Notes under the pieces: generated by a model
Seen by the model: the letters and a program-made list of their open reading frames with translations, nothing else
The model's database searches: none
What the model was told of the DNA's origin: nothing
Shown: positions 1 to 64,000 of the stretch, piece after piece
How positions within the stretch are numbered: position 1 is the stretch's first letter
Layout of the letters: every line of letters begins with the position of its first letter
Assembly (NCBI GenBank): GCA_934476235.1
Contig: CAKSNL010000001.1
Location: 44,497-108,496, forward strand
Reading direction: 5' to 3'
Length of the DNA: 64,000 nt
Source of the DNA: an uncultured Clostridia bacterium
Lineage (GTDB): Bacteria; Bacillota; Clostridia; CAKSNL01; HGM11501
Translations under genes and position numbers: made by a program

Positions 1-86
1 GGCTCTTCCGTCTCGCTGCGGCTCGGTCACGCCTCGGTTCTGACAGTCCACCGGACTGTCATTCATTGCCTCGGCGCCGCTTCGCT

Positions 87-116
87 ACCTTTAGCAAGGA
101 GGGCATTTAAACTCCC
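87..116. repeat. Copy A of the shared intergenic motif CCTTTAGCAAGGAGGGC-TTTAAA-CTCCC
   Basis: Identical 17-mer plus flanks also found at 23178-23207. Confidence 0.5.
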
Positions 117-182
117 GCGCAGGTTTCGACAGAACTTTTAAAGGCGCTCTTGCGAAACGATGCTCCTTCGGCAGAACGCAAA

Positions 183-216
183 GCCCCCGGAACGGTACCG
201 TTCCGGGGGCTTTATC
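183..216. terminator. Rho-independent-type hairpin (GCCCCCGGAACGG/ACCGTTCCGGGGGC, perfect 13-bp stem) followed by CTTTATC
   Basis: Perfect GC-rich inverted repeat seen in the sequence, lying just past the minus-strand GT8 gene. Confidence 0.7.
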
Positions 217-1027
217 AATCATACATCTCGTCCATTTTTGCCTTTGCTTCGTTATAGAACACGCCGAGAACTCCGACGTAGCCGCTTTTCCACGGCTTAT
301 TTCTTCCGCAATAGTGAATGACCACCGAGTTTTCGCGCACCCAGTCCAAATTCAGTTTCTTTTCAAACGGCGAATGAAGCATGTAGAGCCGCTCCGTCAT
401 ATTATACCGGAACGTGTCGAGCGGAATTATCCTGCTGCCGTAAAGGCTGCTTATAATATCCTGATCCGGCAAAACGAGAAACTTTTTTCTGCGCTCGATG
501 AAGTCAAAGACCTCCGACGTGTCCTGTTCCTCGCGCAGCTTTTTAAGATTCATCAGCATGACGCCGGAATTGATATACGGGCTCTCCTCGTCCATATCAA
601 GCCTTAATTCGTTCACCTTGTGCATAACGGTGCTCTCCGTATGCGATGCGGCGGCAAAATATGAATCGCCCATATCGAGCGAATAAAGCTTCTCAAGCGA
701 TTTGTTCACGATTATATCCGGGTCCAAATAAAGCACTTTGTCAAGCTCCTTCGGCAAGTACTTTGCCGCAAAAATCCTGTAATATATCTCCTTGGGATAT
801 CTCGACGTTGTAGGTGCAAAATCGAGCATTTTTTCATCCGCCCGAATCATATTTATTCTGCCTTCATCTCCCAATATCCGCCTCGTTTTGTCAAGCGCCG
901 ACTCCTTCATGTCCGTGTGCAAAAGCCAAACCTCAAAAAATCCGCCCTTGTTCGACTCCTTCAGCGACGAAAGCATCACGTTAAGATACGGAACATAATT
1001 TTCGTCAAGCGTAACCAGAATGTTCAA
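215..1027 (-). CDS. Glycosyltransferase family 8 (LPS galactosyl/glucosyltransferase-like); apparent TTG start
   Basis: Translation shows GT8-type motifs (DPDIIV..., HYCGRNKPW). A GGAGGG RBS lies 6 nt upstream of a TTG at 1027. A strong terminator hairpin follows the stop at 183-216. Confidence 0.7.
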   Translation of the reverse strand: MNILVTLDENYVPYLNVMLSSLKESNKGGFFEVWLLHTDMKESALDKTRRILGDEGRINMIRADEKMLDFAPTTSRYPKEIYYRIFAAKYLPKELDKVLYLDPDIIVNKSLEKLYSLDMGDSYFAAASHTESTVMHKVNELRLDMDEESPYINSGVMLMNLKKLREEQDTSEVFDFIERRKKFLVLPDQDIISSLYGSRIIPLDTFRYNMTERLYMLHSPFEKKLNLDWVRENSVVIHYCGRNKPWKSGYVGVLGVFYNEAKAKMDEMYD

Positions 1028-1079
1028 TTCTTTCCCTCCTTAAAAATATAAGAGAGTCAAAAATGCTCTCTTATAAAGC

Positions 1080-2918
1080 TTATTTATCCGCGTTCAGCTT
1101 TGCTCTGTGATCTGCCTTCGCGCGCTGATCGGCGGTGAGCAGCCTCTTTCTCAATCTCAGGCTTTCGGGCGTAACCTCCAAAAGCTCGTCCGCCGTGATG
1201 AATTCAAGGCACTGTTCAAGGCTCATATCCTTAGCCGGAGTGAGTTTTAACGCATCGTCCGACCCGGAGGCACGGGTGTTTGTGATGTGCTTTTTCTTGC
1301 ACACGTTAACCACAACGTCGTCCACACGGCAATTCTCGCCGACGATCATGCCCTCATAGACCTTGTCGCCGGGCCTAATAAAGAGCGTTCCCCTGTCCTG
1401 TGCGTTAAACAGACCGTACGTTACCGCCTCGCCGGTTTCAAACGCGACTAGCGATCCTCTTGACCTTTCCGGAATGTCACCCTTGTAGGGTTCATAGTCC
1501 TTGAGCATGGAGTTAATGACCGCCGTGCCCTTGGTTGCCGTCAAAAGCTCGGTTCTGTAGCCGATAAGCCCTCTCGACGGAACATTGAACTCAAGCCTTG
1601 TATATCCGCCCGCTATCGGCACCATGTTGGTAAGCTCCGCTTTTCTTTTTGCCGAGCTTTCCATAACCGCGCCGGTGTACTCGTCCGGCACGTCGATAAA
1701 GAGATCCTCGATGGGCTCTAACTTCTCGCCGTTCTCCCCGGTCTTAAAGATTACCTGGGGGCGCGAAACCTGGAACTCATAGCCCTGGCGGCGCATATTC
1801 TCGATCAGTACGGAAAGGTGAAGTTCTCCTCTTCCCGACACAACGAACGAATCCGCACTGTCGGTGTCCTCCACTCTTAAGCTTATGTTGCTTTCAAGCT
1901 CTTTATACAGTCTTTCGCGAAGGTGTCTTGACGTTACAAAGCTTCCCTCACGCCCCGCGAACGGGCTGTTGTTGATGGAAAATGTCATCGACATTACGGG
2001 CTGATCTATCTCGACAAAGGGAAGCGGCTCAACCTTTGCGGGGTCGCAAAGCGTTTCTCCTATCTCGATATCCGTTATTCCCGAAAGGCAGACTACCTCG
2101 CCCGCTCCGGCGGATTCCGCTGTGCTGCGCTTTAAGCCCTCATAGGTATAGACCGCGGCAATCTTGCCCTGTCTTGTCTTTCCGTCGCGCGCCGAAACCG
2201 TGACATTGCTTCCGGTCTTAACCGTTCCGCGCTCGATGGTGCCGACCGCAATTCTTCCTGTGTATCCGTCAAAATCAATATTCGAAACAAGCATCTGAAA
2301 GGGCTCCGACGCGTTGCCCTTCGGCGCCGGAACATGCTTTAATATAAGGTCAAATAAAGGCTTCATATCGCCGCTCCCGGCTTCCGCGTCCATGCTCGCC
2401 CATCCGTCGCGGCCCGACGCGTAGATGACCGGCGAATCAAGCTGCTCGTCCGTCGCGTCAAGATCCATAAAGAGCTCCAAGACCTCGTCAACGACCTCGT
2501 AAGGTCTCGCGTTCGGTCTGTCAACCTTGTTTACGACAATTATCGGCACGAGGTTTAACGCAAGCGCCTTTTTGAGCACGAATCTCGTCTGCGGCATGCA
2601 GCCCTCAAACGCGTCAACCAATAAAAGAACGCCGTCAACCATTTCAAGTGCACGCTCAACCTCGCCTCCGAAATCGGCGTGACCGGGCGTATCGACAATA
2701 TTTATCTTAACATCATTATAATAAAGCGACGTATTTTTCGCAAGGATCGTGATTCCTCTTTCTCTTTCAAGATCGCCCGAGTCCATAACGCGCTCCTGAA
2801 TCTGCTCGTTCTGTCTGAACGTTCCGCTCTGCTTTAACATCGCGTCGACAAGCGTCGTCTTTCCGTGATCGACATGCGCTATAATCGCCACGTTTCTTAT
2901 ATTTTCGGTATTCATCAT
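1080..2918 (-). CDS. typA: Translational GTPase TypA/BipA
   Basis: N-terminus MMNTENIRNVAIIAHVDHGKTTLVD is the classic TypA/BipA G-domain. The longer ORF start (MTKKS at 2981) coincides with a TTGACA -35 box, so the start at 2918 is preferred. Confidence 0.9.
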   Translation of the reverse strand: MMNTENIRNVAIIAHVDHGKTTLVDAMLKQSGTFRQNEQIQERVMDSGDLERERGITILAKNTSLYYNDVKINIVDTPGHADFGGEVERALEMVDGVLLLVDAFEGCMPQTRFVLKKALALNLVPIIVVNKVDRPNARPYEVVDEVLELFMDLDATDEQLDSPVIYASGRDGWASMDAEAGSGDMKPLFDLILKHVPAPKGNASEPFQMLVSNIDFDGYTGRIAVGTIERGTVKTGSNVTVSARDGKTRQGKIAAVYTYEGLKRSTAESAGAGEVVCLSGITDIEIGETLCDPAKVEPLPFVEIDQPVMSMTFSINNSPFAGREGSFVTSRHLRERLYKELESNISLRVEDTDSADSFVVSGRGELHLSVLIENMRRQGYEFQVSRPQVIFKTGENGEKLEPIEDLFIDVPDEYTGAVMESSAKRKAELTNMVPIAGGYTRLEFNVPSRGLIGYRTELLTATKGTAVINSMLKDYEPYKGDIPERSRGSLVAFETGEAVTYGLFNAQDRGTLFIRPGDKVYEGMIVGENCRVDDVVVNVCKKKHITNTRASGSDDALKLTPAKDMSLEQCLEFITADELLEVTPESLRLRKRLLTADQRAKADHRAKLNADK

Positions 2919-2952
2919 ATCTCTTCTTTCTCGAAAAAAACTTAACTTATTT

Positions 2953-2981
2953 ATTTTACAATAAATGCTCTTTTTTGTCAA
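2953..2981 (-). promoter_or_regulatory. Sigma-A type promoter for typA (TTGACA, 17-nt spacer, TAAAAT)
   Basis: Read on the minus strand: ttgacaaaaaagagcatttattgtaaaat. Confidence 0.55.
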
Positions 2982-2998
2982 GTAAAAAGCAGAGGCTG

Positions 2999-4342
2999 CT
3001 AAGCCTCTGCTTTAGTGGATTTTTCCCAAATGTGCCACGCCTTAAGCTGCTTTATATAAAGGATGAGTCCGACCGCTCCCGCCGTTGTTTCCGCAGCCGG
3101 AAAAGCTATCCACGTATAGTCAAGCCCTAACTTTGACAGTGCGTAAAAAAGTGGAACGAGCACGAATATCTGCCTTGTCAGCATCAGCATAAGGCAGGTA
3201 AATCCCCTTCCTATCGCCTGAAAGAACACAGGCAGCATAAGCGAAAATACCGCGGAGGCAAAGCTCATCCCTATTATCGGGAACGCCGTTTTTCCTATCC
3301 TTATAACCTCATCAGATTTTGAGAACACCCTCATGACAGCCTCCGGGAAAAAGATGAAAAGCACTATTCCGATAATCATGAATAAAAGTGAGACCAGAAG
3401 CGAAAGCTCCATGATCTTACGGCAGCGGGCAAAGCTTTTTCTTGCGAAGTTATAGCTTATCACCGGTACGATACAGGTCTGAAGCCCGATAAGCGGAATG
3501 AAGAAGAAATTCTGTGCCTTATAGTAAAGTCCGAGAACGGTAACCGCCGAATCGGAAAATGAGGCAAGAATTGTGTTCAATATAAAAATATATACAGTAA
3601 AAAGCATTTCCATTGCGATCGAAGAATATCCGTAAACGTATATCTTTTTTATGTAATGCACCATGTCACCAATCGGAGGAATAGAAAATACCGCACCCGG
3701 AAACGTGACTATAGCGGACACCGCCTGTCCTATTACCGTTGCATACGCCGCGCCCGCAATTCCCATTTCGGGAAACGGTCCGATTCCGAATATCAGGATA
3801 GGGTCAAGCACAACATTTGTAAGCGCTCCGGCGACCTGTGCCGCCATCGGACGGCGCATGTTGCCACGCGCCTGATGTATCTTTGACCAGCTTCCCTCCA
3901 AAAATGAGCCGATTGAGCCGACGCACACGATATTTCCGTATATCACCGCCTGGCTGATGGCATGAGCGCCCGTTGCCGAGGTTTTAACATACGCCTCCAT
4001 ACAAAAAAAAGATATTGCCGCAAATAGTGCCCACGACATGAGTGCCAGAAGATTTGCCGTGCCCGCCGCGCCGTTCGCCTTTTCCCTCTCGCCCAGCGCG
4101 TCCTTCCTCGCCATGTAAATGTTTACGCCGACGCCCGTTCCGACCGCAAGAGCGATGATGATTATCTGCATCGGATAGACGACCGTCACCGCGGTCAGCG
4201 CATCATCGGAATATCTGCCGACAAAAAAACTGTCAACAATGTTATAAAGCGCCATGATGAGCTGGGCAAGCATCACCGGCGGCGCTATTTTTATTAATAT
4301 CTTTCCTATGTTTTCGGTTCCGAAATAACTGTTGTCTGTCAT
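2999..4342 (-). CDS. MATE family efflux transporter
   Basis: 447-aa polytopic membrane protein whose N-terminus (ILIKIAPPVMLAQLIMALYNIVDSFFVGRY) is typical of the MATE family. Confidence 0.8.
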   Translation of the reverse strand: MTDNSYFGTENIGKILIKIAPPVMLAQLIMALYNIVDSFFVGRYSDDALTAVTVVYPMQIIIIALAVGTGVGVNIYMARKDALGEREKANGAAGTANLLALMSWALFAAISFFCMEAYVKTSATGAHAISQAVIYGNIVCVGSIGSFLEGSWSKIHQARGNMRRPMAAQVAGALTNVVLDPILIFGIGPFPEMGIAGAAYATVIGQAVSAIVTFPGAVFSIPPIGDMVHYIKKIYVYGYSSIAMEMLFTVYIFILNTILASFSDSAVTVLGLYYKAQNFFFIPLIGLQTCIVPVISYNFARKSFARCRKIMELSLLVSLLFMIIGIVLFIFFPEAVMRVFSKSDEVIRIGKTAFPIIGMSFASAVFSLMLPVFFQAIGRGFTCLMLMLTRQIFVLVPLFYALSKLGLDYTWIAFPAAETTAGAVGLILYIKQLKAWHIWEKSTKAEA

Positions 4343-5127
4343 AATAAAGCTCCTGCGGACTTTTCAAATAACATCTTTGAAAAAGCCTCCTCCTTTTTGC
4401 TCATAAGACTGTTTAAGAATATCACAGAGCCCTTTTCCCCGTCGGTCTTTAATATTTTTTCTTCTTCAAGGCGGCGGCGCGTCTCCCTTGCCGTTCCCTC
4501 GCCCCCGTCAAATATCTTCACACCGGAGCCCAGGATTTTTTCTATCACCGGGCGCACAAAGGGGTAGTGCGTGCAGCCCAGAACGACCGAGTCTACCTTT
4601 TCGCAATTTTTAAAAAGCGAGGCAATGTAAGACTCTATCTCCTCCCCGTCAAATATGCCTTTTTCGACATATCCCGCCAGAAGGTCGCACGCAACCGGGA
4701 TTATCTTCGCCCTCTTTGAATAGTGCTCCATTAAATTTTTAAACTTTGCCTCATGTACCGTGATGGGCGTTGCCATGACCGCGACAACGGAATTTTCCTT
4801 ATAGAGCACCGCGGGCTTTAACGCAGGCTCGACGCCGATTACCGGCATATCATAAATCCGCCTTAAATCCTCGATCGCAACGCTCGTGGCAGTGTTGCAC
4901 GCAACCACAAGCGCCTTAACGTTCATTGACGCAAGATAAAAGGCGTTCTTTAGCACAAGCTCTTTGACCTCCGAAGGCTCACGGCTTCCGTAGGGCGCGT
5001 TTTTACTGTCGCCGAAATATATGTAATTTTCACACGGCATCAGGGCATAAAGCTCTTTTAATACGCTGATTCCGCCGACGCCGGAGTCAAACACCGCAAC
5101 CGGTCTTTTATCATTCATAAGGCTCAC
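4339..5127 (-). CDS. murI: Glutamate racemase
   Basis: Motifs VFDSGVGG, VVACNTAT and GCTHYP are MurI signatures. Confidence 0.9.
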   Translation of the reverse strand: MSLMNDKRPVAVFDSGVGGISVLKELYALMPCENYIYFGDSKNAPYGSREPSEVKELVLKNAFYLASMNVKALVVACNTATSVAIEDLRRIYDMPVIGVEPALKPAVLYKENSVVAVMATPITVHEAKFKNLMEHYSKRAKIIPVACDLLAGYVEKGIFDGEEIESYIASLFKNCEKVDSVVLGCTHYPFVRPVIEKILGSGVKIFDGGEGTARETRRRLEEEKILKTDGEKGSVIFLNSLMSKKEEAFSKMLFEKSAGALL

Positions 5128-5750
5128 TCGTTTTCCTCTGTTGATATTTCATATGCCAGGGTCATTAAGCTGTCGCTTAAGTGAACGTTTTCAACGGGCA
5201 GATGGCTTGTGATCTCGACGTGCGAGAAGTTCCAGACTCCTCTTATTCCGAGAGCCTCCAGCTTCTTTGCGACCTCGCTGGTCCCGTCCCTCGGAATTGC
5301 AAGCGCCGCAATATCCGGCTTGTTCTTTTCGCAGAATTCCTCAAGCTTATCCATTCCGGTAACCTTGAGCTTTCCCGCGCTTTTGCCCACCATTTCGGGA
5401 TTATTGTCAAATATTCCGATAAAGCGGAAGCCGCGCTTTGAAAATCCGGGGTAATTCAAAAGCGCGTGTCCTAGATTTCCGGCACCGATTATTATGACCT
5501 TATAGCACTTGTCAAGCCCTAAAATCTTGCTTATCTCATCGCGCAGAATCTCCACATTATAGCCGTATCCCTGCTGACCGAAGCCGCCGAAGCAGTTTAA
5601 GTCCTGTCTTACCTGAGAAGCGGTAAATCCGAGCTTTTTGCTCAGCACCTGGCTCGACACGCGCTCGATTCCCATATCCTTAAGGTCCGTAAGATACCTG
5701 TAGTATCTGGGCAGTCTCCTTATTACAACCAAAGGAACATTCTTTTCCAC
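5124..5750 (-). CDS. rex: Redox-sensing transcriptional repressor Rex
   Basis: N-terminal RRLPRYYRYL DNA-binding segment followed by a Rossmann motif (VIIIGAGNLG). Confidence 0.85.
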   Translation of the reverse strand: MEKNVPLVVIRRLPRYYRYLTDLKDMGIERVSSQVLSKKLGFTASQVRQDLNCFGGFGQQGYGYNVEILRDEISKILGLDKCYKVIIIGAGNLGHALLNYPGFSKRGFRFIGIFDNNPEMVGKSAGKLKVTGMDKLEEFCEKNKPDIAALAIPRDGTSEVAKKLEALGIRGVWNFSHVEITSHLPVENVHLSDSLMTLAYEISTEENE

Positions 5751-5752
5751 TG

Positions 5753-6403
5753 TTAATCCTCCTCATCATAAGCGGCGTACCGCTCATCAGTCTTTTCAAT
5801 TACCGCCGAGCCGCCGGTCGCCTCGGTCAGCCTTTTTTTCATGAGCTCCTCTTTTTCGTCCGTAACGCACAAAAGAAAGCTGACATCCGACAAAAACTCC
5901 GTATTTTCGGCTTTTAGCTCCATTTTTTTAAGCTCATATTCTATCTTTCCGAAAAAGTGGTACGCGCATTTTATCCTGTATACCGAAGAATACACCATCT
6001 TCACGCAGCCGGCGGCGCTTACCGCGTCCGCCGCGGCGCGGGAATACGCGCGCACAAGCCCTCCGCCGCCTAAAAGTATTCCGCCGAAATACCTTGTCAC
6101 GACGACCGCTGTATCGGTGAGTCCCTTTTTGTTCACGGCGTCAAGCACGGGCATGCCCGCCGTTCCGGAGGGCTCCCCGTCATCCGAAAACCTCGCAATG
6201 TTATTCTCCCTCACCCGGTAGGCATAGACATTGTGCCTTGCGTCCGGGTGCTTTTTCTTTATACTGTTTACAAAGGCGATTGCTTCCTCTTCGTTTCCGA
6301 CCGGCGAAATATAGCTTATAAAGCGCGATTTCTTTTCGGTAAATTCGGATGACGCCGCCTTTTTCACAGTTTTATAGCAACGCATAGCGCTTGTACCTTT
6401 CAT
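5753..6403 (-). CDS. YigZ/IMPACT family protein (UPF0029)
   Basis: Segment KKSRFISYISPV...AYRV...SDDGEPSGTAGMP matches the IMPACT/YigZ fold family. Confidence 0.7.
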   Translation of the reverse strand: MKGTSAMRCYKTVKKAASSEFTEKKSRFISYISPVGNEEEAIAFVNSIKKKHPDARHNVYAYRVRENNIARFSDDGEPSGTAGMPVLDAVNKKGLTDTAVVVTRYFGGILLGGGGLVRAYSRAAADAVSAAGCVKMVYSSVYRIKCAYHFFGKIEYELKKMELKAENTEFLSDVSFLLCVTDEKEELMKKRLTEATGGSAVIEKTDERYAAYDEED

Positions 6404-7637
6404 ATGTTATATTGTCCAAAAGCGCCTCGACCACGGTTCCTTCATCCGTATACTCAACGCTTTTTACAAGCTCACCTTCATGTATCGCCGAAAGGACCGC
6501 GCCGTCGCTGTACGGTATCAAAAGCTTAACATTTTTCTTTTTGCCGGGAAGAACCTCCTCGATTTCTCCTATGAGTGCATTAAGTCCCTCTCCGCTTTTT
6601 GCCGATATGCTGACGCAGTGAGAAAATCCGTGCTTTCCCGGGTGCGTTTTATGAGCAATGTCCGTCTTATTAAACACGCCTATCACCGGCTTATCTCCGC
6701 AGCCTAATTCCTCCAAAAGCTTTCTCACGACCGTTATGTGGTTTTCCATTTCCGGGCTTGACGAGTCGATCACATGTATTAAAATGTCCGCATTGACCGC
6801 CTCTTCAAGCGTTGACTTGAAAGCCTCTATAAACTGGTGCGGCAGTCTTCTTATAAATCCTACCGTGTCAATTATCCTGACCTCGCGCGAGTCCGAAAGC
6901 GTGAGCGAACGGCTGGTAAGGTCAAGCGTTTCGAAAAGCCTGTTTCTCGCCGTTACATCAGAGCCCGTGAGCGCGTTTATAAGCGTTGACTTCCCGGCAT
7001 TGGTATAGCCCACGATCGCCGCGGTCATGACCCCGTCCTTTTTCCTTCTCTGCCGTGAAAAATTCCTGCGCTTTTCAATCTCGGAAAGCTCCTCTTTAAG
7101 AGCGGACACTCTCCTCATGATATGCCTTCTGTCCGACTCAAGCTTTGTTTCGCCGGGACCTCTTGTTCCGATTCCGCCGCCCTGGCGCGAAAGCTGGTTT
7201 CCCATTCCCGAGAGCCTCGGGAGCATATATTTCATCTGCGCGAGCGCAACCTGAATCTTGCCCTCCGCACTTTTCGCTCGCTGCGCGAAAATGTCAAGTA
7301 TCAGCGTGTTCCTGTCGATTACTGTGATACCGCCGAGCGCATCCTCAATATTTCTTATCTGCGCGCCGGTAAGCTCATCATCCACCACTACCATGGACGC
7401 GGAGAGCGTTTCGCATGCGTTTTTCAGCTCCATAAGCTTGCCCTCGCCGAAATACGTGCCCGTTTCTATCACGTGGCGGTTTTGAACCATTTCGCCGACT
7501 ACCGTGCCTCCGGCGGTTTCGACAAGCTCGTTTAGCTCTCTCATCGACTCCTCGGTCGTGTCCGACAGACTGTTCAAAGCGTCGGTATGCACTCCGGCGA
7601 TGACAACCTTTTCCGCCTCTTTTATTGTTTCCTCCAT
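6372..7637 (-). CDS. hflX: GTPase HflX
   Basis: HflX N-domain followed by a G-domain (VGYTNAGKSTL, DTVGF). Confidence 0.9.
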   Translation of the reverse strand: MEETIKEAEKVVIAGVHTDALNSLSDTTEESMRELNELVETAGGTVVGEMVQNRHVIETGTYFGEGKLMELKNACETLSASMVVVDDELTGAQIRNIEDALGGITVIDRNTLILDIFAQRAKSAEGKIQVALAQMKYMLPRLSGMGNQLSRQGGGIGTRGPGETKLESDRRHIMRRVSALKEELSEIEKRRNFSRQRRKKDGVMTAAIVGYTNAGKSTLINALTGSDVTARNRLFETLDLTSRSLTLSDSREVRIIDTVGFIRRLPHQFIEAFKSTLEEAVNADILIHVIDSSSPEMENHITVVRKLLEELGCGDKPVIGVFNKTDIAHKTHPGKHGFSHCVSISAKSGEGLNALIGEIEEVLPGKKKNVKLLIPYSDGAVLSAIHEGELVKSVEYTDEGTVVEALLDNITYERYKRYALL

Positions 7638-7770
7638 ATAAGCCTCCGTTTTTAAGGTCTTACTTTAGTTATATATTTTTTATGCCGTTTTATGCAATTA
7701 TAATCTTACAGGTTAGTATACCACATATTTTCCTTTTCGTCAAATATTAAACTTATTTCCCGGGAAATGA

Positions 7771-7810
7771 AAAAAGCTCCGCCCTCCCCGAAAGGAAAAG
7801 CGGAGCCTTT
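7771..7810 (-). terminator. Hairpin GCTCCGCC...GGCGGAGC flanked by an A6 run (T-run on the minus strand); terminator for the nhaC-like gene
   Basis: Inverted repeat seen directly past the stop at 7818. Confidence 0.6.
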
Positions 7811-7817
7811 ATGCGTT

Positions 7818-9566
7818 TTAAGCCTTTTCTTTTGTGAACTTTTTGATGATGAGCAATGTAAGAACCATAAGCACAATGCTCAAAGGAAGCATGATGAATG
7901 CGTTCTGTATAAATCCCGCAGCGATGTAGCATACAAACGATACCGCGGCAACGGTTATCGCGTAAGGAAGCTGGGTCGTAACATGGTTTATGTGGTTTGA
8001 CTGGCTTCCCGCAGACGCCATTATCGTCGTATCGGATATGGGCGAGCAGTGGTCGCCGCAAACGGCACCCGCCATGCAAGCCGATATCGCAACAACGCAG
8101 ATTGAATTGTCAAGCGCGTTGTTTCCGAAAATTGCAAGAACGATGGGGATGAGAATTCCGAATGTTCCCCAGGATGTTCCGGTTGCAAACGCAAGACCGC
8201 ATGCGATTAAGAATACGATTGCCGGGAGCATTACGATTGCCGCGCCCGCGTAATTTCTTACAAACTCCGCTATAACGATCTTTGCGCCGAGACTGTCTGT
8301 CATCGTCTTAAGCGTCCACGCGCAGCCTAAGATCATGATAGCCGGAACCATTGCCTTAAAGCCCTCGGGAATCGACTCCATGCACTCTTTGAAGTTTAAC
8401 ACCTTTCTTAACATAAAGTAGATAACGCTGAAAATGAGACCGGCAAACGCGCCGCATACAAGACCGACAGATGCGTCCGCCTCAGAAAATGAAATAACGA
8501 AATCCCTGTAGCCGGCTTCTCCCGCGGTGAAGAATCCGCCGGAATAAATGAGCCCAAATATGCAGGCAATGATGAGCACGGCAACGGGAGCAACAAGGTC
8601 CCATACTATGCCGTTTTTGCCGTCGCCTGTGCTTTCAAGCGCCTTGAAAGCTTCCGCGTCGTCGGACGAGAAAAGATCGCCCGCCTCGGCATTTTCCTCA
8701 TGCTTTTTCATCGGTCCGTAATCGAACTTGCCCACTGCAAGAGTAATCATCATAGCAATGGTCAAAAACGCATAAAAGTTAAAAGGAATCGCCTTTATAA
8801 AGAGCGAAAAACCGTTCTGACCCTCGGGAACGAATCCGGCAACCGCAGCCGCCCAGGACGATATCGGCGCGATTATGCACACGGGAGCCGCCGTTGCGTC
8901 TATAATATAAGCGAGCTTTGCGCGCGAAATTTTGAACTTATCCGTTACCGGACGCATTACGGAGCCGACCGTCAGACAGTTAAAATAATCGTCAACAAAT
9001 ATCAGAACGCCGAGCGCTACGGTTGCAAGCTGAGCGCCGACCTTTGACTTTATGTGCTTCGACGCCCATCTTCCGAACGCCGCGGAGCCTCCCGCCTTGT
9101 TCATAAGCGCAACGATAGCACCCAAAACTATCAGGAAAAAGATTATTCCGATGTTATAGGAGTCCGCAACCGAAGCGATGAATCCGTCCGCAAAAAGATG
9201 GTCGATCGTGCCGGAAAAGCTTCCGCCGGCATAAAGCGCCGCGCCGGTTACAATTCCGATAAAGAGCGAGGAATACACCTCTTTTGTAATCAGGGCAAGC
9301 GCAATTGCGATGATGGGCGGCAAAAGCGCGAACCATGTCGCATAAAGCCCGATATCCTCCCTCGCGCCCGTGAGCGCTTTATCCAGATTTTCGTCGAAGT
9401 TTTCATCCTTGTCAACGTTTTCGGAATAATTGTCAATATATTCCCACGCGTCAAAATCATCTTCCGCCCCGTCATTCTCGGCTGCCACATTTGCGGCAAA
9501 CGAAAGCGCCAGAGAGAAAATGAGCATAAGACAAAGCAAAAGCTTCACATTCTTCATGTTTTTCAT
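7818..9566 (-). CDS. NhaC-family Na+/H+ antiporter with an N-terminal signal peptide and an acidic extension
   Basis: Roughly eleven hydrophobic segments typical of the NhaC family. An AAGGGGGAT RBS precedes the ATG at 9566. The N-terminus has a signal peptide plus a D/E-rich ~40-aa segment. Confidence 0.6.
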   Translation of the reverse strand: MKNMKNVKLLLCLMLIFSLALSFAANVAAENDGAEDDFDAWEYIDNYSENVDKDENFDENLDKALTGAREDIGLYATWFALLPPIIAIALALITKEVYSSLFIGIVTGAALYAGGSFSGTIDHLFADGFIASVADSYNIGIIFFLIVLGAIVALMNKAGGSAAFGRWASKHIKSKVGAQLATVALGVLIFVDDYFNCLTVGSVMRPVTDKFKISRAKLAYIIDATAAPVCIIAPISSWAAAVAGFVPEGQNGFSLFIKAIPFNFYAFLTIAMMITLAVGKFDYGPMKKHEENAEAGDLFSSDDAEAFKALESTGDGKNGIVWDLVAPVAVLIIACIFGLIYSGGFFTAGEAGYRDFVISFSEADASVGLVCGAFAGLIFSVIYFMLRKVLNFKECMESIPEGFKAMVPAIMILGCAWTLKTMTDSLGAKIVIAEFVRNYAGAAIVMLPAIVFLIACGLAFATGTSWGTFGILIPIVLAIFGNNALDNSICVVAISACMAGAVCGDHCSPISDTTIMASAGSQSNHINHVTTQLPYAITVAAVSFVCYIAAGFIQNAFIMLPLSIVLMVLTLLIIKKFTKEKA

Positions 9567-9904
9567 TTTTATCCCCCTTAAAATATTTTAAAATAAAATA
9601 AGCCATAGCCCGCAAAAAAGCCACAGCCAAAAATGATAGCACTCCGCCTTTTTGCGACAGTACAACGCATATTCTGCGCTGTCCCAACCTTAAAATACAA
9701 AGCAGGTATTAAAGGTTTCGGCGAAATCCCCTTTCAATCTCCGTTTTCTGCTTTAAATCTACGGAAAGCTACTTTTGTCATCCGCGCCTCTATCTTTTAT
9801 TTTTCCTTTATTTTACCACAACCGACATTTCCCGTCAAGCTTTTTATCGCGTTTTCGGAAATAATTTTTTTATCGGAATATGTCGGCAAACCTCAAGTTA
9901 ATGC

Positions 9905-9933
9905 TTGCAAAAAGCTGCATATTATGGTATACT
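9905..9933 (+). promoter_or_regulatory. Sigma-A type promoter (TTGCAA, 17-nt spacer, TGgTATACT extended -10)
   Basis: Seen upstream of the ORF starting at 9955. Confidence 0.55.
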
Positions 9934-9954
9934 TTTAAAAAAGGAGTGTTATTT

Positions 9955-10476
9955 ATGAAAAAAAGTTCCGTTAAAACTGTTTTTAAGTCGATATTTTTAA
10001 CGCTCGGAATTCTTTCTTTTTTATATAGCTTCGTAAACCCTATTGTATACCATTTCGGAGCGAAAACGGAAGCCATTGCCGACAGTATCGACTACACTCC
10101 GTCCGACGGGGGACTTTGCGATTACAGCGTCAGCTTTCACTACTTCGTGTCCGGAGTGCAGTATGACGGGTCGGTTAATTTCACCTCCCCGTTTGACGAG
10201 ACGATGGACTATGACATTCACACGGTAAGATACATTCCATTTATCCCGTCCTACGGCATAATTGACTTGGGCTATGAAATTCCCTTTTTAAATTATGTAT
10301 TTTTCGGATGCGGCATCATATTTATAATTGCAGGCATATTGATAAGGCAGAAAAAAGCCGAAAAAAAATCCCTCCTGCCGGAGGAGAAAAAAGCGTTTAT
10401 ATGCCCTGCATGCAAAAAGGAGATTGATTCTGACAGTATTTATTGCTCCCACTGCGGGCGCAAAATAATATTATAG
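9955..10476 (+). CDS. Hypothetical membrane protein with a C-terminal zinc-ribbon (CPACKK...CSHCGRK)
   Basis: An AAGGAG RBS sits 8 nt upstream of the ATG at 9955. The product has two TM segments and a CxxC...CxxC tail. Confidence 0.5.
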   Translation: MKKSSVKTVFKSIFLTLGILSFLYSFVNPIVYHFGAKTEAIADSIDYTPSDGGLCDYSVSFHYFVSGVQYDGSVNFTSPFDETMDYDIHTVRYIPFIPSYGIIDLGYEIPFLNYVFFGCGIIFIIAGILIRQKKAEKKSLLPEEKKAFICPACKKEIDSDSIYCSHCGRKIIL

Positions 10477-10485
10477 GAGATAAAA

Positions 10486-11802
10486 ATGTATAACATCAAG
10501 GACTACGGAGCCAAAGAAGGCTCTCTTTCGACAAAAGCGATCCAGAGCGCAATCGACGCGGCGTATGAATCCGGCGGGGGAACCGTGTTCATTCCGGAAG
10601 GCACATTCATATCCGGCACTTTAATAATTAAAGACAATATTCACATTGTCTTTGAGAACGGAGCCGTGATTTTGGGCAGCGTCAACATGGAGGATTTTCT
10701 CCCCCGCGAGGAAAATCCCGACAACGATACATACCAGGATAAGAGCCACAGCTATTTTCACCACTCTTTGTTTTATGCCGATTCGTGCAGAAACATTTCG
10801 TTTTCCGGGCTCGGCAAAATTGACATGCAGTCGGTCTGGGAGCCGGACGGTTCATGGCAGAGAGCGGTTAAAATCTTCGCGCTTAAAAACTGCACCGACG
10901 TTGTGATAAAGGACCTTATTTTGCGCAACGCGACAGACCTTGCGGTTTATTTCGCCGGGTGCGAAAACGTTACGGTCACTCGCCTTAACATTTTAACGCA
11001 TATTGACGGGATAAGCCCCGATTCTTGCAAAAACGTTGTAATATCGGACTGCATTATAAATTCGGGGGATGACGGCATCGTCCCGAAAAGCTCCTTCACT
11101 CTGGGGCGCTTTGCGGCGATGGAAAACCTCACCATATCAAACTGCATAATCTCATCAAGATGCAACGCGATAAAATTCGGAACCGAATCCAACACCGCAT
11201 TTTTAAACGTCGCCATTACAGGCTGCACGATATATAACACAAGATTTTCGGGCATAACTCTTCAGGCGGTGGACGGAGCTTTGGTAAACGGCTTTTCCGT
11301 TTCCGGAGTCACCATGAAAAACGTCGGCAATCCCATAATGCTTATGGTGCTTGACAGAGGGCGGGCTCCCGAGGGCACTATAATCGGCGAGATCAAAAAC
11401 GTGTCGCTTGCGGGAATCACGGCAACCGGTCCTTACGAGCCGTGGGAGGCGCCGACCTGGAACTATAAATCACACATGGAGGACGATAAGGTTCAGCCTC
11501 CCGTTCCCGCTCCGGTCATCATCGCCGGTCAGCCGGACAGTATCATTAAAAACGTTTCTATGTCGGATATGATATTTTCAATGCCCGGCGGCGGAACGAA
11601 GGAGGACCGCGAAATAAAGCTTCCCACCGTGCGCGACGGATATCCCGAATCTATCCGGTTCGGGCGGAAAACCCCGTGCTACGGCATGATTGCGGTAAAC
11701 GTTGATAATTTAAGGCTTTATAACGTTGACTTTTCCACGGAAAAGGAGGACGCGCGCGATGAGGCGGTATTTATAAACGTCACACGCTACAAAAGAATAT
11801 AA
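10486..11802 (+). CDS. Glycoside hydrolase family 28 (polygalacturonase-like), no signal peptide
   Basis: N-terminus YNIKDYGAKEGS...GGGTVFIPEGTF and the beta-helix segment NCIISSRCNAIKFGTES are GH28 hallmarks. Confidence 0.75.
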   Translation: MYNIKDYGAKEGSLSTKAIQSAIDAAYESGGGTVFIPEGTFISGTLIIKDNIHIVFENGAVILGSVNMEDFLPREENPDNDTYQDKSHSYFHHSLFYADSCRNISFSGLGKIDMQSVWEPDGSWQRAVKIFALKNCTDVVIKDLILRNATDLAVYFAGCENVTVTRLNILTHIDGISPDSCKNVVISDCIINSGDDGIVPKSSFTLGRFAAMENLTISNCIISSRCNAIKFGTESNTAFLNVAITGCTIYNTRFSGITLQAVDGALVNGFSVSGVTMKNVGNPIMLMVLDRGRAPEGTIIGEIKNVSLAGITATGPYEPWEAPTWNYKSHMEDDKVQPPVPAPVIIAGQPDSIIKNVSMSDMIFSMPGGGTKEDREIKLPTVRDGYPESIRFGRKTPCYGMIAVNVDNLRLYNVDFSTEKEDARDEAVFINVTRYKRI

Positions 11803-11837
11803 AATAACGGCGGAGAATTTCTCCGCCGTTATTTTAC
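11803..11837. terminator. Bidirectional terminator hairpin (AATAACGGCGGAGAA/TTCTCCGCCGTTATT) between the convergent GH28 gene and the etf fusion gene
   Basis: Perfect 13-bp stem flanked by A and T runs. Confidence 0.75.
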
Positions 11838-13199
11838 TATGTCCCCGGCTTCGGCTATGATTCCGTAGTCCGAGTATTTAAAAATCGGAGCGTCTTTATC
11901 GGGGTTCACCGCAATAATTGTTCCCGCTCCCTCCACTGCGCACATGTGCTGAACCGCGCCGGAAATGCCGACGGCTATATATATCTTCGGCGCCGCCGTT
12001 TTCCCCGTGAGCCCTATCTGCTCTTCATAAGGCGCCATATCCATATCGACGGCGGCTCTTGACGCGCCCATCTGTGCGCCGAGCTTTTCTTTAAGTGCGC
12101 AAAGCTCTTTGTAATTTTCTGCCGCGCCGCGTCCCAAAGAAAGTATTATGTCCGCACTGTCGGACTCTGTTCTTACGGTCGCCATCTGCGGGTTCGTTCT
12201 GCACTCGATTTTTGCCGTAACGTCTCCGCCGAGCGCCGGGCGGTACATATAAAGCCTTTTTCCGTCCGTCTCAAGCGCCGTACAGTCCGCGCAAAGCCCC
12301 GTCTCAAGCATTGCCGCGGCAATCGGCGCGTCGCGCCGCGAGGTTAAGTCTGCGTTCCAGAGTATTACCTCCGGGCGCTCTTTTTTTGCCCGTTCGGCTA
12401 TTTTACGAGGGTCCTTTTCCTCGATAAATATGACGTTTTCGGCAATTGCAAGAGCCTGCTTGGAAACCTCTTTTCCTACCGCCCAGACCTCTTTTAATTT
12501 CTTCTTTGCCGGGGGGATATTTACCTCGATCCTCTTTTTCTTTGAAAGCTTTTCAACGAGCGGCAAAAATTCATCGGGCTTTATAAATTTGCACTTTCTT
12601 TCGCTCTCCTGCCTGTAAAAGGTTTTTATAACCTTTGTCGGCGAGCCCGAAAATCCGCATTTTTTCCCGTCCGCCGAAATATCATGGGCTCCGAGAACCG
12701 TTACGCTCCCCGCCTTCGAGCGAAAGCTCGGGAACCTTAAGTCAAACATTCTTTCGACAGTCACCAAAACCGGAGTTTTCGCCTTCATCTCTCCGAGCCT
12801 TGTTCTGCACGAAACCGTGCCGTTTTTTTCCGAGATATCCAAAGCGTACGCGATAACCGGAATCCCCAGCATTTCGGAAATGCACGGACCGACCTGTGCG
12901 GTGTCCGAATCGGTCGACTGCTTTCCGCAAAGAATAATATCATAATTTTCTCTTGCCAGCGCTTTTGATAAGACATATCCCGTCGCGAGCGTGTCGCTTC
13001 CGGCAAACGCCTTGTCGGTCAAAAGCACCGCACGGACGCCGAGCCTTGTAAGCTCTGTCAATTTGCTCTCAGCCGCGGCGGGCGCCATGGAATAGACCGT
13101 CACATCGTCGGACAGGCGGAGCGCCGCCTCTATCGCCGAGGAATCAAACGGGCTTATCTCGCCTTTAACGACCTTAACACATACCGCAATCTTCATCAT
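11829..13199 (-). CDS. Fused electron-transfer flavoprotein: EtfB-like N-terminal domain plus EtfA FAD-binding C-terminal domain in one polypeptide
   Basis: The N-terminal ~215 aa carry EtfB motifs (FAGSDTLATGYVL, ILCGKQSTDSDTAQVGP, GSPTKVIK). The C-terminal ~200 aa carry EtfA domain II motifs (ASRAAVD, PKIYIAVGISGAVQHMCAVEGAGTIIAVNPDKDAPIF). The ATG start overlaps the kinase stop as ATGA. Confidence 0.7.
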   Translation of the reverse strand: MMKIAVCVKVVKGEISPFDSSAIEAALRLSDDVTVYSMAPAAAESKLTELTRLGVRAVLLTDKAFAGSDTLATGYVLSKALARENYDIILCGKQSTDSDTAQVGPCISEMLGIPVIAYALDISEKNGTVSCRTRLGEMKAKTPVLVTVERMFDLRFPSFRSKAGSVTVLGAHDISADGKKCGFSGSPTKVIKTFYRQESERKCKFIKPDEFLPLVEKLSKKKRIEVNIPPAKKKLKEVWAVGKEVSKQALAIAENVIFIEEKDPRKIAERAKKERPEVILWNADLTSRRDAPIAAAMLETGLCADCTALETDGKRLYMYRPALGGDVTAKIECRTNPQMATVRTESDSADIILSLGRGAAENYKELCALKEKLGAQMGASRAAVDMDMAPYEEQIGLTGKTAAPKIYIAVGISGAVQHMCAVEGAGTIIAVNPDKDAPIFKYSDYGIIAEAGDIVK

Positions 13200-14668
13200 T
13201 CGCACCCGTGGTATATCGGCGCCAATGCGTCATGCACCTTTTTGTAGCGCTTATACTGCTCTTTATAGATTTCGTTATTCTTCATATCGGGCTCCGTCAC
13301 GAAAACCTCCTCGTTGCAGAATGACACCGCCTCGCACGGACTTAAGAAAAATCCCGCCGCAACGCCAGCCAGCATTGCGCTTCCGAATGACGAGTCGGAA
13401 TACTTTTTCCCGACGAGCGTTATGCCCAGCATATCCGCCGTGATTGAACGCCAGAGCGGGCTTTTTCCTCCGCCGCCGATTATTACCGCCGTTTCGTCAT
13501 GCGGAATACCGATTTTGCCGAGCGCGTCCATACAGTCCGCTATCGACATGGAAACGCCCTCCAAAAGCGCCCTCGTAAAATGCGCCTTCGTGTGGTTCGC
13601 GCGCACACCGATGAAGCTCGCCGATAAAAGCGGGTCGGCATACGGCGTCAGCTCTCCGTTAAGGTAGGGGTGAAACATCAGCCCCTCCGCTCCGGGCGCT
13701 ATTTTTTCCGCGCCTGAGTCAAGCGTCTTATAATCCTCCCCGAACGTGTCACGGTACCACCTGTAGGACGCGGCGCACGATTTTGTCGCCGTTCCGGGAT
13801 ACCACAGCCCGTCAATTATATGCGAATAGTTGATAAGGTTCTTATCGGGATACGACCTGTCCGTCACGACGCAGATGCGCCCGGCGGTCGCAAGCTTTAT
13901 TGTCATGTTTCCTTTTTTAACCGCGCCGGAGGCAAAAACCTCCATAACCGTGTCCGTCGTTCCGCATATTACCGCGGTGCCGGGATAAAGCCCCGTGTCC
14001 TTCGCCGCATTTTCCGTGACTGTGCCGACAACATCTTGAGGATTTACCGCCTCGGGCAATATCGCCTTGTCGATTCCCGCGGCAGCGCAAAGAACGTCCG
14101 ACCATTTCTTTTCGTTTAAGTCAAAGAGCATGCTGCCTTCCGCCTCTATATAATCCGTCACATAGTCACCGGTGAGGCAGTGGCGCACATAGTCCTTCGC
14201 AAAAAATATTTTTCTGATTTTACTAAAAATTCCGGGCTCGTTATTCTTTATCCAGAGAAGCTGCGGAAGCGTCCAGATGGTGTCAACATTATGAAGAGAG
14301 CGCTTTTTTATCTCCTCGCCGAGCGTTTCTTTAAGGCAGTCAACCTCTTTTTTGCTCCGCGTATCCGTCCAGTAAATCGAAGGCATGAGCACATTAAAAT
14401 CCTCATCCATTAACACTGCGGTATGCGTCGCCGCGTCAAGCGCAACCGCCTTTATATCGGCGGGGGAAACGCCGGAGGTCTTTATCACCGAGCGGATATT
14501 TTCCTTCGCAGCATTATACCAATCGTCCGGATTCTGCTCCACGTAGCCCGCCTTCGGGTAATATGTGGGATATTCGTACGACGCTTCCGCAACGATTTTT
14601 CCCTCTTCGGAAAGAAGCGTTGCCTTGGACGCGCCGCCGCCGAAATCTATACCGAGAGCATATCTCAT
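13196..14668 (-). CDS. FGGY-family carbohydrate kinase
   Basis: N-terminus YALGIDFGGGASKATL and a 490-aa length match the FGGY family. Confidence 0.8.
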   Translation of the reverse strand: MRYALGIDFGGGASKATLLSEEGKIVAEASYEYPTYYPKAGYVEQNPDDWYNAAKENIRSVIKTSGVSPADIKAVALDAATHTAVLMDEDFNVLMPSIYWTDTRSKKEVDCLKETLGEEIKKRSLHNVDTIWTLPQLLWIKNNEPGIFSKIRKIFFAKDYVRHCLTGDYVTDYIEAEGSMLFDLNEKKWSDVLCAAAGIDKAILPEAVNPQDVVGTVTENAAKDTGLYPGTAVICGTTDTVMEVFASGAVKKGNMTIKLATAGRICVVTDRSYPDKNLINYSHIIDGLWYPGTATKSCAASYRWYRDTFGEDYKTLDSGAEKIAPGAEGLMFHPYLNGELTPYADPLLSASFIGVRANHTKAHFTRALLEGVSMSIADCMDALGKIGIPHDETAVIIGGGGKSPLWRSITADMLGITLVGKKYSDSSFGSAMLAGVAAGFFLSPCEAVSFCNEEVFVTEPDMKNNEIYKEQYKRYKKVHDALAPIYHGCE

Positions 14669-14690
14669 AAAAAAATCCTCTTTTCTTTCT

Positions 14691-14720
14691 AAAAAGCCCG
14701 GAATTGCTCCGGGCTTTTCA
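14691..14720 (-). terminator. Intra-operon hairpin (GCCCGGA...TCCGGGC) with a T-run on the minus strand, between the epimerase and kinase genes
   Basis: Inverted repeat flanked by A5 and T4-5. Possible partial terminator or attenuator inside the operon. Confidence 0.5.
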
Positions 14721-15590
14721 TTATTCTCCGAAGGTTATTTCGTGATAAAATTCCTTCGTCTTTCCTTTTTCCAATGCGGTTATCTCATCTTTTTCTTCTA
14801 TTTTGCCTGTCGAATCAACACTGTCGGGAAGTCCGCTCCACGGCTCGATACAGATATATCCGGCATCCGGGAACGACCAGATGACAAGATTCTTTTGCCC
14901 CGGGAACCGAACGCTCACTATCACTTCGCCGCTTTTATGCTTTAATGTGACAGACTCTGACAAAATGTCTTTAAATATCAGCGAATCTCTTTCTTTAAGC
15001 ATCCCGCCTGTTACCGAAAGCTCCTTCGTTCTCTCCGCCAAAAGCTCGCGCTTTCCGCTTAAGAGGGGACCTTCAAGCATATAATTAAAAAGCGTTTCTT
15101 CCTTTTCAAACTCAAAAACATAATCCTCTGTTTTTCCGGGGCAGGCATAACCTTCATGCGAGCCCGCCGAAAAATACATCGTCTTATCATCCTTGTTTTC
15201 CACACGGTATGTAACGCCGAGCGTATTGCCCGAAAGACTGTAAATGACCGAAAAGCCGTATAAGAACGGATAGCTTTCCTTGTACTTATCAAGACCCTTT
15301 GCACAAAATACAGCTTCGCTTTCGCTTATTTTTTCGGGCTCATAGTCCAAAAAACGCGCAAAGCCGTGCTTTGTCATTTCATAGCTTTTGCCGGACAGGG
15401 TGTATCTCCCGTCCTTTAACGCGCCGCAGACAGGGAAAACGATAGGTGCGTGAAAGCCCCAGACCGACTTATCGCCGCTCCACATATATTCTCTTCCCGT
15501 TTTGTCCGTCACGCTCGCAATTTCTGCGCCGAAATTTTTGATCTTAACTTTAAGGACTCCATTTTCGATTACGGTTATTTCGTCAGCCAT
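14721..15590 (-). CDS. Aldose 1-epimerase (mutarotase) family protein
   Basis: 289-aa product with the segment WSFPDAGYICIEPWSG, typical of the mutarotase family. A GAGGAGGA RBS lies upstream. Confidence 0.65.
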   Translation of the reverse strand: MADEITVIENGVLKVKIKNFGAEIASVTDKTGREYMWSGDKSVWGFHAPIVFPVCGALKDGRYTLSGKSYEMTKHGFARFLDYEPEKISESEAVFCAKGLDKYKESYPFLYGFSVIYSLSGNTLGVTYRVENKDDKTMYFSAGSHEGYACPGKTEDYVFEFEKEETLFNYMLEGPLLSGKRELLAERTKELSVTGGMLKERDSLIFKDILSESVTLKHKSGEVIVSVRFPGQKNLVIWSFPDAGYICIEPWSGLPDSVDSTGKIEEKDEITALEKGKTKEFYHEITFGE

Positions 15591-16363
15591 TTATGATCCT
15601 CCTCGGTAGTCATGAAAAATCCTCTGTTTTCGCCAGCCATTATCCAAAGGTAATAGTTGTTGTATCCGGGCGCCGCACAGCAGGGGTGATATCCTCTCGG
15701 AATCTCAACGAAATCGCCGCCGCGTACGGTATAGGTCTCGTCAATATCGCCCTCTTTTGTGTATACCTTCTGAATTCCGAAGCCCTGGGGCTTGTCGTAC
15801 TCATAATAGTAAACTTCCTCCAAAACGCCCTCTGTCGGCATATTGTCATCGTCATGCTTGTGAGGAGGATAGCTTGCCCACTGTCCGCCCTCGACATATG
15901 CCTCGCCGATGTAAATGAGGTTTGCCTTTACTCTCTCATCCAAAATAAAGTGCGCCTGTCTTCTCCAGCCGGGCTTGCCCATATCCTTGATTATCACGTC
16001 CTCGGGCTTAACCAAAACGGGCTCAAAGTCCTTCAGAGCGGGAGACTTGCAGACAGCGATCGTCACATCGCCCACACCGGTAACGGTGAACTTTCTGTTT
16101 CTCGGAACATAAAGGCAGGTTGCCGCTCCGTCAAAAGCGTTCTTTCTTTTGCCGATCTCGGTAAATTCAAACCCGTCGCCCTTGACCGTGCACTTTCCGC
16201 CGATAATTAAGAGTCCGTACTCTTTATCCTTTTCGGAATATGTTTTCGTTCCCCCGTCGGGAAGCTTTAACATATCGACCTCAATCATATTAAGCGATGA
16301 ATTTTCCTTAGTGATGACCGCGGCTTTGCCGTACTCATTTTTCCAGGTCTTCTTTAAATTCAT
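15575..16363 (-). CDS. iolB: 5-deoxy-glucuronate isomerase (KduI/IolB family, IolB-like)
   Basis: The C-terminal segment ASYPPHKHDDDNMPTEGVLEEVYYYE...GFGIQKVYT...IDETYTV closely resembles B. subtilis IolB. Confidence 0.8.
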   Translation of the reverse strand: MNLKKTWKNEYGKAAVITKENSSLNMIEVDMLKLPDGGTKTYSEKDKEYGLLIIGGKCTVKGDGFEFTEIGKRKNAFDGAATCLYVPRNRKFTVTGVGDVTIAVCKSPALKDFEPVLVKPEDVIIKDMGKPGWRRQAHFILDERVKANLIYIGEAYVEGGQWASYPPHKHDDDNMPTEGVLEEVYYYEYDKPQGFGIQKVYTKEGDIDETYTVRGGDFVEIPRGYHPCCAAPGYNNYYLWIMAGENRGFFMTTEEDHKWLTK

Positions 16364-17267
16364 TATAACCCAACTCCTTTAAAAATTCAATAACTTTTTT
16401 ATACTCGGGAACCGCGCTTCTCGCGCCGAGCTTTGTGCACTTAAGCGCAGATACGGCGCTTGAAAAAATGCAGCATTTATACATGTCAAACCCCTTCGCA
16501 AGTGCAAAGGCGAAAGCGCCGTGGAAAACATCGCCCGCGCCGTTGGAGTCAACGACCTCGGCGGGAAGCGCCGGGTATGACCTTACATTGTCGCCGTCAT
16601 ACATAATGCCGCCCTTTTTGCCCTGCGTTATGACAACTACTTCGGGGCGGTACGCCTCGTAAAGCGCCCTTGCCGCATCTTCCGCCGTTTCCTTTTTCGT
16701 AAATCCGAGTGCAAATTCCTCCGACGGAATCAAAATATCCGCATACTTTATTAAATTCTCCACGCCGTCATATAATCCTCCGGCGTCGTACAAAACCTTT
16801 GTACCGGACTCTTTTGCGAAACGGGCGCCCTCTGTCGCCGCGTCCATCTCATTGCCGTCTATCATTAATATGTCCGCCGCTTTTATTTCGTCCTTCTGCT
16901 CAGGAGAAAGCTTAAGCGGAGGAATATCGCCCCTGTAAAACACGCAGGTTCTCGTTTTCTCCTTTTCGCTTAAGAAAATGCACGAAGAAAACGACGAAAA
17001 TCCCGATGCGACATTGACCTTTGACGTGTCAACGCCGTACTTTTCCATATCGGCTTTTAAGAATATTCCCGGAGCATCCGTCGTCAGCGCTCCCAGATAC
17101 GACACATTTGCTCCGAGCTTTGCCGCCGCGACAAGACCCGTCGCGGTCGGTCCCCCTCCGGATGAAACGGCGCTCTTCGCGCGCTTTTTCGTGTCCTCAT
17201 CCGGGTACGAGTCAACGGTATAGAGCGTGTCATATACATTGGCGCCTATGCCTGTTATCCTCATCAT
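16335..17267 (-). CDS. PfkB-family sugar kinase (IolC-like 5-dehydro-2-deoxygluconokinase candidate)
   Basis: Ribokinase-fold motifs, including the NGAGD anion hole. Sits between iolB and the aldolase gene. Confidence 0.65.
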   Translation of the reverse strand: MMRITGIGANVYDTLYTVDSYPDEDTKKRAKSAVSSGGGPTATGLVAAAKLGANVSYLGALTTDAPGIFLKADMEKYGVDTSKVNVASGFSSFSSCIFLSEKEKTRTCVFYRGDIPPLKLSPEQKDEIKAADILMIDGNEMDAATEGARFAKESGTKVLYDAGGLYDGVENLIKYADILIPSEEFALGFTKKETAEDAARALYEAYRPEVVVITQGKKGGIMYDGDNVRSYPALPAEVVDSNGAGDVFHGAFAFALAKGFDMYKCCIFSSAVSALKCTKLGARSAVPEYKKVIEFLKELGYNEFKEDLEK

Positions 17268-18091
17268 GCCTTGTTTTCAGCTCCTAACAGTCTGATTTTC
17301 GACTTTGCAAATTCGCCCACATTTTTGATTGCATCCTTCATAAAGAGGTCGATGGCAATCTTTTCTCTCGAGGTCTCAAAAACCTTGTCAAGGAACGAAT
17401 AGCAAAGATCCGTGCCGAAGTTAATCTTTCTGATTCCGGCATTGACCGCCGCCTTTATCTGATCGTCCGGCACACCGCTTCCGCCGTGCAGTACAAGCGG
17501 AATTCCCGTAAGCTCTTTTATCTTCGAAATTCTCTCAATGTCAAGCTTGGGAGCCTTTTTATATCTTCCGTGAGCCGTGCCGACCAAGATTGCAAGCGCG
17601 CTGACGCCTGTCGCGTCAACATATGCCTTTGCCTCTCCGGGGTCGGTAAACTCCGCCATTGACTCGTCATTTACAGAGCCGATATGTCCCAGCTCGCCCT
17701 CGACCGGAACGCCGACGTGAGCGCAAAGCTCAGCCACGCGCGCGGTATAGCTCTTGTTTTCCTCAAACGGAAGGCTGGACGCGTCAATCATAATGCCGGT
17801 CGCGCCGTAGGTGAGCGCTCTTACGACCTCGTGCTCCGACGCGCCGTGGTCCAGGTGGAAGCAAACCGGAACCTTTGCCTTTTTTGCCGCCGCCAAAACT
17901 ATGGGAGCAAGGAAATATGCCTCTTCGTTTGTGAAAAGTCTTGAATAAGACTGTAATATTACCGGAGCGTTAAGCTCCTCCGCCGCGTTGATAACGCCCA
18001 TTACGGTCTCCATATTGTACACGTTGAATGCCGGGATCGCGAAATTTCCTTTTTCCGCGATGGCAAGTATCTCTTTAAGATTTACAAGCAT
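17264..18091 (-). CDS. Class II aldolase of the FbaA/GatY/IolJ family
   Basis: N-terminal segment IPAFNVYNMETVMGVINAAEE...PVILQ and an HLDHG metal site. Confidence 0.75.
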   Translation of the reverse strand: MLVNLKEILAIAEKGNFAIPAFNVYNMETVMGVINAAEELNAPVILQSYSRLFTNEEAYFLAPIVLAAAKKAKVPVCFHLDHGASEHEVVRALTYGATGIMIDASSLPFEENKSYTARVAELCAHVGVPVEGELGHIGSVNDESMAEFTDPGEAKAYVDATGVSALAILVGTAHGRYKKAPKLDIERISKIKELTGIPLVLHGGSGVPDDQIKAAVNAGIRKINFGTDLCYSFLDKVFETSREKIAIDLFMKDAIKNVGEFAKSKIRLLGAENKA

Positions 18092-19179
18092 TTTACAATT
18101 GCCTCCTCAAGTGTCAGAATTTCAATTCCCTTTTCTTTAAGCTCTTTTAATGCCAGATATTCCGCCGGAGACGCGGTAACAAGCTTCTTTGTGCCAACGT
18201 GAAGTGCGTCCGCCATTCTTCTTTTGGCAACAAGCTTCATAACGTCCGGCATATAAGCCTTCATTACGGGGTGTCCCGCAATCATCGTGTCGCGTCCGGT
18301 CATAAGCATCTCGCCGGTTTTTCCGAGCGCGGAAAGTATGCTTCTCGCCGGCTTTGTCTCCTCAAGGTCGCGCGCAAGATGTGCGGGATCCTGGAACACA
18401 AATTCGTCCTTCGTCTTTTTAACGCCGAGCTTTTTGCCGGAGATAAGCTCCGACAAAAACGCAGTATATGTAACGGGCTTTGCCGAAAGCGCGATGTTCC
18501 ACTCCTTGTATTCGCGCATGAACACCTTAGCGTCCGCCGGGTCGTATGCCACGATTTTTTTAGCGCCGGTGTTCTTTATTGCAGCCGCAGCCTTCTCCAT
18601 TGCCTCTCTGGTCTCAGCCGCCGCGCCCAAAAGGAAGTCATAAGCATATCCGGAGTCGGGCTCGTTCTTCATTACCGTGAAATCGACTCCCGCTTTCTTT
18701 AAGAGCTCAATTGCCTCTATTGCGTTAGCCGGAGCATTGCAGCGTGCGTCGCTTCCCAAAAAGAGGAGTACCTCCGCCTTCTCGGGAAGAGTCTCAATCT
18801 CGGCTTTAAGCTTCTTATCCAAAGTCTTTTTACCGTAAACGTTACCGGTCTTTTCAAGATTTGTGATGAGCTTTTCTATGTACTCGGGCATAACGCCGTC
18901 CATCGCCGCGGCAAGGCGTGCCTCCTTGGTGAATATAACGGGATCCCAGCCTGTCGCGCACTCCTTTGTGCATCCGCCGCAAAGCGCGCACTCGTATAAA
19001 TTGTCAACAACGTCGGAAAGCTTTGCCGAGTCTCTTACGACCATCGAAAGAGAAAGTGCTCTCGCTCTTGCCGTGTTTCTCTCCTGTCCCGTCGCGTTGC
19101 CGATGGGGCAAATATGGCGGCACATCCAGCAAAATCTGCATGCGTCAACCGTTTTTCTGCTTTTTTCAGATAACTGCAT
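18082..19179 (-). CDS. 4Fe-4S dicluster domain protein (GlcF/LutB-like electron-transfer subunit)
   Basis: Two CxxCxxCxxxCP motifs (CRFCWMCRHICP and CALCGGCTKEC) followed by a ~260-aa cysteine-poor domain. Confidence 0.6.
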   Translation of the reverse strand: MQLSEKSRKTVDACRFCWMCRHICPIGNATGQERNTARARALSLSMVVRDSAKLSDVVDNLYECALCGGCTKECATGWDPVIFTKEARLAAAMDGVMPEYIEKLITNLEKTGNVYGKKTLDKKLKAEIETLPEKAEVLLFLGSDARCNAPANAIEAIELLKKAGVDFTVMKNEPDSGYAYDFLLGAAAETREAMEKAAAAIKNTGAKKIVAYDPADAKVFMREYKEWNIALSAKPVTYTAFLSELISGKKLGVKKTKDEFVFQDPAHLARDLEETKPARSILSALGKTGEMLMTGRDTMIAGHPVMKAYMPDVMKLVAKRRMADALHVGTKKLVTASPAEYLALKELKEKGIEILTLEEAIVKCL

Positions 19180-19194
19180 ATCGCTTCCTCCTTC

Positions 19195-20616
19195 TTATAA
19201 ACCGAGCTTGAACGGATTCATGATTCCGTTGGGATCAAGCTGTTTCTTAATTCCTTCAAATACCTGCATTGCGGGACCGTACTGCTCCTTCATGAGTCTG
19301 CCGAGCTTGATGCCGACGCCGTGGTGGTCGTTAACGACACCGCCGTTTGCGATAGCCGTGCGCACACCGCAGCTCCAGATAGCGTTATGAAGTCTTAACG
19401 CCTCGTGAGGATCTGCCGGAACATCGTCAACTATGAATCTGTCGTAAACCATTGCGCCCCACTCGTACCAGTGCGAGAAGTGAGCGATAAAGCGCGCCAT
19501 CGGGAAATTCTCCTCGATTGCCTTTTTCATTGCCCAGTATATTTTTTCAATCTTGTCGTAAGGAGCGATCGTATCCATGGTTCCGAACATCTGCGGAAGG
19601 TCCATCATATGACCGGGATAGAAGAATGTGATCTTCTCGTCCCACCACTTTTTACCGTACTCGCTGCCTAAGTCCTCTGCTCCGTACTTTTTAACGAAGG
19701 TATCCAAAAGAATCTTCTCTTCAACCGCGACAAGCTCGGAAACGCCCTCGATAGCCACGTTCATAAACGCGCCCTTCTTCTCAACGCCGACAATCTTTTT
19801 GATAAGCGTGGAGGTCTCCGCCTCGTCGTAAAGACGCATAACGGAGGGCTTGAACTTCTGGAGCAGCTCGCGCGCGCCGTTGAACGCGTCGCTCATATTC
19901 TTGAATAAGAATCCGCGGAAGCGTCTTTCCTCGGGCATATCGTAAATTCTCATCTGAGCCTTTGTGATAATACCGAGCGTGCCCTCGGAGCCGATGAATA
20001 TCTGGTTAAGGTCGGGACCTGCCGCATGCTTGGGAGCCGGCGATGTCTCGATAATGTCGCCGTTCGGGAGCACGACCTCCATTTGAAGCGTCATATCGTC
20101 AATCTTTCCGTATTTCGTGGAAACGACGCCGATACCTCTGTGAGCCAAAAAGCCGCCGACCGTTGAACATGTAAGTGAGCTGGGATAGTGCATCGTAGCA
20201 TATCCTCTTTCGTTTGCTGCCCATTCGATGTGCTTATAGATGGCGCCCGTTCCGCACTCTATGTACATTCCCTGTTCGTTGATGTCATAAATCTTATCCA
20301 TTCTCTTGGTATCCAATACGATACCGCCGCAAACGGGAATGGCGCCGCCCTGCGTTCCGCCGCCGCCGCCCCATGCGGTCACGGGAATCTTATAGTAGTT
20401 TGCAATCTTTAATACGTTGGAAACCTCTTTTGCGTCCTTGGGCGATACAATGATCGCTCCCTCGGGCATTCTCTCCCCGCGGTCAGCCCACATTCTTGAA
20501 AGCCAGAAGTAGTCCACGCTGTGAGATATCTTGTCTATCGTGCGTGTCGAGCAGTTTTCTCTGCCGACCGCGTCCTCAAGCTCGGACGCGATCATATCAA
20601 ATAAAAAATCGTTCAT
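19195..20616 (-). CDS. FAD-linked oxidase (GlcD / D-lactate dehydrogenase family)
   Basis: FAD_binding_4 type N-domain (WGGGGGTQGG) and an FAD-oxidase C-terminal domain ending HHGVGIKLG...MNPFKLG. Confidence 0.8.
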   Translation of the reverse strand: MNDFLFDMIASELEDAVGRENCSTRTIDKISHSVDYFWLSRMWADRGERMPEGAIIVSPKDAKEVSNVLKIANYYKIPVTAWGGGGGTQGGAIPVCGGIVLDTKRMDKIYDINEQGMYIECGTGAIYKHIEWAANERGYATMHYPSSLTCSTVGGFLAHRGIGVVSTKYGKIDDMTLQMEVVLPNGDIIETSPAPKHAAGPDLNQIFIGSEGTLGIITKAQMRIYDMPEERRFRGFLFKNMSDAFNGARELLQKFKPSVMRLYDEAETSTLIKKIVGVEKKGAFMNVAIEGVSELVAVEEKILLDTFVKKYGAEDLGSEYGKKWWDEKITFFYPGHMMDLPQMFGTMDTIAPYDKIEKIYWAMKKAIEENFPMARFIAHFSHWYEWGAMVYDRFIVDDVPADPHEALRLHNAIWSCGVRTAIANGGVVNDHHGVGIKLGRLMKEQYGPAMQVFEGIKKQLDPNGIMNPFKLGL

Positions 20617-20639
20617 TTTATTTTTCCTTTCTCTAAAAA

Positions 20640-22043
20640 TTATTCTTCGATCGGGTCAAATTCAAGACCCGGAATGAACTTGCAGAATTCCTTAAGCACA
20701 TCGGCATACGTTCCGTATATCTCGCTCATGTGGTGTATGTAAGGACCCTCGATGAGCTTTCTTTCAAGCTTTGAAAGATCGGAAAACTCAGCCCACATAT
20801 GCGTTCCGAAGGTGTGGGGTCCGTCCGTCGTCTTAAAGTTTCCGCCAAGAAGCGTGTAGCGCCCCGCCTCTCCCTGGAAGCGCGCGATGGTGTATTCTCC
20901 GTCCTTCGCTCTGAAGCTCGGCTTCGTGTTCCAAAGCTCCGCCTTCACGCCCTCTTTCTTAACCGAATACGGGAACGGACCGCAGTGCCACAAAAGCTCG
21001 GCGTTCTTATTTTCGGGATGGCGCACGGTGAATTCTCCGAAGGTCGGCGCGTCCTCTCCGCGTGCGGCGCACATTAATATCGCCTGGCTGATCGCGCCGT
21101 GAATGTCCGACTCACAGGCAACGATATAGCCCATATCATACAAAATGCTCATCGCAAGGCACGGATTTGCGCGGAACGCCAAGGGCATGCTCGTCCAGCA
21201 CTCGGAAGCCAGAACCGAGGCTTTCGTGTCGTTAAATATCTCAATATACGCATAAACGAACGTCAGCATTCTCTTAAGCGTTTCATCGTCAAGATTCTTA
21301 ACGTCGTAAAGCTCCTTTAAGCGCACAAGATCCTCCTTAAGCTCCTTTGCCTTTTCTTCGTAGAGCCTTTCGAGCTTTTTCTCCATAACCGTCATGTTAA
21401 CGGTGTTTAAGTTGATTCCGAACTTTTCGGTCAGCTCCAGCTCGTTTGACATAACGCTCTTGAACGGGTCAAGCCTCGTTCCGACCATGGTTACGCGCAA
21501 GGTCTTAAAGTTTTTGACCATTGTGGCAACCGACAAAAACTTTTTAACGCCGTCTGAGAAAACGCCGTCCGTCATGCGGCAGTTCTCAATGTAGGAAAAC
21601 GGCACCCCGAGGCGCTTTAACTGCTTGCTTATTGCAAAAAGTCCACACTGGCAGTCGGTGTATCTTCCGCCGTCCGGCTCAAACACATCGTCCAGCGGTC
21701 CCCACAAAAGAACCGGAACGCCCATAAGCTTTGCGACCTGACCCGCCGCCTCTTCGCTTCCGAAGTTGCAGTTGATTAAAAATACCGCGTCAACCCCCTC
21801 CGCTTTGAAACGCTCCGCAACGCGCGGCGCGTCATACGGGTCATACAAAAGCCCTTCTTCATTTAAAAATGCAAGATCCGTAAACTCCGTCTTGTCGTCG
21901 GAAAAGCTTTCCTTTATGTAAGGAAGTACTTTTTCCTTGTTTTCCCACGCCTTTTTCGGTTCAAATATTCCCTTTCTGGTCGCGGCGTCAGCCAAATGGC
22001 GGCGCATGGGAATAAGCCCGATTTTTAATTTATAGTCAAGCAT
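20640..22043 (-). CDS. L-fucose/L-arabinose isomerase family protein
   Basis: 467-aa product resembling the short fucose-isomerase-like family of Firmicutes. It is the first gene of the operon and has the RBS AAAGGAAAGAGGGAG. Confidence 0.5.
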   Translation of the reverse strand: MLDYKLKIGLIPMRRHLADAATRKGIFEPKKAWENKEKVLPYIKESFSDDKTEFTDLAFLNEEGLLYDPYDAPRVAERFKAEGVDAVFLINCNFGSEEAAGQVAKLMGVPVLLWGPLDDVFEPDGGRYTDCQCGLFAISKQLKRLGVPFSYIENCRMTDGVFSDGVKKFLSVATMVKNFKTLRVTMVGTRLDPFKSVMSNELELTEKFGINLNTVNMTVMEKKLERLYEEKAKELKEDLVRLKELYDVKNLDDETLKRMLTFVYAYIEIFNDTKASVLASECWTSMPLAFRANPCLAMSILYDMGYIVACESDIHGAISQAILMCAARGEDAPTFGEFTVRHPENKNAELLWHCGPFPYSVKKEGVKAELWNTKPSFRAKDGEYTIARFQGEAGRYTLLGGNFKTTDGPHTFGTHMWAEFSDLSKLERKLIEGPYIHHMSEIYGTYADVLKEFCKFIPGLEFDPIEE

Positions 22044-22082
22044 GTCTTCTCCCTCTTTCCTTTTTGATTTTACTTCGAAACT

Positions 22083-22111
22083 ATATTATCACACATTCAG
22101 GCAAAAATCAA
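22083..22111 (-). promoter_or_regulatory. Sigma-A type promoter for the 9-gene operon (TTGATT, 17-nt spacer, TAATAT)
   Basis: Read on the minus strand: ttgatttttgcctgaatgtgtgataatat. Confidence 0.5.
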
Positions 22112-22167
22112 TAGTTTTTTGAAATATTTTTTCATTTATTTTTTGTTTTTCGCGCTTTCCATACATT

Positions 22168-22190
22168 GTATTGTGAAAATTATTTTCAGA
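22168..22190. promoter_or_regulatory. Operator-like repeat copy 1 (TGTATTGTGAAAATTATTTTCAG)
   Basis: Twice-occurring ~22-nt motif in the divergent rpiR/operon region. The GAAAATTATTTTC core is near-palindromic. Confidence 0.45.
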
Positions 22191-22204
22191 ACATCCGTTT
22201 CCGG

Positions 22205-22233
22205 TTGACTTTTTTTGCCCCTTGCGGTATAAT
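22205..22233 (+). promoter_or_regulatory. Sigma-A type promoter for rpiR (TTGACT, 17-nt spacer, TATAAT)
   Basis: Consensus boxes seen 40 nt upstream of the ATG at 22274. Confidence 0.6.
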
Positions 22234-22237
22234 CAGA

Positions 22238-22260
22238 CTGTATTGAAAATAATTTTCATT
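22238..22260. promoter_or_regulatory. Operator-like repeat copy 2 (TGTATTGAAAATAATTTTCATT), immediately downstream of the rpiR -10 box
   Basis: Second copy of the motif. Its position suggests autoregulation. Confidence 0.45.
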
Positions 22261-22273
22261 TTCGGAGGCTCAA

Positions 22274-23110
22274 ATGGATAAAACTCTTTTGAAAATACAG
22301 GTTTTATATAACGATATGGGAAAGTCGGAAAAGAAGATTGCGGACTATATCCTATCAGACCCCGGCGCCCTCTTGCCCCTTTCCATAACGGATCTGGCGG
22401 ACAGGAGCAACAGCAGCGAGGCAACCATCGTGCGCTTTGCAAAAAGGCTCGGGCTCTCGGGCTATCAGGAGCTTAAGATAACGCTTGCCCAGGAAAGCGG
22501 AAAGGCGGCAAACACGCACGATATTGATATTGACGATTCGCTTTCCGAAATATATGACAAGGTCACGAGCGACATTTACCGTTCTCTTGAGATGACGAAA
22601 AAATCGCTTAGTCCCGAGGAGCTTACCGCCGCTGCCGAAGCGGTGCTCTCCGCCGGCAAGGTCGTCATCTTCGGTCTGGGCAATTCCGCCTCCGTCGCGG
22701 CGGACGCGGGGCACAAATTCTTCCGCGCCGGGATCGACGCGGCGGCGTATTCGGACAACCACATGCAGGCTATCGCCGCGTCGCACCTTAAAGAGGGGGA
22801 CGTTGCCATCGGCATATCTCATTCCGGTTCCTCGCGCGATATTGCGGACGCGTTAAAGATTGCGCGCGAGCATAACGCCAAAACTATCGCCATCACAAAC
22901 AAGGGCAGATCACCCGTCGCCGGAATGGCGGATTTAAAGCTTTTCACCGCGTCGCAGGAAACGGAGTATACTATTTTGGGCTTAAACTCCAGAATTGCCG
23001 CCCTCGCGATAATCGACACGATATATTCCTACATCGTGTGCCACAAAAAGGGTGACGCGCTCTCTGCCATAGCGAATGTGGAGGACGCGTTAAAGAGTAA
23101 GAAATATTAA
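22274..23110 (+). CDS. MurR/RpiR family transcriptional regulator (HTH plus SIS domain)
   Basis: N-terminal HTH (ATIVRFAKRLGLSGYQELK) and a C-terminal SIS sugar-phosphate-binding domain. Confidence 0.85.
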   Translation: MDKTLLKIQVLYNDMGKSEKKIADYILSDPGALLPLSITDLADRSNSSEATIVRFAKRLGLSGYQELKITLAQESGKAANTHDIDIDDSLSEIYDKVTSDIYRSLEMTKKSLSPEELTAAAEAVLSAGKVVIFGLGNSASVAADAGHKFFRAGIDAAAYSDNHMQAIAASHLKEGDVAIGISHSGSSRDIADALKIAREHNAKTIAITNKGRSPVAGMADLKLFTASQETEYTILGLNSRIAALAIIDTIYSYIVCHKKGDALSAIANVEDALKSKKY

Positions 23111-23170
23111 AAAAGCGCCGAAATATACCGAGTATTCCTAAAAATCCTCCCGGTTTTTATTGCATAAAAA

Positions 23171-23220
23171 CCACCCTCCTTTAGCAAGGAGGGCTTTAAA
23201 GGCTCCCTTGCTAAAGGGAG
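23171..23220. repeat. Copy B of the shared motif, here part of a ~50-nt imperfect palindrome (CTCCTTTAGCAAGGAGGG ... CTCCCTTGCTAAAGGGAG)
   Basis: Inverted repeat seen in a convergent intergenic region. Confidence 0.5.
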
Positions 23221-23304
23221 CTGTCATTTTTCTTAAAAATGACTGAGGGATTTTTCAGTACACCCGCATAAGTCAAGGGGTAATTTTTTACGCACCCCCC
23301 ACAT

Positions 23305-23326
23305 AGCGCCATGCGGCGCTTTTTTA
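23305..23326 (+). terminator. Short GC hairpin (AGCGCC-ATGC-GGCGCT) plus T6, a candidate terminator downstream of rpiR
   Basis: The stem is only 6 bp, so this is a weak call. Confidence 0.4.
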
Positions 23327-23456
23327 TTGCATAAAAAAATGCCCGGAGCCTTAAGTACTCCGGGCGGAAGGAACATATAATAAGGCTTTTACACCCTATT
23401 ACCTTTTTTATTTGCACGGAGCGGAAAATACCGCTCCGTGCTTTGCTAAGAAAATT

Positions 23457-23609
23457 TTAGTTAATGTCAATCCAATTGATCTTGCCTTTACCCATAAGCT
23501 TGCCCTCGCCCTCAATAGTTTTGAGTGTGCTTGCCATTATTATGTCGCCGGACTCGATTTTTGTAACCTCAAGGGTCGGCGCTTCATATTTTTTCATTTC
23601 TTTCATCAT
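23457..23609 (-). CDS. Small hypothetical protein (50 aa, MMKEMKKYEAPTLEV...GKINWIDIN), translationally coupled to the upstream beta-helix protein gene
   Basis: A strong RBS AAGAGGAGG overlaps the TAA stop of the 948-aa gene. The product is hydrophilic with no Cys and no TM segment. Confidence 0.4.
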   Translation of the reverse strand: MMKEMKKYEAPTLEVTKIESGDIIMASTLKTIEGEGKLMGKGKINWIDIN

Positions 23610-23625
23610 TTCAAAACGCCTCCTC

Positions 23626-26472
23626 TTAATCAGTATACTCAACAAGTTTTTCATTCGCCTTGGTGAATGAAACCGCGCTTCCGTAAACATACTGCACCTT
23701 GTCAATACCCTTTATCTTGTAATAGCTTACGGGAACATAAGTGTAAGTCGTGTTTTCATCAAGCGTTATGCTGCCAGGCTCTGCCTCGTCCATATCTACG
23801 ATGAAGCCCTTGCCTTCCCCGAAGACTGCGGATACGCCCTCGTCGCCTTCATTAAACCGAAGCTTGGAGGTTGTTTCAAGAACTTCCGCCCCGCTTGTCT
23901 TTACGAACGCGGTTCCGAAGTACTCAAGGGGAGTATTTGCGTCATTTCCGGACGTTGTCAAAAATCTTATAACGCCGTAGCTGTTCCCGTCCTTCTCATA
24001 TACGCCCTTGTCGGTCTCTATCTTAAGGTCGGGCGCCTTTGTCCATTCAAGCATTCCCTCGCCGTTCACGAATGCGAATAATTTTCCGTCGCCGTCGCTC
24101 ACAATAGCCGAAGTGTCGGCAAGTGTTGCGCCGCTCTCGATATATCCGATGTAAACGCCCTGTCTTGCAAGATTCTCGGGCTTCGTTTCATTCTTCGCGC
24201 TCTCAGCCACGCCGTGAACGCCTATCTTGCCTGAAAAACCGTTTTTAACAGTCAGGTTCTGCCCGCTTCCCGAAGCAAAGTAAACATTTCTGATTTTGCC
24301 CTTGTCATCTCCTGCCGTGGGAACATTTTCTATAATGCTTGTTGAGCCGTTTAAGTTTAAGCTTCCGGTTATAAACCATACTCCGAATCCGTTGCCGGTC
24401 ACATTCGTATCGGTCAGATTAACGGTTCCGTTAGCAAACACCATTCCTCTTTCAAACCCTGTTATTGTCACATTCTGAGTGTTTAACGTAGCGTACTGAT
24501 TGTTCACATAAACGCCGTATCCGTTCTTATCGGCACCTTCTACCGTAACATTTTCAAGCGTGAGTACCGAAGGATTGGCGGATGATGCATTGTGCTGGCT
24601 GAATGCGTAATCATTTGCCCCGGTCGCGGTCTTTTTTACCGTCAGGTTTCTCATTGTGATATTCTGCCTTGTAAAAATCGTTATCCCGCTGTTTACGCTG
24701 ATCGTCTTTCCGCGTCCCTCTACGGTAAAGGTTCCCATTCCGAATTTAAAATAGGAATTGTCATTCGCTTGGGAAATCGTCACGTCATCGAGCAGATACA
24801 CCGTGCCCCCGTTATACTTATTATCCGTGGGCAAAAGGTCGTAAAAGTCGGTGAAAAGGCTCCATTCACCGTTTAGATTCAATGCCAGCTTCTTTTCAGC
24901 GTCTGCATAGAATACGGAGCCGTCTTCAATAATGCCTTCACATTTATTGTTGCCCGCAACGGTTCCCGTTACGGCTGCGCCGCTGACCGCATATATGTTA
25001 AACGGTGTGTTTTTTGTTATATTCGCTTCGCTGCCGACATTTAACGTTACGCCCGCGCCGATATATACCGGAGCTTTTCTTGCAGCCGTTGCACTGTTGC
25101 CGGTTATTGTTCCGCTGTTTAACGTAACCGTTTCGGCTTTGTCAAGCCAAACTGCGCAGTTAAAGCCTTCTATTGTTATATTGTCGGCAATGAGTGAAGC
25201 GTTGTCATGAGCTAAATAAATCGCCGTTCCTTTAGTCGTTCCGGCATTTTTAATAGTAACGCCATCAAGCGTGAGTACCGAGGGAGTGCCGGCAGCTGCC
25301 ACATTCTGCAATATTGCATAATCGGTATCGCCTGCCGCGGTCTTTTCGATTGTAAGGTTCTTAAGGGTAAGCTTCTGTCTCGGGAAAATATGTATTCCGG
25401 AAGCTACGCTAATCGTCTTTCCGCAGCCCTCTATCGTCAATTTGCCCGCGCCGAATTTCATGTTGCTTCCGGCATTTCCTTTTGTCATGCTGACATTGTC
25501 AAAAAGATACATCGTGCAGTTATTCCAGTCGCTGTCTTTCGTCATAGGCTCGCTGAAATCCTCGTAAAAATGCCAGCTGTTCGTAGTTTCACTGCTGTTT
25601 CTTCTTCCGTATATGGCAATCTTTTTATCGGTATCGGCATAAACCGTATCGCCCTCCGCCAAAACGCTTTCAATCTTGTTGTTATTTGCAACGGTTCCCG
25701 TTAAAGCCGCATTTTTTGTCAGATATACGTTAAACGGAATATTTTCGCTGATAGCTGCGTTCTCCGAAACATTGACCGTTCCGCCGGCTGCATATACGGC
25801 TCCGTATCCGCCGGTGTTTCCGGTAATCGTTCCGCCGTTTATGTTAACCGTTGAGCTTCCGCTGTGTATGGCAATAGTTCCGAATGCCGAAGCCACGCAG
25901 TTTCTAAATTCGCCGCCGTTTATGTTGACAGTCGTGCCGCCGCCCTGTATGAATATAACAGAGCCGTTTCCGCCCTGAACAGAGTCAAACACGGTTCCTT
26001 CTTCAATATTGAGAACGCCGCCGTTCGTGCTTCCAATATATGTGAAAAGTGCGTAGGAAGCTCTTGTCTCGTTCGTTACCGTGATGTTTTTAAGCGTAAG
26101 ATTTCCCGATGCGAGCCCTATATACGAGCCAAGGTCTCCGTTCTTTGCAACCGTCAGCGTATTTCCGCCGCCGTCAAGCGTAAAATTCTTGCTTCCGAGG
26201 TCATAGTAATACGATATTACCGCACCGCTGGTATTTTTAAGTTCCTTGTCTCCGGTCAGCGTTGCGTTCGCCAAAAGTACGATTTTTCCGCCGTCCGGCA
26301 CGTTTTCTATCGCTTCTTCAAGCGTCGTATAATTTGCGCTCAAAGCTCCGTCCGCATTGTACACCGCGGCAACCTCGCCCTCAGCAAAGGACGGCACCGC
26401 AAGTGCAAAAACGCACAAAAGAGCGACTGACAAAACGAGCATCGCCTTTCCGATTCTGTTTCCGATTTTCAT
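23626..26472 (-). CDS. Secreted parallel beta-helix repeat protein (pectate-lyase-fold / adhesin-like) with an internal ~225-aa tandem duplication
   Basis: Signal peptide MKIGNRIGKAMLVLSVALLCVFALAVPSFA. Abundant G/N/T-rich beta-helix rungs (NITV, GGTxTGN, NVTI). Two ~65%-identical repeat units at about 24312-24987 and 24987-25662. A GGAGG RBS precedes the ATG at 26472. Confidence 0.7.
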   Translation of the reverse strand: MKIGNRIGKAMLVLSVALLCVFALAVPSFAEGEVAAVYNADGALSANYTTLEEAIENVPDGGKIVLLANATLTGDKELKNTSGAVISYYYDLGSKNFTLDGGGNTLTVAKNGDLGSYIGLASGNLTLKNITVTNETRASYALFTYIGSTNGGVLNIEEGTVFDSVQGGNGSVIFIQGGGTTVNINGGEFRNCVASAFGTIAIHSGSSTVNINGGTITGNTGGYGAVYAAGGTVNVSENAAISENIPFNVYLTKNAALTGTVANNNKIESVLAEGDTVYADTDKKIAIYGRRNSSETTNSWHFYEDFSEPMTKDSDWNNCTMYLFDNVSMTKGNAGSNMKFGAGKLTIEGCGKTISVASGIHIFPRQKLTLKNLTIEKTAAGDTDYAILQNVAAAGTPSVLTLDGVTIKNAGTTKGTAIYLAHDNASLIADNITIEGFNCAVWLDKAETVTLNSGTITGNSATAARKAPVYIGAGVTLNVGSEANITKNTPFNIYAVSGAAVTGTVAGNNKCEGIIEDGSVFYADAEKKLALNLNGEWSLFTDFYDLLPTDNKYNGGTVYLLDDVTISQANDNSYFKFGMGTFTVEGRGKTISVNSGITIFTRQNITMRNLTVKKTATGANDYAFSQHNASSANPSVLTLENVTVEGADKNGYGVYVNNQYATLNTQNVTITGFERGMVFANGTVNLTDTNVTGNGFGVWFITGSLNLNGSTSIIENVPTAGDDKGKIRNVYFASGSGQNLTVKNGFSGKIGVHGVAESAKNETKPENLARQGVYIGYIESGATLADTSAIVSDGDGKLFAFVNGEGMLEWTKAPDLKIETDKGVYEKDGNSYGVIRFLTTSGNDANTPLEYFGTAFVKTSGAEVLETTSKLRFNEGDEGVSAVFGEGKGFIVDMDEAEPGSITLDENTTYTYVPVSYYKIKGIDKVQYVYGSAVSFTKANEKLVEYTD
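24312..25662 (-). repeat. Intragenic tandem duplication (2 x ~675 nt) within the beta-helix protein gene
   Basis: The protein segments VYADTDKKIAIYG...LTLDGVTIKN and FYADAEKKLALNL...LTLENVTVEG align along their length. The DNA copies are diverged, so this is an old duplication. Confidence 0.6.
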
Positions 26473-26883
26473 CGTTTGTTTCCTCCCTTTCCTTTTTACA
26501 ATTTATATTGCCTCATCAGTTTTATAAAACGTCATAAATCTAAAACTGCCATTCTGATCTTAAGTTTATTTTATCATTTCGCTTATTGCCTTTCATTAAG
26601 TTTTTTGACATTATTGCACTATTTTCTTTGATTTTTTGACATTTGTATTTTTATTTTCGGTTCCGAAGATTATAATTCATTAAAAAATAATGGATAAACC
26701 CGAAAACAAAGTGGTTGACTTAAAGCTCCATGATATATTAAAATACAGTCAATGTCAAAAAACTAAAGAAATTACCGAAAAAAGCGCAAAAAATTCCGAT
26801 TGACGAAGCAAGGCAAAATGTTCTATAATATATAGGAACGTATTTCGTAAAAGTAATACAAATTTTTAAAGAGGTGTTTTTTA

Positions 26884-27840
26884 ATGTTAAAGAAAATATC
26901 CGAAATCGGCATTGTCCCGGTCATCAAGATTAATGACGCGGAAAAGGCAGTTCCGCTTGCAAAAGCGCTGATTGACGGCGGTCTCCCCATCGCGGAAATC
27001 ACGTTCCGTACGGACGCGGCGGAGGAGTCGATAAGACGTGTGAGCGCGGCATTCCCCGAAATGCTCGTCGGCGCCGGCACGGTACTGACCGTTGAGCAGG
27101 CAAAGCGCGCGAAGGACGCGGGCGCAAAATTCATCGTCAGCCCCGGCTTCAATCCCAAGGTCGTTTCCTGGTGCCTTGAAAATGACATTACTCCCACACC
27201 CGGCTGCACATCGCCCTCCGAGATCGAGGCGGCGCTTGAGCTCGGGCTTAAGGCGGTAAAGTTCTTCCCGGCTGAGCAGAGCGGCGGAATCGCAAAGATA
27301 AAGGCGCTCTCCGCTCCCTATTCCGGTCTTAAATTCATCCCGACCGGCGGAATAAGCCTTGACAATCTGACTTCATACATAACCAATAAAAAGATATTGG
27401 CATGCGGCGGAAGCTTCATGGTAAAGGAGGACTACATCAATAATTGTGAGTGGGACAAGATTACCGAGCTTACCAGAAAGTCGGTAAACGTTATGCTCGG
27501 GCTTGAGATAGGTCACATCGGCATTAACGCCCGGAGCAATTCCGAGGCTGAAAGCATTGCCGACCGTTTCTCGCTCCTTTTCGGAAACGCAGAAAAGAGA
27601 ACCACGTCCAAGAGCATATTCGCGGGCGACTCGATCGAGGTCATGCTCCCCGAAGGAAGAGGCAAAAACGGTCACATCGCTATTTTAACAAACTCGGTTG
27701 ACAGAGCGTGCTACCACCTCGGAAAGCAGGGCTTCTCGTTCGATACCGACAGTGCCAAATATAATGACGACGGCTCGCTCAAATTCATATACTTCAATGA
27801 TGAAATCGGCGGCTTCGGCGTTCACCTTGTTCAGAGATAA
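26884..27840 (+). CDS. eda: KDPG/KHG aldolase (Eda) fused to a C-terminal ~100-aa VOC/glyoxalase-like domain
   Basis: The first ~210 aa match KDPG aldolase (VIKINDAEKAVPLAKAL, GAGTVLT, FIVSPG). The tail HIGINARS...SIEVMLPEGRG...HIAILT resembles a VOC fold. Confidence 0.8.
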   Translation: MLKKISEIGIVPVIKINDAEKAVPLAKALIDGGLPIAEITFRTDAAEESIRRVSAAFPEMLVGAGTVLTVEQAKRAKDAGAKFIVSPGFNPKVVSWCLENDITPTPGCTSPSEIEAALELGLKAVKFFPAEQSGGIAKIKALSAPYSGLKFIPTGGISLDNLTSYITNKKILACGGSFMVKEDYINNCEWDKITELTRKSVNVMLGLEIGHIGINARSNSEAESIADRFSLLFGNAEKRTTSKSIFAGDSIEVMLPEGRGKNGHIAILTNSVDRACYHLGKQGFSFDTDSAKYNDDGSLKFIYFNDEIGGFGVHLVQR

Positions 27841-27863
27841 AATAAAGAGAGGAATCACATAAA

Positions 27864-28892
27864 ATGAAAAAGATAGTTACACTCGGCGAAATTATGCTTC
27901 GCTTAAAATCACCCGCATTCGAAAGATTCATGCAGACTCCGGCGCTTGAGGCGACCTTCGGAGGCGGAGAGGCTAACGTTGCCGTTTCGCTCGCAAATTA
28001 CGGAATGGATGCAAAATTCGTTACCGCGCTCCCGAAAAATGACATTGCGGACGCGCTTGTCCGCGAGCTCCGCGGCTTCGGAGTTGACGTGTCGGATATT
28101 GCATATACCGACGGAAGGCTCGGCATCTACTATCTTGAGTCGGGTACAAACCAGCGCCCCTCCAAGGTAATATATGACAGAGCATATTCCGCAATTTCGC
28201 TTGCGACTCCCGGGACCTTTGATTTTGGCAAGGTTTTCGAAGGTGCGGACTGGTTTCACATCACCGGCATCACCCCCGCTCTTTCCCAGAGTGCGGCTGA
28301 CCTTTCCATAGCGGCAGTCAAGGCGGCAAAGGAAATGGGGCTCACCGTCTCGTGCGACTTAAACTACAGAAAGAACCTCTGGAAGTACGGTAAAGAGGCG
28401 CGCGAGGTTATGAGCGAGATCGCACGCTATGTGGATGTACTCATCGCCAACGAGGAGGACTGCCAGAAGTCTCTCGGAATCGAGAACAACGCCGAGGTTA
28501 CAAGCGGAGTGCTTGATACCAAGAAATACGAGGAGCTTGCCAAGAACGTTCTTTCGGCATATCCCAACGCTTCGAAAATTGCAATCACTCTGCGTGAGAG
28601 CAAGAGCGCAAGCCACAACGACTGGTCCGCCTGCATCTCGGACGGCAAGGAGTTCTACGTTTCCAAGAAGTACGAAATCAAGAACATCGTTGACAGAGTC
28701 GGCGGCGGCGACAGCTTCGGCGCGGGTCTTATCTACGGTCTTTTAAATTACGGCGATGATAAGAAGGCGCTTGAATTCGCGGTTGCGGCAAGCTGCTTAA
28801 AGCACACCATCTCCGGCGACTTTAACCGTGTCAGCGTCAAAGAGGTTGAGTCTCTTATGGGAGGCGACGGCTCGGGAAGAGTTCAGAGATAA
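27864..28892 (+). CDS. kdgK: 2-dehydro-3-deoxygluconokinase (PfkB family)
   Basis: KdgK-like N-terminus ([12 protein letters not shown]) and a [10 protein letters not shown] anion-hole motif. Sits directly downstream of eda. Confidence 0.8.
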
Positions 28893-29192
28893 AAGAGCAA
28901 AAGAGCCTTCGGGCGAAAAGCCATAAACCAAAAAAAGTAATTCACAAGCTGCTGAGGTCTTAATGACCTAAAGACGGTAAGCTTATACAATGGATCGGAG
29001 TTACCGCAGCAACCGCAAGGCGTTACAGTGAACAAATCGAGACCTCTGCTTTTGCCGGCAAGCTTGAATTTCAAAAAACGCACATGCTGACGATCCTGTT
29101 GTTATAACGGGCAAAACCAAGACGGCGTCAAATGTAAAACACAAGGTATTTCTTATGTCGGAAATATTGTTTTAAAAAGGAGCGTTTCAAAA

Positions 29193-29909
29193 TTGAATAC
29201 AATAAGCATCAAAAAAGCTTCCCCGAAAATGATTGCCCACAGGGGACTGAGCGGCATTGAGCCCGAGAACACCGCAGCTGCATTTATAGCTGCCGGAAAC
29301 CGAAGCTATTTCGGAATAGAAAGCGATGTTCATAAAACTCGCGACGGAAGGTTTGTTATCATTCACGATGACAACACCCTCAGAACCTCGGGAACTGATA
29401 TGATTATTGAAAGCTCTGATTACGCCGCTTTGAAAGACATAACGCTTTTCGGAACGGACAGTCGCCCTCATCCCGAACTTAAAATACCGTTGCTTGAGGA
29501 CTACATAGCAATATGCGCAAGATATGACAAAACCGCTGTTTTGGAACTGAAAAAACACTTTGATAAAGATGACGTCAAACAAATTGTCGGCATAATAAAC
29601 GAATTAAGGCATCTTGAAAAAACGATATTTATATCTTTTGATTGGGAGAACCTGTTTTTTGTCAGAAATTTTGCTCAAAACCAAGCCGTTCAGCTTTTAG
29701 CAGGCTCGTGCAACGAAAGACTTTTGGAAGAGTTGATATCAAATCGCTTCAGCCTTGACATAGAACACCAAGCGCTCTCACGATATATTGTTGAAACGCT
29801 GCACGCAAACGGTCTTGAGGTCAACTGCTGGACAGTTAATGATAAAGACCTCGGTGAAAGGCTTGCCGCATACGGGGTCGACTATATAACAACCAATATT
29901 TTGGAATAA
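29193..29909 (+). CDS. Glycerophosphodiester phosphodiesterase family protein (TTG start)
   Basis: HR(G)D active-site motifs (IAHRGLSG...ENT, ESDVHKTRDG...IIHDD). An AAGGAG RBS lies 9 nt upstream of the TTG at 29193. Confidence 0.8.
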   Translation: MNTISIKKASPKMIAHRGLSGIEPENTAAAFIAAGNRSYFGIESDVHKTRDGRFVIIHDDNTLRTSGTDMIIESSDYAALKDITLFGTDSRPHPELKIPLLEDYIAICARYDKTAVLELKKHFDKDDVKQIVGIINELRHLEKTIFISFDWENLFFVRNFAQNQAVQLLAGSCNERLLEELISNRFSLDIEHQALSRYIVETLHANGLEVNCWTVNDKDLGERLAAYGVDYITTNILE

Positions 29910-30050
29910 AAGCGGTCCTGTGTTAACAGTTGGGATTAAAATAATTAAGACGGCAGATCCTCCGGGAAAAATATTTTGATTACCCAAAAGTATTTTTAAA
30001 CCGCCAAGCGCCGCTTAATGATTTACAGCTATTTTATGCCGCAATCGGCA

Positions 30051-30076
30051 AAAGAGCCTTCGGGCTCTTTTTTCTT
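30051..30076 (+). terminator. Rho-independent terminator (AAAGAGCC-TTCG-GGCTCTTT plus TTTTCTT)
   Basis: Perfect hairpin with a UUCG loop and a T-run. Confidence 0.8.
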
Positions 30077-30103
30077 GCATTTTTTTATCCCGTGTGGTAT
30101 ACT
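30075..30103 (+). promoter_or_regulatory. Sigma-A type promoter (TTGCAT, 17-nt spacer, TGgTATACT)
   Basis: Seen upstream of the membrane-protein ORF at 30137. Confidence 0.55.
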
Positions 30104-30136
30104 CATGGTATATACTATCAAAAAGGTGGATTTTGC

Positions 30137-30673
30137 ATGAAGGACAAATTAAGGCTTCCCCTTAAGCTTTTCGGGGACAGAGTTTTATTCATAGTTGTGA
30201 CCTGGGTGTTCTCCGTAACGCTTTCGGTGTTCTTAACTCTCATCACCCCCGGTGTCAACATCGGCATATACTACTCGATAATGACCGCCATCCCCTATAC
30301 CATGCTCATTTACTACGAAGCCTACGATTCGGGAAGCCACGAGTCCGGTCAGGGGCACGCCTCGTTAAAAAGCGCCGCTTTAAGGCTTTTGCTCTGGCAG
30401 ATACCGACTTTTGTTCTGCTCGCCTTCTATATTGCGGGCGTGCTCGGTGCATTTAACCCGGAGCCTCTGGGAAGGATTTTCGGCGGAATCTACTTCGCGC
30501 CTTATATGGGACCCCGCGGAATATCGGAAAGCGCCGGCATAAATATACTCCAGTTCTCGCTTTTCACTATTCTTGAATCGGCGGTCTTCATTATCGCATA
30601 TTTTCTCGGAATGAACGATATCGTCATCATCAAAAAGAAAAAGAAGAATTCCTCCGCCCCAACCAAAAAATAA
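30137..30673 (+). CDS. Hypothetical polytopic membrane protein
   Basis: An AAAGGTGG RBS precedes the ATG at 30137. The product has 4-5 TM segments and a lysine-rich tail. Confidence 0.5.
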   Translation: MKDKLRLPLKLFGDRVLFIVVTWVFSVTLSVFLTLITPGVNIGIYYSIMTAIPYTMLIYYEAYDSGSHESGQGHASLKSAALRLLLWQIPTFVLLAFYIAGVLGAFNPEPLGRIFGGIYFAPYMGPRGISESAGINILQFSLFTILESAVFIIAYFLGMNDIVIIKKKKKNSSAPTKK

Positions 30674-30677
30674 GATA

Positions 30678-30709
30678 AGCCCGCGCTCATATGAGCGCGG
30701 GCTTTTTTG
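30678..30709 (+). terminator. Rho-independent terminator (AAGCCCGCGCTCAT/ATGAGCGCGGGCTT plus T6)
   Basis: Perfect 14-bp stem and a T-run. Confidence 0.85.
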
Positions 30710-30738
30710 TTGACTATTTTTCATATATATGGTAAAAT
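30710..30738 (+). promoter_or_regulatory. Sigma-A consensus promoter (TTGACT, 17-nt spacer, TAAAAT)
   Basis: Seen 20 nt upstream of the RBS AAGGAGGGG for the ORF at 30759. Confidence 0.6.
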
Positions 30739-30758
30739 ATCATCTAAGGAGGGGAAAT

Positions 30759-31817
30759 ATGGAAGCAAAAGCAAAAAAGACAGAGATAAACGTCTTAAAT
30801 ATATTTTTGTGCCTTTTGGTGATGCTTATACATTGTATGGGCAACGCCGTATCGCAGACCGACCCGGAGCTGGGCTCATATGCCGTTTCCGCGGCGATTT
30901 TCAGGCTGTCGTCATTTGCGGTTCAGGGATTCATCTTTTTAAGCGCGGTAAAGCTTTTTATGAAAAAAGACGGCGCGCCGTACGGACAATTCATGCTCCG
31001 GAGGATAACCTCCGTTTTCCTGCCGTACATTTTTTATGTTCTGGTTTACTACTTAATCAGGCTTTTTTCAAAAAACGAGGAGTTTGACATTCTTTATTTT
31101 ATAAGGAGCGTTTTCATTGGCGACATGCACGCTCACTTTTATTTTGTCGTTCTTATCATGCAGTTTTACCTCTTGTTTCCGCTTTTTAAAAAGCTTTATG
31201 ACAAAGAAAACGCCGCAGCGGTTACTGCGCTCTCTTTTTGCGTTTCGCTCGCGTTTCAGTTTGCATTTCCGCACGCATTAAATCTACTTTTCGGAATTGA
31301 TTTTATCTATACCGACAGGATTTTTCTCACATATTTTGCCTACTGGACTTTAGGTGCCTTTGCGGGAATCAACTATGAAGCTTTTAAGGCGGCGCTATTT
31401 AAAATAAAGTATCCCGTATTTATATGCTTTTTGATATTCGCCGCAATACTTTGCCCGGAAAATTACCGCGTGATGCGCTTTTCAGAGTACATACCGGGGT
31501 TCGGCGAGCTGTTTTTCGCCTACACCTTCCCCGCGATTCTGACATTTTTTATTCTTGCCAACCTTATTTCCGATTTAAGGATATTTAAAAGCGGCTTCTT
31601 TTCTTTAATGAACAAGGTATCGTACAGGGTCTATCTCATTCACCCTATCGTGCTTTGCTTATTTGATAAATTGTTCGGTGAGATTTTAAAAGATAATCCC
31701 GCCGCGCTTAATATAATAAGGTATCTCGCGGTCGTTATAATTTCCTTTGCCGTTTCGATGCTGATTGAAAAGCTTAAGGAAGTGGTCATATATTTAACCA
31801 AAAAGCTCACGGCTTAA
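30759..31817 (+). CDS. Acyltransferase family 3 (membrane O-acyltransferase, OafA-like)
   Basis: About ten TM helices with a conserved N-terminal His (LIHCMGN), typical of acyltransferase_3. Confidence 0.65.
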   Translation: MEAKAKKTEINVLNIFLCLLVMLIHCMGNAVSQTDPELGSYAVSAAIFRLSSFAVQGFIFLSAVKLFMKKDGAPYGQFMLRRITSVFLPYIFYVLVYYLIRLFSKNEEFDILYFIRSVFIGDMHAHFYFVVLIMQFYLLFPLFKKLYDKENAAAVTALSFCVSLAFQFAFPHALNLLFGIDFIYTDRIFLTYFAYWTLGAFAGINYEAFKAALFKIKYPVFICFLIFAAILCPENYRVMRFSEYIPGFGELFFAYTFPAILTFFILANLISDLRIFKSGFFSLMNKVSYRVYLIHPIVLCLFDKLFGEILKDNPAALNIIRYLAVVIISFAVSMLIEKLKEVVIYLTKKLTA

Positions 31818-31830
31818 GCCGTGAGCTTTT
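31801..31830. terminator. Bidirectional terminator (AAAAGCTCACGGCTTAAGCCGTGAGCTTTT)
   Basis: Perfect palindrome flanked by A/T runs, lying between convergent genes. Confidence 0.8.
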
Positions 31831-33920
31831 TAATTAAAGTCAAATACAACGTTTTTGTTTTCGTCAAGCTTTAAATGCGCGGAAAATTCCTTTCCGCTCT
31901 TTTTGGATATAAACCCCTCAATCTTATACGTTTTTCCTGTTGCGAGGAGGTTTTTAACGTTTGAAATGGAAATGTCCCGTCCGCAGATGGTGCCGCTTAT
32001 CTTAAATTTGCAGCCGTCCTTATAGCCCTTGCAGCCGTATCCGAAGCGGTTTCTCACAACATCGTTCCCGCAAAGAGGGCACTTTCCCGCAACGTCACCG
32101 AAAAAGCCGGTGTCCGTGTCGCGCTCCGGGGGCTTTGTGTCCTTTTTAAAGACCTCGCTTATCTCCCTTTTCGCAAGCTCCACACTGTCGGACACTCCGA
32201 TCTCCCCGCGGTACACTTTCTTAAGCGCCTTGCCGAGCTCTCCGGTCTTATATTTATCCATACTTATCTGCATTTTGGAAAGCGACTCTATCAAAAATTC
32301 TCCGCCCGGAAGTATCGTGTAAACGTCCTTTTTAAGCGAGATATAGCCGCTCTTTTTTGCGTTCTCGATAATTCCCGTCCGCGTTGCCTCCGTGCCGAGC
32401 TCCAGTCCCTCAAATATTGCCCGGTACTCCTCGGCATCGTCCTCGTCCGCCTTTGAAATATCCTCCTTGAACGGATTTTTAAGGTAATTGTTCAAGGTCT
32501 CTATCGTGTAGTGCTTGGGAGGCGAGGTCTCCTTTTCGGCGAGCGAGAAAAGAATATTTACCTCATCGCCTTTATTTAAGCGCGGAAGCACCTTGTCCTT
32601 TTTGTTGTAATCGTCATACTTGGTCCAGCCCTTTTCAAGCATTACAACGCCCTTTAACGAAAAGGACTCTTTATCGCCGACCGCAACGGTGATCTCCGTT
32701 TTTTCAACCTTGCACTCCTCAGAGCAGAAAACTGCGGCAAAGCGGCGCATGATGGCGCTGTACACCTTATATTCCGCCTCCGAAAGCGCCTTTTTATCGG
32801 GAATCTTATGCGTCGGCGTCAGCGCGGAATGGGACTCTATCTTGGAATCGTCGAATATCGTTTTCTTATCCTTGAACACGAGCGGGTAGCCTATCTTGCA
32901 AAACGCCGCGATGATGTTTTTTACCTTGCCCTTTTCGGCGGTCGCAAGGTACTCGGAGTTTGTTCTGGGATATGTCACATATCCTTTTTCGTAGAGCGCC
33001 TGAACGATCTTTAAGCTCTCGTCCATCGGCATTTTATACTTTTTTCCGAGCATGTTCTGAAGCTTGGTAAGAGAGTAAAGCTTGCCGGGCGATAAAGTCT
33101 CTTTTTTCGTTTTCTTTTGGGTCACGGTCGCCTTTTCGCCATTTAAAAGATTGCAGTATTCCGTCGCCTCGGAAAGCTCTGACAGGCTGAACTTTTTCTT
33201 GCTTAAAAGCTCGACCTCTTCCCCGTTTGTCTTTTCCTTGCTTAAAGGCGCATAATACTTTTCGCTCTTAAAATTTCTTATCGCCATGTCGCGGTCATAT
33301 ACCGCCTTGACTATCGGAACGATTACCCTTCCGACTCTTAAAAGCGTGCCCGTCTTAAGCGAAGCATACCGTGTCAAATTAACTCCGTAGAGCCAGTCTA
33401 TGTATGTTCTGGCATAGCCCTCGTTTGCAAGCGGGTCGTACTCCGAATCGTCCGCCAGAGAAGAGAGCCCCTCTCTTATCGTTTCCGTTGTCTGATCTGG
33501 AAGCCAGAGCCTTTTTACCGCCTTTCCCGTTACTCCCGTTTTTTTAATGCAGGTTCTGACGATGATTTCTCCCTCGCGGTCAGAGTCCCCGGCGTTTACT
33601 ATCGTGTCAACGTCGGTTCTTGACGCGAGCGACTTTATCGTGTTAAACTGCGACTTGACGCCCGGGTCCACCTTTCCCGCCCTGTCGTGCTTTAATGAAA
33701 ATTCGAATTTTTCCGGAAAGCAGGGAATATTGTCCATCGTCCAGTGCTTTTTATCGGACGGACTGTAGTACTCTATGTCCTCAAGCGAAAAAAGATGCCC
33801 GAACGCCCATGTAACGATATATCCGCCGCCCTCTAAAAAGCCCGCTCCCTTTTGCATTTTCCCGATTGCGGACGCAATATTTCTTGCAAGCGACGGCTTT
33901 TCGGCAATGATAAGTATCAT
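31830..33920 (-). CDS. topB: DNA topoisomerase III
   Basis: Toprim N-terminus (MILIIAEKPSLARNIA...WAFGHL), the topo IA core and C-terminal Cys4 zinc ribbons. Confidence 0.85.
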   Translation of the reverse strand: MILIIAEKPSLARNIASAIGKMQKGAGFLEGGGYIVTWAFGHLFSLEDIEYYSPSDKKHWTMDNIPCFPEKFEFSLKHDRAGKVDPGVKSQFNTIKSLASRTDVDTIVNAGDSDREGEIIVRTCIKKTGVTGKAVKRLWLPDQTTETIREGLSSLADDSEYDPLANEGYARTYIDWLYGVNLTRYASLKTGTLLRVGRVIVPIVKAVYDRDMAIRNFKSEKYYAPLSKEKTNGEEVELLSKKKFSLSELSEATEYCNLLNGEKATVTQKKTKKETLSPGKLYSLTKLQNMLGKKYKMPMDESLKIVQALYEKGYVTYPRTNSEYLATAEKGKVKNIIAAFCKIGYPLVFKDKKTIFDDSKIESHSALTPTHKIPDKKALSEAEYKVYSAIMRRFAAVFCSEECKVEKTEITVAVGDKESFSLKGVVMLEKGWTKYDDYNKKDKVLPRLNKGDEVNILFSLAEKETSPPKHYTIETLNNYLKNPFKEDISKADEDDAEEYRAIFEGLELGTEATRTGIIENAKKSGYISLKKDVYTILPGGEFLIESLSKMQISMDKYKTGELGKALKKVYRGEIGVSDSVELAKREISEVFKKDTKPPERDTDTGFFGDVAGKCPLCGNDVVRNRFGYGCKGYKDGCKFKISGTICGRDISISNVKNLLATGKTYKIEGFISKKSGKEFSAHLKLDENKNVVFDFN

Positions 33921-35026
33921 ACCTTTTCAGCCTCATGCAAAAGCTTCACGGCATATTCTGCGTTCTCTTCCGCCTTCTTTTTAAGAACGGCGTTTGCCGT
34001 GTGGAGCTTTTCGCGGTGGGAGGAAAGCCCCCCGACCAGAGAATCGAATGTTCTTTTCATTTTTTCGGGCTCCATATCCTCCACGTCAATCATATAAGGC
34101 TGGCTGAGCGATTCCATGAACGCGCTTATCTTCGGATCGTAAACAAGCGCCATCGCCGGTATCTCCAGCGTTGTCGCATATATAAGAGAGTGAAGGCGCA
34201 TCCCTATCAATACCTCCGCCCCGGAAAGAACGGAAAACATCTCCGCGACCGTCAGATTCCTGTTTATTATGTATGAAGGGTGCTTCATCTTTTCCATAAC
34301 CTCTTTTGACACATCCATGTCCAGAGGATACTGCATCGGAACGAAAAGCGGATGTATATCGTACTTTTCGACCATGTAGTCGCATAATGACGCCATCGCC
34401 TCCGAAAAATTGCCGGACGAATTTTTCCACGACCTTATAGATACCGCGCAGACCTTTGTTCCGTCCGGCACGCCGGCTCTTTTTATAAAGAACTGCCCGG
34501 TCAGCGCTTCCTTTAAGTTAATGGTAAACGCCGGGTCGGCAGTGATTATTATTTCGGGCTTTGTAACGCCGAGCTTTTTAAGCTCCTCATCGGACTTGTC
34601 GTCGCGCAGCGTTATTAAGTCCACCTTGTTTAATATCCTTGCCGTCAGCCGCCTGTCCGCACGCGTATTTATCGGACCTATTCCGTTTGCATAAAGCATC
34701 GTCTTAAGCCCGCATTTTTCGGCGAGCGCGATTATCATGAGATAATATTTAAGCGACTTTGAGCTCGTCACGTCCTGAAGCAGGCTTCCGCCGCCGAATA
34801 TGAGCATCTTCGCCTGTTTCATTTCTTTTTTTATCTTAAAATAATTATAGCGGTTTACCGATTTGACCCCGTAGTCACGGGCGGTTTCCTCGGGCGTTTT
34901 TGAAAGCACGGTCACCGAAATATCGGGAGAACGCTGCTTTAATGTGTTCAAAATCGCCCAGAGCAACGCCTCATCCCCGCTGTTGGCAAAGCCATGGTAA
35001 CCTGAAATCACTATGTCCGACATCAT
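33917..35026 (-). CDS. csaB: Polysaccharide pyruvyl transferase CsaB
   Basis: N-terminus VISGYHGFANSGDEALL and a 369-aa length match the CsaB family. Confidence 0.8.
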   Translation of the reverse strand: MMSDIVISGYHGFANSGDEALLWAILNTLKQRSPDISVTVLSKTPEETARDYGVKSVNRYNYFKIKKEMKQAKMLIFGGGSLLQDVTSSKSLKYYLMIIALAEKCGLKTMLYANGIGPINTRADRRLTARILNKVDLITLRDDKSDEELKKLGVTKPEIIITADPAFTINLKEALTGQFFIKRAGVPDGTKVCAVSIRSWKNSSGNFSEAMASLCDYMVEKYDIHPLFVPMQYPLDMDVSKEVMEKMKHPSYIINRNLTVAEMFSVLSGAEVLIGMRLHSLIYATTLEIPAMALVYDPKISAFMESLSQPYMIDVEDMEPEKMKRTFDSLVGGLSSHREKLHTANAVLKKKAEENAEYAVKLLHEAEKV

Positions 35027-37083
35027 TTCATCTCCGAATCAGAAATTTTCGCTTCCGGCGCAAGCACACGGATAATGCGCACGAGCACAAGGTTTGCCAC
35101 ATAAACGAATACCGACAGTACGACGCCGATTATCACGCCGTTAACGACTCTCATATATATAACTGAAAGGTCGGTAAACACATGGCAGAAGCTGTTCATA
35201 ACAGACGCCGAAAGGATCGACGTGCCGACCGCGAAGAACCACTGCACAAGCTTTATTTTCGAGTTCCTCATATAGTAAACGAATAAAACAAGCGAAGGAT
35301 AGCCTATCAAAAACTCCTTTGTTCTCGGGCGTGCCGGGAACGCGTTTGTTATTGCCGTTCTCATCGTCTGCTCAAGCGAGCTTATCTTGTTTACGTTGCC
35401 GCTTCTTATGATATAGTAAAGTCCGATAAGTCCGATAAAGCCGCCTATTATCACCCAGTATACCTTGATATCGGAAAGGAGCACCTTTTTAACGGCAGCG
35501 CCCAGATTCTCCCTGTCCTCCTTCTTGGACGACGCAAAGTAATATGCCGCCGCCGTATACAAAAGCGGAACCATGAGCGAAAGCTTTATTCCTCTGAATA
35601 TATAGTTATTTATATAGTAATCAACGCCGGAAAGCATTGCCCCCATTCCAAGCGCACCGATGCACAAAATCGCAAGCATGAGCGCCGCGATAATAAATAT
35701 CTGGGGAACCGTTTTATATTTCGTGCCCAAAACCGTGCAGGCTTTCATAACCGCCGTCATGGCAAAGCATGAAATGACAAGACAGTAGAACGTCGGATAT
35801 AAAAGCACCAGTGTAAGCGGCATAATAAAGGTTGCGCCGAACGCAAGAACCGAAATGACAAGCGCCGCGGTTTCAAGCTTTCTGTTCTTAAATTCAAAAA
35901 GCATCTCTATGGCTTTAAGCACCAAAAGGATCATTATGACCGCCGAGCATGCCGACGGAAATCTTACATCCGTTTTATAGTCGAACGATGCGGGCTCCTC
36001 ACCGAATTTAAATCCGTACTTTTCCGCACGGTTAATATATTCCTTTACCGCGGTCAGCGTGTAGTCGGCGCACTCGTCATATTCGATTCCGTCCGCTGCA
36101 ATCTGCGTTACTGTGATGAATCTTATATTTCTGTCAACCGACGAATTGAAATACTGGTTCACCCTGTAGTCATAATGTGTGTCGTCATCCTGCGAGTCGT
36201 CATAGGTCTCATATGACCTTAAGACCTTTTTGCTTCCGTTCTTACCCATCACGGTATTGAATATCTTACTGTAGCCTAAGCACTTCTGGTTCGAAAGCTG
36301 ATCTGTGTTTTCCGTTACGACCAGTGTCATATCGTTACGGTTTATCATTTCCCCTATCCAATTATAATTTGCCTTTATAATGTCCTCTTTGTCGTATTCT
36401 CTTACGTATGCCTTTATATTGAAGTATCTTACGTTATAGTCTTTTACTATCTTTTCGATATAGCCTATATAGTCCTGGCGCGAATAGTTTTTTACCTTAT
36501 ATACAAGCGCGATATCAAACCCGTCGTTTTTAAGCTTTTCTATCACGTCCCTGTCATAGCCTAAGGTGAAGTTCCAGAGCTTTTCCCTTCCGTCAAAGAA
36601 GGCGTATATATCCATGTTCTCGATGCCGTTGATCTTTATATACTCATCCGACGAATATTTAAGCGGAATCATCTCGGCAAGCTTTTCCTTCGTCCGTTCA
36701 TTCTTTGTCATAAGAAGATAAGAATCATACGAAACCATAGGATACTTTTCCGCAATGAGGTTTGCAATACGTATGCTCTCATCCTCGTACTTATGTTTTA
36801 AAACATTGTACTTAATGCATGTAAGCTCTCCGCGGGACACTAAGGAGTTCACATCGTCCTCCATAACGGAGACGGTGGTGACTCCCGTTTCTTTGTATTT
36901 TCTCATCATCTCGGCAAGCTTGACCGGAGAGATCTTGTTTTTTATATCGTTATATAAAAGCGATAAAACGACCTTATCATTAGCCTTTTCATTAACTGCT
37001 CTCCTCGCCACAGAGGGTATAAGCGAGAGAAACATAGCTGCGATAATTATCCAGATTCCGAATTTTTCAATTTTTTTCTTCAT
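35023..37083 (-). CDS. Large polytopic membrane protein (DUF5693-like) associated with the SCWP locus
   Basis: N-terminal TM anchor, a ~380-aa extracytoplasmic domain, then about 8 TM helices. Overlaps csaB and the murJ-like gene. Confidence 0.45.
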   Translation of the reverse strand: MKKKIEKFGIWIIIAAMFLSLIPSVARRAVNEKANDKVVLSLLYNDIKNKISPVKLAEMMRKYKETGVTTVSVMEDDVNSLVSRGELTCIKYNVLKHKYEDESIRIANLIAEKYPMVSYDSYLLMTKNERTKEKLAEMIPLKYSSDEYIKINGIENMDIYAFFDGREKLWNFTLGYDRDVIEKLKNDGFDIALVYKVKNYSRQDYIGYIEKIVKDYNVRYFNIKAYVREYDKEDIIKANYNWIGEMINRNDMTLVVTENTDQLSNQKCLGYSKIFNTVMGKNGSKKVLRSYETYDDSQDDDTHYDYRVNQYFNSSVDRNIRFITVTQIAADGIEYDECADYTLTAVKEYINRAEKYGFKFGEEPASFDYKTDVRFPSACSAVIMILLVLKAIEMLFEFKNRKLETAALVISVLAFGATFIMPLTLVLLYPTFYCLVISCFAMTAVMKACTVLGTKYKTVPQIFIIAALMLAILCIGALGMGAMLSGVDYYINNYIFRGIKLSLMVPLLYTAAAYYFASSKKEDRENLGAAVKKVLLSDIKVYWVIIGGFIGLIGLYYIIRSGNVNKISSLEQTMRTAITNAFPARPRTKEFLIGYPSLVLFVYYMRNSKIKLVQWFFAVGTSILSASVMNSFCHVFTDLSVIYMRVVNGVIIGVVLSVFVYVANLVLVRIIRVLAPEAKISDSEMK

Positions 37084-38590
37084 TTTCCGCCTGTCCGCCT
37101 TTCTTTTCTCTTTTGATTATGTGACCCATAACGCCGCTTAATGCCAAAAGAACGATGTACACCGCGCCGCACGCCGCTATCGGAACCAAGAATGTGACAT
37201 ATCCGTGTGTAAAGCCGGGGCTGAACGCATTGAACAAAAGGTATATAGCCACTGCCGCCGCACCGCAGAGCACGGTCTTTACAATGTCGCCAACCGTCTG
37301 CTTATTTAAGTAATTTCCTATTGCGTCCCTCATTTTCACCGCTATAAAAACCGCATACAGCGTTGACAAAAGCGCCGTTGCTCCCGCGGTCATAACCTCC
37401 GCTGCTCCCTTCGGCGCCCAGAGCTTTATACCGGCGTTTAAGATGACATTTGATATGATGACCGCGAGCGTTCCCGAAACGGTGTATTTATATTCGCCCG
37501 AAAGGTACAAGACCTTGTTGAAAAGCTCCTGCGTCGTGTAGCCCAGTATCGAGAGCGTATACATTAAAAATATCACCGCGACGGCGGAAGTTGACTCGCT
37601 CGTAAACGCTCCGCGCTCGTATATGAGCCTTATGACATCGCTTCCGAAAAATGCGACTACCAAAATAAACGGAATAAATATCGCCGTCATTATGTTTATA
37701 ATATAGCCGACTAAGTCTTTAACATAGTCAAGCCTTCCCTCCTCGTAATTTTTCGATATGGACGGGAAAACGACCGTTGACATCGCCACTATAAACACAC
37801 TCGAAATTGTTATAAAAAGGTTGGATGCATAGTTAAAGGTTGACGCCATGCCGGGCGACGAGCTGACGAACGCCCTGTCAATATATATGCAGAGCTGAAA
37901 CATCATGTTGGATAAAAATATCCAGAGTATCTCGGGGTTTTTATTCTTCGCCGAAGCCGGAGAGCCGCCTCTTCCGGCAAACGTATATCCGTGCTTATAA
38001 AACGCCGGAAGCTGAACGGCGATATGTAAAAACCATCCGAAGGTGGTGACCGCAGCGACAGACAGTATAGACACGTTTTTTATAAACAGTGCAATTATAA
38101 GCACCGCATTAAAAGGCAGGCTCATGACCGATGTGATGAAGTACGCCTTCTTATTCTGCAAAAGTCCCGAAATGATATATGCTATAACAACGAACAGAAG
38201 CGACGGCGCCATGATATACATCATTTTTACCGCCAGCAAATAATCGTCCCCCGATATCTCGGGCAGAATTATTTTTACGATGGGACCCGAAAAAAGCGCC
38301 ATTAAGACAGCCGCCAGGGAAAGATACAGAGCGCTTTTTCTTAAAAAGTGGGCTGCATAGCCTTTTTCGTTTCCCGCGTTCTCCGCCTTATTCAAATTTT
38401 TTATAACAAGCGTTGAAAGCGCCACGCCTATCCCTGTGAATATAAGATTGACAAGTCCGAATACCTGAAAATATATGTCAGCCTCCACGCCTGTGCCGAA
38501 AACCCCCGCAAACACCATGTCGCGGTAAAAGCCAAGCCCTTTGGCAATAAGTATGCCCAAAACTACCAATATATAAGCACTGCCTATCAT
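37067..38590 (-). CDS. MurJ/MviN-like polysaccharide flippase (MOP superfamily)
   Basis: The RDMVFAGVFG motif near the N-terminus and 14 predicted TM segments. A strong RBS AGGAGGAG precedes the start. Confidence 0.75.
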   Translation of the reverse strand: MIGSAYILVVLGILIAKGLGFYRDMVFAGVFGTGVEADIYFQVFGLVNLIFTGIGVALSTLVIKNLNKAENAGNEKGYAAHFLRKSALYLSLAAVLMALFSGPIVKIILPEISGDDYLLAVKMMYIMAPSLLFVVIAYIISGLLQNKKAYFITSVMSLPFNAVLIIALFIKNVSILSVAAVTTFGWFLHIAVQLPAFYKHGYTFAGRGGSPASAKNKNPEILWIFLSNMMFQLCIYIDRAFVSSSPGMASTFNYASNLFITISSVFIVAMSTVVFPSISKNYEEGRLDYVKDLVGYIINIMTAIFIPFILVVAFFGSDVIRLIYERGAFTSESTSAVAVIFLMYTLSILGYTTQELFNKVLYLSGEYKYTVSGTLAVIISNVILNAGIKLWAPKGAAEVMTAGATALLSTLYAVFIAVKMRDAIGNYLNKQTVGDIVKTVLCGAAAVAIYLLFNAFSPGFTHGYVTFLVPIAACGAVYIVLLALSGVMGHIIKREKKGGQAENEEKN

Positions 38591-38772
38591 ATAACTCCTC
38601 CTTTTTCAGTGCGTCATCTTTTTAAGAATCCGTTTCAGCATAAAATACGCATTATACTTATTTTATACCATATTAATATATTAGTCAATCATTTCCTTAA
38701 TTTTTTTATTGCAAAATACCCTTTTTGGTATTAGAATATAGATATACACTCAGAAAGAAAGGACTAAATATA

Positions 38773-41484
38773 ATGATGAAGAAACTATCTGCTCTTCTTG
38801 TCGCTCTCGTAATTTTATCGACCGGCATATTTGCCTCCGAGATCTACAGGACAGAAGAAGTCATCCCGATTGCGGACGGTATCACTTTAACAAAGGTACG
38901 GAGCTTTTATTCCGATCATAATTTAAGCTATTCATATATAAAGGCGGATCTTAATAACGAGAATGTGGGGCTCCGCCTCCTGACACCGTACACAGGGACG
39001 GACTCGCTTGACACCGTCGGTAACATCGCCTCGTCGTATCCCGGGACGGTCGCAGCGTTAAATGCTGACTTTTTCTCCACGGTCAAAAGCGGAAAGGCGC
39101 TTTCGCTCGGTATTGAGATACAGGACGGGCACCTTTTGCAGTCGCCGATAAATCCCGATACTATGGCAACGGTATATGAAAAAGACGGCGTGGTCGATAT
39201 GTCCTATCTCGGCTTTAACGTGATGGTTGTGGCGCCGAACTGGGAATACGCCCCCATTGCGCACATAAACAAGCACACCGCCTACTACGGCGCGATATTG
39301 ATGTACACAAAGGACTTTAACGGAGGATACTCCCCCGCTCCCGGCGGCGAGGTGCTGGAGGTCGTTGTCGAGGACGGAATGATAAAGGAATTCAGGCGCA
39401 ATATGCCGCCGGTCCAAATCCCCGAGAACGGCTGCGTCTTAGTCGTTTCGGAAGGCTCCACCATGTTTTTCGCCAATAATTTCGCGGTCGGCGATCCGGT
39501 CAAGTTCGATTACTATGTTACTCCGGACATTTTATCGTCCGACACGGCGTTCGGCGGAGGCGCCATGCTCGTTTCCGACGGCAAAGTTGTCACCGGCTTT
39601 TCGCACGTCATCTCGGGCTATAACCCGAGAAGCGCCATAGGCATAGATGAAAGCGGAAAAACGGTATACCTGGTCGCAGTGAACGGCAGAACGAGCGAGA
39701 GCCGCGGCATGACGATGAGCGAGCTTGCCGCGCTCATGGCTGACTTGGGCTGCTACAAAGCCGTGAATTTGGACGGCGGCGGCTCCACAAACATGGTAGC
39801 CTCCACCATATGGGCGGAAAAGATACACACGGTGAATAAACCGAGCGAAAACAGGCGCGTTGTTAACGCGGTCGGTCTTTCATATTCGTCAGAGCCCGGC
39901 ACGCCTTCCGGCATCGCGCTTGAGGCGGACGCAAGCTCCGTTTTCATCGGGCAGTCAGCAAAAATTTCCTATGCCGTATATGATGAGCATAAGCGCCCCG
40001 TATCGGGAGACGTCACATGGTTATCAGACGGCGGAGAGGTCGCGGGCGGCTACTTTACCGGTACTGTCGGCGGGAACGCATTGATCCGCGCCGAATCGGG
40101 CAGCGCTTCGGGCGAGCTTAACATTTTCGTGATCGACAAGATCGCCGGAATCGAAACGGAGCGCACAGTCTCCCTTTCTCCCGGCGAAAGCGCGGATATT
40201 CCGATAATCGTGTATGACTTCGAGGGGCACAGGTGCTCCGTTTATAACTATGAGCCCTTCTCATTTGACACAACCGATCCGTCGGTCGCATATGCAAAGG
40301 ACGGCGTTATCCACGCGGTCGGAAACGGCAGCGCGGTAATCTCGGTATCAAAGGACAGTGCCGTATCTTATATCGGCGTCACCGTCGGCGCCGCTCCCTA
40401 TGACTATACCGAGGATTTTGAAACTGCCTCCGGCGAATTTTCCTCCTACCCGGCATATGTCGGAGGGGACTGGTCCCTTTCAAATGAATTTTTCCGCTCC
40501 GGCTCATCGTCCGGCAGACTTTATTATGACTTTACCGCGGATACCGACGATACGAAGGCGGCGTACTTTTCCCTTTCTTCACCCGTAAGATTATCGGATG
40601 ACGAAAGCTCCGTTTCCGTATACGCGAAAACTGGCGAGGGCTTTTCCCACTCGCTCAAAGCGCTTTTAACCGACAAAAACGGCAAGGCGCTCTATGTCGG
40701 ATTCAAAAAGACGGAGGACGGCGACTTTGCCCGTTACACTGCCGATATCCCGGCGGACGCGGCGCGCCCCGTTACACTTTCCAAAATATACGTTGCCGCA
40801 CTCTCCGGCGAGGAGAAGGACGAAGGATATGTTTATTTTGACGACCTTTCCTTCCGTGCCGCAGAAAGCGCGCCCCTTCCCTATGTTCCGAAAAATGTGT
40901 ATGACGACCCGGCAGAGTCCGACGGCGCGGGAAGGACCTTCTCTGTAGGCGCAGTTAAAAACAGCGGAACGCTCCTTTCAAAGCTTGCGGCGGAGAAAAT
41001 GACATCCGCACTTTCCGGCTCCTCTGCCTTTGCCCTCTTCGGAAGCGACAATTCATCTGCTGTGAACAAGCGAAATACTTTTTATAAGACTGAGGACGAG
41101 GACGCGCTTTATATAAGTGTCAACTCAGGCTCGGGCGGAATCAGAAAGGCGGACTCTTCACAGTGGGACAAGATTTTGTCCTCGGTAAGCTCCACCGGTA
41201 AAAAGAACATCTTCATTCTTTCCGAAACTCCGGTCTTATCTTCGGACAGCTTCGAAAACGAAGCGGCAACAGGATTTTTCTCAAAGCTTTCACAAAGCGG
41301 TAAAAACATATTTGTAATAGAGCACGGAAGCGTTGATTCTCTCAAAATAATTGACGGGGTGCGCTATTTCACCCTTGCGGACACGGCTGAAAATGCGGCA
41401 ACGTCAACCAAAATCAATAATTATTCATACCTTGAATTTTCATTCGGAAGCAATGTGACCTACCGCGTAAAGCGCGTTTTTTAA
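38773..41484 (+). CDS. Secreted phosphodiester glycosidase family protein (NAGPA-like domain) with C-terminal Ig-like/carbohydrate-binding-like domains
   Basis: Signal peptide MMKKLSALLVALVILSTGIFA and the NLDGGGSTNMV signature of the phosphodiester glycosidase family. Confidence 0.7.
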   Translation: MMKKLSALLVALVILSTGIFASEIYRTEEVIPIADGITLTKVRSFYSDHNLSYSYIKADLNNENVGLRLLTPYTGTDSLDTVGNIASSYPGTVAALNADFFSTVKSGKALSLGIEIQDGHLLQSPINPDTMATVYEKDGVVDMSYLGFNVMVVAPNWEYAPIAHINKHTAYYGAILMYTKDFNGGYSPAPGGEVLEVVVEDGMIKEFRRNMPPVQIPENGCVLVVSEGSTMFFANNFAVGDPVKFDYYVTPDILSSDTAFGGGAMLVSDGKVVTGFSHVISGYNPRSAIGIDESGKTVYLVAVNGRTSESRGMTMSELAALMADLGCYKAVNLDGGGSTNMVASTIWAEKIHTVNKPSENRRVVNAVGLSYSSEPGTPSGIALEADASSVFIGQSAKISYAVYDEHKRPVSGDVTWLSDGGEVAGGYFTGTVGGNALIRAESGSASGELNIFVIDKIAGIETERTVSLSPGESADIPIIVYDFEGHRCSVYNYEPFSFDTTDPSVAYAKDGVIHAVGNGSAVISVSKDSAVSYIGVTVGAAPYDYTEDFETASGEFSSYPAYVGGDWSLSNEFFRSGSSSGRLYYDFTADTDDTKAAYFSLSSPVRLSDDESSVSVYAKTGEGFSHSLKALLTDKNGKALYVGFKKTEDGDFARYTADIPADAARPVTLSKIYVAALSGEEKDEGYVYFDDLSFRAAESAPLPYVPKNVYDDPAESDGAGRTFSVGAVKNSGTLLSKLAAEKMTSALSGSSAFALFGSDNSSAVNKRNTFYKTEDEDALYISVNSGSGGIRKADSSQWDKILSSVSSTGKKNIFILSETPVLSSDSFENEAATGFFSKLSQSGKNIFVIEHGSVDSLKIIDGVRYFTLADTAENAATSTKINNYSYLEFSFGSNVTYRVKRVF

Positions 41485-41504
41485 AAAAGATTAATAAGAC
41501 CGCG

Positions 41505-41538
41505 AAAGAGGGGCTTGCCTTTTGGCAAGCCCCTCTTT
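41505..41538. terminator. Bidirectional terminator (AAAGAGGGGCTTGCC/GGCAAGCCCCTCTTT)
   Basis: Perfect 15-bp stem between convergent genes. Confidence 0.85.
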
Positions 41539-41549
41539 TTAACATATAA

Positions 41550-42263
41550 CTATCTTACCTTGATGCTTTCCAAAACCTCTCCGACCTTATCGTGCGAAAC
41601 AAAGTTTGCGATATTGTCGATCGGCGTCGAGTCCTTATTGATAAGCGCCAGATACTGCCCGTGAAAGTATCCCAAAAGCCCCGCCGCGGGATACACCGTG
41701 AGCGATGTTCCGGCAACGATCAAAAGATCCGCCTTCGCGATATGCCAAATCGCACCGCTTACCACGTCATCTGACAGTGCCTCATCATAAAGCACCACGT
41801 CGGGCTTTATCACGCCCCCGCAGGAGCAGGTCGGAATTCCCTCGGAATGTAACATAAAGTCCGCATCGTACATTTTGCCGCACTTTGTGCAGTAGTTTCT
41901 CTCCACGCTCCCGTGAAGCTCGTAAACATTTTTGCTTCCCGCCTTCTGATGAAGCGAATCTATATTCTGCGTTATTATCGCTTTAAGCTTGCCGGCTTTT
42001 TCAAGCTCGGCAAGCTTTTTATGCGCCGCGTTCGGCAAAACACCGGGATTCAGCATTTTCCCGCGGTAATAGTCAAAAAACTCCTTTGTGTGCTTTTCAA
42101 AATAACCGTGGCTTAAAATAAACTCGGGCGGGATGTCGTTTTTCTCGTTATAGAGCCCGTCCTTGCTCCGAAAGTCCTTTATTCCGGACTCGGTACTGAC
42201 GCCGGCACCCCCGAAAAAGACAATGTACTTACTCTGATCTATCATAAGCTGAAGCTTGTTCAT
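41550..42263 (-). CDS. cobB: NAD-dependent protein deacylase (sirtuin, CobB family)
   Basis: GAGVSTESGIKDFRS Rossmann motif and a Cys4 zinc site (CTKCG...CSCGG). Confidence 0.85.
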   Translation of the reverse strand: MNKLQLMIDQSKYIVFFGGAGVSTESGIKDFRSKDGLYNEKNDIPPEFILSHGYFEKHTKEFFDYYRGKMLNPGVLPNAAHKKLAELEKAGKLKAIITQNIDSLHQKAGSKNVYELHGSVERNYCTKCGKMYDADFMLHSEGIPTCSCGGVIKPDVVLYDEALSDDVVSGAIWHIAKADLLIVAGTSLTVYPAAGLLGYFHGQYLALINKDSTPIDNIANFVSHDKVGEVLESIKVR

Positions 42264-42274
42264 TTTATCATCTC

Positions 42275-42307
42275 CGAAAAAAATTACGGGCGGGAGATCC
42301 CCGCCCG
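42275..42307 (-). terminator. Hairpin CGGGCGGG-AGAT-CCCCGCCCG with a T-run on the minus strand, downstream of tagO
   Basis: Inverted repeat seen in the sequence. Confidence 0.55.
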
Positions 42308-42313
42308 CTGTAT

Positions 42314-43348
42314 TTATTGTTCTTCTTTTTTCATTCTGCCCCAGTAACGGAACACCAAAGCGCCGATAACGCCCAGAACCGCAATGATTATTGCAAGAAG
42401 CTTTGACTTAAACGACAGTACCGCGACCGCGCCGAGAATCACACATATAGCGTAAATAATCAGCACCGCCTGCTTGTGGGAAAAGCCCATATCCACCAGT
42501 CTGTGGTGAAGATGCCCCCTGTCCGGCGACATGATCGGTCTGTGCTCACGGAGCCTTCTGAAAATGGCAAAGCTCGTGTCAAATATCGGAATACCGAACG
42601 CGATGAAGGGTACGGCAAACGCGATTATCGTGTGAACCTTAAACAGTCCAAGAACAGAAAGCGAAGCCATCACAAAGCCCAGAAACGTCGATCCCGTATC
42701 GCCCATGAATATGGAAGCCGGGCTGAAATTATACGGCAGAAATCCGGAGCATGCGCCCACAAGAGCCGCGCACATTACCGCGATTGCATAATCTCCGCGC
42801 ATAAGCGCTATTAAAAACATCGAAAACGACGCTATCGCCGAAACACCGGCGGCGAGCCCGTCCAGCCCGTCAATCAGATTCACCGCATTTGTCAGCGCGA
42901 CTATCCACAATATCGTAATGGGATAGGAAAGCCAGCCGAATTCGATACCGCCGCTTTTTAAGAACGGCAGCATAATCCGTTCGATCCTCACCCCGGCGAT
43001 GACCGGAATCGCCGCCGCTGCTATCTGAAACACAAGCTTAAACTTTGCGCTAAGCGCATACTTATCATCAAACACACCGAGCACTACCATTATAAGCGCG
43101 CCCGCCAAAATAGCGGCAACTTTTAAGTCAACCTCGGTAAACACCACCGTTGACACCAAAAATCCCAAAAATATTGCAAGACCGCCGATAAGCGGAACGG
43201 AATCGGTGTGCATTCTTCTTTTATCCTTCGGAATATCTATAGCGCCGATCTTCTTTGCAAGCTTTTTCACAAAAGGCGTTGACAAAAAAGCCAGCAAAAA
43301 CGCGCATACAAACGACAGAAGGATCTTTACCGTATCAGTCAATTTCAA
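42314..43348 (-). CDS. tagO: Undecaprenyl-phosphate N-acetylhexosamine-1-phosphate transferase (GT4 MraY-like, TagO/WecA)
   Basis: Polytopic protein with the DDxxD-like region VLGVFDDKYAL and the NAVNLIDGLDGLA motif. Confidence 0.8.
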   Translation of the reverse strand: MKLTDTVKILLSFVCAFLLAFLSTPFVKKLAKKIGAIDIPKDKRRMHTDSVPLIGGLAIFLGFLVSTVVFTEVDLKVAAILAGALIMVVLGVFDDKYALSAKFKLVFQIAAAAIPVIAGVRIERIMLPFLKSGGIEFGWLSYPITILWIVALTNAVNLIDGLDGLAAGVSAIASFSMFLIALMRGDYAIAVMCAALVGACSGFLPYNFSPASIFMGDTGSTFLGFVMASLSVLGLFKVHTIIAFAVPFIAFGIPIFDTSFAIFRRLREHRPIMSPDRGHLHHRLVDMGFSHKQAVLIIYAICVILGAVAVLSFKSKLLAIIIAVLGVIGALVFRYWGRMKKEEQ

Positions 43349-43353
43349 TCCTC

Positions 43354-44349
43354 CTATCGTGCGATAAATCCAAGTTTTTTGTAAACCTTGTTAAGCGTCT
43401 TGTCCGCAACGTACGACGCGGTCTTCGCGCCGTTTTTGTATACGGATTCGATGTAGTCTTTGTTCCTGCTGATGTCTTCGTAACGCTCTCTTACGGGGCG
43501 GAGCATTTCGATGACCGCCTCCGCCGTCTTTACCTTAAAATCGCCGTAGCCCGCGCCGGAAAAACGCGAAACCGCGTCCTCAATGCTCTCGCCGGTTGCA
43601 ATGGAGTAGATCGAAAGGAGGTTATTTATTCCGTCCTTCCCCTCTTTATACTCGATCTTAGCGTCCGAATCCGTCACCGCGCTCTTAAACTTCTTCATTA
43701 TAACCTCGGGCGGATCAAGCACCGCTATGCTTCCCTTGGGGTCGGACTTGCTCATCTTGCTCGTAGGATCGGTAAGGCTCATTATCTTTGCGCCCACCTT
43801 CGGAATTACCGCCTCGGGGATCTTAAAGACCTCGCCGTAGACCCCGTTGAACCTCTTGGCTATCGTCTGCGTTAATTCAAGGTGCTGCTTCTGGTCGATT
43901 CCGACCGGCACCTTGTCCGTCTGATAAAGCAAAATGTCCGCCGCCATTAGCGTGGGGTACGTGTAAAGCCCCGCATTGATATTATCCGCGTGCTTTGCGC
44001 ATTTATCCTTAAACTGCGTCATCCTCGAAAGCTCGCCCATATAGGTGTAGCAGTTTAAGACCCATGCAAGCTGCGCATGAGCCGGAACATGGCTCTGGAA
44101 ATAAATAAGGCTCTTCTCGGGATCCAGCCCGCACGCCAAATAAAGCGCCATAAATTCCATGCATCTTTTCCTAAGCGTTGCCGGGTCCTGGCGCACCGTT
44201 ATACAGTGCTCGTCAACAACGCAAAAGCAGCACTCATACTCATCCTGCATCAAAAGCCAGTTTTTAACCGCTCCCAGATACCCGCCGAGCCCAAGCTCGC
44301 CTGACGGCTGAATGCCGCTGAAAACTCTCTGTTTTTTCTCTTCTGCCAT
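43354..44349 (-). CDS. trpS: Tryptophan--tRNA ligase
   Basis: HIGH-like segment SGIQPSGELGLGGYLGA and a KMSKS motif. Confidence 0.9.
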   Translation of the reverse strand: MAEEKKQRVFSGIQPSGELGLGGYLGAVKNWLLMQDEYECCFCVVDEHCITVRQDPATLRKRCMEFMALYLACGLDPEKSLIYFQSHVPAHAQLAWVLNCYTYMGELSRMTQFKDKCAKHADNINAGLYTYPTLMAADILLYQTDKVPVGIDQKQHLELTQTIAKRFNGVYGEVFKIPEAVIPKVGAKIMSLTDPTSKMSKSDPKGSIAVLDPPEVIMKKFKSAVTDSDAKIEYKEGKDGINNLLSIYSIATGESIEDAVSRFSGAGYGDFKVKTAEAVIEMLRPVRERYEDISRNKDYIESVYKNGAKTASYVADKTLNKVYKKLGFIAR

Positions 44350-44363
44350 AAAAATACCCTTTC

Positions 44364-45575
44364 TTATATGCTCTTTAAAACATCGCCCATTGTCTTCATT
44401 CCGCTCTCAATCTGATTAAGAGTGGGCGTCGAATAGTTAAGTCTGAACATATTGCATTTTTTATCGATATCGACCATCGCGGTGGCGCCGGGCACGAAAA
44501 CGACCTTGTGCTCCACGCAGGTCTTCATGATCTCTTTCGTATCAACATCCGAATCGAACTTGCACCAGAGGAAGATTCCGCCCTCGGGCGTCGTGTGAGT
44601 GATGTTTTCGGGGAAATATTTGTCTATGCAGTCAATCATAAGGGCGCACTTTTCCCTGTACATATCAATGCTCTTTTTAATGTGCGCGTCAAAGTCATAT
44701 TCCGTGATGAATTTATAGACCATCATCTGCGTAAGGCACGGGGTGTGAACGTCCGACACCTGCTTGCAAACGACCATTCTGTCAAATATATCGTTTCTCA
44801 TAATGCCGTAGCCTATTCTCATGCCGGGCGAAATGAGCTTGGAATATGAGCTTGCGTAAATAACTCTTCCCTCTTTATCCATCGACTTGATGGTGGGAAT
44901 GTCGTCCCCCGAAAATCTCAGCTTCCCGTAAGGATTGTCCTCAAGTATATAAAAATCATACTTTTCCGCCAGCTCTAAGACCTTTTTTCTCTTTTCAAGG
45001 CTCATTGTGATGCCTGTCGGATTCTGGAACGTCGGAATCGTATATAAAAGCTTTATCTTTTCCTTTTTTGCCAGCTCTTCAAGAGCATCGGTATCCAGCC
45101 CGTCGTCCAAAACTTCAATCCCAACAAGCTTTCCGCCGTATGAGCGGAGCGCGTTAAGACCGCCTATAAAGCTCGGCGCCTCGACCGCGACAGTGTCCCC
45201 CTCGTTTATAAGGCTCTTGGCGCAAAGGTCTATCACCTGCTGACCGCCGGTCGTGATAAGGCACCCGTCGCCCTCTTTCATTATTCCCTCTTTTTTCATT
45301 TCCTCGCTTACGAATGTGCGAAGAGGCGCATACCCCTCCGTCACCCCGTACTGAAGCGCGGCAGTTCCGTGTTCCTTTAATATCTCATCGGCAAGGCGCG
45401 CAAGAACTTCGTTCGGGAATATCTCTGACGAAGGATTCCCTCCCGCAAACGATATTATATCGCTCTGCCCGACCATCTTGAATATCTCTCTTATAGCGGA
45501 AGCCTGAAGCGGCTTTACTCTTTCCGCGATAAAATCTTTACTCATAATATAAGACCTGCCTTTCTCATATACCAT
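44364..45575 (-). CDS. PLP-dependent aminotransferase class I/II
   Basis: Fold-type I motifs (SYSKLISPGMRIGY has the Lys). The start may instead be the internal MSKDF at 45545. Confidence 0.75.
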   Translation of the reverse strand: MVYEKGRSYIMSKDFIAERVKPLQASAIREIFKMVGQSDIISFAGGNPSSEIFPNEVLARLADEILKEHGTAALQYGVTEGYAPLRTFVSEEMKKEGIMKEGDGCLITTGGQQVIDLCAKSLINEGDTVAVEAPSFIGGLNALRSYGGKLVGIEVLDDGLDTDALEELAKKEKIKLLYTIPTFQNPTGITMSLEKRKKVLELAEKYDFYILEDNPYGKLRFSGDDIPTIKSMDKEGRVIYASSYSKLISPGMRIGYGIMRNDIFDRMVVCKQVSDVHTPCLTQMMVYKFITEYDFDAHIKKSIDMYREKCALMIDCIDKYFPENITHTTPEGGIFLWCKFDSDVDTKEIMKTCVEHKVVFVPGATAMVDIDKKCNMFRLNYSTPTLNQIESGMKTMGDVLKSI

Positions 45576-45639
45576 AATATTTTACCACAATTAATAAAAT
45601 TTGTAAAGCACAATTTAAAAGAGGGTACGGCGGCTTTTC

Positions 45640-46374
45640 TCAGCGCACCTCCTTCGGCGTTTTTCCCGTTACATCAAAAAACACCTTCCGGAAATAATTT
45701 GACGATGAAAAGCCGACCCTTTCGCTTACCTCCTCCACGGTCATATCGGTATGCATCAAAAGGTCAAGCGCATTCTGAATCATAATATTATGCTTGTAAG
45801 AGATCGGGGTGACGCCCGTTGCCGATTTAAACAGCTTGAAAAGCCCGGAGCTGCTCATGTGGCAAAGCCCGGCGAGCGTATCAATCGTCACCGGCATATT
45901 GTAATTGCTCTCGATATAGTCAATTGCCGGGCGGACCGCCGTTTTCCCGGAAAATACCGGTTCCTTTGCCATGCGCTTATAAAGCTCTGAAAGCAACCGG
46001 TAAAGGTGCGAAACCGAAATATAAATATCATCGGAATTATACATTTCATCAAGCAGTCTTCCCGGATAGCCTCTTACTATCTGAAAGCGATATTCATAAA
46101 AACTGTACGGCTTGACAAAGGAAAAATGCACTGAATAAAACTCTATCCCGGGAGTCCCGGACCATACCGAATAATATTTCGTCCCTTTTGCAATGTAAAT
46201 GAGATCTCCCTCCTTTGCAAAATAGCTTTTGCCTTTATAAAGGAACTGCGCATTTCCCTTTTTGATATATCCGATACACGGATTTTCAAAATCAAGCACA
46301 GAGCCTACCGTGTGCGTACGGCTGAACTTTGCAACATTACATTCGTACGATGAAATAAGCGTGTCCGTTTTCAT
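45640..46374 (-). CDS. AraC-family transcriptional regulator (cupin plus HTH)
   Basis: C-terminal AraC HTH. A GGAGG RBS sits 7 nt upstream of the ATG at 46374. Divergent from the dehydrogenase operon. Confidence 0.8.
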   Translation of the reverse strand: MKTDTLISSYECNVAKFSRTHTVGSVLDFENPCIGYIKKGNAQFLYKGKSYFAKEGDLIYIAKGTKYYSVWSGTPGIEFYSVHFSFVKPYSFYEYRFQIVRGYPGRLLDEMYNSDDIYISVSHLYRLLSELYKRMAKEPVFSGKTAVRPAIDYIESNYNMPVTIDTLAGLCHMSSSGLFKLFKSATGVTPISYKHNIMIQNALDLLMHTDMTVEEVSERVGFSSSNYFRKVFFDVTGKTPKEVR

Positions 46375-46522
46375 AAAAACCTCCGTTTTGCCTTTCTTCG
46401 GCGCGCCGACAGTAACTATCGTCACTTTTTACAGTATCGTGGTGTTTTTATACAGTATATTATATTTTATTTGCCTTGTCAATGCGTTATAATGGTGAAA
46501 ACAATATACGGAGGTGTGTGAT

Positions 46523-47545
46523 ATGAAAAATCCTGAGATAGTGTTTACAGACGTAAATACAGCAAAGCTTTTAGACTCTGAGGACCGCGAACTTCTTGAA
46601 AACGAAGTCAGAGTCAAAACGGTTATCAGCATGATCAGCCCGGGAACCGAAAGAGCAAACATAACCGGCAATCCGAACGTTAGCATAGCGTCAAAAGAAA
46701 ATGAAAAAGCCGTATTTCCGAGATATTCCGGCTACAGCAGTGCCGGAACCGTCACGGAAGTGGGCGAAAAAGTAACCTCTGTCAAGGCGGGCGACAGAGT
46801 GGCTATGTACCAGAGCCTTCACAGGCTCTATAATATATTGCCCGAAAGAAATGTTGTGAAAATAGAATCTGACGATATTTCTTTTGAGGAAGCTGCCATC
46901 TGCCATATCGGCAGTTTTCCTCTGGCTGCAATCAGAAAGACGCGTGTTGAAATAGGCGAATCGGCTCTTGTAATGGGGCTCGGAACCCTGGGACAGCTTG
47001 CGGCGGCTTATTTTCATGCGGCAGGGGCTCTGCCCGTCATCGCCGCCGACCCTTTGGAAAGCCGCAGAAACAAGGCGCTGAAATTCGGCGCAGACTATGC
47101 CCTTGACCCTGCAAATGAAGGCTTCTGTGATAAAATAAAGGAACTGTCCGGCGGCGGAATCAATGCTGCGGTTGAGGTTACCGGGCTCGGAATCGGGCTT
47201 GACGAATGTCTTGACTGCATGGCAAAATTCGGACGCGTGGCGCTTTTGGGCTGCACGAGAGACAAAAACTTTACGATAGATTATTACAGAAAGGTGCACG
47301 GACCGGGAATAAGCTTAATCGGTGCCCATACTGCGGCAAGACCCGAAAACGATTCATATCCGGGATATTTCACTCACCGCGACGACATAAAGTCGCAGCT
47401 TAAGATGATTGCGATGAAAAGGGTCAATCTTAAGGCGATGATAGACGAGACCCATTCCCCCGCCGAGTGCACAGAGGTTTACAGCCGTTTGGTAAAAGAA
47501 AAAGATTTCCCGACGTTTGTTCAGTTTGACTGGAGGAAAATATGA
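46523..47545 (+). CDS. Medium-chain dehydrogenase/reductase family oxidoreductase
   Basis: Rossmann motif LVMGLGTLGQLAAAYF with a GroES-like N-domain. A GGAGG RBS lies upstream of the ATG at 46523. Confidence 0.7.
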   Translation: MKNPEIVFTDVNTAKLLDSEDRELLENEVRVKTVISMISPGTERANITGNPNVSIASKENEKAVFPRYSGYSSAGTVTEVGEKVTSVKAGDRVAMYQSLHRLYNILPERNVVKIESDDISFEEAAICHIGSFPLAAIRKTRVEIGESALVMGLGTLGQLAAAYFHAAGALPVIAADPLESRRNKALKFGADYALDPANEGFCDKIKELSGGGINAAVEVTGLGIGLDECLDCMAKFGRVALLGCTRDKNFTIDYYRKVHGPGISLIGAHTAARPENDSYPGYFTHRDDIKSQLKMIAMKRVNLKAMIDETHSPAECTEVYSRLVKEKDFPTFVQFDWRKI

Positions 47546-48555
47546 GAAAAATAAAAGTAATTCAGATAGGCATAGGGCACGACCACGCAACCGCAATTCT
47601 GGACTGTATGCTGGCACTGCCGGATATTTTCGAAATAGCGGCGCTTGCGGTGCCTGAAAGCGAAAAGGCGGATTTTGCGGACAGAATCGAAAAATATAAA
47701 GAAAAACTCCCTCTCATGACGGTGGAGGAAGCGTTTGATACGGACGGTCTTGATGCCGTGACAGCGGAAACCGAAGAGGTAAACCTCACAAAATATGCTC
47801 TTCTTGCGGCAAAAAGGGGCTTGCCGGTGCATATGGATAAGCCCGGCGGGCTTGATGCGGCGGAATTTAATGAGCTGATAGACACAGTCAAAGCCAACGA
47901 ATCGGTGTTTCATACAGGCTACATGTACCGGTATAACGAATCCGTCGCCGAGGCGGTAAGAAAGGCAAAATCGGGAGAGCTAGGAGAGGTCTACTCTGTC
48001 GAGGCACATATGGACTGCTGGCATACTCCCGAAAAAAGGCAGTGGCTTTCGCGTTTTCCGGGCGGCATGATGTTCTATCTCGGCTGCCATTTGATTGATC
48101 TGATATTGCAGATAATGGGCGAGCCGCAGAAAATAATCCCGATGAATCAGTCCACCGGGATTGACGGCGTTACCGGCGAGGATTTTGGATTCACATTATT
48201 TAAATACAAAAACGGGGTATCCTTCGCCAAAACATGCGCAACGGAGCTCGGCGGTTTTTCAAGGCGGCAGCTTGTAATATGCGGTTCAAAGGGAACGGTG
48301 GAATTAAGACCGCTTGAAAAATATGAAGACGACGGAACTCTTTACACAAATGTTTGCTATACGGATAATGAAAAGGGCACGGACTGGATGTATTTTTCAC
48401 CTTTCTTAAAATCAGCGCCGGCTGACCGTTACAATAATATGATGTCAAGCTTTGCGAAAATGGTTCGCGGCGAAATCAAAAATCCGTTCGGGTATGATTA
48501 TGAACTAAAGCTTTATAAAATACTTTTAAAGTCATGCGGTATAAATAAGGTATAA
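47542..48555 (+). CDS. Gfo/Idh/MocA family oxidoreductase
   Basis: N-terminal MRKIKVIQIGIGHDH Rossmann segment. Confidence 0.8.
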   Translation: MRKIKVIQIGIGHDHATAILDCMLALPDIFEIAALAVPESEKADFADRIEKYKEKLPLMTVEEAFDTDGLDAVTAETEEVNLTKYALLAAKRGLPVHMDKPGGLDAAEFNELIDTVKANESVFHTGYMYRYNESVAEAVRKAKSGELGEVYSVEAHMDCWHTPEKRQWLSRFPGGMMFYLGCHLIDLILQIMGEPQKIIPMNQSTGIDGVTGEDFGFTLFKYKNGVSFAKTCATELGGFSRRQLVICGSKGTVELRPLEKYEDDGTLYTNVCYTDNEKGTDWMYFSPFLKSAPADRYNNMMSSFAKMVRGEIKNPFGYDYELKLYKILLKSCGINKV

Positions 48556-48568
48556 TCGGGAGGTAATT

Positions 48569-49534
48569 ATGTATAAAAAAGTTTTGCTTATAGGCGGAGG
48601 AGGGACTTTGGGAAGTTATTCCTCGGAGGAATTGCTTAAAAGAGGCTGCATTGCAGATGTAATATGTCTTGAAAATAAGGTATCGGAGAATAAAAACCTG
48701 CATTATTTTAATATGAATGCCGACCTTGACGGCTTAACTGGATTTTTAAAAGACAGGTGTTATGACGGAATTATAAATTTCATTCATTATACCGATCCCG
48801 AGTCTTACAAGAGTGTGCACAGACTGCTTTGCCAAAAAACATCCCATTTGGTTTTCCTTTCGTCATACCGCGTCTATGCCGACTTGCAGCACCCGGTGAC
48901 GGAGGATGCTCCTTTGCTTTACGATGTATGCTGCGATGATGTATTTCTGAAAACGGAGGACTATGCCGTTCCAAAGTCAAAGTGCGAGCGTTTTATCCGC
49001 GGGGAGAGCGGCACCTCAAACTGGACGATCGTGCGCCCCGTAATTTCATTTTCGGACAAACGCTTTGACCTCGTAACTGTATCGGGGCGCGAATTAATTG
49101 ACCGCACCGCCCGCGGTGAGAAAATTTATCTCCCGTTTGAAGCAAAGAACCTTACCGCCGGGCTTGACTGGGCGGGAAACTCAGGGAAAATGATTGCCGA
49201 CCTTGTCTTAAACGAGCGCGCGTTCGGTGAGACTTATACCGTTTCATCCGCTCAAAATCTGACCTGGGGAGAAGTTGCGGATATTTACTCCGAGCTTATC
49301 GGCGCAGATTTTGAATGGGTCGATACAAAGGCGTACTCGGAGTATCAACACCGCACCTCCGATATTCCGTACATACTGAAATATGACCGTTTATTTGACC
49401 GCAAAATCAATAATACCAAAATTCTTGATGTTACAGGATTGACGCGCGGGGATTTTATATCCGTTAAAGACGGAATAAAAATCGAGCTTGAGAAAATATT
49501 CTCAAAATCATACGGGCAGATTCCGACCCCGTAA
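48569..49534 (+). CDS. NAD-dependent epimerase/dehydratase (extended SDR)
   Basis: LLIGGGGTLGSY glycine-rich motif and the YxxxK region. Confidence 0.7.
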   Translation: MYKKVLLIGGGGTLGSYSSEELLKRGCIADVICLENKVSENKNLHYFNMNADLDGLTGFLKDRCYDGIINFIHYTDPESYKSVHRLLCQKTSHLVFLSSYRVYADLQHPVTEDAPLLYDVCCDDVFLKTEDYAVPKSKCERFIRGESGTSNWTIVRPVISFSDKRFDLVTVSGRELIDRTARGEKIYLPFEAKNLTAGLDWAGNSGKMIADLVLNERAFGETYTVSSAQNLTWGEVADIYSELIGADFEWVDTKAYSEYQHRTSDIPYILKYDRLFDRKINNTKILDVTGLTRGDFISVKDGIKIELEKIFSKSYGQIPTP

Positions 49535-49694
49535 CCGGTTCATGCGTCCGCTTTGATTTTTTCATCAGCCTTCCCGTGGGCTCCGTTTCCAGAAATGAGT
49601 TTGTCTTTTCCATTTTGTCCTCCTTAAAAAAATAAGCGCGCACCGAAGCAGCCGGATTTATACCGTTCGGATACGCACTGACTTAAATATAAAA

Positions 49695-49753
49695 AATGAG
49701 CAGTCCCTTACAATCGGTCTTACACCTTTCGGGCTGCTCATTGCTTTTTTATT
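49695..49753 (+). terminator. Long hairpin (AATGAGCAGTCCC...GGGCTGCTCATT) plus T6
   Basis: 12-bp stem with one bulge and a large loop, followed by TTTTTT. Confidence 0.6.
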
Positions 49754-49826
49754 TTACCACCGCAAAGCACAAAAAGTCAAGCATTTTCCGGACAGGCAGT
49801 TAATATAAATAAACGAGGTGGTTTAT

Positions 49827-50747
49827 ATGAAAACATTTTTATGCTGCATGGGAGTGCTTTTTGCGTCATTCATTCTTCTGCCCTCCCTTGCCTTTTCGGG
49901 GGACTTAAAAAGTGCGGACATCCCCGACCCCGAAATAACGGATGAGTCCGGCGAGATAACGCTTAAAGACGGAACGGAAGAGAAAAAGCTGCCGCTTGAA
50001 GAGTACATAGAGGGCGTTGTGCTTGCCGAAATGCCCGCGTCATATAACGAGGAGGCGCTAAAGGCGCAGTCCGTCGCCGCAAGAACATATGCCGTGAACA
50101 AAATGCGCTCAAAGGTTCATGAGAACGGCGCGCTCTGCACGGACTACTCCTGCTGTCAGGCATACGTCGCCCCGGAAAATTACACCGGCGGCGAGGAAAA
50201 CCTTAAAAAAGTAAAAAAAGCCGTTCTGTCGACCGCCGGAGTCATCATGACCTATGACGGAGAGCCGATAACCGCGGTGTTTCACGCAATGAGCGCCGGG
50301 CAGACCGCCTCAGCAAAGGACGTGTGGGGCTCGGACGTTCCGTATTTAAAACCGGTCGACAGCCCGCTTGAGAAAAACGAGGAAAACTTTGAAACGACAT
50401 TAAAGGTTCCCCTTTCAGAATTTACCGAAAAGCTCAAAACGCTTTCTTCGGACTATACGGGAGGGCTTGACGTTCCGCCTCCGGAGCGTGACGGCTCTGG
50501 CTACATAAGGCGCATTACGATAGGCGGAGTCACCTTCTCCGGCAACTCTTTAAGAAACCTCTTTTCTTTAAGGTCGACCAATTTCAATTTAGGGTTTGAC
50601 GGTGATTTTGCCGTTTTCACCGTCCGCGGATACGGACACGGCGTGGGAATGAGCCAGCATGGGGCAAACCTCCTTGCCCAAAACGGCGAAAACTACAAGG
50701 AAATATTAAAGACCTACTACACCGGCATAAGCTTTGACCGCATATAA
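49827..50747 (+). CDS. spoIID: SpoIID/LytB domain protein (stage II sporulation protein D-like)
   Basis: Signal peptide and the SpoIID signature GYGHGVGMSQHGAN. A GAGGTGG RBS lies upstream of the ATG at 49827. Confidence 0.8.
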   Translation: MKTFLCCMGVLFASFILLPSLAFSGDLKSADIPDPEITDESGEITLKDGTEEKKLPLEEYIEGVVLAEMPASYNEEALKAQSVAARTYAVNKMRSKVHENGALCTDYSCCQAYVAPENYTGGEENLKKVKKAVLSTAGVIMTYDGEPITAVFHAMSAGQTASAKDVWGSDVPYLKPVDSPLEKNEENFETTLKVPLSEFTEKLKTLSSDYTGGLDVPPPERDGSGYIRRITIGGVTFSGNSLRNLFSLRSTNFNLGFDGDFAVFTVRGYGHGVGMSQHGANLLAQNGENYKEILKTYYTGISFDRI

Positions 50748-50770
50748 AAAAGGACCGTAAGGTCCTTTTT
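50746..50770. terminator. Bidirectional terminator (AAAAAGGACCGTAAGGTCCTTTTT)
   Basis: Perfect palindrome between convergent genes. Confidence 0.85.
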
Positions 50771-51575
50771 ATACGTTTTTCATCCACTCGCGTGCAAGAA
50801 AAGTCCATTTTGCGTTTGACGGATTGTTATACTTCGGGTTGCCGCACTCGGTTATTTCGTTTGCAAGCGCCATTCCGTGAGGCGCGGACTTAAATATGTG
50901 AAGCTCAAACTGCCTGCCAGCCTTTGCATAAGCGTTCGCAAGTGCAAGTGCGTTAAATACCGGAACCGTCGCATCGTCCGACGTGTGGATTATGCACGCC
51001 GGAGATGACTTTCCGTCAACATATTCCTCAAGCGACCATTTGTGCTTATCCTCCCCGGAAAACTCGCTTTTTCCCAAAATATTTGAAAAGCTTCCCGTAT
51101 GCGTCGGCACGTTAAGCGAAATGACCGGATAGACCGGGATTATGCCGAGAGGCTTATTATATCCCTCCTCCATCGGAACTTCCGAATAAATTTCCTTCAG
51201 ATGCCAGAGTGTGCCGAGCGCCGTGCAGAGGTGACCGCCGGCGGAAAACCCTGTCGCAAACACTCTTTCGGGATTGATCATATATTTTTTCGCATTGTCC
51301 TTAATGTATTTCATCGCCTTGGACGCTTCAATGAGCGGGCGCGGAAAAAGCGCCTTTTCGCCGACCGAATAGTGCAAAACAAAAGCCGCCGTTCCCTTTC
51401 CTACAAAGTCAAGAGCGACGGGCTCGCCCTCCCTGTCATAGCAGACACAGCCGTATCCTCCCCCGGGGATGACCAGCAGAGCGTCCCTCAAAAAACCCGG
51501 CAATGTATCGGGCGCATAAACCTCAAGGTACACATTTTCATCGTTATTATCAAGCGGAATTTTTTCGTATATCAT
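50769..51575 (-). CDS. Alpha/beta hydrolase (esterase)
   Basis: GFSAGG nucleophile elbow and an HGGG-like oxyanion segment (IPGGGYG). A GGAGGAAGG RBS lies upstream of the ATG at 51575. Confidence 0.7.
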   Translation of the reverse strand: MIYEKIPLDNNDENVYLEVYAPDTLPGFLRDALLVIPGGGYGCVCYDREGEPVALDFVGKGTAAFVLHYSVGEKALFPRPLIEASKAMKYIKDNAKKYMINPERVFATGFSAGGHLCTALGTLWHLKEIYSEVPMEEGYNKPLGIIPVYPVISLNVPTHTGSFSNILGKSEFSGEDKHKWSLEEYVDGKSSPACIIHTSDDATVPVFNALALANAYAKAGRQFELHIFKSAPHGMALANEITECGNPKYNNPSNAKWTFLAREWMKNV

Positions 51576-51640
51576 TAAATTACCTTCCTCCGATTCTGAA
51601 TCGAGTGTAAGTATACCACAACAAAAAATCAATGTCAATA

Positions 51641-51669
51641 TTGCTTTTTTATGAAAAAAGTGCTATACT
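51641..51669 (+). promoter_or_regulatory. Sigma-A type promoter (TTGCTT, 17-nt spacer, TATACT) for nifS-thiI
   Basis: Boxes seen in the sequence. Confidence 0.5.
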
Positions 51670-51684
51670 GCTGATATATTAATA

Positions 51685-52815
51685 TTGGGAAGTGTTTTTT
51701 TGATTTATCTGGATAACAGTGCAACGACAAAGCCGTGCCCCGAAGCGGTCCGCGCGGTGAGCGACGCACTCATAAATAACTTCGGCAATCCCTCGTCGCG
51801 CTACAGCCTCGGGCTTGACGCCGAAAAGCTCTTAAAAGAATCGCGCGCGGCGGTCGCCTCCTCGCTTAACGCGGAGATGAAAAACATCATCTTCACCTCA
51901 GGAGGAACCGAGAGCGACAATCTTGCCATTTTAGGCGGAGCGAACATAAAAAAAGGCTCTCACGCAGTGACGACCGCAATCGAGCATCCGGCAGTGCTCA
52001 ACGCCTTTTCCGACCTTGAAAAGCGCGGATTTTCAGTCACCTACCTAAAGCCCGACCCGGACGGTGTCGTCAGCGCAGAGTCTGTAATAAACGCAGTTGA
52101 CGACAAAACATCGTTTGTCAGCGTTATGCATGTAAATAACGAGACCGGCGCCGTTATGCCCATAGAAAAGCTCGCGCCTTTAATAAAGCGGAAAGCTCCG
52201 CGCGCTTATTTTCATGTGGACGCGGTGCAGTCGTACGGAAAGATTCCGCTCTATCCGAAAAAGTGGGGAATCGACCTCCTTTCCGTCAGCAGCCACAAGG
52301 TGCACGGTCCCAAGGGCGTCGGCGCGCTTTATAAGGCTGACGGGGTGACCTTGCACCCCACCATTTTCGGCGGAGGGCAGGAAAATAACCTTCGCTCCGG
52401 AACGGAGAATATGCCGGGAATTTCCGGCTTTGCCGCCGCGGCAAGGCTTATTGACCCCATGAGCCACCACGAAAAAATGAGCGCGCTTAAAAAGGAGTTT
52501 GCCGAAAAGCTCCTGGCTCTTCCCGGAGTTGAATTAAACGGCTCACTGGAGCGCTCGGTTCCTTATATATTAAACGTTTCCTTTGTCGGCATCCGCTCGG
52601 AAATAATGTTAAACGCACTGTCGGAGGCTTCGGTATTCGTCAGTGCCGGCTCCGCCTGCGCAAAAGGCACAGGAAAAGCAAACGCGGCGCTGCGCGCCCA
52701 GGGCGCGCCCCATGCGGACAATGCGATAAGGTTCAGCTTTTCGCGCGATACCACTATAGAGGAGCTTTCCGAGGCGTACAAAATAATAATAAAAAAACTG
52801 GAGTATTTAAGATGA
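51685..52815 (+). CDS. nifS: Cysteine desulfurase (NifS/IscS class V aminotransferase)
   Basis: Motifs LDNSATTKP and SVSSHKVHGPKGVGALY (PLP Lys), plus an SAGSACA active-site Cys loop. The exact start is uncertain (TTG at 51685 or TTG at 51700). Confidence 0.85.
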   Translation: MGSVFLIYLDNSATTKPCPEAVRAVSDALINNFGNPSSRYSLGLDAEKLLKESRAAVASSLNAEMKNIIFTSGGTESDNLAILGGANIKKGSHAVTTAIEHPAVLNAFSDLEKRGFSVTYLKPDPDGVVSAESVINAVDDKTSFVSVMHVNNETGAVMPIEKLAPLIKRKAPRAYFHVDAVQSYGKIPLYPKKWGIDLLSVSSHKVHGPKGVGALYKADGVTLHPTIFGGGQENNLRSGTENMPGISGFAAAARLIDPMSHHEKMSALKKEFAEKLLALPGVELNGSLERSVPYILNVSFVGIRSEIMLNALSEASVFVSAGSACAKGTGKANAALRAQGAPHADNAIRFSFSRDTTIEELSEAYKIIIKKLEYLR

Positions 52816-53984
52816 AAGAAATTATTCTTGCCAAAACAGGCGAACTTATATTAAAAGGCGGAAACCGCAGAAGGTTTCAGGATATGTTAAAGGGCAACAT
52901 GTCGCGTGCGTTAAAGCCGGTCGGCGCTTTTAAGATATATGACCGCCAGGCGACGATTTACGTTGAGCCCGGGGACGGGGCGGATATTGACGCGATGCTC
53001 TCGGCGCTTCGCAAGGTTTTCGGAATCGTGAACCTTTCGCGTGCCGGAATCGTCCCCAAGGACATGGAAAACATCATGAAATTCGCTCCGGAATACCTTG
53101 AATCGGAGCTTGGTGCGGTCAGAACATTCAAGGTGGAGTCCAGAAGGGCGGATAAATCGTTTCCCTATAAGTCGCCCGAAATCTCCGCCATGGTCGGCGG
53201 CGCTCTTTTGGAGCGTTTTCCTCATCTTAAGGTTGACGTGGTAAATCCCGATCTCGTAGTTCATGTTGACGTCAGAGAGACGGACGCTTACGTTTATGCC
53301 GGGAAAATTCCCGGCGCCGGAGGAATGCCGACGGGAACAAACGGGCGCGCAATGCTGCTTTTATCCGGCGGAATCGACAGTCCCGTCGCGGGTCACATGA
53401 TCGCAAAGCGCGGAGTATACATTGAAGCGATACACTTTTACAGCTATCCCTATACCGGAGAAAAGGCGAAGGAAAAGGTCATCGCCCTTGCGGACAAACT
53501 CGGCGAATACACAAGCGGTCTTCCCCTTCACATCGTGCCGTTCACCGAGGCTCAGCTTGCAATACGCGATAACTGCCCCCCGGAGCATATGACGCTTGTT
53601 ATGCGCCGTCTGATGATGAGGATCGCCTCCGAATTTGCCAAAAGGCGCGACTGTCAGGCGCTTATCACGGGCGAATCTGTCGGTCAGGTGGCAAGCCAGA
53701 CCATATGGGCGCTCGGGGTGACGGATAAAGTGTGCGACCTTCCCGTTTTCCGTCCCTGCATCGGAATGGATAAGGAGGAGATCATCGTCCGTGCAAGGAA
53801 CATCGAGACCTTTGAAACCTCAATTCTCCCCTACGAGGACTGCTGCACGGTGTTCACTCCCAAGCATCCTACGACGCATCCGAATATCGACAATATCTTA
53901 AAAAGCGAAAGTCACATTCCGGTTGACGAGCTTGTGAAAAAAGCGGTTGACGGAATCGAAACTATCCGCATACGCAAATATTAA
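52812..53984 (+). CDS. thiI: tRNA 4-thiouridine synthase ThiI
   Basis: THUMP domain and a PP-loop SGGIDSPVA. Confidence 0.85.
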   Translation: MKEIILAKTGELILKGGNRRRFQDMLKGNMSRALKPVGAFKIYDRQATIYVEPGDGADIDAMLSALRKVFGIVNLSRAGIVPKDMENIMKFAPEYLESELGAVRTFKVESRRADKSFPYKSPEISAMVGGALLERFPHLKVDVVNPDLVVHVDVRETDAYVYAGKIPGAGGMPTGTNGRAMLLLSGGIDSPVAGHMIAKRGVYIEAIHFYSYPYTGEKAKEKVIALADKLGEYTSGLPLHIVPFTEAQLAIRDNCPPEHMTLVMRRLMMRIASEFAKRRDCQALITGESVGQVASQTIWALGVTDKVCDLPVFRPCIGMDKEEIIVRARNIETFETSILPYEDCCTVFTPKHPTTHPNIDNILKSESHIPVDELVKKAVDGIETIRIRKY

Positions 53985-53998
53985 AAAGAGGTGCTTAT

Positions 53999-55240
53999 AT
54001 GAACGCTGAATTAATCGCAGTCGGCAGCGAGCTTTTAATGGGTCAGATTGCAAATACGGACGCGCAGTATATCTCGTCGCGCCTCTCGTCGCTCGGTGTG
54101 AACGTTCACTTTCACACCGTCGTCGGGGACAACCGCGCAAGACTTACCGATACGCTGAAAATTGCCTTCTCGCGCTCAGAATGTGTTATCCTGACCGGAG
54201 GGCTGGGTCCGACTTATGACGATATGACAAAGGAGACCGTCGCGTCGTTTTTCAACCTTCCGCTTTCATATGATAAAAGGGCGTTGGAGGAGCTCACAGA
54301 ATACTTTGAAAAACGCAAAAAGGTCATGACCCCTTCAAACAAAAAGCAGGCTCTCCTTCCCGGGGATTCCAAAGTGCTCTATAACGAGTACGGAACCGCG
54401 CCGGGATGCATTATTGAGAAAAACGGCAAAATAGCGGCAATGCTCCCCGGTCCGCCGAGGGAAATGCGCCCGATGTTTGACAAATATCTTTATCCGTATT
54501 TTAAGGAAAAGACGGGCTCTGTCGTGTACTCCGAATACCTTCATCTTTTCGGAATCGGAGAGGCGGAGGCGGAATCAAAAATCTCCCACCTTACCGGAAG
54601 CGAAAACCCGACGGTCGCTCCGTACGTCAGCATCGGCGAAACGGTGCTTCGCATAAGCGCAAGCGCCGCGAATGAAAAGGATGCCTCCCTTTTGACCGGG
54701 AAAATGAAAAATGAAATATATTCTGTTTTGGGTGAGTGGATATATGCCGAAGGGCGCTCGTCCACACTGCCTCAGACGGTTTTAAGGCTTTTGACCGATA
54801 AAAAGCTCAAATTAGCCGCCGCGGAGTCCTGCACCGGAGGAATGGTGTCCTCCGCAATAACGGATCTTCCCGGCTCGTCGGAGGTGTTTTTGTATGGTGC
54901 GGTGACATATGCAAACTCGGCAAAAATGAGCGCGCTTTCGGTCAGCCCGGAAACGCTCAAAAAGCACGGCGCGGTATCCGAAGAAACGGCAATCGAAATG
55001 GCAAGGGGCGTCCGCCTCGCAGCTAAGAGCGATATCGGCGTTTCTACGACCGGCATTGCCGGACCTGGCGGCGGCACTCCCGACAAGCCCATTGGCACCG
55101 TATATATCGCAATCTCGACCGGGAAGGGCGACAAAGCAATAAAGCTTTTCCTCCCCGGCGACAGGGCGAGGGTGAGAAAAACCGCCGTCTTAAACGTCTA
55201 CGACCTTATAAGGCGCACCGTTCTTTCGGGAAACTATTAA
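53999..55240 (+). CDS. cinA: Competence/damage-inducible protein CinA (MocF-like N-domain plus PncC-like C-domain)
   Basis: N-terminus AELIAVGSELLMGQIANTDAQYIS and a C-terminal nicotinamide-nucleotide amidohydrolase domain. Confidence 0.85.
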   Translation: MNAELIAVGSELLMGQIANTDAQYISSRLSSLGVNVHFHTVVGDNRARLTDTLKIAFSRSECVILTGGLGPTYDDMTKETVASFFNLPLSYDKRALEELTEYFEKRKKVMTPSNKKQALLPGDSKVLYNEYGTAPGCIIEKNGKIAAMLPGPPREMRPMFDKYLYPYFKEKTGSVVYSEYLHLFGIGEAEAESKISHLTGSENPTVAPYVSIGETVLRISASAANEKDASLLTGKMKNEIYSVLGEWIYAEGRSSTLPQTVLRLLTDKKLKLAAAESCTGGMVSSAITDLPGSSEVFLYGAVTYANSAKMSALSVSPETLKKHGAVSEETAIEMARGVRLAAKSDIGVSTTGIAGPGGGTPDKPIGTVYIAISTGKGDKAIKLFLPGDRARVRKTAVLNVYDLIRRTVLSGNY

Positions 55241-55627
55241 AAAAGCTGGATCTCGCTTTCCGTTTTAAAAAATGTTCTGTACCGCGCCGCGCCGGTGTAT
55301 CTGAAAAATTCACCAACAGTTATCGCGGCATCGGATATGCGTGCGGTTACAACAGGCTTCACTTTCACACTTTTGATGAAATTTCGCTTATAAAGCAGGG
55401 CGATATCACATATATTTCGGACAGCATCATTGACAAAGTTACCGGAAAAAGCCTTATATATTCAAGGGCGTATCAGCTTCACAATCTCTATACTGTGCCC
55501 GACAAAATGTATGAGCGCAGCCGGCTGTATATCGGGCGGGCACTTCATTAACGTGTTTGTTTCGCACAATAACATAACTCCGTTAAAATACGGGCAGATA
55601 CGAAAAGAAAAAATTTTTAAAAAAGGC

Positions 55628-55656
55628 TTGACAAAACATTTGTTCGCATTTATAAT
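55628..55656 (+). promoter_or_regulatory. Consensus sigma-A promoter for recA (TTGACA, 17-nt spacer, TATAAT)
   Basis: Perfect hexamers and spacing, seen 60 nt upstream of the recA ATG. Confidence 0.7.
55634..55646. promoter_or_regulatory. LexA (Cheo/DinR-type) box candidate 1 (AAACATTTGTTCG) within the promoter spacer
   Basis: GAAC-N4-GTTC-like dyad with degenerate left half. Confidence 0.4.
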
Positions 55657-55666
55657 ATAAGAAAAG

Positions 55667-55680
55667 CGAATGTTTGTTCC
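55667..55680. promoter_or_regulatory. LexA box candidate 2 (CGAATGTTTGTTCC) just downstream of the -10 box
   Basis: Matches 12 of 14 positions of the CGAACRNRYGTTYC consensus. Confidence 0.45.
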
Positions 55681-55715
55681 CATTTAAATATGATTAACGA
55701 AAGGACGTATTATAT

Positions 55716-56816
55716 ATGAAAAAATCCTCATCTTCTTCAAAGGCAGCAAAGCCCACGGCTAATATGACAAAGGAGGAGGCGCTCCAGACCACACTCGCGC
55801 AGATTGAAAAGGAGTATGGCAAGGGCACCATCATGAAGCTCGGAGCAACCAATAATATGGAGGTCGAGTCGATTTCAACCGGTATTTTAAGCCTTGATAT
55901 CGCACTCGGCATCGGAGGTCTTCCCAAGGGCAGAATCGTTGAGGTGTACGGTCCCGAATCGTCAGGTAAGACCACACTCACGCTTCTTGTTGCGGCGGAG
56001 TGCCAGAGAAATAAAGGCGTTGTAGCGTTTGTTGACGCGGAGCACGCTCTTGATCCCGAATATGCAAAGACTCTCGGTGTCGATATTGACGAGCTTTTGG
56101 TTTCCCAGCCCGACACCGGCGAGCAGGCGCTTGCCATAGTTGAAGCGCTTGTACGAAGCAGCGCGGTTGACCTTATAATCGTTGACTCTGTCGCGGCTCT
56201 CGTTCCCAAGGCGGAAATTGACGGTGAGATGGACGAGCAGCAGGTCGGTCTTCAGGCAAGGCTCATGTCAAAGGCTTTAAGAAAGCTTGCCGGCATAATC
56301 AATAAGACCAATACCATCGTAATATTTATCAACCAGCTTCGTGAAAAGGTCGGCGTAATGTTCGGCAATCCCGAAACAACGACCGGCGGTATGGCGCTTA
56401 AATTCTACTCCTCCGTCCGCCTTGACATAAGGAAGGGCGACGCGATCAAGGAGGGCGGTTCGATAATCGGCTCCAAGACAAAGGTCAAGGTCGTTAAAAA
56501 CAAGGTTGCTCCTCCCTTCAAGAAGGCGGAATACGATATGATCTACGGTCAGGGCTTCACCCCCGAGGGCGTTGTGCTTGATATGGCGATCGACGCTGAT
56601 ATAATAAACAAGGCGGGTGCATGGATCTCGTATAACGGAAACAGAATTGCACAGGGCCGCGAAAACGCGAAACAGTATCTTGTTGAGCATCCCGATATAT
56701 ATTCCGAAGTCAAGGAAAAGGTGCTTGAATATTATAAGACTCCCGGCGCCGGAACGTCGGAGGATCTTTTGGAGGATGAGGAAGCAAGTCCCGAGGCTTT
56801 GGGTGACGAAGAATAA
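55716..56816 (+). CDS. recA: Recombinase RecA
   Basis: Walker [13 protein letters not shown] and the full RecA core. An acidic C-terminal tail is present. Confidence 0.95.
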
Positions 56817-56820
56817 AATA

Positions 56821-56858
56821 AAAAAGGCTTTCGAATGAAAATTCGAAAGCTTTTTTTT
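56821..56858. terminator. Bidirectional terminator (AAAAAGGCTTTCGAAT-GAAA-ATTCGAAAGCTTTTTTTT)
   Basis: 10-bp stem, an A-run and a T8 run. Confidence 0.85.
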
Positions 56859-57894
56859 ATTTTTCAACCGTTCTTAACAATAAATGAGCATAGCCTCTTA
56901 TAAGAAAGTCGTTCGGGTGGTTAACGTTATTTCCCGTCATATCGTAGAATTTCTTATGGTTCAAAAGCGCCAGGTGATAATCCGTCATATCCGCCATGAC
57001 CGTGCGTTCATCCGTCAAATGCGCGAGCGCGTCTTTCTGGATTATCTGATTACCCCAGAAAAATTTAAGCTCTTTATTCGGCACCATCGGAGCAATCAAA
57101 ATAAACTCACACTCCGGCATCTTTTTTGCAATCGCGTCCCTTATTCCTCTTATATCCGCCTCAAACTCATCGTTCGGCGTACCGCCGTTGTTCATCCCGA
57201 AAGCAATGATCGCAAGGTCGCTCTCATGGCAAAGCGCGTTTTCGCTGACCGTTTCAAGCCCCCATTTGCTCGACTTGCCGCCGACAGAGGTGTTGACAAA
57301 AGAAATACCGTCATATCCGTATCTCTTTTTAAGCTCATCTGTAAAAAGCTCGATCCATGTCGGCATACCGGGCGCACGTCCCGAGCGGCTTGTCGCATTC
57401 GCACCCTCGGAGATACTGTCGCCGAAAAGCAAAATCTTAACCGGCTCCTTATTTTCGAGCTTTTTAATGAGCCCCGAAAGCTTATTCCCCTGTTTTTCGG
57501 GAATGAATCCGTCCCACGAGTCAGAATGAGTGTATGTAACGGCAATCTGCTTTGGATACATGAGCACCGTTTCGGCGAACGCCAAAAACTTGCCGTTCTG
57601 CCTTTCAAAGCTCTTGCCCTCTATCTTTTCGTCAAGATAATAGTCCTTATATTTCATGACCGGAATGTTCCCGCCGGGAAGCACTCTTAAAACTCCGCCC
57701 TCAAAGCTGTAGTCCGTGCCCTCTTTATATGTAATCTTGAGCTCGGAATCCGTCACGCTCAGTATCTTATCCGGCTTATACAAAAGGTTGACCGGCAAAA
57801 TACCGCCGTTTTCATCCTCCAGAACAAACGCCGACTCGTCATACATTACGTTTCCCGTCCAGTAGGGAATCAGGTAGTTATCTATGTTATACAT
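56857..57894 (-). CDS. SGNH/GDSL hydrolase family esterase with an N-terminal beta-sandwich domain
   Basis: Block I motif LLFGDSISEG, a GxND-like block (FGMNNG) and a 345-aa length. Confidence 0.65.
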   Translation of the reverse strand: MYNIDNYLIPYWTGNVMYDESAFVLEDENGGILPVNLLYKPDKILSVTDSELKITYKEGTDYSFEGGVLRVLPGGNIPVMKYKDYYLDEKIEGKSFERQNGKFLAFAETVLMYPKQIAVTYTHSDSWDGFIPEKQGNKLSGLIKKLENKEPVKILLFGDSISEGANATSRSGRAPGMPTWIELFTDELKKRYGYDGISFVNTSVGGKSSKWGLETVSENALCHESDLAIIAFGMNNGGTPNDEFEADIRGIRDAIAKKMPECEFILIAPMVPNKELKFFWGNQIIQKDALAHLTDERTVMADMTDYHLALLNHKKFYDMTGNNVNHPNDFLIRGYAHLLLRTVEK

Positions 57895-57942
57895 TATTTC
57901 CTCCGTAAAACCAAAGCGTCCGGTCTCCCGGACGCTTATGTA

Positions 57943-58992
57943 TTAGTCTAAGTTAGGCTTCTTAAGAAATCCGGGAATCTGGGGATAGCCGTCATCGTCA
58001 TTGTCAAGTCCGAAAATAGAGTCAACCTTTTTCTTTTTCTCCTTGCCCTCAAATCCGGTTGCGATAACGGTGATGGAAACATCGTCACCCATCGACTCGT
58101 CGGTAATCATGCCCATCTTGAAGAACACGTTGGGATCAGCATAGCTCTGAATCAGCTCCGCCGCCTCGTTAACCTCAAAGAGCGAAAGGTCGCTGTTGCC
58201 GCTGATGCACATAAGTATGCCCGTTGCGCCTTCAATATTTGTTTCAAGAAGCGGTGCTTCGATAGCAGCCTTTGCCGCAAGCTCCGCTCTGTTCTCGCCC
58301 GATGCACGGCCGATTCCGAAGTGTGCGCAGCCCGCGTCCTTCATAACGCTTGTAACGTCCGCAAAGTCCGCATTGATAAAGCCGACGCTTCCGATAAGCT
58401 CCGTAATACCCTGAACACCCTGGCGGAGAGCCTCGTCAGCCATAACGAACGCATCCTTAAGACTTGTCTTTGCGCTTCCGATGGTCAAAAGCTTGTCGTT
58501 GGGAATTACAACGATGGTGTCAACATCCTCTTTTAATGCTTCAATACCCTCCAGAGCCTTATCCATTCTTCTTTTGCCTTCAAACTGGAAGGGCTTTGTA
58601 ACAATACCGACAGTCAAAATGCCCTTCTGCTTTGCGATTCCGGCAATAACGGGAGCAGCGCCCGTTCCGGTTCCGCCGCCCATACCTGCCGCGATGAATA
58701 CCATGTCAGCCTTTTCGATGAGCTTTTCAATCTCTCCGGCAGACTCTTCAGCCGCCTTTTTACCGATTTCAGGATCGCAGCCCGCACCGAGTCCCTTAGT
58801 AACCTTCTCGCCGATCTGAAGAGTTATTTCAGCCTTTGAGCACTTAAGTGACTGAGCATCAGTATTCACAGCGATGAAATCAACATGCTTAACGCCCGCC
58901 TCAATCATTCGGTTTACAGCGTTGTTACCGCCGCCGCCGACGCCGATTACCTTAATAACCTGTGTTTCTTCCAAATTTTTATCTTCCGGCAT
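57943..58992 (-). CDS. ftsZ: Cell division protein FtsZ
   Basis: [11 protein letters not shown] tubulin signature. An AAGGAGG RBS lies 8 nt upstream of the ATG at 58992. The longer ORF start is unlikely. Confidence 0.9.
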
Positions 58993-59027
58993 ATTTTTTG
59001 CCTCCTTATGCAATTTTACTATTATAT

Positions 59028-59054
59028 ATTATAACATTTTTTCAAATTTGTCAA
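59028..59054 (-). promoter_or_regulatory. Sigma-A type promoter for ftsZ (TTGACA, 15-nt spacer, TATAAT)
   Basis: Read on the minus strand: ttgacaaatttgaaaaaatgttataat. The spacer is slightly short. Confidence 0.4.
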
Positions 59055-59071
59055 TGAGAATTGCGAATTTT

Positions 59072-60007
59072 TTATAAATTCTCCGCATTTTCTTCGGTGT
59101 TTTCGCTCTGACCGTTATTTTCCCCTTCCGCTCCTTCCGTTTCATCTTTCGTTTTTTCGGGCGCTCTTTCCTCCTCGCTTCTGTATGACACTCCGGAATC
59201 CGGATTTGACGCGTCAATGACTCCGCGTACATTTTCCGGAAGCTTTCCCAAAACCTCTCTTATATATGCCATTTTATAAGAAAGCTCATCGTCCGAGCCC
59301 AAGGAACCGATTTTTATTTTCAGCGTGCCGTTCAAAACAAAAATTATGTTGTATTCGTCGGAAAGGTCAATTTCCGTTATATTCGAAAATCCGTATTCAT
59401 TTATACTGCCGAGGCACCTTAAAAGCGTCTCTGTCTGATTTTCGTCAGCCGTCGCCGCCGTCTGCCCGAGCTTAAAATCCCCGTCGGACAAGCCTTTAAT
59501 CAGCGGAAGCAGAAAATCGTCTCCCTCCGCCTCCTTAATGCTTTTTCCGTTTTTGTCTGTCACTACGTTTCTCGTTTCAAGCGCCAGAACATATGCGCCG
59601 GGAAGCTCCTTAACCGTAATGGTGACGGTGGACGGAAGCTTCTTTTTTACCTCCGCCTCGCTGATATAAGGAATCGCCTCTATCGCCCGTTTACTGTAGG
59701 ATGATGTGTGCGAAAAAATGCTTTCTCCTTCAAAAAGCCCCGATACCTCCGCTATTTTTTCGCTCGGGACAAGCGCATTGCCCTCGACAGAGAGACTTTT
59801 GACGGAAAAAAGCGGTGTTTTAAGGATGATAATTATTGCACACAAAAGAACCAATATGAGGAAAAACGCTCCGAAAATTCTGCGCTTCATTCTTTCTCGT
59901 TTTCTGCGTTTTTTTCCGCGCATACGTTTTTCTTTCTCGCGTCTTTCAAGCTCCTCGCGGTATTTTTTCATTTCCGCTTCGGAGTATCTTCTGTCATCTT
60001 TCCTCAA
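59072..60007 (-). CDS. ftsQ: Cell division protein FtsQ/DivIB (POTRA) with a highly basic N-terminus and an acidic C-terminal tail
   Basis: Single TM segment followed by POTRA-like and FtsQ-like beta domains. Apparent TTG start overlapping the murA stop (TTGA). Confidence 0.65.
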   Translation of the reverse strand: MRKDDRRYSEAEMKKYREELERREKEKRMRGKKRRKRERMKRRIFGAFFLILVLLCAIIIILKTPLFSVKSLSVEGNALVPSEKIAEVSGLFEGESIFSHTSSYSKRAIEAIPYISEAEVKKKLPSTVTITVKELPGAYVLALETRNVVTDKNGKSIKEAEGDDFLLPLIKGLSDGDFKLGQTAATADENQTETLLRCLGSINEYGFSNITEIDLSDEYNIIFVLNGTLKIKIGSLGSDDELSYKMAYIREVLGKLPENVRGVIDASNPDSGVSYRSEEERAPEKTKDETEGAEGENNGQSENTEENAENL

Positions 60008-61263
60008 TCCATCACTTCCTTCCTGATGTCCGCTCCGAGCGCTCTTAAATTAAGGTCGAACGCTTCATAGCCTCTTTCAATATAGCAGATTTTTTCTATT
60101 TCACTTGTTCCGTTTGCCGCAAGCGCGGCAACGGTGAGCGCCGCTCCGCCCCGAAGGTCCGCCGCCGCAACATGCGCGCCGGTAAGAGATTTAACGCCCC
60201 TTATAATAGCGACATTTCCGTCCGTCACGATATCCGCTCCCATTCTGACAAGCGGGTCGACCTGGCGGAATCTGTCCCTGAACACATTTTCAACAATCAT
60301 CGAAGTGCCCTCAGCCGTTGTCATAAGGCTCATGAACACGGACTGCATATCCGTCGGGAATCCCGGGTACGGATACGTTCTGATCCTTTTTACCGCAGAA
60401 AGTCTTTTTCCCGGCATTACCTCTGCCTCATCCTTATTAAGCCTTATGTCAGCCCCGCACTCCGAAAGAGCCGAATAAAACGCCTCCAAATGCAAAGGGT
60501 CCGTGTTTTTCACCGTGACATGCCCGCCCGTCATAAGCGCGCCGCATATGTAGGTCGCCGCCTCGATACGGTCGGGAATCACTCTGTGCTTACAGTCATT
60601 ATACTTTTTTTGCCCGTATATATAAATTTTATCCGTCCCGGCGCCGTGAATTTTTACCCCGACCTCTTTTAAATAATCCTCAAGGTCCTTTATTTCCGGC
60701 TCCTTTGCCGCGTTGCTTATCACGGTAAGTCCGTCCGCCCCCGTCGCCGCGAGCATGATATTCTCCGTCGCGCCGACCGAGGGAAACTCAAGGTGTATCG
60801 ATGCCGGATGGATATTTCTTGCGTCGCAGGTTATTATTCCGCCCGATTCCTCGATATTTATTCCCATTTCGCGGAGCGCGAAAAGGTGCAGATCAATGGG
60901 GCGCGGTCCGATTTCGCACCCGCCGGGCAGCGTTATTTTTCCGCCCTTGCAGCGCGATATCAAAGCTCCCAGAAAGATTACGGACGAGCGCATCTTAAGC
61001 ATAAGATACTCGGGGATCTCATTTTTATTGAGCGATTCGGAATTGACCGTTATGACTCCGGGCTCGCATTTTACCTTGCAGCCGAGATACTTTAATATTT
61101 CGGCGGATTCCTTTACGTCGCTTAAATCCGGGCAGTCGGTTATAACGCTTTCTCTGCCCGTTATGACGCTTGCCGCAAGGATCGGCAATACTGAATTTTT
61201 CGCGCCGTGAACGGTTATTTCGCCCGAAAGAGGTCTCCCTCCGTTTACTATGTATTTATCCAA
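60004..61263 (-). CDS. murA: UDP-N-acetylglucosamine 1-carboxyvinyltransferase
   Basis: N-terminus DKYIVNGGRPLSGEITVHGAKNS and the active-site Cys loop region. TTG start with an AGGAGGTG RBS. Confidence 0.9.
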   Translation of the reverse strand: MDKYIVNGGRPLSGEITVHGAKNSVLPILAASVITGRESVITDCPDLSDVKESAEILKYLGCKVKCEPGVITVNSESLNKNEIPEYLMLKMRSSVIFLGALISRCKGGKITLPGGCEIGPRPIDLHLFALREMGINIEESGGIITCDARNIHPASIHLEFPSVGATENIMLAATGADGLTVISNAAKEPEIKDLEDYLKEVGVKIHGAGTDKIYIYGQKKYNDCKHRVIPDRIEAATYICGALMTGGHVTVKNTDPLHLEAFYSALSECGADIRLNKDEAEVMPGKRLSAVKRIRTYPYPGFPTDMQSVFMSLMTTAEGTSMIVENVFRDRFRQVDPLVRMGADIVTDGNVAIIRGVKSLTGAHVAAADLRGGAALTVAALAANGTSEIEKICYIERGYEAFDLNLRALGADIRKEVMD

Positions 61264-61316
61264 ATCAAGGCACCTCCTATGCACATTTTATGCAAGGAAG
61301 AGCGCAATTGTTAATG

Positions 61317-62414
61317 TTATTTGATAAGCCTTCTCGCCGCAGTGTATATTTTATCCGTTGCGTCAAATATCGCGGCGGTCTTTGCCTTCCGGCTCATGTC
61401 CGATAACAGGTTTTTATCGTTTATAAGCGTCTTTATCTGTGCGTTAAGCCCGACTCCGGTAAGCTCGCTGTCATGAATCAGCACTGCTGCTCCCCTGTCC
61501 GAAAGATATTTTGCGTTGTACTCCTGGTGATTATGCGCAACATTCGGACTCGGAACCACGATAGACGGCTTTCCGGACGCTGCAAGCTCGCTGACAGTCA
61601 CCGCGCCTGTTCTGCATACGATAAGGTCCGACGCGGCAAACGCAAAGTCGGTATTGTAAATATAGGGCATGACCGTTATGTTTTTGGGAATCTCGGTTCC
61701 GCTCTCTTTAACCTTTTTCATGACCTCGTCATAATTTCTTTCGCCGGTCGACGCGATTATGTTGTATTCGTCGGCAAGGTTTTTGACAATGATTTCTGTC
61801 AGCGCGTCGTTAATGCTTTTTGCACCGAGGCTTCCGCCCATAATGAGCACAGTCGGTTTTTCGTCCAGATTGAACTTAAGCCGCGCCTCGTAGCGCGTCA
61901 CCTTCAAAAGGTCCGCTCTTACCGGGTTTCCCGTGAGCACTATTTTTCTGTGCTTCTTTAAATAATTTTTTGTGGTGTCAAAGCTTGTCGCAACTGCGGA
62001 AACCTTGTCCGCAAGCAATTTTACCGTAAGACCGGGGAAAACGTTCTGCTCGTGAATAATCGTCGGCACACCCATTTTTGAAGCCGCGTAAAGAAGCGGT
62101 CCGCAGACATATCCTCCCGTTCCGATTACGATGTCCGGGCGGAACTTTTCGATTATTTTCTTCCCTTCGGAAACCGCGCGGATCGCCTTTATGCCGTACA
62201 CGATGTTCATCGGAGAAAGACTGCGCCTTAAACCGTACACGTCAATATATTTTATATCTATATTCTGTGCGGGCACAAGTTTTTTTTCAAGCCCGTGCTT
62301 TGTGCCGACATAAAGTATCTCAGAATCCGGCTCCTTCTCCTTTATATATTTGGCGATAGCGATCGCGGGATTGATGTGTCCTCCCGTTCCTCCGCCCGAT
62401 ACGATAAGTCTCAT
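61317..62414 (-). CDS. murG: UDP-GlcNAc--undecaprenyl-PP-MurNAc-pentapeptide GlcNAc transferase
   Basis: N-terminus MRLIVSGGGTGGHINPAIAIA is the MurG signature. Confidence 0.9.
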   Translation of the reverse strand: MRLIVSGGGTGGHINPAIAIAKYIKEKEPDSEILYVGTKHGLEKKLVPAQNIDIKYIDVYGLRRSLSPMNIVYGIKAIRAVSEGKKIIEKFRPDIVIGTGGYVCGPLLYAASKMGVPTIIHEQNVFPGLTVKLLADKVSAVATSFDTTKNYLKKHRKIVLTGNPVRADLLKVTRYEARLKFNLDEKPTVLIMGGSLGAKSINDALTEIIVKNLADEYNIIASTGERNYDEVMKKVKESGTEIPKNITVMPYIYNTDFAFAASDLIVCRTGAVTVSELAASGKPSIVVPSPNVAHNHQEYNAKYLSDRGAAVLIHDSELTGVGLNAQIKTLINDKNLLSDMSRKAKTAAIFDATDKIYTAARRLIK

Positions 62415-62431
62415 TTTAAAATCCTGCCTTT

Positions 62432-63619
62432 CTATTTTACACTGTGGATAACGCCGGCGCCGATTTTCTGATAGCGCGATATGTTAAGCACAAGTCCCAC
62501 TGCAATAAGCATGAAAAGAAGCGACGTTCCGCCCGATGAGAAGAACGGAAGCTGCATACCGGTCGACGGCACTGCGTTTGTTACGACAGCGATATTTATC
62601 ACGACCTGAAGTCCTATCATCGCGGACACTCCGAACGCAATAAGGCATCCGAACATATCCCTTGAATTTAACGCAATCTTTATACCGCGCCATACGAAAA
62701 GCGCAAACATAAGCATTACGACGATTCCGCCGAATATTCCCATTTCCTCGCAGATGACCGCAAAGATATAATCGTTTGATGCCATGGGAAGCCAGCTGTA
62801 TTTCTGCCTTGACTGACCGAAGCCGACGCCGAAAAGACCGCCGGAGCATATCGCATAAAGCGAGTTTAATATCTGCCATCCGTTCCCCAGAGGGTCATTT
62901 TCCGGGTGCATATATCCGAATATTCTCGCCATTCTGAAGGGCTCCTTGATAATGAGGAAGACCACCGCCAAAACTCCGACAATTCCGATTGCCGCTATGT
63001 GACTCTTTTTCATGCCGCGCGCAAAAAGCATTGTAAATCCTATCGCGCATATGATAAGCGCACCGGACAAGTGCTTCTGCATTGCCGCGCCCGCAGCCGG
63101 AATCAGTATTATTATCTCCCCGCGCCACTCATATAAGAGCCTTTGCGAAAGCGACATTCTTTTCGTATTTCTCTTTTTTTCGCTGCTTAATATATCCGCA
63201 AGGTATATTATAAGCGCTATTTTCATTATTTCCGTGGGCTGAATCGAAATGGGACCTATAAATATCCACCTCGTCGCGCCGAGCCTTTCCTCGCCCACAA
63301 ACGGCGTTATGAAAACGAGCGCGACCGACGCCCAATATATGAGCGACGACCACTTTTTAAGGAACATATAGTCCCTGTAATTTGCCACAGCAAGCATAAC
63401 AAGAAAGCTTCCCGCGGCGATTATGCAATTTTTTATAATTCCCTTATAAGGATTCTGTGCATTGACCGAGTCAGGCGTTCCGGCGCTTATCAGCATCAAA
63501 AGCCCGGCACAGGTCAGAGCGCATATCAAAATCAGATAAAGACCGTCCATCTCGCCCTTCTTGCGCGTTTTTCTATTCAGCTTTCCGCCGTCTTTCGTCG
63601 CCGCAATTGCCTTGCTCAT
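62432..63619 (-). CDS. ftsW: SEDS-family peptidoglycan glycosyltransferase (FtsW/SpoVE/RodA)
   Basis: Ten TM helices with SEDS conserved segments (GGTSLLF ... near the C-terminus). Confidence 0.85.
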   Translation of the reverse strand: MSKAIAATKDGGKLNRKTRKKGEMDGLYLILICALTCAGLLMLISAGTPDSVNAQNPYKGIIKNCIIAAGSFLVMLAVANYRDYMFLKKWSSLIYWASVALVFITPFVGEERLGATRWIFIGPISIQPTEIMKIALIIYLADILSSEKKRNTKRMSLSQRLLYEWRGEIIILIPAAGAAMQKHLSGALIICAIGFTMLFARGMKKSHIAAIGIVGVLAVVFLIIKEPFRMARIFGYMHPENDPLGNGWQILNSLYAICSGGLFGVGFGQSRQKYSWLPMASNDYIFAVICEEMGIFGGIVVMLMFALFVWRGIKIALNSRDMFGCLIAFGVSAMIGLQVVINIAVVTNAVPSTGMQLPFFSSGGTSLLFMLIAVGLVLNISRYQKIGAGVIHSVK

Positions 63620-63634
63620 GAATTCCTGCCTTTC

Positions 63635-64000
63635 TTATAACGCAAAGAGAGTTATATATAAAGCGCTGATCAGGGCGCCGAGTAATGTTACTCCCGACGC
63701 GACCGCTACGATTTTTCTTTCCGACCAGCCCTTTTTTTCAAAATGATGGTGAATGGGAGTCATCAAAAACACTCTTTTTCCGCCGGTTGCCTTGAAATAC
63801 GTCACCTGGATTATAACGGAAAGCGTTTCGAAAAAGAAAACGAAGCCGACTGCTATCAGTGTAAGCTGAAGTCCCATTGCACATGCCGAGGCACCGATAA
63901 GTCCGCCGAGAAAAAGCGAGCCCGTGTCCCCCATAAATACCTTTGCCGGGTATTTGTTGAAATACAAAAATCCCAAAACGCCTCCTATTGAGGCAAAAAG
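63635..64000 (-). CDS. mraY: Phospho-N-acetylmuramoyl-pentapeptide transferase MraY (3' portion; the gene continues past the window end)
   Basis: C-terminal MraY segments ([18 protein letters not shown]). The ORF is open to coordinate 64000. Confidence 0.8.

Follow-up and report, generated by a model that had tools for sequence, protein, structure and literature searches.

Two intergenic sites of a Clostridia genome are probably copies of one mobile, modular family of hairpin-forming repeats

Introduction

An exact 17-nt sequence, CCTTTAGCAAGGAGGGC, occurs twice on the + strand of the window, that is, the whole 64-kb stretch of Clostridia DNA analysed here: once at positions 88-104 (site 1) and once at 23178-23194 (site 2). 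This raises the question of why two such distant non-coding regions look alike. In a preliminary description, the motif was proposed to be a small repetitive extragenic element, a structured small RNA family or a recurrent protein-binding site. The first of these proposals agrees best with our results. Both sites are probably copies of one mobile, modular, hairpin-forming, non-coding interspersed repeat family that shows presence/absence polymorphism, and they look alike because each holds a copy of the composite. Its members occur in Clostridia of the gut and rumen (Oscillospiraceae, Acutalibacteraceae and relatives) as well as in viral (phage or prophage) contigs.

Results

The shared 17-mer belongs to a hairpin of a larger unit

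The window contains only these two exact copies of the 17-mer. A third copy, in reverse complement and with three mismatches, is located at 23201-23217. Shuffled versions of the window contained 0.10 matches on average and none of 100 shuffles reached the observed three, which confirms that coincidence is unlikely. A chance match, or the alternative that a single duplicated gene fragment left its remnants at both sites, is hardly credible: the occurrence of only two exact copies in 64 kb speaks in its favour, but homologous modules are present in hundreds of unrelated loci, and both regions are non-coding and hairpin-dense, neither being a gene fragment. Nor is the sequence restricted to two sites devoid of covariation, as shown below for its neighbouring module.

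The similarity between the two sites spans approximately 31 nt with one indel per side, CCTTTAGCAAGGAGGGC[A]TTTAAA[GG]CTCCC in a local alignment. The motif of about 25 nt described earlier is indeed repetitive, but the actual unit of repetition is much larger. The 17-mer is not free-standing: it is the loop and the 3' arm of a small hairpin, hereafter hairpin A, within a modular repeat. The SD-like AAGGAGG noted in the motif is present; it is simply the 3' arm of this hairpin and no start codon follows it. When viral contigs were searched for the exact 17-mer, three matches were obtained, all in unrelated contexts, and these were discarded as chance matches.

Read on the sense strand, the unit comprises a tail-complement (AATCCCTCA), a hairpin B whose perfect stem varies greatly (GTCA..TGAC), an 80-nt module M that may be absent, and hairpin A (GCTCCCTT-loop-AAGGGAGC). 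Site 1 is an M-carrying unit with a possible decayed partner, and site 2 consists of two M-less units arranged head-to-head (Table 1).

Table 1. Features of the two sites in the window
Feature	Position	Strand	Basis or remark
Site 1, module M	9-90	+ (lettering)	Covariance model R1, 100.8 bits, E = 2e-20; sole full copy in the window
Site 1, post-M hairpin A', GCT.CCTT-TAGC-AAGG.GGGC	84-104	+	Contains the 17-mer (88-104); 5' arm from the 3' end of M
Site 1, linker ATTTAAA then CTCCC	105-116	+	Common with site 2 (TTTAAAGG then CTCCC); local alignment
Site 1, possible decayed linker and hairpin-A 5' arm, TTTTAAAGGCGCTCTTGCGAA	137-157	+	85.7% identity to 23195-23215 over 21 nt, E = 1.3 (weak)
Site 2, left unit, tail-complement AAAAATCCTCCC	23140-23151	+	Pairs with 23245-23255 as closing stem (fold)
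Site 2, left unit, hairpin B (H1), GGTTTTTAT-TGC-ATAAAAACC	23152-23172	+	Fold
Site 2, left unit, hairpin A (H2), CCCTCCTT-TAGC-AAGGAGGG	23174-23193	+	Carries the 17-mer (23178-23194)
Site 2, central palindromic linker CTTTAAAG between the inverted units	23194-23201		Read from the sequence
Site 2, right unit, hairpin A (H3), GCTCCCTT-GCTA-AAGGGAGC	23202-23221	-	Canonical family version; family consensus GGCTCCCTTGTGYAAAGGGAGC
Site 2, right unit, hairpin B (H4), GTCATTTTT-CTT-AAAAATGAC	23223-23243	-	Fold; GTCACGGCGAAGCCGGGGC instead in L002 and L003
Site 2, right unit, tail TGAGGGATTTTT (+ strand lettering)	23244-23255	-	Family tail CTGAGGGATTGT; fold

Anatomy of the two sites

At site 1, M is fused to hairpin A, and the 17-mer is this genome's version of the post-M hairpin. 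On the + strand, M reads GTCTCGCT (10-17), a mini-hairpin, TCGGTCAC, the 5' arm of stem P2 (31-37), the P3 hairpin (41-61, TGACAGTCC-ACC-GGACTGTCA), CATTCATT, the 3' arm of P2 (69-75) and GCCGCTTCGCTAC, which ends at 88. The composite extends to the left of the window and begins with the same 12-mer as site 2, AAAAATCCTCCC (in reverse complement, positions 11037-11048 of contig L001). The copy of M in the window is not significantly more stable than its shuffles (z = -0.9 and -1.5), and the case for the structure of M rests on covariation at the level of the family.

The location of the two sites downstream of convergent genes, stated in the preliminary description, is correct for site 2 only. 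Site 1 is flanked by two genes of the same (-) strand, a GT8 glycosyltransferase gene (215-1027) and a tyrosine recombinase gene starting approximately 110 nt to the left of the window. The recombinase gene, which faces site 1, occupies positions 11138-11962 of L001 (approximately 110 to 930 nt left of the window, - strand; Pfam Phage_integrase, 88 bits), and the left edge of the window may abut an integrated element. The site-1 composite sits between the terminator of the GT8 gene and the promoter region of the recombinase gene.

Site 2 is a pseudo-palindrome of 117 nt (23140-23256) centred on CTTTAAAG. Its predicted fold, with z-scores of -6.6 for RNA and of about -7 to -7.7 for either strand folded as DNA, consists of a closing stem, AAAAATCCTC / GAGGGATTTTT, around four perfect hairpins, H1 to H4. 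The imperfect palindrome of about 50 nt reported previously at this site is real; two adjacent perfect 8-bp hairpins (H2 and H3) within this larger structure describe it more accurately. Each of H2 and H3 pairs perfectly within itself although several stem positions differ between them; local hairpins are therefore maintained, rather than one long palindrome. AT-rich variants of hairpin B are common in the family. In both units, the gene-sense strand reads tail-complement, hairpin B and hairpin A relative to the convergent gene that each unit follows. The intergenic region of site 2 also contains an exact 17-nt direct repeat, TTTTTATTGCATAAAAA, at 23154-23170 and 23321-23337. The first copy is located within H1 and the second just after a terminator-like hairpin, GCGCC-ATGC-GGCGC; the second copy may be another module of the hairpin-B type.

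Ordinary terminators or operators, alike by convergence or through a common regulator, are a very improbable source of these hairpins. In favour of this reading, the two sites follow genes, the hairpins are rich in GC, and T-runs come after some copies of the family. However, the hairpins of the window lack a proper T-tract, being followed by ATTTAAA at site 1 and by CTTTAAAG at site 2, and separate canonical terminators adjoin the two sites (181-213 and 23414-23441). Moreover, identity over modules of 17 to 80 nt across bacterial families cannot be explained by convergence. The proposed role as a protein-binding site in double-stranded DNA, and with it an operator, is unlikely because the stems covary instead of keeping their sequence.

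Strain variation at site 2

Contigs with the same flanking genes were compared. Two of them (L001 and L004) are identical to the window and two others (L002 and L003) derive from strains that are approximately 98% identical to it. L002 has a 79-nt M (78.6 bits with the covariance model) in place of the CT at 23176-23177, which belongs to the 5' arm of H2. This M is homologous to positions 10-88 of the window, the DNA immediately upstream of the 17-mer at site 1. The presence of M exactly at the site-2 17-mer in this strain explains the likeness of the two sites in the window. At this junction, 2 nt are exchanged for 79 nt without target duplication.

L002, which carries M, and L003, which does not, differ by only five mismatches in 10.4 kb (99.95% identity), so the change is recent. 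In both of them, a completely different hairpin is swapped in for H4. All indels between the strains with approximately 98% identity, over more than 10 kb, fall within the site-2 element. Modules are thus gained, lost or swapped between near-identical genomes, and the elements are mobile or recombinogenic.

The A/B unit in viral contigs

The M-less unit was searched for in viral contigs, a category that may include prophages or host fragments, with a gapped pattern of 21 bases, AGGGAGCTGTCA-N(4-30)-CTGAGGGAT, and 69 stretches matched. Their alignment defines the A/B unit as hairpin A (GGCTCCCTT-GTGY-AAAGGGAGC), hairpin B (GTCA...TGAC) and a tail (TGAGGGATTGT). The alignment contains 27 distinct sequences of hairpin B; the stem is perfect, with a length of 5-11 bp, in 26 of these. 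On average, 3.3 pairs are added to the fixed foot, compared with 0.5 in shuffles. The tail and hairpin A are complementary over 5-7 nt only (TCCCT/AGGGA), and no convincing terminal inverted repeats were observed in the unit. In annotated collections (GenBank phages and PLSDB plasmids), the unit was present in just three unannotated faecal 'Bacteriophage sp.' records.

One site in the viral contigs is polymorphic: nine empty versions (CCTCCTT-t/tt/ttt-TACCGAAAAC) and ten filled versions have identical flanks, the insert being approximately 70 nt long. TTACCG is present on both sides of the insert and is a candidate target site duplication at that single site. A search for empty variants of a second A/B site gave no matches. 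At 60 distinct viral-contig sites, the orientation of the unit in tandem-gene contexts is biased 21:6 in favour of a gene-sense strand reading tail-complement, hairpin B, hairpin A, and the units with the closest genes lie only tens of nucleotides upstream of a Shine-Dalgarno sequence and start codon.

Units also form tandem and mixed arrays, both in viral contigs and in genomes. In six viral-contig loci (L067, with five copies, L079, L080, L093, L110 and L118), the 5' half of hairpin A, AAAGGCTCCCTTGTGC, is repeated two to five times in tandem, in some cases in contigs that otherwise have common flanks, which suggests replication slippage or recombination within the element.

Distribution and structure of module M

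A pattern for M (TCTGAC-N-GTCATTCA-N-GCTTCGCTAC) matched 14 copies in viral contigs and at least 118 stretches in a collection of species-representative genomes; no match was obtained in GenBank phages and PLSDB plasmids. The matches listed (80 titles) are all Clostridia MAGs (Oscillospiraceae, Acutalibacteraceae, Feifaniaceae and 'Eubacteriales') from human, ruminant and deer guts. Among these listed matches, up to three stretches with the exact 24-base pattern were found per MAG, and the species of the window does not appear. Many copies are located at contig ends, as expected for dispersed repeats.

Mutual information over 132 distinct copies revealed a 2-bp mini-hairpin in addition to two nested stems, and compensatory changes occur in each of them. 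Each stem position exhibits three to four types of pairs, and the internal loops are highly conserved. A non-canonical pair, at columns 32 and 60, also covaries (C.C in 86 copies, T.T in 22, G.A in 15 and A.A in 5). In an alignment of 121 sequences (A2), 91.7% of the stem cells are paired, compared with 74.4% in shuffles, and the covariation score is 0.399, compared with 0.105 after shuffling (reached in none of 500) and at most 0.096 in slid controls. Both sides have changed in 13 of the 18 pairs; the four invariant pairs, like the GCTAC end, lie within the search pattern, and their constancy is partly by construction. This end (GTAG on the other strand) is found in all 121 aligned copies, the pentamer being part of the pattern.

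The mismatches in the stems are strongly asymmetric, with 133 cells of C.T/T.C versus 6 of G.A/A.G, and 20 of A.C versus 11 of G.T. On the complementary strand, they become mostly tandem G.A pairs and G.T wobbles. This asymmetry indicates that the selected fold is most likely that of the strand beginning with GTAGCGAAGC, in single-stranded form, which corresponds to the - strand in the window. About one quarter of the M copies, from many species and including that of the window, share a tandem T.C/C.T mismatch in the middle of P2 (A2 columns 30-31 and 70-71), in which both arms read CTCG, giving G.A/A.G on the other strand. This looks like a conserved feature of a subclass rather than decay.

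Across species, the order of the composite is tail-complement (..CCCTC[A/C]GTC), hairpin B, AGC or ACC, [M], and CC(C)T(T/C)-loop-(A/G)AGGGAGGC. The post-M hairpin takes the last bases of M (GCTAC) into its 5' arm and forms in approximately 55% of 123 copies; in L210 and L229 it reads cctttaggcaagggaggc. M also recurs at distances of 2.5-4 kb in one contig (L179, L132/L172 and L221), within composite repeats of 100-450 nt sharing 88-95% identity. Some species thus have higher-order composites of their own that contain M.

Genomic context of M and a possible role as RNA

Among the flanking long ORFs, M is found in 24 convergent gaps, in 19 and 14 tandem gaps, and in 5 divergent gaps; convergent gaps are enriched and divergent gaps depleted. 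The elements are intergenic, mostly at gene 3' ends, beside unrelated genes. The 149 ORFs neighbouring M match 150 Pfam families, none of which is found in more than four ORFs or enriched. No transposase or integrase is present among the 25 Pfam families listed, and neither TnpA, TnpB nor an integron integrase was found. Together with the variety of orientations, this survey speaks against M acting as a cis-regulator for one class of genes or forming one end of a larger IS. A link of M with a gene class was accordingly rejected, and so was a larger autonomous element carrying M, the long shared flanks in L179, L132 and L221 being composite repeats and not an IS.

The comparison with Rfam gave no relevant match. 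A gathering scan of the window with Rfam 15 returned only a lysine riboswitch elsewhere, permissive scans of both sites (E <= 10) yielded only noise, and the positions of M in 13 loci from other species had no match. The riboswitch (RF00168, 103 bits, 9629-9800, - strand) is located upstream of a gene encoding a 582-aa protein of the Na+/H+ antiporter family (7818-9566, - strand), which is an ordinary and known arrangement. No tRNA or tmRNA genes are present in the window.

The proposal of a structured small RNA family, made in the preliminary description, may hold for M, the 80-nt module adjacent to the motif, which covaries strongly. In its full form, this explanation takes M, and perhaps the A/B units too, as a functional structured RNA (an sRNA or a protein-bound intercistronic or 3'-UTR element), with the repeats being multiple copies of a gene and not selfish DNA. 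The nested stems, the internal loops strongly conserved across families, the covarying non-canonical pair, the strand-specific mismatches with tandem G.A on the GTAG strand, and the orientation bias of the A/B units, some of them just upstream of Shine-Dalgarno sequences, could all be explained by such a host or phage function, as could the T-run that follows the post-M hairpin in 32% of copies (background, 18%). This enrichment is weak, and a terminator role for the hairpin of M was not retained. Nevertheless, we consider the RNA explanation improbable. M is found in all orientations, with a tandem split of 19:14, and has no consistent promoter or terminator of its own; it is not associated with a gene family and its presence differs between near-identical strains. 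One copy interrupts a gene (see below), and many end contigs. Furthermore, REP-type DNA repeats covary too, so covariation alone cannot separate RNA from single-stranded DNA.

Association with RAYT genes

As a further alternative, the RAYT encoded by these Clostridia could mobilise the elements, which would then be classical REP/BIME sequences. Several observations are consistent with it. The folding strand of M starts with GTAG, which is the REP tag, and the alternating inverted arrangement of site 2 is typical of BIMEs. M often lands inside REP-like GTAG-tagged hairpins, solo copies taking the form GTAGGGACAGGCG[M]CTCGACTGTCC. With an E. coli RAYT sequence as the query, homologues were detected in two M loci. 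The first (L237, 3150-3770) scores 75.4 bits against NCBIfam REP_Tyr_transpos, the cutoff of which is 80. In the second (L241, 2411-2952, - strand), the RAYT-homologue gene is split by a solo M within a REP-like hairpin in its own coding sequence; the GTAG of M introduces a stop codon in frame, and the frame is recovered when 81 nt are taken out. The RAYT family counts over 7,100 relatives; among them are entries named RayT and entries that their sources assign to Clostridia or Ruminococcaceae.

However, the flanks of these genes carry a different repeat. In 80 metagenome loci with RAYT (293 kb), the genes are flanked, often on both sides, by short GTAG-tagged hairpins of the type GTAGGGGxCG...CGxCCCCTAC (for example GTAGGGGACGGCGTCCTCGACGTCCC and GGGCGAGCAATGCTCGCCCCTAC). 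CCCCTAC is found 70 times per 100 kb in these loci, compared with 18 in M loci and 3 in the window. The 80 loci contain no M core and no A/B core, the M model giving one weak match of 28 bits, and the window contains neither a RAYT nor a GTAGGGG-type REP. Hairpins A and B, including the 17-mer hairpin, exhibit no GTAG or CGTC tag, and the elements are also present in viral contigs. A local RAYT as the mobiliser of M and of the A/B units is not supported by this adjacency test; M and the A/B units are not cognate RAYT repeats, and the REP/RAYT explanation is distinctly improbable.

The repeats flanking the RAYT homologues of gut Clostridia (L243-L322, for example L256, L257, L282 and L287) are GGGxCG-loop-CGxCCCCTAC hairpins, the stems of which appear, by eye, to covary around a fairly constant loop. 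They apparently constitute an undescribed REP-RAYT system in Firmicutes, distinct from the M and A/B family.

Discussion

We favour the explanation that both sites belong to one mobile repeat family. With some reserve, and by analogy with REP/BIME or IS200-type elements, we propose that the elements might spread through a single-stranded hairpin form recognised by an enzyme supplied in trans. Insertion seems to favour other hairpins, and the elements would be mainly selfish. If transcribed, they would add stable hairpins to 3'-UTRs or intercistronic regions and could stabilise or terminate mRNAs. Several observations count against the mobile-family explanation: no mobilising enzyme was found, the RAYT loci being devoid of M and A/B cores; terminal inverted repeats are not clear; the M junction is no clean insertion and has no target duplication, the candidate duplication of the A/B unit coming from one site; and the window contains only two loci in 64 kb.

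It is possible, although rather unlikely, that M represents a new class of structured single-stranded nucleic-acid element, either as the recognition hairpin of a hairpin-targeting ssDNA mobility system other than a local RAYT, or as a multi-copy non-coding RNA that also spreads as DNA. The features behind this suggestion are its length of about 80 nt, two nested stems that covary, the conservation of its internal loops, a non-canonical pair that is isosteric, a strand-specific fold, and its occurrence in several families of gut Clostridia.

The family is apparently undescribed so far: no prior description of M or of the A/B repeats was found in the literature, including papers on REP and RAYT, and Firmicutes are not part of a survey of GTAG/CGTC repeats. 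The Oscillospiraceae and their relatives rank among the gut bacteria that are most abundant and least often cultured, and the searches gave no account of the repeats in their genomes. These repeats break assemblies, as seen from the many copies at contig ends, and every indel that distinguishes the closely related strains of this comparison is due to them. Their translations presumably appear as spurious 'hypothetical proteins' in Clostridia annotations. A catalogue of the repeats would improve MAG assembly, annotation and strain typing. In addition, M offers a well-defined, strongly covarying handle for finding a new ssDNA mobility mechanism or a new RNA, and the empty and filled sites of the viral contigs provide a natural system for studying the insertion of the element.

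Comparison with known systems

Pneumococcal BOX elements are modular (boxA-boxB-boxC), with fixed A and C ends. Like other Gram-positive modular repeats, they share with the present family optional or repeated modules, stable stem-loops and a non-coding, intergenic location in Firmicutes. Tandem amplification of one module is also observed here, as in the half-hairpin-A copies of L067. No sequence relationship is known, here it is the tail, the GTCA/TGAC foot and hairpin A that stay constant, and BOX is not known to have an equivalent of M.

The ends of IS200/IS605 elements, their non-autonomous derivatives and integron attC sites resemble M in that function appears to be tied to a folded single strand. 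The structure is kept while the stems vary, some unpaired or mismatched positions are conserved, and the fold is strand-specific; M is also often found in or next to other hairpins. In contrast, no TnpA, TnpB or integron integrase accompanies M, the R/L box consensus of attC is absent, and there are no cassette arrays.

The closest behaviour is that of MITEs and of BIME/REP mosaics, from which the family departs in its terminal inverted repeats and in RAYT adjacency, respectively. Similarly to the MITEs Correia of Neisseria, RUP of pneumococcus and bcr1 of Bacillus, the elements are shorter than 200 nt, have no coding capacity and show empty/filled polymorphism in near-identical genomes, with a possible target duplication (TTACCG) at one A/B site. 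Unlike MITEs, they lack convincing terminal inverted repeats, a search for a related autonomous IS found none, and 2 nt are replaced at the M junction without duplication.

With regard to the REP, BIME and REPIN sequences of Proteobacteria, which are associated with RAYT, three differences are observed: the RAYT homologues of Clostridia are flanked by another repeat and not by M or A/B units; M is an 80-nt module with two nested stems and conserved internal loops, whereas a REP is a hairpin of 20-40 nt; and hairpins A and B are untagged, in a family that is also present in viral contigs. Nevertheless, both are short extragenic hairpins that form mosaics of alternating orientation with variable linkers, vary between strains and mostly occupy the 3' ends of genes. 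Compensatory changes preserve the structure of M, as in REPs, and the GTAG at the start of its folding strand, which lies within the search pattern, is a candidate tag. The mosaic organisation itself is also shared, with two units head-to-head around CTTTAAAG at site 2 and tandem or mixed arrays elsewhere.

Follow-up and report, generated by a model that had tools for sequence, protein, structure and literature searches.

A predicted sugar-catabolic operon of gut Clostridia with counterparts in several bacterial phyla

Gene content and transcription signals

The window (the whole 64-kb stretch of DNA analysed) contains nine co-directional and mostly overlapping minus-strand ORFs between positions 11829 and 22043, with a strong terminator at one end and a divergently transcribed RpiR regulator at the other. 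The preliminary description had reported a nine-gene operon with overlapping or near-overlapping genes, and the ORFs are present at the coordinates it gave. From g1 to g9, the genes at the first two junctions lie 23 and 15 nt apart, those at the next four overlap by 10, 4, 29, and 16 nt, the seventh junction is a 52-nt gap, and the last two genes overlap by 10 nt. The features are as follows.

22274–23110, plus strand: RpiR-family regulator, divergent, HTH_6 and SIS sugar-phosphate-binding domain (Pfam)
22083–22111, minus strand: promoter-like element, TGT-GATAAT extended -10 and weak -35 (putative, from reading the sequence)
20640–22043, minus strand: g1, predicted aldose-ketose isomerase, L-arabinose/L-fucose-isomerase fold, distantly like SftI (sulfoquinovose isomerase) (AlphaFold model, NCBIfam)
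19195–20616, minus strand: g2, FAD protein of the GlcD/alkyl-DHAP-synthase group (PF01565 and PF02913; FAD_binding_4 and FAD-oxidase_C)
18082–19179, minus strand: g3, N-terminal 2x[4Fe-4S] ferredoxin domain and CCG-like C-terminal domain without cysteines (motifs)
17264–18091, minus strand: g4, class II ketose-phosphate aldolase (F_bP_aldolase, PF01116, 294 bits)
16335–17267, minus strand: g5, PfkB-family kinase, predicted ketose 1-kinase (PF00294)
15575–16363, minus strand: g6, IolB-family (KduI/IolB) cupin aldose-ketose isomerase (TIGR04378, 257 bits, cut-off 205)
14721–15590, minus strand: g7, LacX-type aldose 1-epimerase, accessory (Aldose_epim, PF01263)
14692–14718, minus strand: internal hairpin followed by U5 in the 52-nt g7/g8 gap (-20 to -22 kcal/mol, z -4.8)
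13196–14668, minus strand: g8, FGGY kinase, xylulokinase-like (XylB TIGR01312, 389 bits, cut-off 380)
11829–13205, minus strand: g9, compact fused EtfB-EtfA of 458 aa (PF01012 in two stretches and PF00766; ETF and ETF_alpha)
11799–11837, minus strand: intrinsic terminator, 18-bp stem (-27 kcal/mol, z -6.1)

The element at 22083–22111, previously proposed as the single promoter, is a plausible operon promoter with a visible extended -10. It was not listed by the consensus scan because its best -35, TTGATT, has a spacer of only 15 nt; that scan gave a strong promoter-like site at 22205–22233 on the plus strand. The terminator is common to the operon and the convergent GH28 gene. The internal hairpin is a possible attenuator or partial terminator and is followed by UUUUU, so that g8-g9 may be attenuated or partly separate, a point missing from the preliminary description. 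The RpiR-family regulator had similar sub-threshold NCBIfam scores to AlsR, MurR/RpiR, and HexR, and in 45 of 80 related loci its gene adjoins that of the isomerase.

Family assignment of the encoded proteins

The families named in the preliminary description were right at fold level. No Pfam match and no PDB sequence match were found for g1, which scored 109 bits against the SftI model NF048012 (cut-off 700). Its AlphaFold model (pLDDT 92) resembled L-arabinose isomerase (AraA; TM 0.83) and L-fucose isomerase (TM 0.75), and residues E97, E311, D313, H353, H437, and H438 are invariant. Homologues of g1 at 63–70% identity were also found without the cluster.

The nearest solved structures to g4 were E. 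coli YdjI (186 bits) and AgaY (176 bits). YdjI cleaves ketose-1-phosphates with a distal carboxylate. The HLDH motif of g4 (H79, D81, H82), together with H174 and H202, occupies what we take to be the class II metal/catalytic residue positions. The kinase g5 scored 136 bits against the ribokinase model and 107 bits against the IolC model, both under cut-off (300 for IolC); its nearest structure was the sulfofructose kinase YihV (7ag6, 132 bits), followed by ketohexokinases. Conserved motifs occupy the expected catalytic positions in g5 (GAGD at 243–246) and g6 (H168, H170, and H226), and g6 matched the Salmonella IolB-like protein 2qjv with 164 bits. For g7, a match of 160 bits was obtained to PDB 3dcd, annotated as a 'galactose mutarotase related enzyme'. 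The second-best model for g8 was gluconokinase (242 bits), and in the PDB it matched xylulokinases at ~205 bits and gluconate kinase at 156 bits.

The best PDB matches of g2 were alkyl-DHAP synthase (ADPS) structures (2uuu, 137 bits; 4bby, 129 bits), compared with 111 bits for D-LDH and 99 bits for LctD. R261 and Y391 of g2 align with the ADPS catalytic residues R352 and Y508, and DHH at 430–432 aligns with the ADPS HHH loop. From these alignments, g2 is better described as alkyl-DHAP-synthase-like than as the 'GlcD-like oxidase' originally named, and it belongs to the D-2-hydroxyacid-dehydrogenase/ADPS clade, with the ADPS residues for a keto-phosphate head group retained. The only cysteines of g3 conserved across 50 homologues are those of its two motifs (C14/17/20/24 and C64/67/70/74), and the protein is weakly similar to TfrB, DsrK, GlpC, and LdhH. 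The nearest relatives of g9 are the Etfs of CarDE, Bcd-Etf, and acryloyl-CoA reductase type, which is the type of bifurcating complexes.

Conservation across loci and phyla

Dozens of uncultured gut/rumen Clostridia share this conserved cluster. Among the 42 related loci whose downstream sequence was long enough, the flavoprotein, Fe-S, aldolase, PfkB, and FGGY genes were kept in 36, IolB in 33, and Etf in 32, which is far beyond chance and bears out the earlier view of a conserved catabolic operon mixing sugar enzymes with a flavoprotein/Fe-S/Etf module. Full-text literature searches returned no description of the gene set, in line with its having been called undescribed. The most conserved gene was g2, with a median identity of 87% across loci and 51–55% across phyla. 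The mutarotase occurred in only 16 loci and a DUF4867 cupin in 26, often in the IolB-FGGY interval, where the mutarotase lies in the window. In clostridial loci, Etf was directly 3' of the FGGY kinase wherever it was detected, and it was encoded as separate EtfB and EtfA in three (L041, L047, and L049). Variant clostridial loci had the gene order isomerase-aldolase-PfkB / flavoprotein-FeS-FGGY-Etf.

A complete seven-gene core without Etf (PfkB, FucI-like, IolB, FGGY, flavoprotein, Fe-S partner, and class II aldolase) was found in five contigs (L082, L083, L087, L089, and L094), and the flavoproteins of contigs with this core were labelled Lentisphaeria, Oligosphaeraceae, and Spirochaetota. Contigs of Verrucomicrobiae, Thermoguttaceae, and Kiritimatiellae had partial or variant forms. 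FGGY was directly upstream of the flavoprotein gene in five of 12 sampled non-Clostridia cassette contexts (L083, L084, L085, L087, and L094) and within five genes of it in L082, L089, L093, and L096; the g3-type partner gene was always 3' of the flavoprotein gene, in these contigs as well. In L084 and L085, an FSA/TalC enzyme passing model TIGR00875 took the place of PfkB and aldolase together, and IolB-FGGY-flavoprotein-partner was retained despite this swap.

The preliminary description had read g6, g5, and g4 as the IolB-IolC-IolJ lower half of inositol catabolism, a weak reading that is not supported as the organising idea: only IolB reached a curated score, the kinase and aldolase were nearest to other families, and the joint swap of PfkB and aldolase, with IolB staying beside FGGY and the flavoprotein, argues that the trio is not one unit. 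As the description had noted for this operon, iolG/E/D/A are absent; none was found in the 64-kb window or in related loci.

Proposed pathway and candidate substrate

The best overall explanation, to which we give a probability of about 0.4, is a two-part glycolysis-like route for a free aldose; the two-module architecture as such seems fairly probable. We infer both parts, the first from homology and the gene swaps. In Part 1, the sugar would be anomerised by g7 (by the DUF4867 protein in relatives), turned into a 2-ketose by g1, phosphorylated at C1 by g5, and split by g4 into DHAP and a short aldehyde, with the FSA/TalC enzyme acting instead of g5 and g4 in the two sampled loci. The sulfoglycolytic sulfo-EMP and sulfo-TAL pathways have this same architecture ('isomerise, phosphorylate C1, split'). 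In Part 2, the invariant block of g6, g8, and g2/g3 would bring the non-DHAP fragment back into glycolysis: g6 may convert the aldehyde to an alpha-hydroxyketone or 2-oxoacid, to be handled by the FGGY kinase g8 and by g2, the ADPS/GlcD-like flavoprotein, together with its [4Fe-4S] partner g3. The dedicated Etf of Clostridia, g9, would let g2/g3 exchange electrons with NAD(H) and perhaps also with ferredoxin.

The nearest characterised relatives of g1 (SftI), g5 (YihV), g4 (YdjI), and g6 (IolB, which acts on 5-deoxyglucuronate) all use sugars whose distal group is anionic, which suggests a C6-acidic or C6-modified substrate, judged from distant homology only (about 109–186 bits). The gluconokinase model ranking second for g8 also points to an acidic sugar. 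The most coherent assignment, at rather long odds, is a hexuronate. Glucuronate or galacturonate would pass through fructuronate or tagaturonate to the 1-phosphate, which would give DHAP and tartronate semialdehyde; g6 would convert the latter to hydroxypyruvate, and Etf-driven reduction (g2/g3/g9) and phosphorylation (g8) would yield D-glycerate or 3-phosphoglycerate. By our calculation, if a hexuronate is fermented to two pyruvate, the non-DHAP half must undergo exactly one two-electron reduction, the step given to the flavoprotein. Candidate uronate-releasing or glycan-foraging genes lie in the window (GH28, Eda, and KdgK) and near the relatives' clusters (GH4, GH2, and a GH67-like protein).

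Several points count against the hexuronate model. The cluster contains no conserved transporter and no uronate-specific gene, and the FucI-like gene of the sampled non-Clostridia cassettes is only 20–24% identical to g1. IolB, flavoprotein, and Etf look over-engineered beside a one-step NADH-dependent tartronate-semialdehyde reductase. GlcD-type enzymes are usually oxidative, and outside Clostridia a reductive role without Etf would need another electron donor. On a plain reading, g1 would be paired with g8 on xylose: g8 is above the xylulokinase equivalog cut-off, and a proven xylose isomerase, XylA-II (PMC2873477), is among the g1-type isomerases. The commonest accessory genes across phyla, a NagB-like protein, deacetylases (NagA, Amidohydro_2, or CE4), and GFO-family oxidoreductases, point to an amino-sugar link and are covered only indirectly by the uronate model. 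The deoxy-sugar/2-hydroxyacid suggestion made earlier is possible but not favoured.

Etf was not found in the cassettes of contigs sampled outside Clostridia-type loci and is a clostridial addition to the cluster. The operon in the window represents, for gut Clostridia, a sugar-breakdown gene set whose conservation extends over several bacterial phyla.

Operon layout and neighbourhood

The operon occupies 11829-22043, and the ORF coordinates confirmed the head-to-tail arrangement of nine minus-strand genes (g1-g9) given in the preliminary description. The genes and the regulator next to them are as follows.

20640-22043, minus strand, g1, isomerase
19195-20616, minus strand, g2, flavoprotein
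18082-19179, minus strand, g3, Fe-S partner of the flavoprotein
17264-18091, minus strand, g4, class II aldolase
16335-17267, minus strand, g5, PfkB kinase
15575-16363, minus strand, g6, IolB
14721-15590, minus strand, g7, mutarotase
13196-14668, minus strand, g8, FGGY kinase
11829-13205, minus strand, g9, fused EtfB-EtfA
22274-23110, divergent from the operon, RpiR-type regulator (HTH_6 and SIS domains, Pfam)

Adjacent genes overlapped by 4 to 29 nt at five of the eight junctions, the reading frames of g4, g5 and g6 among them, and were separated by 23, 15 and 52 nt at the remaining three. The promoter proposed earlier has a recognizable extended -10 element (TGT-GATAAT) but a poor -35, unlisted by a consensus scan. 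The operon ends in a terminator with an 18-bp stem that it shares with a convergent GH28 gene. Its description as one transcription unit had missed a GC-rich hairpin (14692-14718, -20 kcal/mol) followed by UUUUU in the only sizeable gap, the 52 nt between g7 and g8. To judge by its sequence, this hairpin may be an internal attenuator or terminator, and g8 and g9 may be attenuated. Promoter-like sites inside the operon were at chance level in the consensus scan (16 found vs 12.2 expected). An independent metagenome scaffold carries all nine genes with identical proteins.

The window also contains recA and the dcw cell-division cluster and is thus chromosomal. The following features surround the operon.

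10486-11802, GH28/rhamnogalacturonase-like gene, convergent with the operon, recurring only in its nearest relative (locus L002)
23626-26472, on the other side of the operon, 948-aa protein with a pectate-lyase-like adhesive domain
26884-28892, a few kb from the operon, KDPG/KHG aldolase (318 aa, unusually long) and KDG-kinase-like PfkB gene
33917-41484, cell-envelope glycopolymer genes, with a polysaccharide pyruvyl transferase, DUF5693, a MurJ-like flippase and a 919-aa protein with a NAGPA phosphodiester-glycosidase domain
45640-49534, second small sugar cluster, with an AraC-type regulator divergent from a Zn-dependent alcohol dehydrogenase, a GFO/IDH/MocA oxidoreductase (IolG superfamily) and an NAD-epimerase-like protein

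The KDPG/KHG aldolase and KDG-kinase-like pair also adjoins the cluster in the related locus L003, and in this lineage it may belong to a common regulon with the operon.

Conservation and exchange of the cluster genes

A scan of one genome per species gave 80 related loci (L-numbers), of which nearly all belong to uncultured Clostridia of the gut, rumen or hindgut; the closest, from Clostridia bacterium HGM11501, had a g1 homologue with 96% identity. The cluster genes are co-inherited. Among the 42 loci that extended 10.5 kb or more downstream of the isomerase gene, the flavoprotein, Fe-S partner, aldolase, PfkB and FGGY genes were kept in 36, IolB in 33, Etf in 32, and a mutarotase or DUF4867 cupin in 26. 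Christensenellaceae, Anaerovibrio-labelled and other loci had a variant order, with isomerase-aldolase-PfkB-(mutarotase)-DUF4867 as one block and flavoprotein-FeS-(LarA)-FGGY-EtfB-EtfA-IolB as another. In this order the gene set falls into two blocks and Etf is encoded by two separate genes. In all arrangements, the FGGY gene was tied to the flavoprotein and Etf genes, not to the isomerase gene.

Accessory genes were variable. When the extra ORFs of the related loci were clustered, DUF4867, which adjoins the FGGY gene in many of them, was the only frequent extra, and no transporter or glycosidase was conserved from which the substrate could be named. The neighbours included GH28, GH2, GH3, GH4, GH36, GH38, GH123, GH130 and sulfatases, and one in L026 was judged GH10-like from sequence motifs alone. 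Ten loci had NagA, which in L064 and L067 lay within the operon, and neither NagA nor NagB is present in the operon of the window. A LarA passing the lactate-racemase equivalog lay within the module only in L041 and L047 (2 of the 80 loci), where it may be a companion of recruited Etf genes. Homologues of g1 with 63-70% identity were also found apart from the other cluster genes: together with NagA and a NagB-like gene in L034-36, downstream of GH3 and GH2 genes in L020, and with DUF4867 alone in L033. In L060, a group at 5294-14691 comprised two UhpC/PgtP-like MFS transporters, a second FucI-like paralogue, an FSA/Tal protein, a g1-like isomerase, an M20 peptidase and GH3, an arrangement that resembles sulfo-TAL with different accessories.

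A search with the divergent flavoprotein of L037 returned more than 5,700 FAD-oxidase-family matches (E <= 0.001), with 59-89% identity to the query among the 120 matches listed; matches with ~60% identity carried Thermoguttaceae, Oligosphaeraceae, Lentisphaeria, Verrucomicrobiae, Kiritimatiellae and Spirochaetota labels. In the contigs sampled outside Clostridia, a seven-gene core beside DeoR has the order PfkB, FucI-like isomerase, IolB, FGGY, flavoprotein, partner and class II aldolase. This core stands alone in L094, has added genes in L082, L083, L087 and L089, and lacks the aldolase in L096. PfkB and the aldolase are jointly replaceable by an FSA/TalC enzyme: both were missing from L084 and L085, where a 219-aa protein passing the FSA/TalC equivalog is encoded upstream of IolB-FGGY-flavoprotein-partner. 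The latter block is invariant. Etf is restricted to Clostridia among the contigs sampled, none being present in those of non-Clostridia type.

The strength of constraint on the flavoprotein stands out. Across the clostridial loci, g2 was 84-100% identical (median 87%), whereas neighbouring genes were only 47-65% identical (medians 52-65%), and in the contigs sampled from other phyla g2 was still 51-55% identical. In those same contigs, identity to the window proteins was 36-45% for g4, g6 and g8, 32-38% for g5, 25-32% for g3 and 20-24% for the isomerase. The partner protein retained both [4Fe-4S] motifs in most loci outside Clostridia; in L082 and L083 its second Cys motif is gone and the first has lost its fourth Cys, leaving ligands for one [4Fe-4S] cluster only. 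Accessories recurring across phyla were a divergent NagB/Pgl-like protein, GFO/IDH/MocA oxidoreductases, GH4, GH2 and a deacetylase (NagA, Amidohydro_2 or CE4). Just upstream of the Spirochaetota cassette in L087, a 603-aa protein (862-2673) has a MurQ/GKRP-like SIS domain and matched N-acetylmuramate-6-phosphate etherase models below threshold.

L091 and L092 carry a canonical lactate operon (GntR, LarA, EtfB, EtfA with a ferredoxin domain, and an LctD-like gene) that stands back to back with an RpiR-flavoprotein-partner unit. The region at 3403-12554 continues from this unit into UPF0261, a creatininase-family protein and a ribose-type ABC transporter. The unit puts the same flavoprotein pair to another use, and since a separate LctD-like gene stands beside a g2-type gene, these are distinct enzymes and the g2 family is not the lactate dehydrogenase.

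Protein families of the operon

Pfam and NCBIfam models confirmed all the families named in the preliminary description, but the finer relationships differ. The aldolase g4 was nearest to E. coli YdjI (186 bits) and AgaY (176 bits), with similar sub-threshold scores to fructose-bisphosphate aldolase (FBA) and tagatose-bisphosphate aldolase models; no IolJ-specific model was matched in the NCBIfam/Pfam model scan. The E. coli ydj cluster likewise contains a PfkB kinase (YdjH) and a class II aldolase, YdjI being the closest structure to g4, but differs in the accompanying genes; to our knowledge, no physiological substrate has been assigned to it. The nearest structure to the kinase g5 was sulfofructose kinase YihV (132 bits), followed by ketohexokinases. 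Its score against the IolC model TIGR04382 (106.8 bits) did not reach the cut-off of 300, and the ribokinase model scored higher. By contrast with g5, g6 passed its curated inositol-pathway model, the IolB equivalog TIGR04378 (257.5 bits vs 205), with conserved cupin His residues. The mutarotase g7 is of the LacX type (nearest PDB entry 3dcd). The FGGY kinase g8 narrowly passed the xylulokinase model TIGR01312 (388.8 bits vs 380.25, a pass by 8 bits), and its L082 homologue fell just under that cut-off; g8 scored 233 against 912 for the E. coli-type xylulokinase model, gluconokinase was the second model, and the best PDB matches were xylulokinases. Conserved motifs stood at the expected catalytic positions of g4, g5 and g6, so a lack of catalytic residues, named earlier as a ground for abandoning the functional reading, does not apply.

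No match to g1 was found in Pfam or PDB sequence searches. It scored 108.8 bits against the SftI model NF048012, below the family cut-off of 700. Its AlphaFold model (pLDDT 92) had TM scores of 0.83 to L-arabinose isomerase and 0.75 to L-fucose isomerase at 12-16% identity, and its family has invariant acidic and His residues. This family comprises more than 3,500 sequence clusters at 90% identity. An exhaustive representative search and the cluster names, consulted for orthology of g1 to the proven xylose isomerase CAC2610, returned only unnamed or generic proteins ('fucose isomerase-like').

The flavoprotein g2 combines FAD_binding_4 (PF01565) and FAD-oxidase_C (PF02913) domains, and its best solved relatives were alkyl-DHAP synthase (ADPS) structures (137 and 129 bits), vs 111 bits for D-lactate dehydrogenase and 98.8 bits for LctD (7qh2_C). 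It has several ADPS features, namely a VAO-type FAD domain, FAD-oxidase_C and the catalytic Arg and Tyr. These residues, R261 and Y391, align with the ADPS positions changed in the R419H and Y578F entries (Dictyostelium R352 and Y508) and were kept in 58-59 of 59 homologues. The ADPS-like residues as a whole, including an HHH-loop-like motif with two of its His residues, were conserved in 55-59 of 57-59 homologues. The 'GEHGIG' of D-lactate dehydrogenase reads 'NDHHGVG' in g2, resembling the ADPS HHH loop, and the His/His/Glu metal motif is absent, with Tyr in place of the second His. IMG labels many g2 homologues 'alkyldihydroxyacetonephosphate synthase'. Unlike ADPS (584-658 aa), g2 has 473 aa and lacks the N-terminal extension, so that the alignment begins at ~139 of the Dictyostelium and ~202 of the guinea-pig chain. 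It also has a gap at the R447 position, and its genomic context is sugar catabolism rather than lipid synthesis. A further difference is that the g2-type flavoprotein is always paired with an Fe-S protein. This obligatory partner, together with Etf in Clostridia, implies net redox chemistry.

In the partner g3, two CxxCxxCxxxC motifs hold the sole conserved cysteines, and the CCG domains of GlpC, TfrB and LdhH are relatives of its C-terminal domain, which lacks their cysteines. The best matches to g9, a shortened 458-aa fusion, were CarDE, Bcd-Etf, the acryloyl-CoA reductase Etf and LctBC; by sequence, its nearest relatives are the Etfs of bifurcating complexes.

Proposed pathway and alternatives

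We favor a two-module architecture, to which we assign a probability of roughly 0.6. In the first module, the isomerase, PfkB and aldolase would yield DHAP and an aldehyde; in the second, this aldehyde would be processed by IolB as an aldose-ketose isomerase, FGGY as a kinase and the flavoprotein in a redox step, the last because the flavoprotein always has an Fe-S partner. The exchange of kinase and aldolase for an FSA/TalC enzyme points to a 2-ketose with a free C1 hydroxyl, cleaved between C3 and C4. The choice between kinase/aldolase and transaldolase is the dichotomy of sulfo-EMP and sulfo-TAL (PMC11968277). The nearest characterised relatives of four cluster enzymes (SftI, YihV, YdjI and IolB) act on sugars with a distal sulfonate or carboxylate, which suggests an acidic or C6-modified substrate.

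Sulfoglycolysis (sulfo-EMP/EMP2 and sulfo-TAL/sulfo-SFT) follows the same logic: a mutarotase or DUF4867, an isomerase, and a kinase with an aldolase or a transaldolase/FSA produce DHAP (or DHA) and a C3 aldehyde that needs its own processing. Relatives of its components are found here, since g1 is distantly SftI-like, g5 is nearest to YihV and DUF4867 (SftX) occurs in related loci. However, g1 is far from the SftI cut-off (109 bits vs 700), no sulfoquinovosidase, sulfolactaldehyde (SLA) reductase/dehydrogenase or sulfonate exporter was seen in the loci examined, and no GH31, SLA reductase or exporter was among the recurrent neighbours of the related loci. Sulfoglycolysis also has no counterpart to the IolB, FGGY and ADPS-like flavoprotein that would act on the C3 fragment.

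Among the candidate substrates, a hexuronate fits the two modules most coherently, although we give it a low probability. The uronate would be converted to a 5-keto-aldonate (fructuronate or tagaturonate) and its 1-phosphate, which would be cleaved to DHAP and tartronate semialdehyde; IolB would form hydroxypyruvate, and reduction by the flavoprotein with phosphorylation by FGGY would give D-glycerate or 3-phosphoglycerate. This scheme uses all nine genes and contains exactly one two-electron reduction, which fits the demand of uronate fermentation. A D-2-hydroxyacid/2-oxoacid enzyme whose site is of the keto-phosphate type would suit it, and some neighbours agree with it (GH28, Eda and KdgK in the window; GH4, GH2 and GH67-like genes elsewhere). 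Its weak points are that the activity asked of every enzyme is hypothetical, that three genes stand in for a simple NADH-dependent reductase, that a low-potential donor would be needed outside Clostridia, and that the NagB-like and deacetylase accessories are not directly explained.

A xylose operon with extra genes seems improbable. Here g7, g1 and g8 would take D-xylose to D-xylulose 5-phosphate, PfkB and the class II aldolase would form a sedoheptulose-1,7-bisphosphate bypass, the substitute for transaldolase in many clostridia, and IolB and the flavoprotein would belong to an unrelated or unknown side reaction. The XylB model that g8 passes and the xylulokinases that are its best PDB matches speak for it, as does the GH10-like neighbour in L026. 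There is also precedent in Clostridium acetobutylicum, in which XylA-II is a FucI-family enzyme adjoined by DUF4867 (CAC2611) and xylB (PMC2873477); the present loci share the FucI-family isomerase, the XylB-like FGGY and, in the many relatives with DUF4867 beside the FGGY gene, all three. The bypass is documented in PMC7029132. However, the cluster has five further conserved genes, and the most conserved ones (flavoprotein, Fe-S partner, Etf and IolB) would be left idle. Its FGGY kinase goes with the flavoprotein and Etf in every arrangement, the 63-70% identical g1 homologues have no FGGY gene nearby, and the XylB cut-off is exceeded by only 8 bits in g8 and narrowly missed in L082.

We also doubt a 6-deoxyhexose of the fucose, rhamnose or quinovose type as the substrate. 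Isomerase, kinase and aldolase would give DHAP and lactaldehyde, the lactaldehyde would be oxidized to lactate, and the flavoprotein, Fe-S partner and Etf, like the Ldh-Etf of Acetobacterium, would convert lactate to pyruvate. The combination of FucI-like isomerase, FGGY, mutarotase and aldolase does resemble fuc and rha operons, and the window has pectin or rhamnogalacturonan-type neighbours. The redox genes resemble LctBCD of Acetobacterium woodii and gut lactate utilisers in having a GlcD-superfamily FAD dehydrogenase, an Etf that by sequence is nearest to the bifurcating type (LctBC/CarDE type) and extra [4Fe-4S] clusters, and LarA is adjacent within the module in L041 and L047. Yet LctD (99 bits) is a more remote relative of g2 than ADPS, the D-lactate dehydrogenase triad is missing from g2, the Fe-S clusters are on a separate partner, and the Etf is a shortened single-chain fusion. 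Both this distance to LctD and the presence, in L091 and L092, of a g2-type gene next to a canonical lct operon that has an LctD-like gene of its own weaken the earlier hint of 6-deoxyhexose use with lactate oxidation. The same operon lowers the weight of LarA as evidence for lactate; LarA is present in only 2 of 80 loci and may have come with recruited Etf genes. Moreover, an aldehyde dehydrogenase is absent, PfkB and IolB would have no role, and the aldolase is of the FBA rather than the FucA/RhaD type.

Use of galactose or GalNAc through tagatose phosphates has a similarly low probability. In this reading, g7, g1 and g8 would make tagatose 6-phosphate from galactose, NagA and a NagB/AgaI-like deaminase, encoded in many relatives, would lead GalNAc 6-phosphate to the same product, and PfkB and an AgaY-like aldolase would yield DHAP and GAP. 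It is consistent with the AraA fold of g1, AraA being an enzyme that also turns galactose into tagatose, with AgaY as the second-best structure for g4, with NagA in 10 loci and NagB/AgaI-like genes across phyla, and with neighbours including GH123, GH2, GH36, a GH4 alpha-galactosidase-like protein and a lacto-N-biose phosphorylase family domain, which we take to be GH112. However, the invariant genes, IolB and the flavoprotein/Fe-S/Etf block, would have no role, and the operon of the window is without NagA and NagB. FSA/TalC enzymes act on fructose-configured ketoses and are not known to act on tagatose-configured ones, so the replacement in L084 and L085 fits this reading poorly.

More speculative, and quite improbable, is covalent flavin-N5 chemistry by the ADPS-like flavoprotein in catabolism. 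IolB and FGGY would turn the C4-C6 fragment X-CH2-CHOH-CHO of a C6-substituted hexose, X being a sulfonate, sulfate ester, acyl or alkyl ether, into the DHAP analogue X-CH2-CO-CH2-OP, from which the flavoprotein and its Fe-S partner would expel or transform X to leave DHAP. Both halves of the sugar would then be assimilated without a sulfatase, esterase or lyase. If true, the enzyme class would gain its first catabolic role, and a C6 substituent would be removed by a novel route.

The least probable reading is the one the preliminary description advanced, in which IolB and the IolC-like and IolJ-like proteins would carry out the lower myo-inositol pathway, their substrate being 5-deoxyglucuronate or a near analogue that the other enzymes make from an unusual precursor. 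The likeness lies in an IolB that passes its curated model, in g5 and g4 as members of the IolC and IolJ superfamilies whose genes overlap with g6 in the window, and in the route from acidic aldose through ketose and 1-phosphate to DHAP and an acidic aldehyde, but the reading fails the IolC test (107 vs 300 bits) and the gene-swap evidence, since IolB stays with FGGY and the flavoprotein when FSA/TalC replaces PfkB and the aldolase, and a malonate semialdehyde enzyme is absent. The reported absence of the upper-pathway genes was borne out, as iolG/E/D/A were found neither in the 64-kb window nor in ~95 related loci.

Four other models were considered and rejected. Hydroxylation of acetol phosphate to DHAP in 6-deoxyhexose salvage would suit an ADPS-like site, but with the couple estimated at ~0 mV, a fermenter could not pass the electrons on to NAD+, even by ferredoxin confurcation. 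Cleavage of xylulose-1,5-bisphosphate to glycolaldehyde phosphate would leave no possible substrate for IolB. N-acetylmuramate catabolism, hinted at by the RpiR/MurR-like regulator, NagA, LarA and the MurQ-like protein of L087, would need neither isomerase, kinase nor aldolase. A linear sequence of FGGY, flavoprotein and aldolase conflicts with L084 and L085, in which the aldolase was replaced together with PfkB and not with the flavoprotein.

The cluster consists of known enzyme families and follows known pathway logic, and the gene set itself is undescribed in the literature searched: a full-text search found no description of it, only the XylA-II, DUF4867 and sedoheptulose-bisphosphate bypass precedents. 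Of the earlier proposal, the undescribed sugar pathway with an Etf-linked flavoprotein holds and the inositol lower half does not.

The cassette is common in uncultured human-gut, rumen and hindgut Clostridia and on contigs labelled as PVC-group bacteria and Spirochaetota, groups that include glycan degraders. A conserved, putative route by which a sugar would enter glycolysis is a gap in the metabolic models of these communities. Piecemeal annotation is misleading here, since 'xylulokinase', '5-deoxyglucuronate isomerase', 'fucose isomerase' and 'alkyl-DHAP synthase' would be read as four unrelated pathways. With its ADPS residues, constant Fe-S pairing and, in Clostridia, a private Etf, the flavoprotein is a well-defined target for enzyme discovery. 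If the pathway were solved, seven to nine gene families would gain a function together, and it would become clear which component of dietary or host glycans is used by these abundant, uncultured organisms.

Follow-up and report, generated by a model that had tools for sequence, protein, structure and literature searches.

Full-length monomeric ETFs are already known. SaETF, from Sulfolobus acidocaldarius, is a characterised archaeal monomeric bifurcating ETF (PMC12042025, JACS Au 2025) in which EtfB is followed by EtfA in one polypeptide, with a sequence nearer to bifurcating than to canonical ETFs; three connections, not two, tie its domain II to the base. It spans the full length, with alignments reaching residue 607, and has the EtfB protrusion, an entire domain I and a long linker, and its homologues adjoin acyl-CoA dehydrogenases, ETF-QO or FixCX. 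The bifurcating EtfABs of Acidaminococcus fermentans (4KPU) and Clostridioides difficile (5OL2) consist of two chains. In the C. difficile protein the protrusion and the I-II linker region are reported to matter for the swing of domain II and for bifurcation (T18, P40 and R255 variants; PMC5691135, whose definition of the EtfB protrusion we adopt here).

Two further systems bear on dehydrogenase partners. Ldh-EtfAB (LctBCD), the confurcating lactate dehydrogenase of Acetobacterium woodii (7QH2, PMC9232219), pairs a bifurcating-type ETF, with [4Fe-4S] centres on a ferredoxin domain at the N terminus of EtfA, with a VAO/GlcD-fold FAD dehydrogenase, LctD, whose substrate is too electropositive to be oxidised by NAD+. 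The Escherichia coli ygc cluster (ygcN-O-P, ygcQ-R-S-U-W, yqcE-ygcE) encodes YgcU together with an FGGY kinase (ygcE), a split Etf (ygcQR) and an Fe-S/FixCX-type acceptor (ygcNO). This co-encoding suggests that enzymes of the YgcU type work as ETF-dependent dehydrogenases in a sugar pathway.

We analysed a 64,000-nucleotide stretch of clostridial DNA (the window) that encodes a compact fused Etf, here called cEtf. Like SaETF, cEtf carries EtfB and then EtfA in one polypeptide, resembles bifurcating ETFs more than canonical ones in sequence, and has domain II held to the base by three connections; it is a compact variant of that plan, with 456 aa and five deletions. SaETF is archaeal and characterised, whereas cEtf is clostridial and known here from sequence and model, and its family adjoins a YgcU-like flavoenzyme in a sugar operon. 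From sequence and structure prediction, we consider it probable that cEtf is a functional, naturally size-reduced, single-chain two-flavin (bifurcating, group-2) ETF acting as the dedicated carrier of the co-encoded YgcU-like dehydrogenase, with confurcation as its most likely mode.

Domain architecture and deletions

The cEtf ORF is uninterrupted and is read here on the minus strand, a strand that had gone unnamed when the gene was first noted. Its parts, from the N terminus, are as follows.

11829..13199, minus strand: cEtf ORF, 456 aa plus stop (alternative starts: ATG 13196, giving 455 aa as in public gene calls, and GTG 13205)
12648..13199, minus strand: EtfB-like domain III core, aa 1-184, with nucleotide-phosphate loop GKQSTDSDTAQVGP and recognition loop DLRFPSFR
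12543..12647, minus strand: GSPTKV anchor and EtfB arm, aa 185-219, the arm comprising a short strand (204-205) and a helix (208-219)
12498..12542, minus strand: linker joining the EtfB arm to EtfA domain I, aa 220-234
12168..12497, minus strand: half-size EtfA domain I, aa 235-344, keeping TGLCADCT (301-307), the EtfA hairpin and YRPALGG (R320)
12150..12167, minus strand: domain I-II connector, aa 345-350, standing for ~45 residues of conventional EtfA (5ol2_A roughly 162-203)
11832..12149, minus strand: EtfA domain II with the ET-FAD site, aa 351-456 (R381, Q394, T398, G399, H418)
11799..11837, minus strand: terminator hairpin, 18-bp stem and T-run, overlapping the cEtf stop and marking the operon end

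Two Pfam families, both above their thresholds, place cEtf in the ETF superfamily: PF01012 (ETF) in two stretches (E 1.7e-41, 142.4 bits against a cut-off of 26.7) and PF00766 (ETF_alpha) at aa 348-422 (E 5.4e-26, 90.8 bits against a cut-off of 27). The preliminary description of a single-polypeptide Etf, EtfB followed by EtfA, agrees with this result; the C-terminal half is EtfA-like, and the domain-II strings quoted for it, ASRAAVD (aa 379-385) and PKIYIAVGISGAVQH (aa 404-418), are present.

The same description had cEtf without EtfA domain I and without the EtfB C-terminal arm, so that an EtfB-like domain would be joined straight to domain II in a single-FAD mini-Etf. The short chain, and a Pfam summary holding only ETF and ETF_alpha, would fit such an arrangement, but the alignments and the AF2 secondary structure speak against it, and we regard the mini-Etf reading as highly improbable. 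In phmmer, aa 261-344 of cEtf match the second half of domain I of bifurcating EtfAs (5ol2_A 75-161, 7koe_B 83-165), a region that the second Pfam stretch of ETF also reaches; in the AF2 model, domain I forms five strands and three helices at aa 235-342. Together these results place a trimmed domain I at aa 235-344. The arm is present as well: aa 14-219 align with residues 33-252 of the 263 in 4kpu_B, the GSPTxV anchor and arm helix included, and the model has an arm strand and helix at aa 204-219. In Foldseek the model reaches a TM score of 0.71 to 4kpu_B and 0.52 to 4kpu_A. All three ETF domains are thus retained: the EtfB core, arm included, is followed by domain I at half its size and by domain II.

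The size of cEtf, ~25% below that of the usual two-subunit ETF set in one chain, reflects ~150 missing residues that fall into five discrete deletions over both halves when compared with fusions of 595-617 aa. These include the EtfB protrusion (~20 aa, missing from the whole compact family and cut in cEtf to ~5 residues after strand 1), strand 1 and helix 1 of EtfA domain I, the ~45 aa that end domain I together with the I-II linker (EtfA 162-203, missing across the family) and the C-terminal helix. The half-size domain I also lacks the terminal strands.

A conserved compact gene family

cEtf is a real and widely conserved gene of uncultured gut Clostridia. Its being ~150 aa shorter than EtfB plus EtfA might raise the thought of a sequencing or assembly frameshift that merged ordinary etfB and etfA, or of a decaying pseudogene, but the comparative data rule this out and we give such a reading practically no weight. 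Homologous ORFs of 448-470 aa make up at least 230 of the listed 90%-identity clusters, from independent assemblies (NCBI, ENA, JGI, Logan), and their deletions are in-frame and lie at identical positions across members. The gene is under purifying selection (pN/pS 0.22), the AF2 model of the ligand-free single chain is confident (pLDDT 91.1, pTM 0.88; the phosphate loop, aa 95-100, falls below a pLDDT of 50), and a strong terminator follows cEtf directly; its hairpin is common to the operon end and a convergent GH28 gene.

A genome scan returned only five close compact relatives, all from MAGs of uncultured Clostridia. A metagenome scan with degenerate patterns from the family alignment matched conventional ETF loci and no compact ones; etfB and etfA are split in all 29 of these loci that were checked, and they served as the tree outgroup. 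The view that fused or minimal Etfs are uncommon is partly true, since the best-scoring 150 clusters (50% identity) hold ~100 fusions of 550-700 aa and ~35 compact members.

The first ATG of cEtf (13199-13197) and the TGA stop of the upstream kinase gene (13198-13196) form the ATGA overlap noted earlier. Public gene calls start one codon later (P0001, 455 aa) and the compact-family consensus begins with MKI, so that the true overlap may be TGATG. With either start cEtf is coupled to the kinase gene, and the earlier argument for a co-translated gene instead of a frameshift artefact is borne out by same-length homologues, purifying selection and the confident single-chain model.

Flavin sites and ETF type

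We assigned cEtf to an ETF group from its PDB relatives and from published contact residues. The closest PDB relatives are all bifurcating ETFs, with the EtfABs 4KPU and 5OL2 matching best in both sequence and fold. For the EtfB half, scores are 76-107 bits with bifurcating ETFs and 28-37 bits with canonical ones. The EtfA half scores 91-126 bits over two stretches against bifurcating EtfAs (120-126 in four of the five, and 91 for LctC), compared with 64-102 bits over domain II only against canonical EtfAs; matches of the domain-I stretch are confined to bifurcating EtfA.

The flavin-contact residues published for 4KPU (PMC10279923) have counterparts at both sites. For the second (Bf) flavin, EtfA L127/C128/A129 correspond to L302/C303/A304 of cEtf, R146 to R320, and EtfB T94 to T70; at the ET site, R253/Q266/S270/H290 correspond to R381/Q394/T398/H418. 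In a set of 30 compact sequences, with identities as low as 34%, each of these positions is either invariant or conserved to 90% or more. The S-P-T anchor, which PMC9232219 links to NAD+ coupling, reads G185-S186-P187-T188-K-V190 in cEtf, with T188 and V190 invariant in the compact family, and in the recognition loop R155 and P157 are nearly invariant. Judged from sequence and model, then, the two flavin pockets are conserved together with the NAD-site anchor and the loop for partner recognition, as are the EtfA hairpin and EtfB arm shared with 4KPU and 5OL2. Because the flavin contacts and the anchor are conserved across the family, cEtf is most likely a two-FAD, group-2-type ETF.

The differences from 4KPU and 5OL2 lie in the single chain, in the loss of the protrusion, of domain-I strand 1 and helix 1, of EtfA roughly 162-203 and of the C-terminal helix, and in a presumed partner of a kind other than the acyl-CoA dehydrogenases. 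In bifurcating ETFs, the swing of domain II is guided by the protrusion and by a long flexible I-II linker (Demmer 2017), both of which cEtf lacks; without them it may fail to bifurcate or may gate differently, and its domain II, on three short tethers, may not rotate about 80 degrees. The preliminary suggestion that the fusion could alter bifurcating versus non-bifurcating behaviour was an apt question; by sequence, both flavin sites look intact.

Operon context and proposed electron flow

cEtf closes an operon of sugar-related genes beside a divergent regulator.

13196..14668, minus strand: FGGY-family sugar kinase (388.8 bits with the XylB model, cut-off 380), whose stop codon overlaps the cEtf start
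14721-15590, minus strand: aldose-epimerase-like gene
15575-16363, minus strand: IolB/KduI isomerase (IolB 257.5 bits against an NCBIfam cut-off of 205)
16335-17267, minus strand: PfkB kinase (106.8 bits against an IolC cut-off of 300)
17264-18091, minus strand: class II ketose-bisphosphate aldolase, closest to fructose/tagatose-bisphosphate aldolases
18082..19179, minus strand: iron-sulfur protein of 365 aa with two conserved CxxCxxCxxxC motifs (2x[4Fe-4S]), GlcF/GlpC/HdrD-like
19195..20616, minus strand: VAO-fold FAD dehydrogenase, YgcU/alkyl-DHAP-synthase-like, the presumed electron donor to cEtf
20640..22043, minus strand: first gene of the operon, 467-aa product with a weak L-fucose-isomerase C-terminal match
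22274..23110, plus strand: RpiR-family regulator (HTH_6 and SIS), divergent and conserved beside the cassette

The cassette of RpiR regulator, YgcU-like flavoenzyme, 2x[4Fe-4S] protein, IolB, FGGY kinase, PfkB kinase and class II aldolase is constant in each compact-family member examined, down to 37% cEtf identity; its enzyme and Fe-S protein genes occur in 16 of 16 loci, where acyl-CoA dehydrogenase, ETF-QO and FixCX genes were absent near the compact Etfs. The flavoenzyme and the Fe-S protein share an operon with cEtf in all ten loci with enough upstream sequence, despite differences in gene order and cEtf identities as low as 37%. The 467-aa product is optional or relocated in other loci. 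The flavoenzyme is 83-99.8% identical across all loci and scores 190 bits for YgcU, 136 bits for alkyl-DHAP synthase and 99 bits for LctD; E. coli YgcU matches it along its full length with 31% identity (E 4e-59). No other gene of the operon evolves as fast as cEtf, whereas the flavoenzyme is almost invariant, unlike the usual pattern in tight co-evolving complexes. Recombination as a source of the near-identical flavoenzyme between loci was ruled out by synonymous divergence that is alike across the operon (pS 0.30-0.61).

The E. coli cluster differs in its Etf, which is split and distant from cEtf (37% over domain II and 23% over part of EtfB), in its FixCX-like, presumably quinone-linked acceptor, and in the lack of an IolB/PfkB/aldolase trio. 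Ldh-EtfAB resembles the cEtf system, as far as the genes tell, in encoding a bifurcating-type ETF with a VAO/GlcD-fold FAD dehydrogenase (10 of 10 cEtf loci with enough upstream sequence) whose substrate would be too electropositive for NAD+, and in the iron-sulfur relay that the low-potential branch would need. The cEtf-linked dehydrogenase belongs, however, to the YgcU/ADPS-like branch and not to that of LctD, the clusters beside cEtf sit on the separate 365-aa protein, and cEtf itself is fused and trimmed. Lower inositol catabolism of the IolBCJ type, a tagatose-6-P route and polyol-phosphate oxidation were considered as the pathway, none of which could be established, and literature searches on the operon, fused ETFs and the ygc genes returned no description of the compact family or its pathway.

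We propose that a sugar or polyol (phosphate) would be activated by the FGGY kinase and oxidised by the YgcU-like dehydrogenase, whose role as partner of cEtf is inferred from the gene neighbourhood. Its flavin would pass electrons to the electron-transfer FAD presumed to sit on domain II, either straight or by way of the 2x[4Fe-4S] protein, and from there they would reach the second FAD and reduce NAD+. The polypeptide itself runs from EtfB-like domain III through the GSPTxV anchor and arm, a 15-aa linker, a half domain I reduced to the part predicted to touch the second flavin and a ~6-aa connector to domain II. cEtf probably relays electrons from the flavoenzyme to NAD(H) with a low-potential iron-sulfur/ferredoxin partner; the cEtf chain itself has no ferredoxin domain or Fe-S motif. 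Since the Clostridia that carry cEtf presumably have no quinone sink, and alcohol/ketone couples of this kind are more positive than NAD+/NADH, the likeliest chemistry would be confurcation as seen in Ldh-EtfAB, in which a low-potential donor (ferredoxin, acting through the Fe-S protein) takes part. We also considered a static wire, with the Fe-S protein standing in for contact between the docked Etf base and the dehydrogenase; the retained EtfB recognition loop weakens this idea.

An unlikely competitor is a two-FAD, non-bifurcating NADH-linked module that dispenses with ferredoxin, like the acryloyl-CoA reductase Etf of Clostridium propionicum, which would carry electrons from NADH to the flavoenzyme in a reductive step, or from the flavoenzyme to NAD+ if the couple is low enough. 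Acryloyl-CoA reductase Etf subunits are indeed the top NCBIfam matches (127.8 and 96.8 bits, both far under their cut-offs), non-bifurcating EtfABs closely related to bifurcating ones exist (PMC9232219), and the deleted protrusion and long linker are the presumed bifurcation gates. Yet the always co-encoded 2x[4Fe-4S] protein needs a role, loss of the protrusion should expose the second FAD and not block access to it, and the C. propionicum type is said to bear an insertion that blocks ferredoxin binding.

Less likely again is a canonical one-FAD ETF with AMP in its EtfB part, shuttling electrons from the flavoenzyme through the Fe-S protein to a further acceptor. The E. coli cluster, which pairs a like flavoenzyme with a FixCX-like acceptor in a YgcU-YgcQR-YgcNO chain presumably feeding quinone, offers a model for this, as does the resemblance of the Fe-S protein to GlcF/GlpC, acceptors of flavin dehydrogenases; the C-terminal region of that protein is, however, CCG-like but Cys-less, so that the CCG-type cluster cysteines are missing. 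The second-flavin residues (GLCADCT, RPAxGG) are also invariant within an otherwise halved domain I, and the EtfB half scores far higher against bifurcating EtfB than against AMP-binding EtfB. If cEtf were such a plain one-FAD carrier, the finding would shrink to an unusual domain arrangement.

It is possible, though less likely than not, that a minimised single-chain ETF still bi- or confurcates without protrusion and long linker while serving the YgcU family as a new class of sugar(-phosphate) dehydrogenases dependent on ETF, in a pathway widespread among gut Clostridia; gating would then be simpler than in current models or handed to the 2x[4Fe-4S] protein. For models of flavin-based bifurcation, cEtf amounts to a deletion experiment made by nature: the parts proposed to guide the FAD domain through its 80-degree swing, and to gate that swing, are gone, and both flavin pockets appear to be kept, so that its activity, or the absence of it, would put these models to a direct test. 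As a single chain of 456 aa, it would rank as the smallest ETF scaffold for two flavins, and monomeric bifurcating ETFs are of interest for devices (PMC12042025). The locus points to YgcU/alkyl-DHAP-synthase-like flavoenzymes as new clients of ETFs, and to a highly conserved sugar/polyol pathway, common in gut Clostridia, with a counterpart in the y-genes of E. coli; if the minimised bi- or confurcating reading is true, it would provide the first functional handle on the orphan ygc cluster.

Gene and family of the compact Etf

The compact fused Etf (cEtf) is encoded by an unbroken ORF, which we place on the minus strand (11829..13199), a point on which the preliminary description was silent; translation from the ATG at 13199 gives 456 aa. 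As had been noted from the sequence, this start codon and the stop of the preceding FGGY kinase gene (13196..14668) overlap as ATGA. The public gene call P0001 (455 aa, 100% identical) starts at the next ATG and the family consensus starts MKI, so the overlap may instead be TGATG. The two genes are coupled whichever start applies, and overlaps of 4 to 11 nt recur in other compact Etf loci (L002, L108, L109, and L112). A terminator with an 18-bp stem and T-run (11837..11799) overlaps the cEtf stop codon, so the operon ends with cEtf. Pfam matches to PF01012 (ETF, E = 1.7e-41, two stretches) and PF00766 (ETF_alpha, E = 5.4e-26, aa 348-422) are both far beyond chance.

Compact Etfs are not rare. 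A first homologue search returned at least 120 clusters of 448 to 470 aa with 57 to 100% identity, and a profile of divergent members returned at least about 117 more (448 to 461 aa). These proteins come from NCBI, ENA, JGI, and Logan assemblies and are called, if named at all, "FAD-binding protein" (in Clostridia/Bacillota MAGs) or "electron transfer flavoprotein alpha subunit." Of the best 150 clusters in an exhaustive search, clustered at 50%, about 35 were compact and roughly 100 were full-length fusions of 550 to 700 aa. Against an 80%-identical orthologue (locus L007), cEtf has a pN/pS of 0.22 and is thus under purifying selection, yet it is the least constrained gene of the operon. This ratio and the same-length homologues from several assembly sources bear out the earlier argument that the gene is not a frameshift artefact. 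A rough neighbor-joining tree without bootstrap, indicative only, placed all compact sequences in one clade inside the bifurcating-type radiation, where full-length fusions and split pairs are interspersed. Their sister in this tree is a second kind of short fusion of 465 to 473 aa (P0167, P0190, and P0222), which for this reason may represent a reduction intermediate. Fusions of this kind retain a portion of the EtfB protrusion and carry other deletions.

Domain architecture and flavin sites

The preliminary description held that cEtf lacks EtfA domain I and the EtfB arm; alignments to solved structures, a structural model, and a deletion map leave that claim unsupported, as both elements are present. 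In phmmer searches against the PDB, cEtf aa 14-219 matched residues 33-252 of the 263 in 4kpu_B (Acidaminococcus fermentans), a stretch that takes in the EtfB core, the GSPTxV anchor, and the arm helix at the C terminus. At aa 261-344 the match was to the second half of EtfA domain I (5ol2_A 75-161, from Clostridioides difficile; 7koe_B 83-165), and at aa 342-453 to EtfA domain II (5ol2_A 204-313). The AF2 model, built from 67 family members, is confident (pLDDT 91.1, pTM 0.88) except at the nucleotide-phosphate loop (aa 95-100). It predicts an arm with a short strand (204-205) and a helix (208-219), a 15-aa linker, domain I at 235-342 with five strands and three helices, a domain I-II connector of 6 to 8 residues, and a flavodoxin-like domain II. 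With Foldseek, the model reached a TM of 0.71 to 4kpu_B and, for EtfA, 0.52 to 4kpu_A (B-like state) versus 0.32 to 5ol2_A (D state). Alignment to full-length fusions of 595 to 617 aa resolved the roughly 150 missing residues into discrete in-frame deletions common to the whole compact family.

Deletions in cEtf
1: ~20 aa directly after EtfB strand 1, termed the "EtfB protrusion" by Demmer et al. (PMC5691135)
2: two trims of 4-5 aa in EtfB, one just past the recognition loop
3: from EtfA domain I, strand 1 and helix 1 (~40 aa) and another ~12 aa beyond these
4: ~45 aa at the domain I end and I-II linker (equivalent to 5ol2_A 162-203)
5: the helix at the C terminus

The part of domain I that remains is exactly its flavin-contacting half. 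In 4KPU the bifurcating flavin is contacted by the EtfA L127 and A129 backbone, C128, and R146, and by the EtfB T94 backbone (PMC10279923); L127, A129, C128, R146, and T94 correspond to cEtf L302, A304, C303, R320, and T70. The electron-transfer-flavin contacts R253, Q266, S270, G271, and H290 map to R381, Q394, T398, G399, and H418. The S-P-T anchor, which lies beside the NAD+ site and whose deletion uncouples the confurcating lactate dehydrogenase Ldh-EtfAB of Acetobacterium woodii (PMC9232219), is found at S186-P187-T188, followed by V190. All mapped flavin contacts and anchor residues are invariant or at least 90% conserved in a set of 30 compact sequences reaching down to 34% identity. 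The recognition loop, which anchors EtfB to its dehydrogenase (A. woodii 185-193, TPRLPSYKR; PMC9232219), is retained as DLRFPSFR.

On these sequence features cEtf most probably keeps two FAD sites, and that it is a canonical one-FAD carrier seems unlikely: its EtfB half scores 76 to 107 bits against bifurcating EtfBs versus 28 to 37 bits against AMP-binding canonical EtfBs, and among solved structures its domain I stretch matches bifurcating EtfAs only. A two-FAD non-bifurcating NADH module is also an unlikely reading. Protrusion and linker variants impair C. difficile EtfAB (PMC5691135), which counts against a conventional bifurcation cycle in cEtf, as do the three short tethers, which may restrict the swing of domain II.

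A conserved sugar cassette

Genes of the cEtf operon
Gene 1, minus strand: 467-aa protein, weakly fucose-isomerase-like
Gene 2, 19195-20616, minus strand: VAO-fold FAD dehydrogenase
Gene 3, 18082-19179, minus strand: Fe-S protein
Genes 4-6, minus strand: class II ketose-bisphosphate aldolase, PfkB kinase, IolB/KduI
Genes 7-9, minus strand: aldose-epimerase-like protein, FGGY kinase, cEtf
Divergent, upstream of the operon: RpiR regulator

The same cassette accompanies the compact Etf at 16/16 loci, and the dehydrogenase and Fe-S protein occur in all 10 with enough upstream sequence; the pattern holds despite gene-order rearrangement and cEtf identities to the window protein of only 37-48%. IolB scores above its equivalog cut-off; the PfkB kinase and the aldolase fail the IolC/IolJ models. 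The 52-nt epimerase-like/FGGY gap contains a perfect palindromic hairpin with an 11-bp stem (14692-14718, AAAAGCCCGG...CCGGGCTTTT), which may be an internal attenuator or RNA-processing site.

The dehydrogenase is a full-length homologue of Escherichia coli YgcU (31% identity, E = 4e-59). Its nearest match is alkyl-DHAP synthase (1e-38), aligned across the full C-terminal domain, HFSHWY/HISHTY and DHHGVG/HHHGVG included; D-lactate dehydrogenases (about 1e-31) and LctD (3e-27) are less similar. Between the window and L002, L005, and L108-L112 it is 83-85% identical where other cassette proteins are 34-63% identical, and its pN/pS is 0.010 with ordinary synonymous divergence, a constraint that is exceptionally strong for a catabolic enzyme. 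In the GlcF/GlpC/HdrD-like Fe-S protein, the only conserved cysteines are the eight near the N terminus, in two CxxCxxCxxxC motifs. No cysteine is conserved in the CCG-like C-terminal region (290 aa), where the cluster cysteines have all been lost, so the protein resembles a subunit that serves only as an electron wire or scaffold.

Downstream of the cassettes in L005/L006, L110, and L112 lie Amidohydro_1 (NagA-like), GlcNAc 2-epimerase, GH20 or GH123 hexosaminidase, and ABC sugar transporter genes, which may point to a connection with the use of amino sugars or host glycans; the cassette neighbor in the window is instead a GH28 gene. Other window features are a 103-bit lysine riboswitch (RF00168, 9629-9800, minus strand) upstream of a Na+/H+-antiporter-family transporter gene (7818-9566, minus strand), and a 948-aa secreted protein with obvious internal duplication (23626-26472, minus strand). 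Adjoining the latter is a KDPG-aldolase-like/KdgK-like gene pair (26884-28892, plus strand), a conventional route for 2-keto-3-deoxygluconate that is distinct from the cassette.

Known systems and the proposed electron path

Literature searches on the operon and on fused ETFs found no description of the cEtf family. The characterized monomeric EtfB-EtfA fusion SaETF binds two FAD with bifurcating-type potentials, and its relatives adjoin acyl-CoA dehydrogenases, ETF-QO, or FixCX; its authors call fusion an "expected discovery" (PMC12042025). In contrast, the cEtf family is ~25% smaller, having lost specific mobile elements, makes up its own clostridial clade, and is tied to a different putative client enzyme and to a sugar cassette. 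The E. coli K-12 ygc cluster (NC_000913.3 2892657-2903374: ygcN-O-P, ygcQ-R-S-U-W, yqcE-ygcE) unites the same kinds of components as the cassette, namely YgcU flavoenzyme, FGGY kinase, Etf, and Fe-S/FixCX-type acceptor; there ygcU adjoins ygcQR (a split, distant Etf), ygcNO (FixCX-like), ygcE (FGGY), and transporters. A literature search on ygc gene function found no paper.

That a YgcU-type flavoenzyme, an Etf, and an FGGY kinase recur together suggests that the flavoenzyme is an ETF-dependent dehydrogenase whose substrate is a kinase product or some related sugar. For E. coli, the electrons would go to quinone by way of the FixCX-like pair; the clostridial Etf appears to be of the NAD-linked two-flavin type and is accompanied by a 2x[4Fe-4S] protein, for which reason a substrate-to-NAD+ model is best supported. 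We hypothesize that electrons would pass from the substrate to the FAD of the dehydrogenase, continue either directly or by way of the Fe-S protein to the electron-transfer FAD on cEtf domain II, and move from there through the second FAD to NAD+. The protrusion shields the second flavin in Ldh-EtfAB (PMC9232219), and its loss in cEtf may expose this FAD to docking by the Fe-S protein. As in Ldh-EtfAB (PMC9232219), the uphill step would be driven by low-potential electrons supplied through the Fe-S protein or by ferredoxin.
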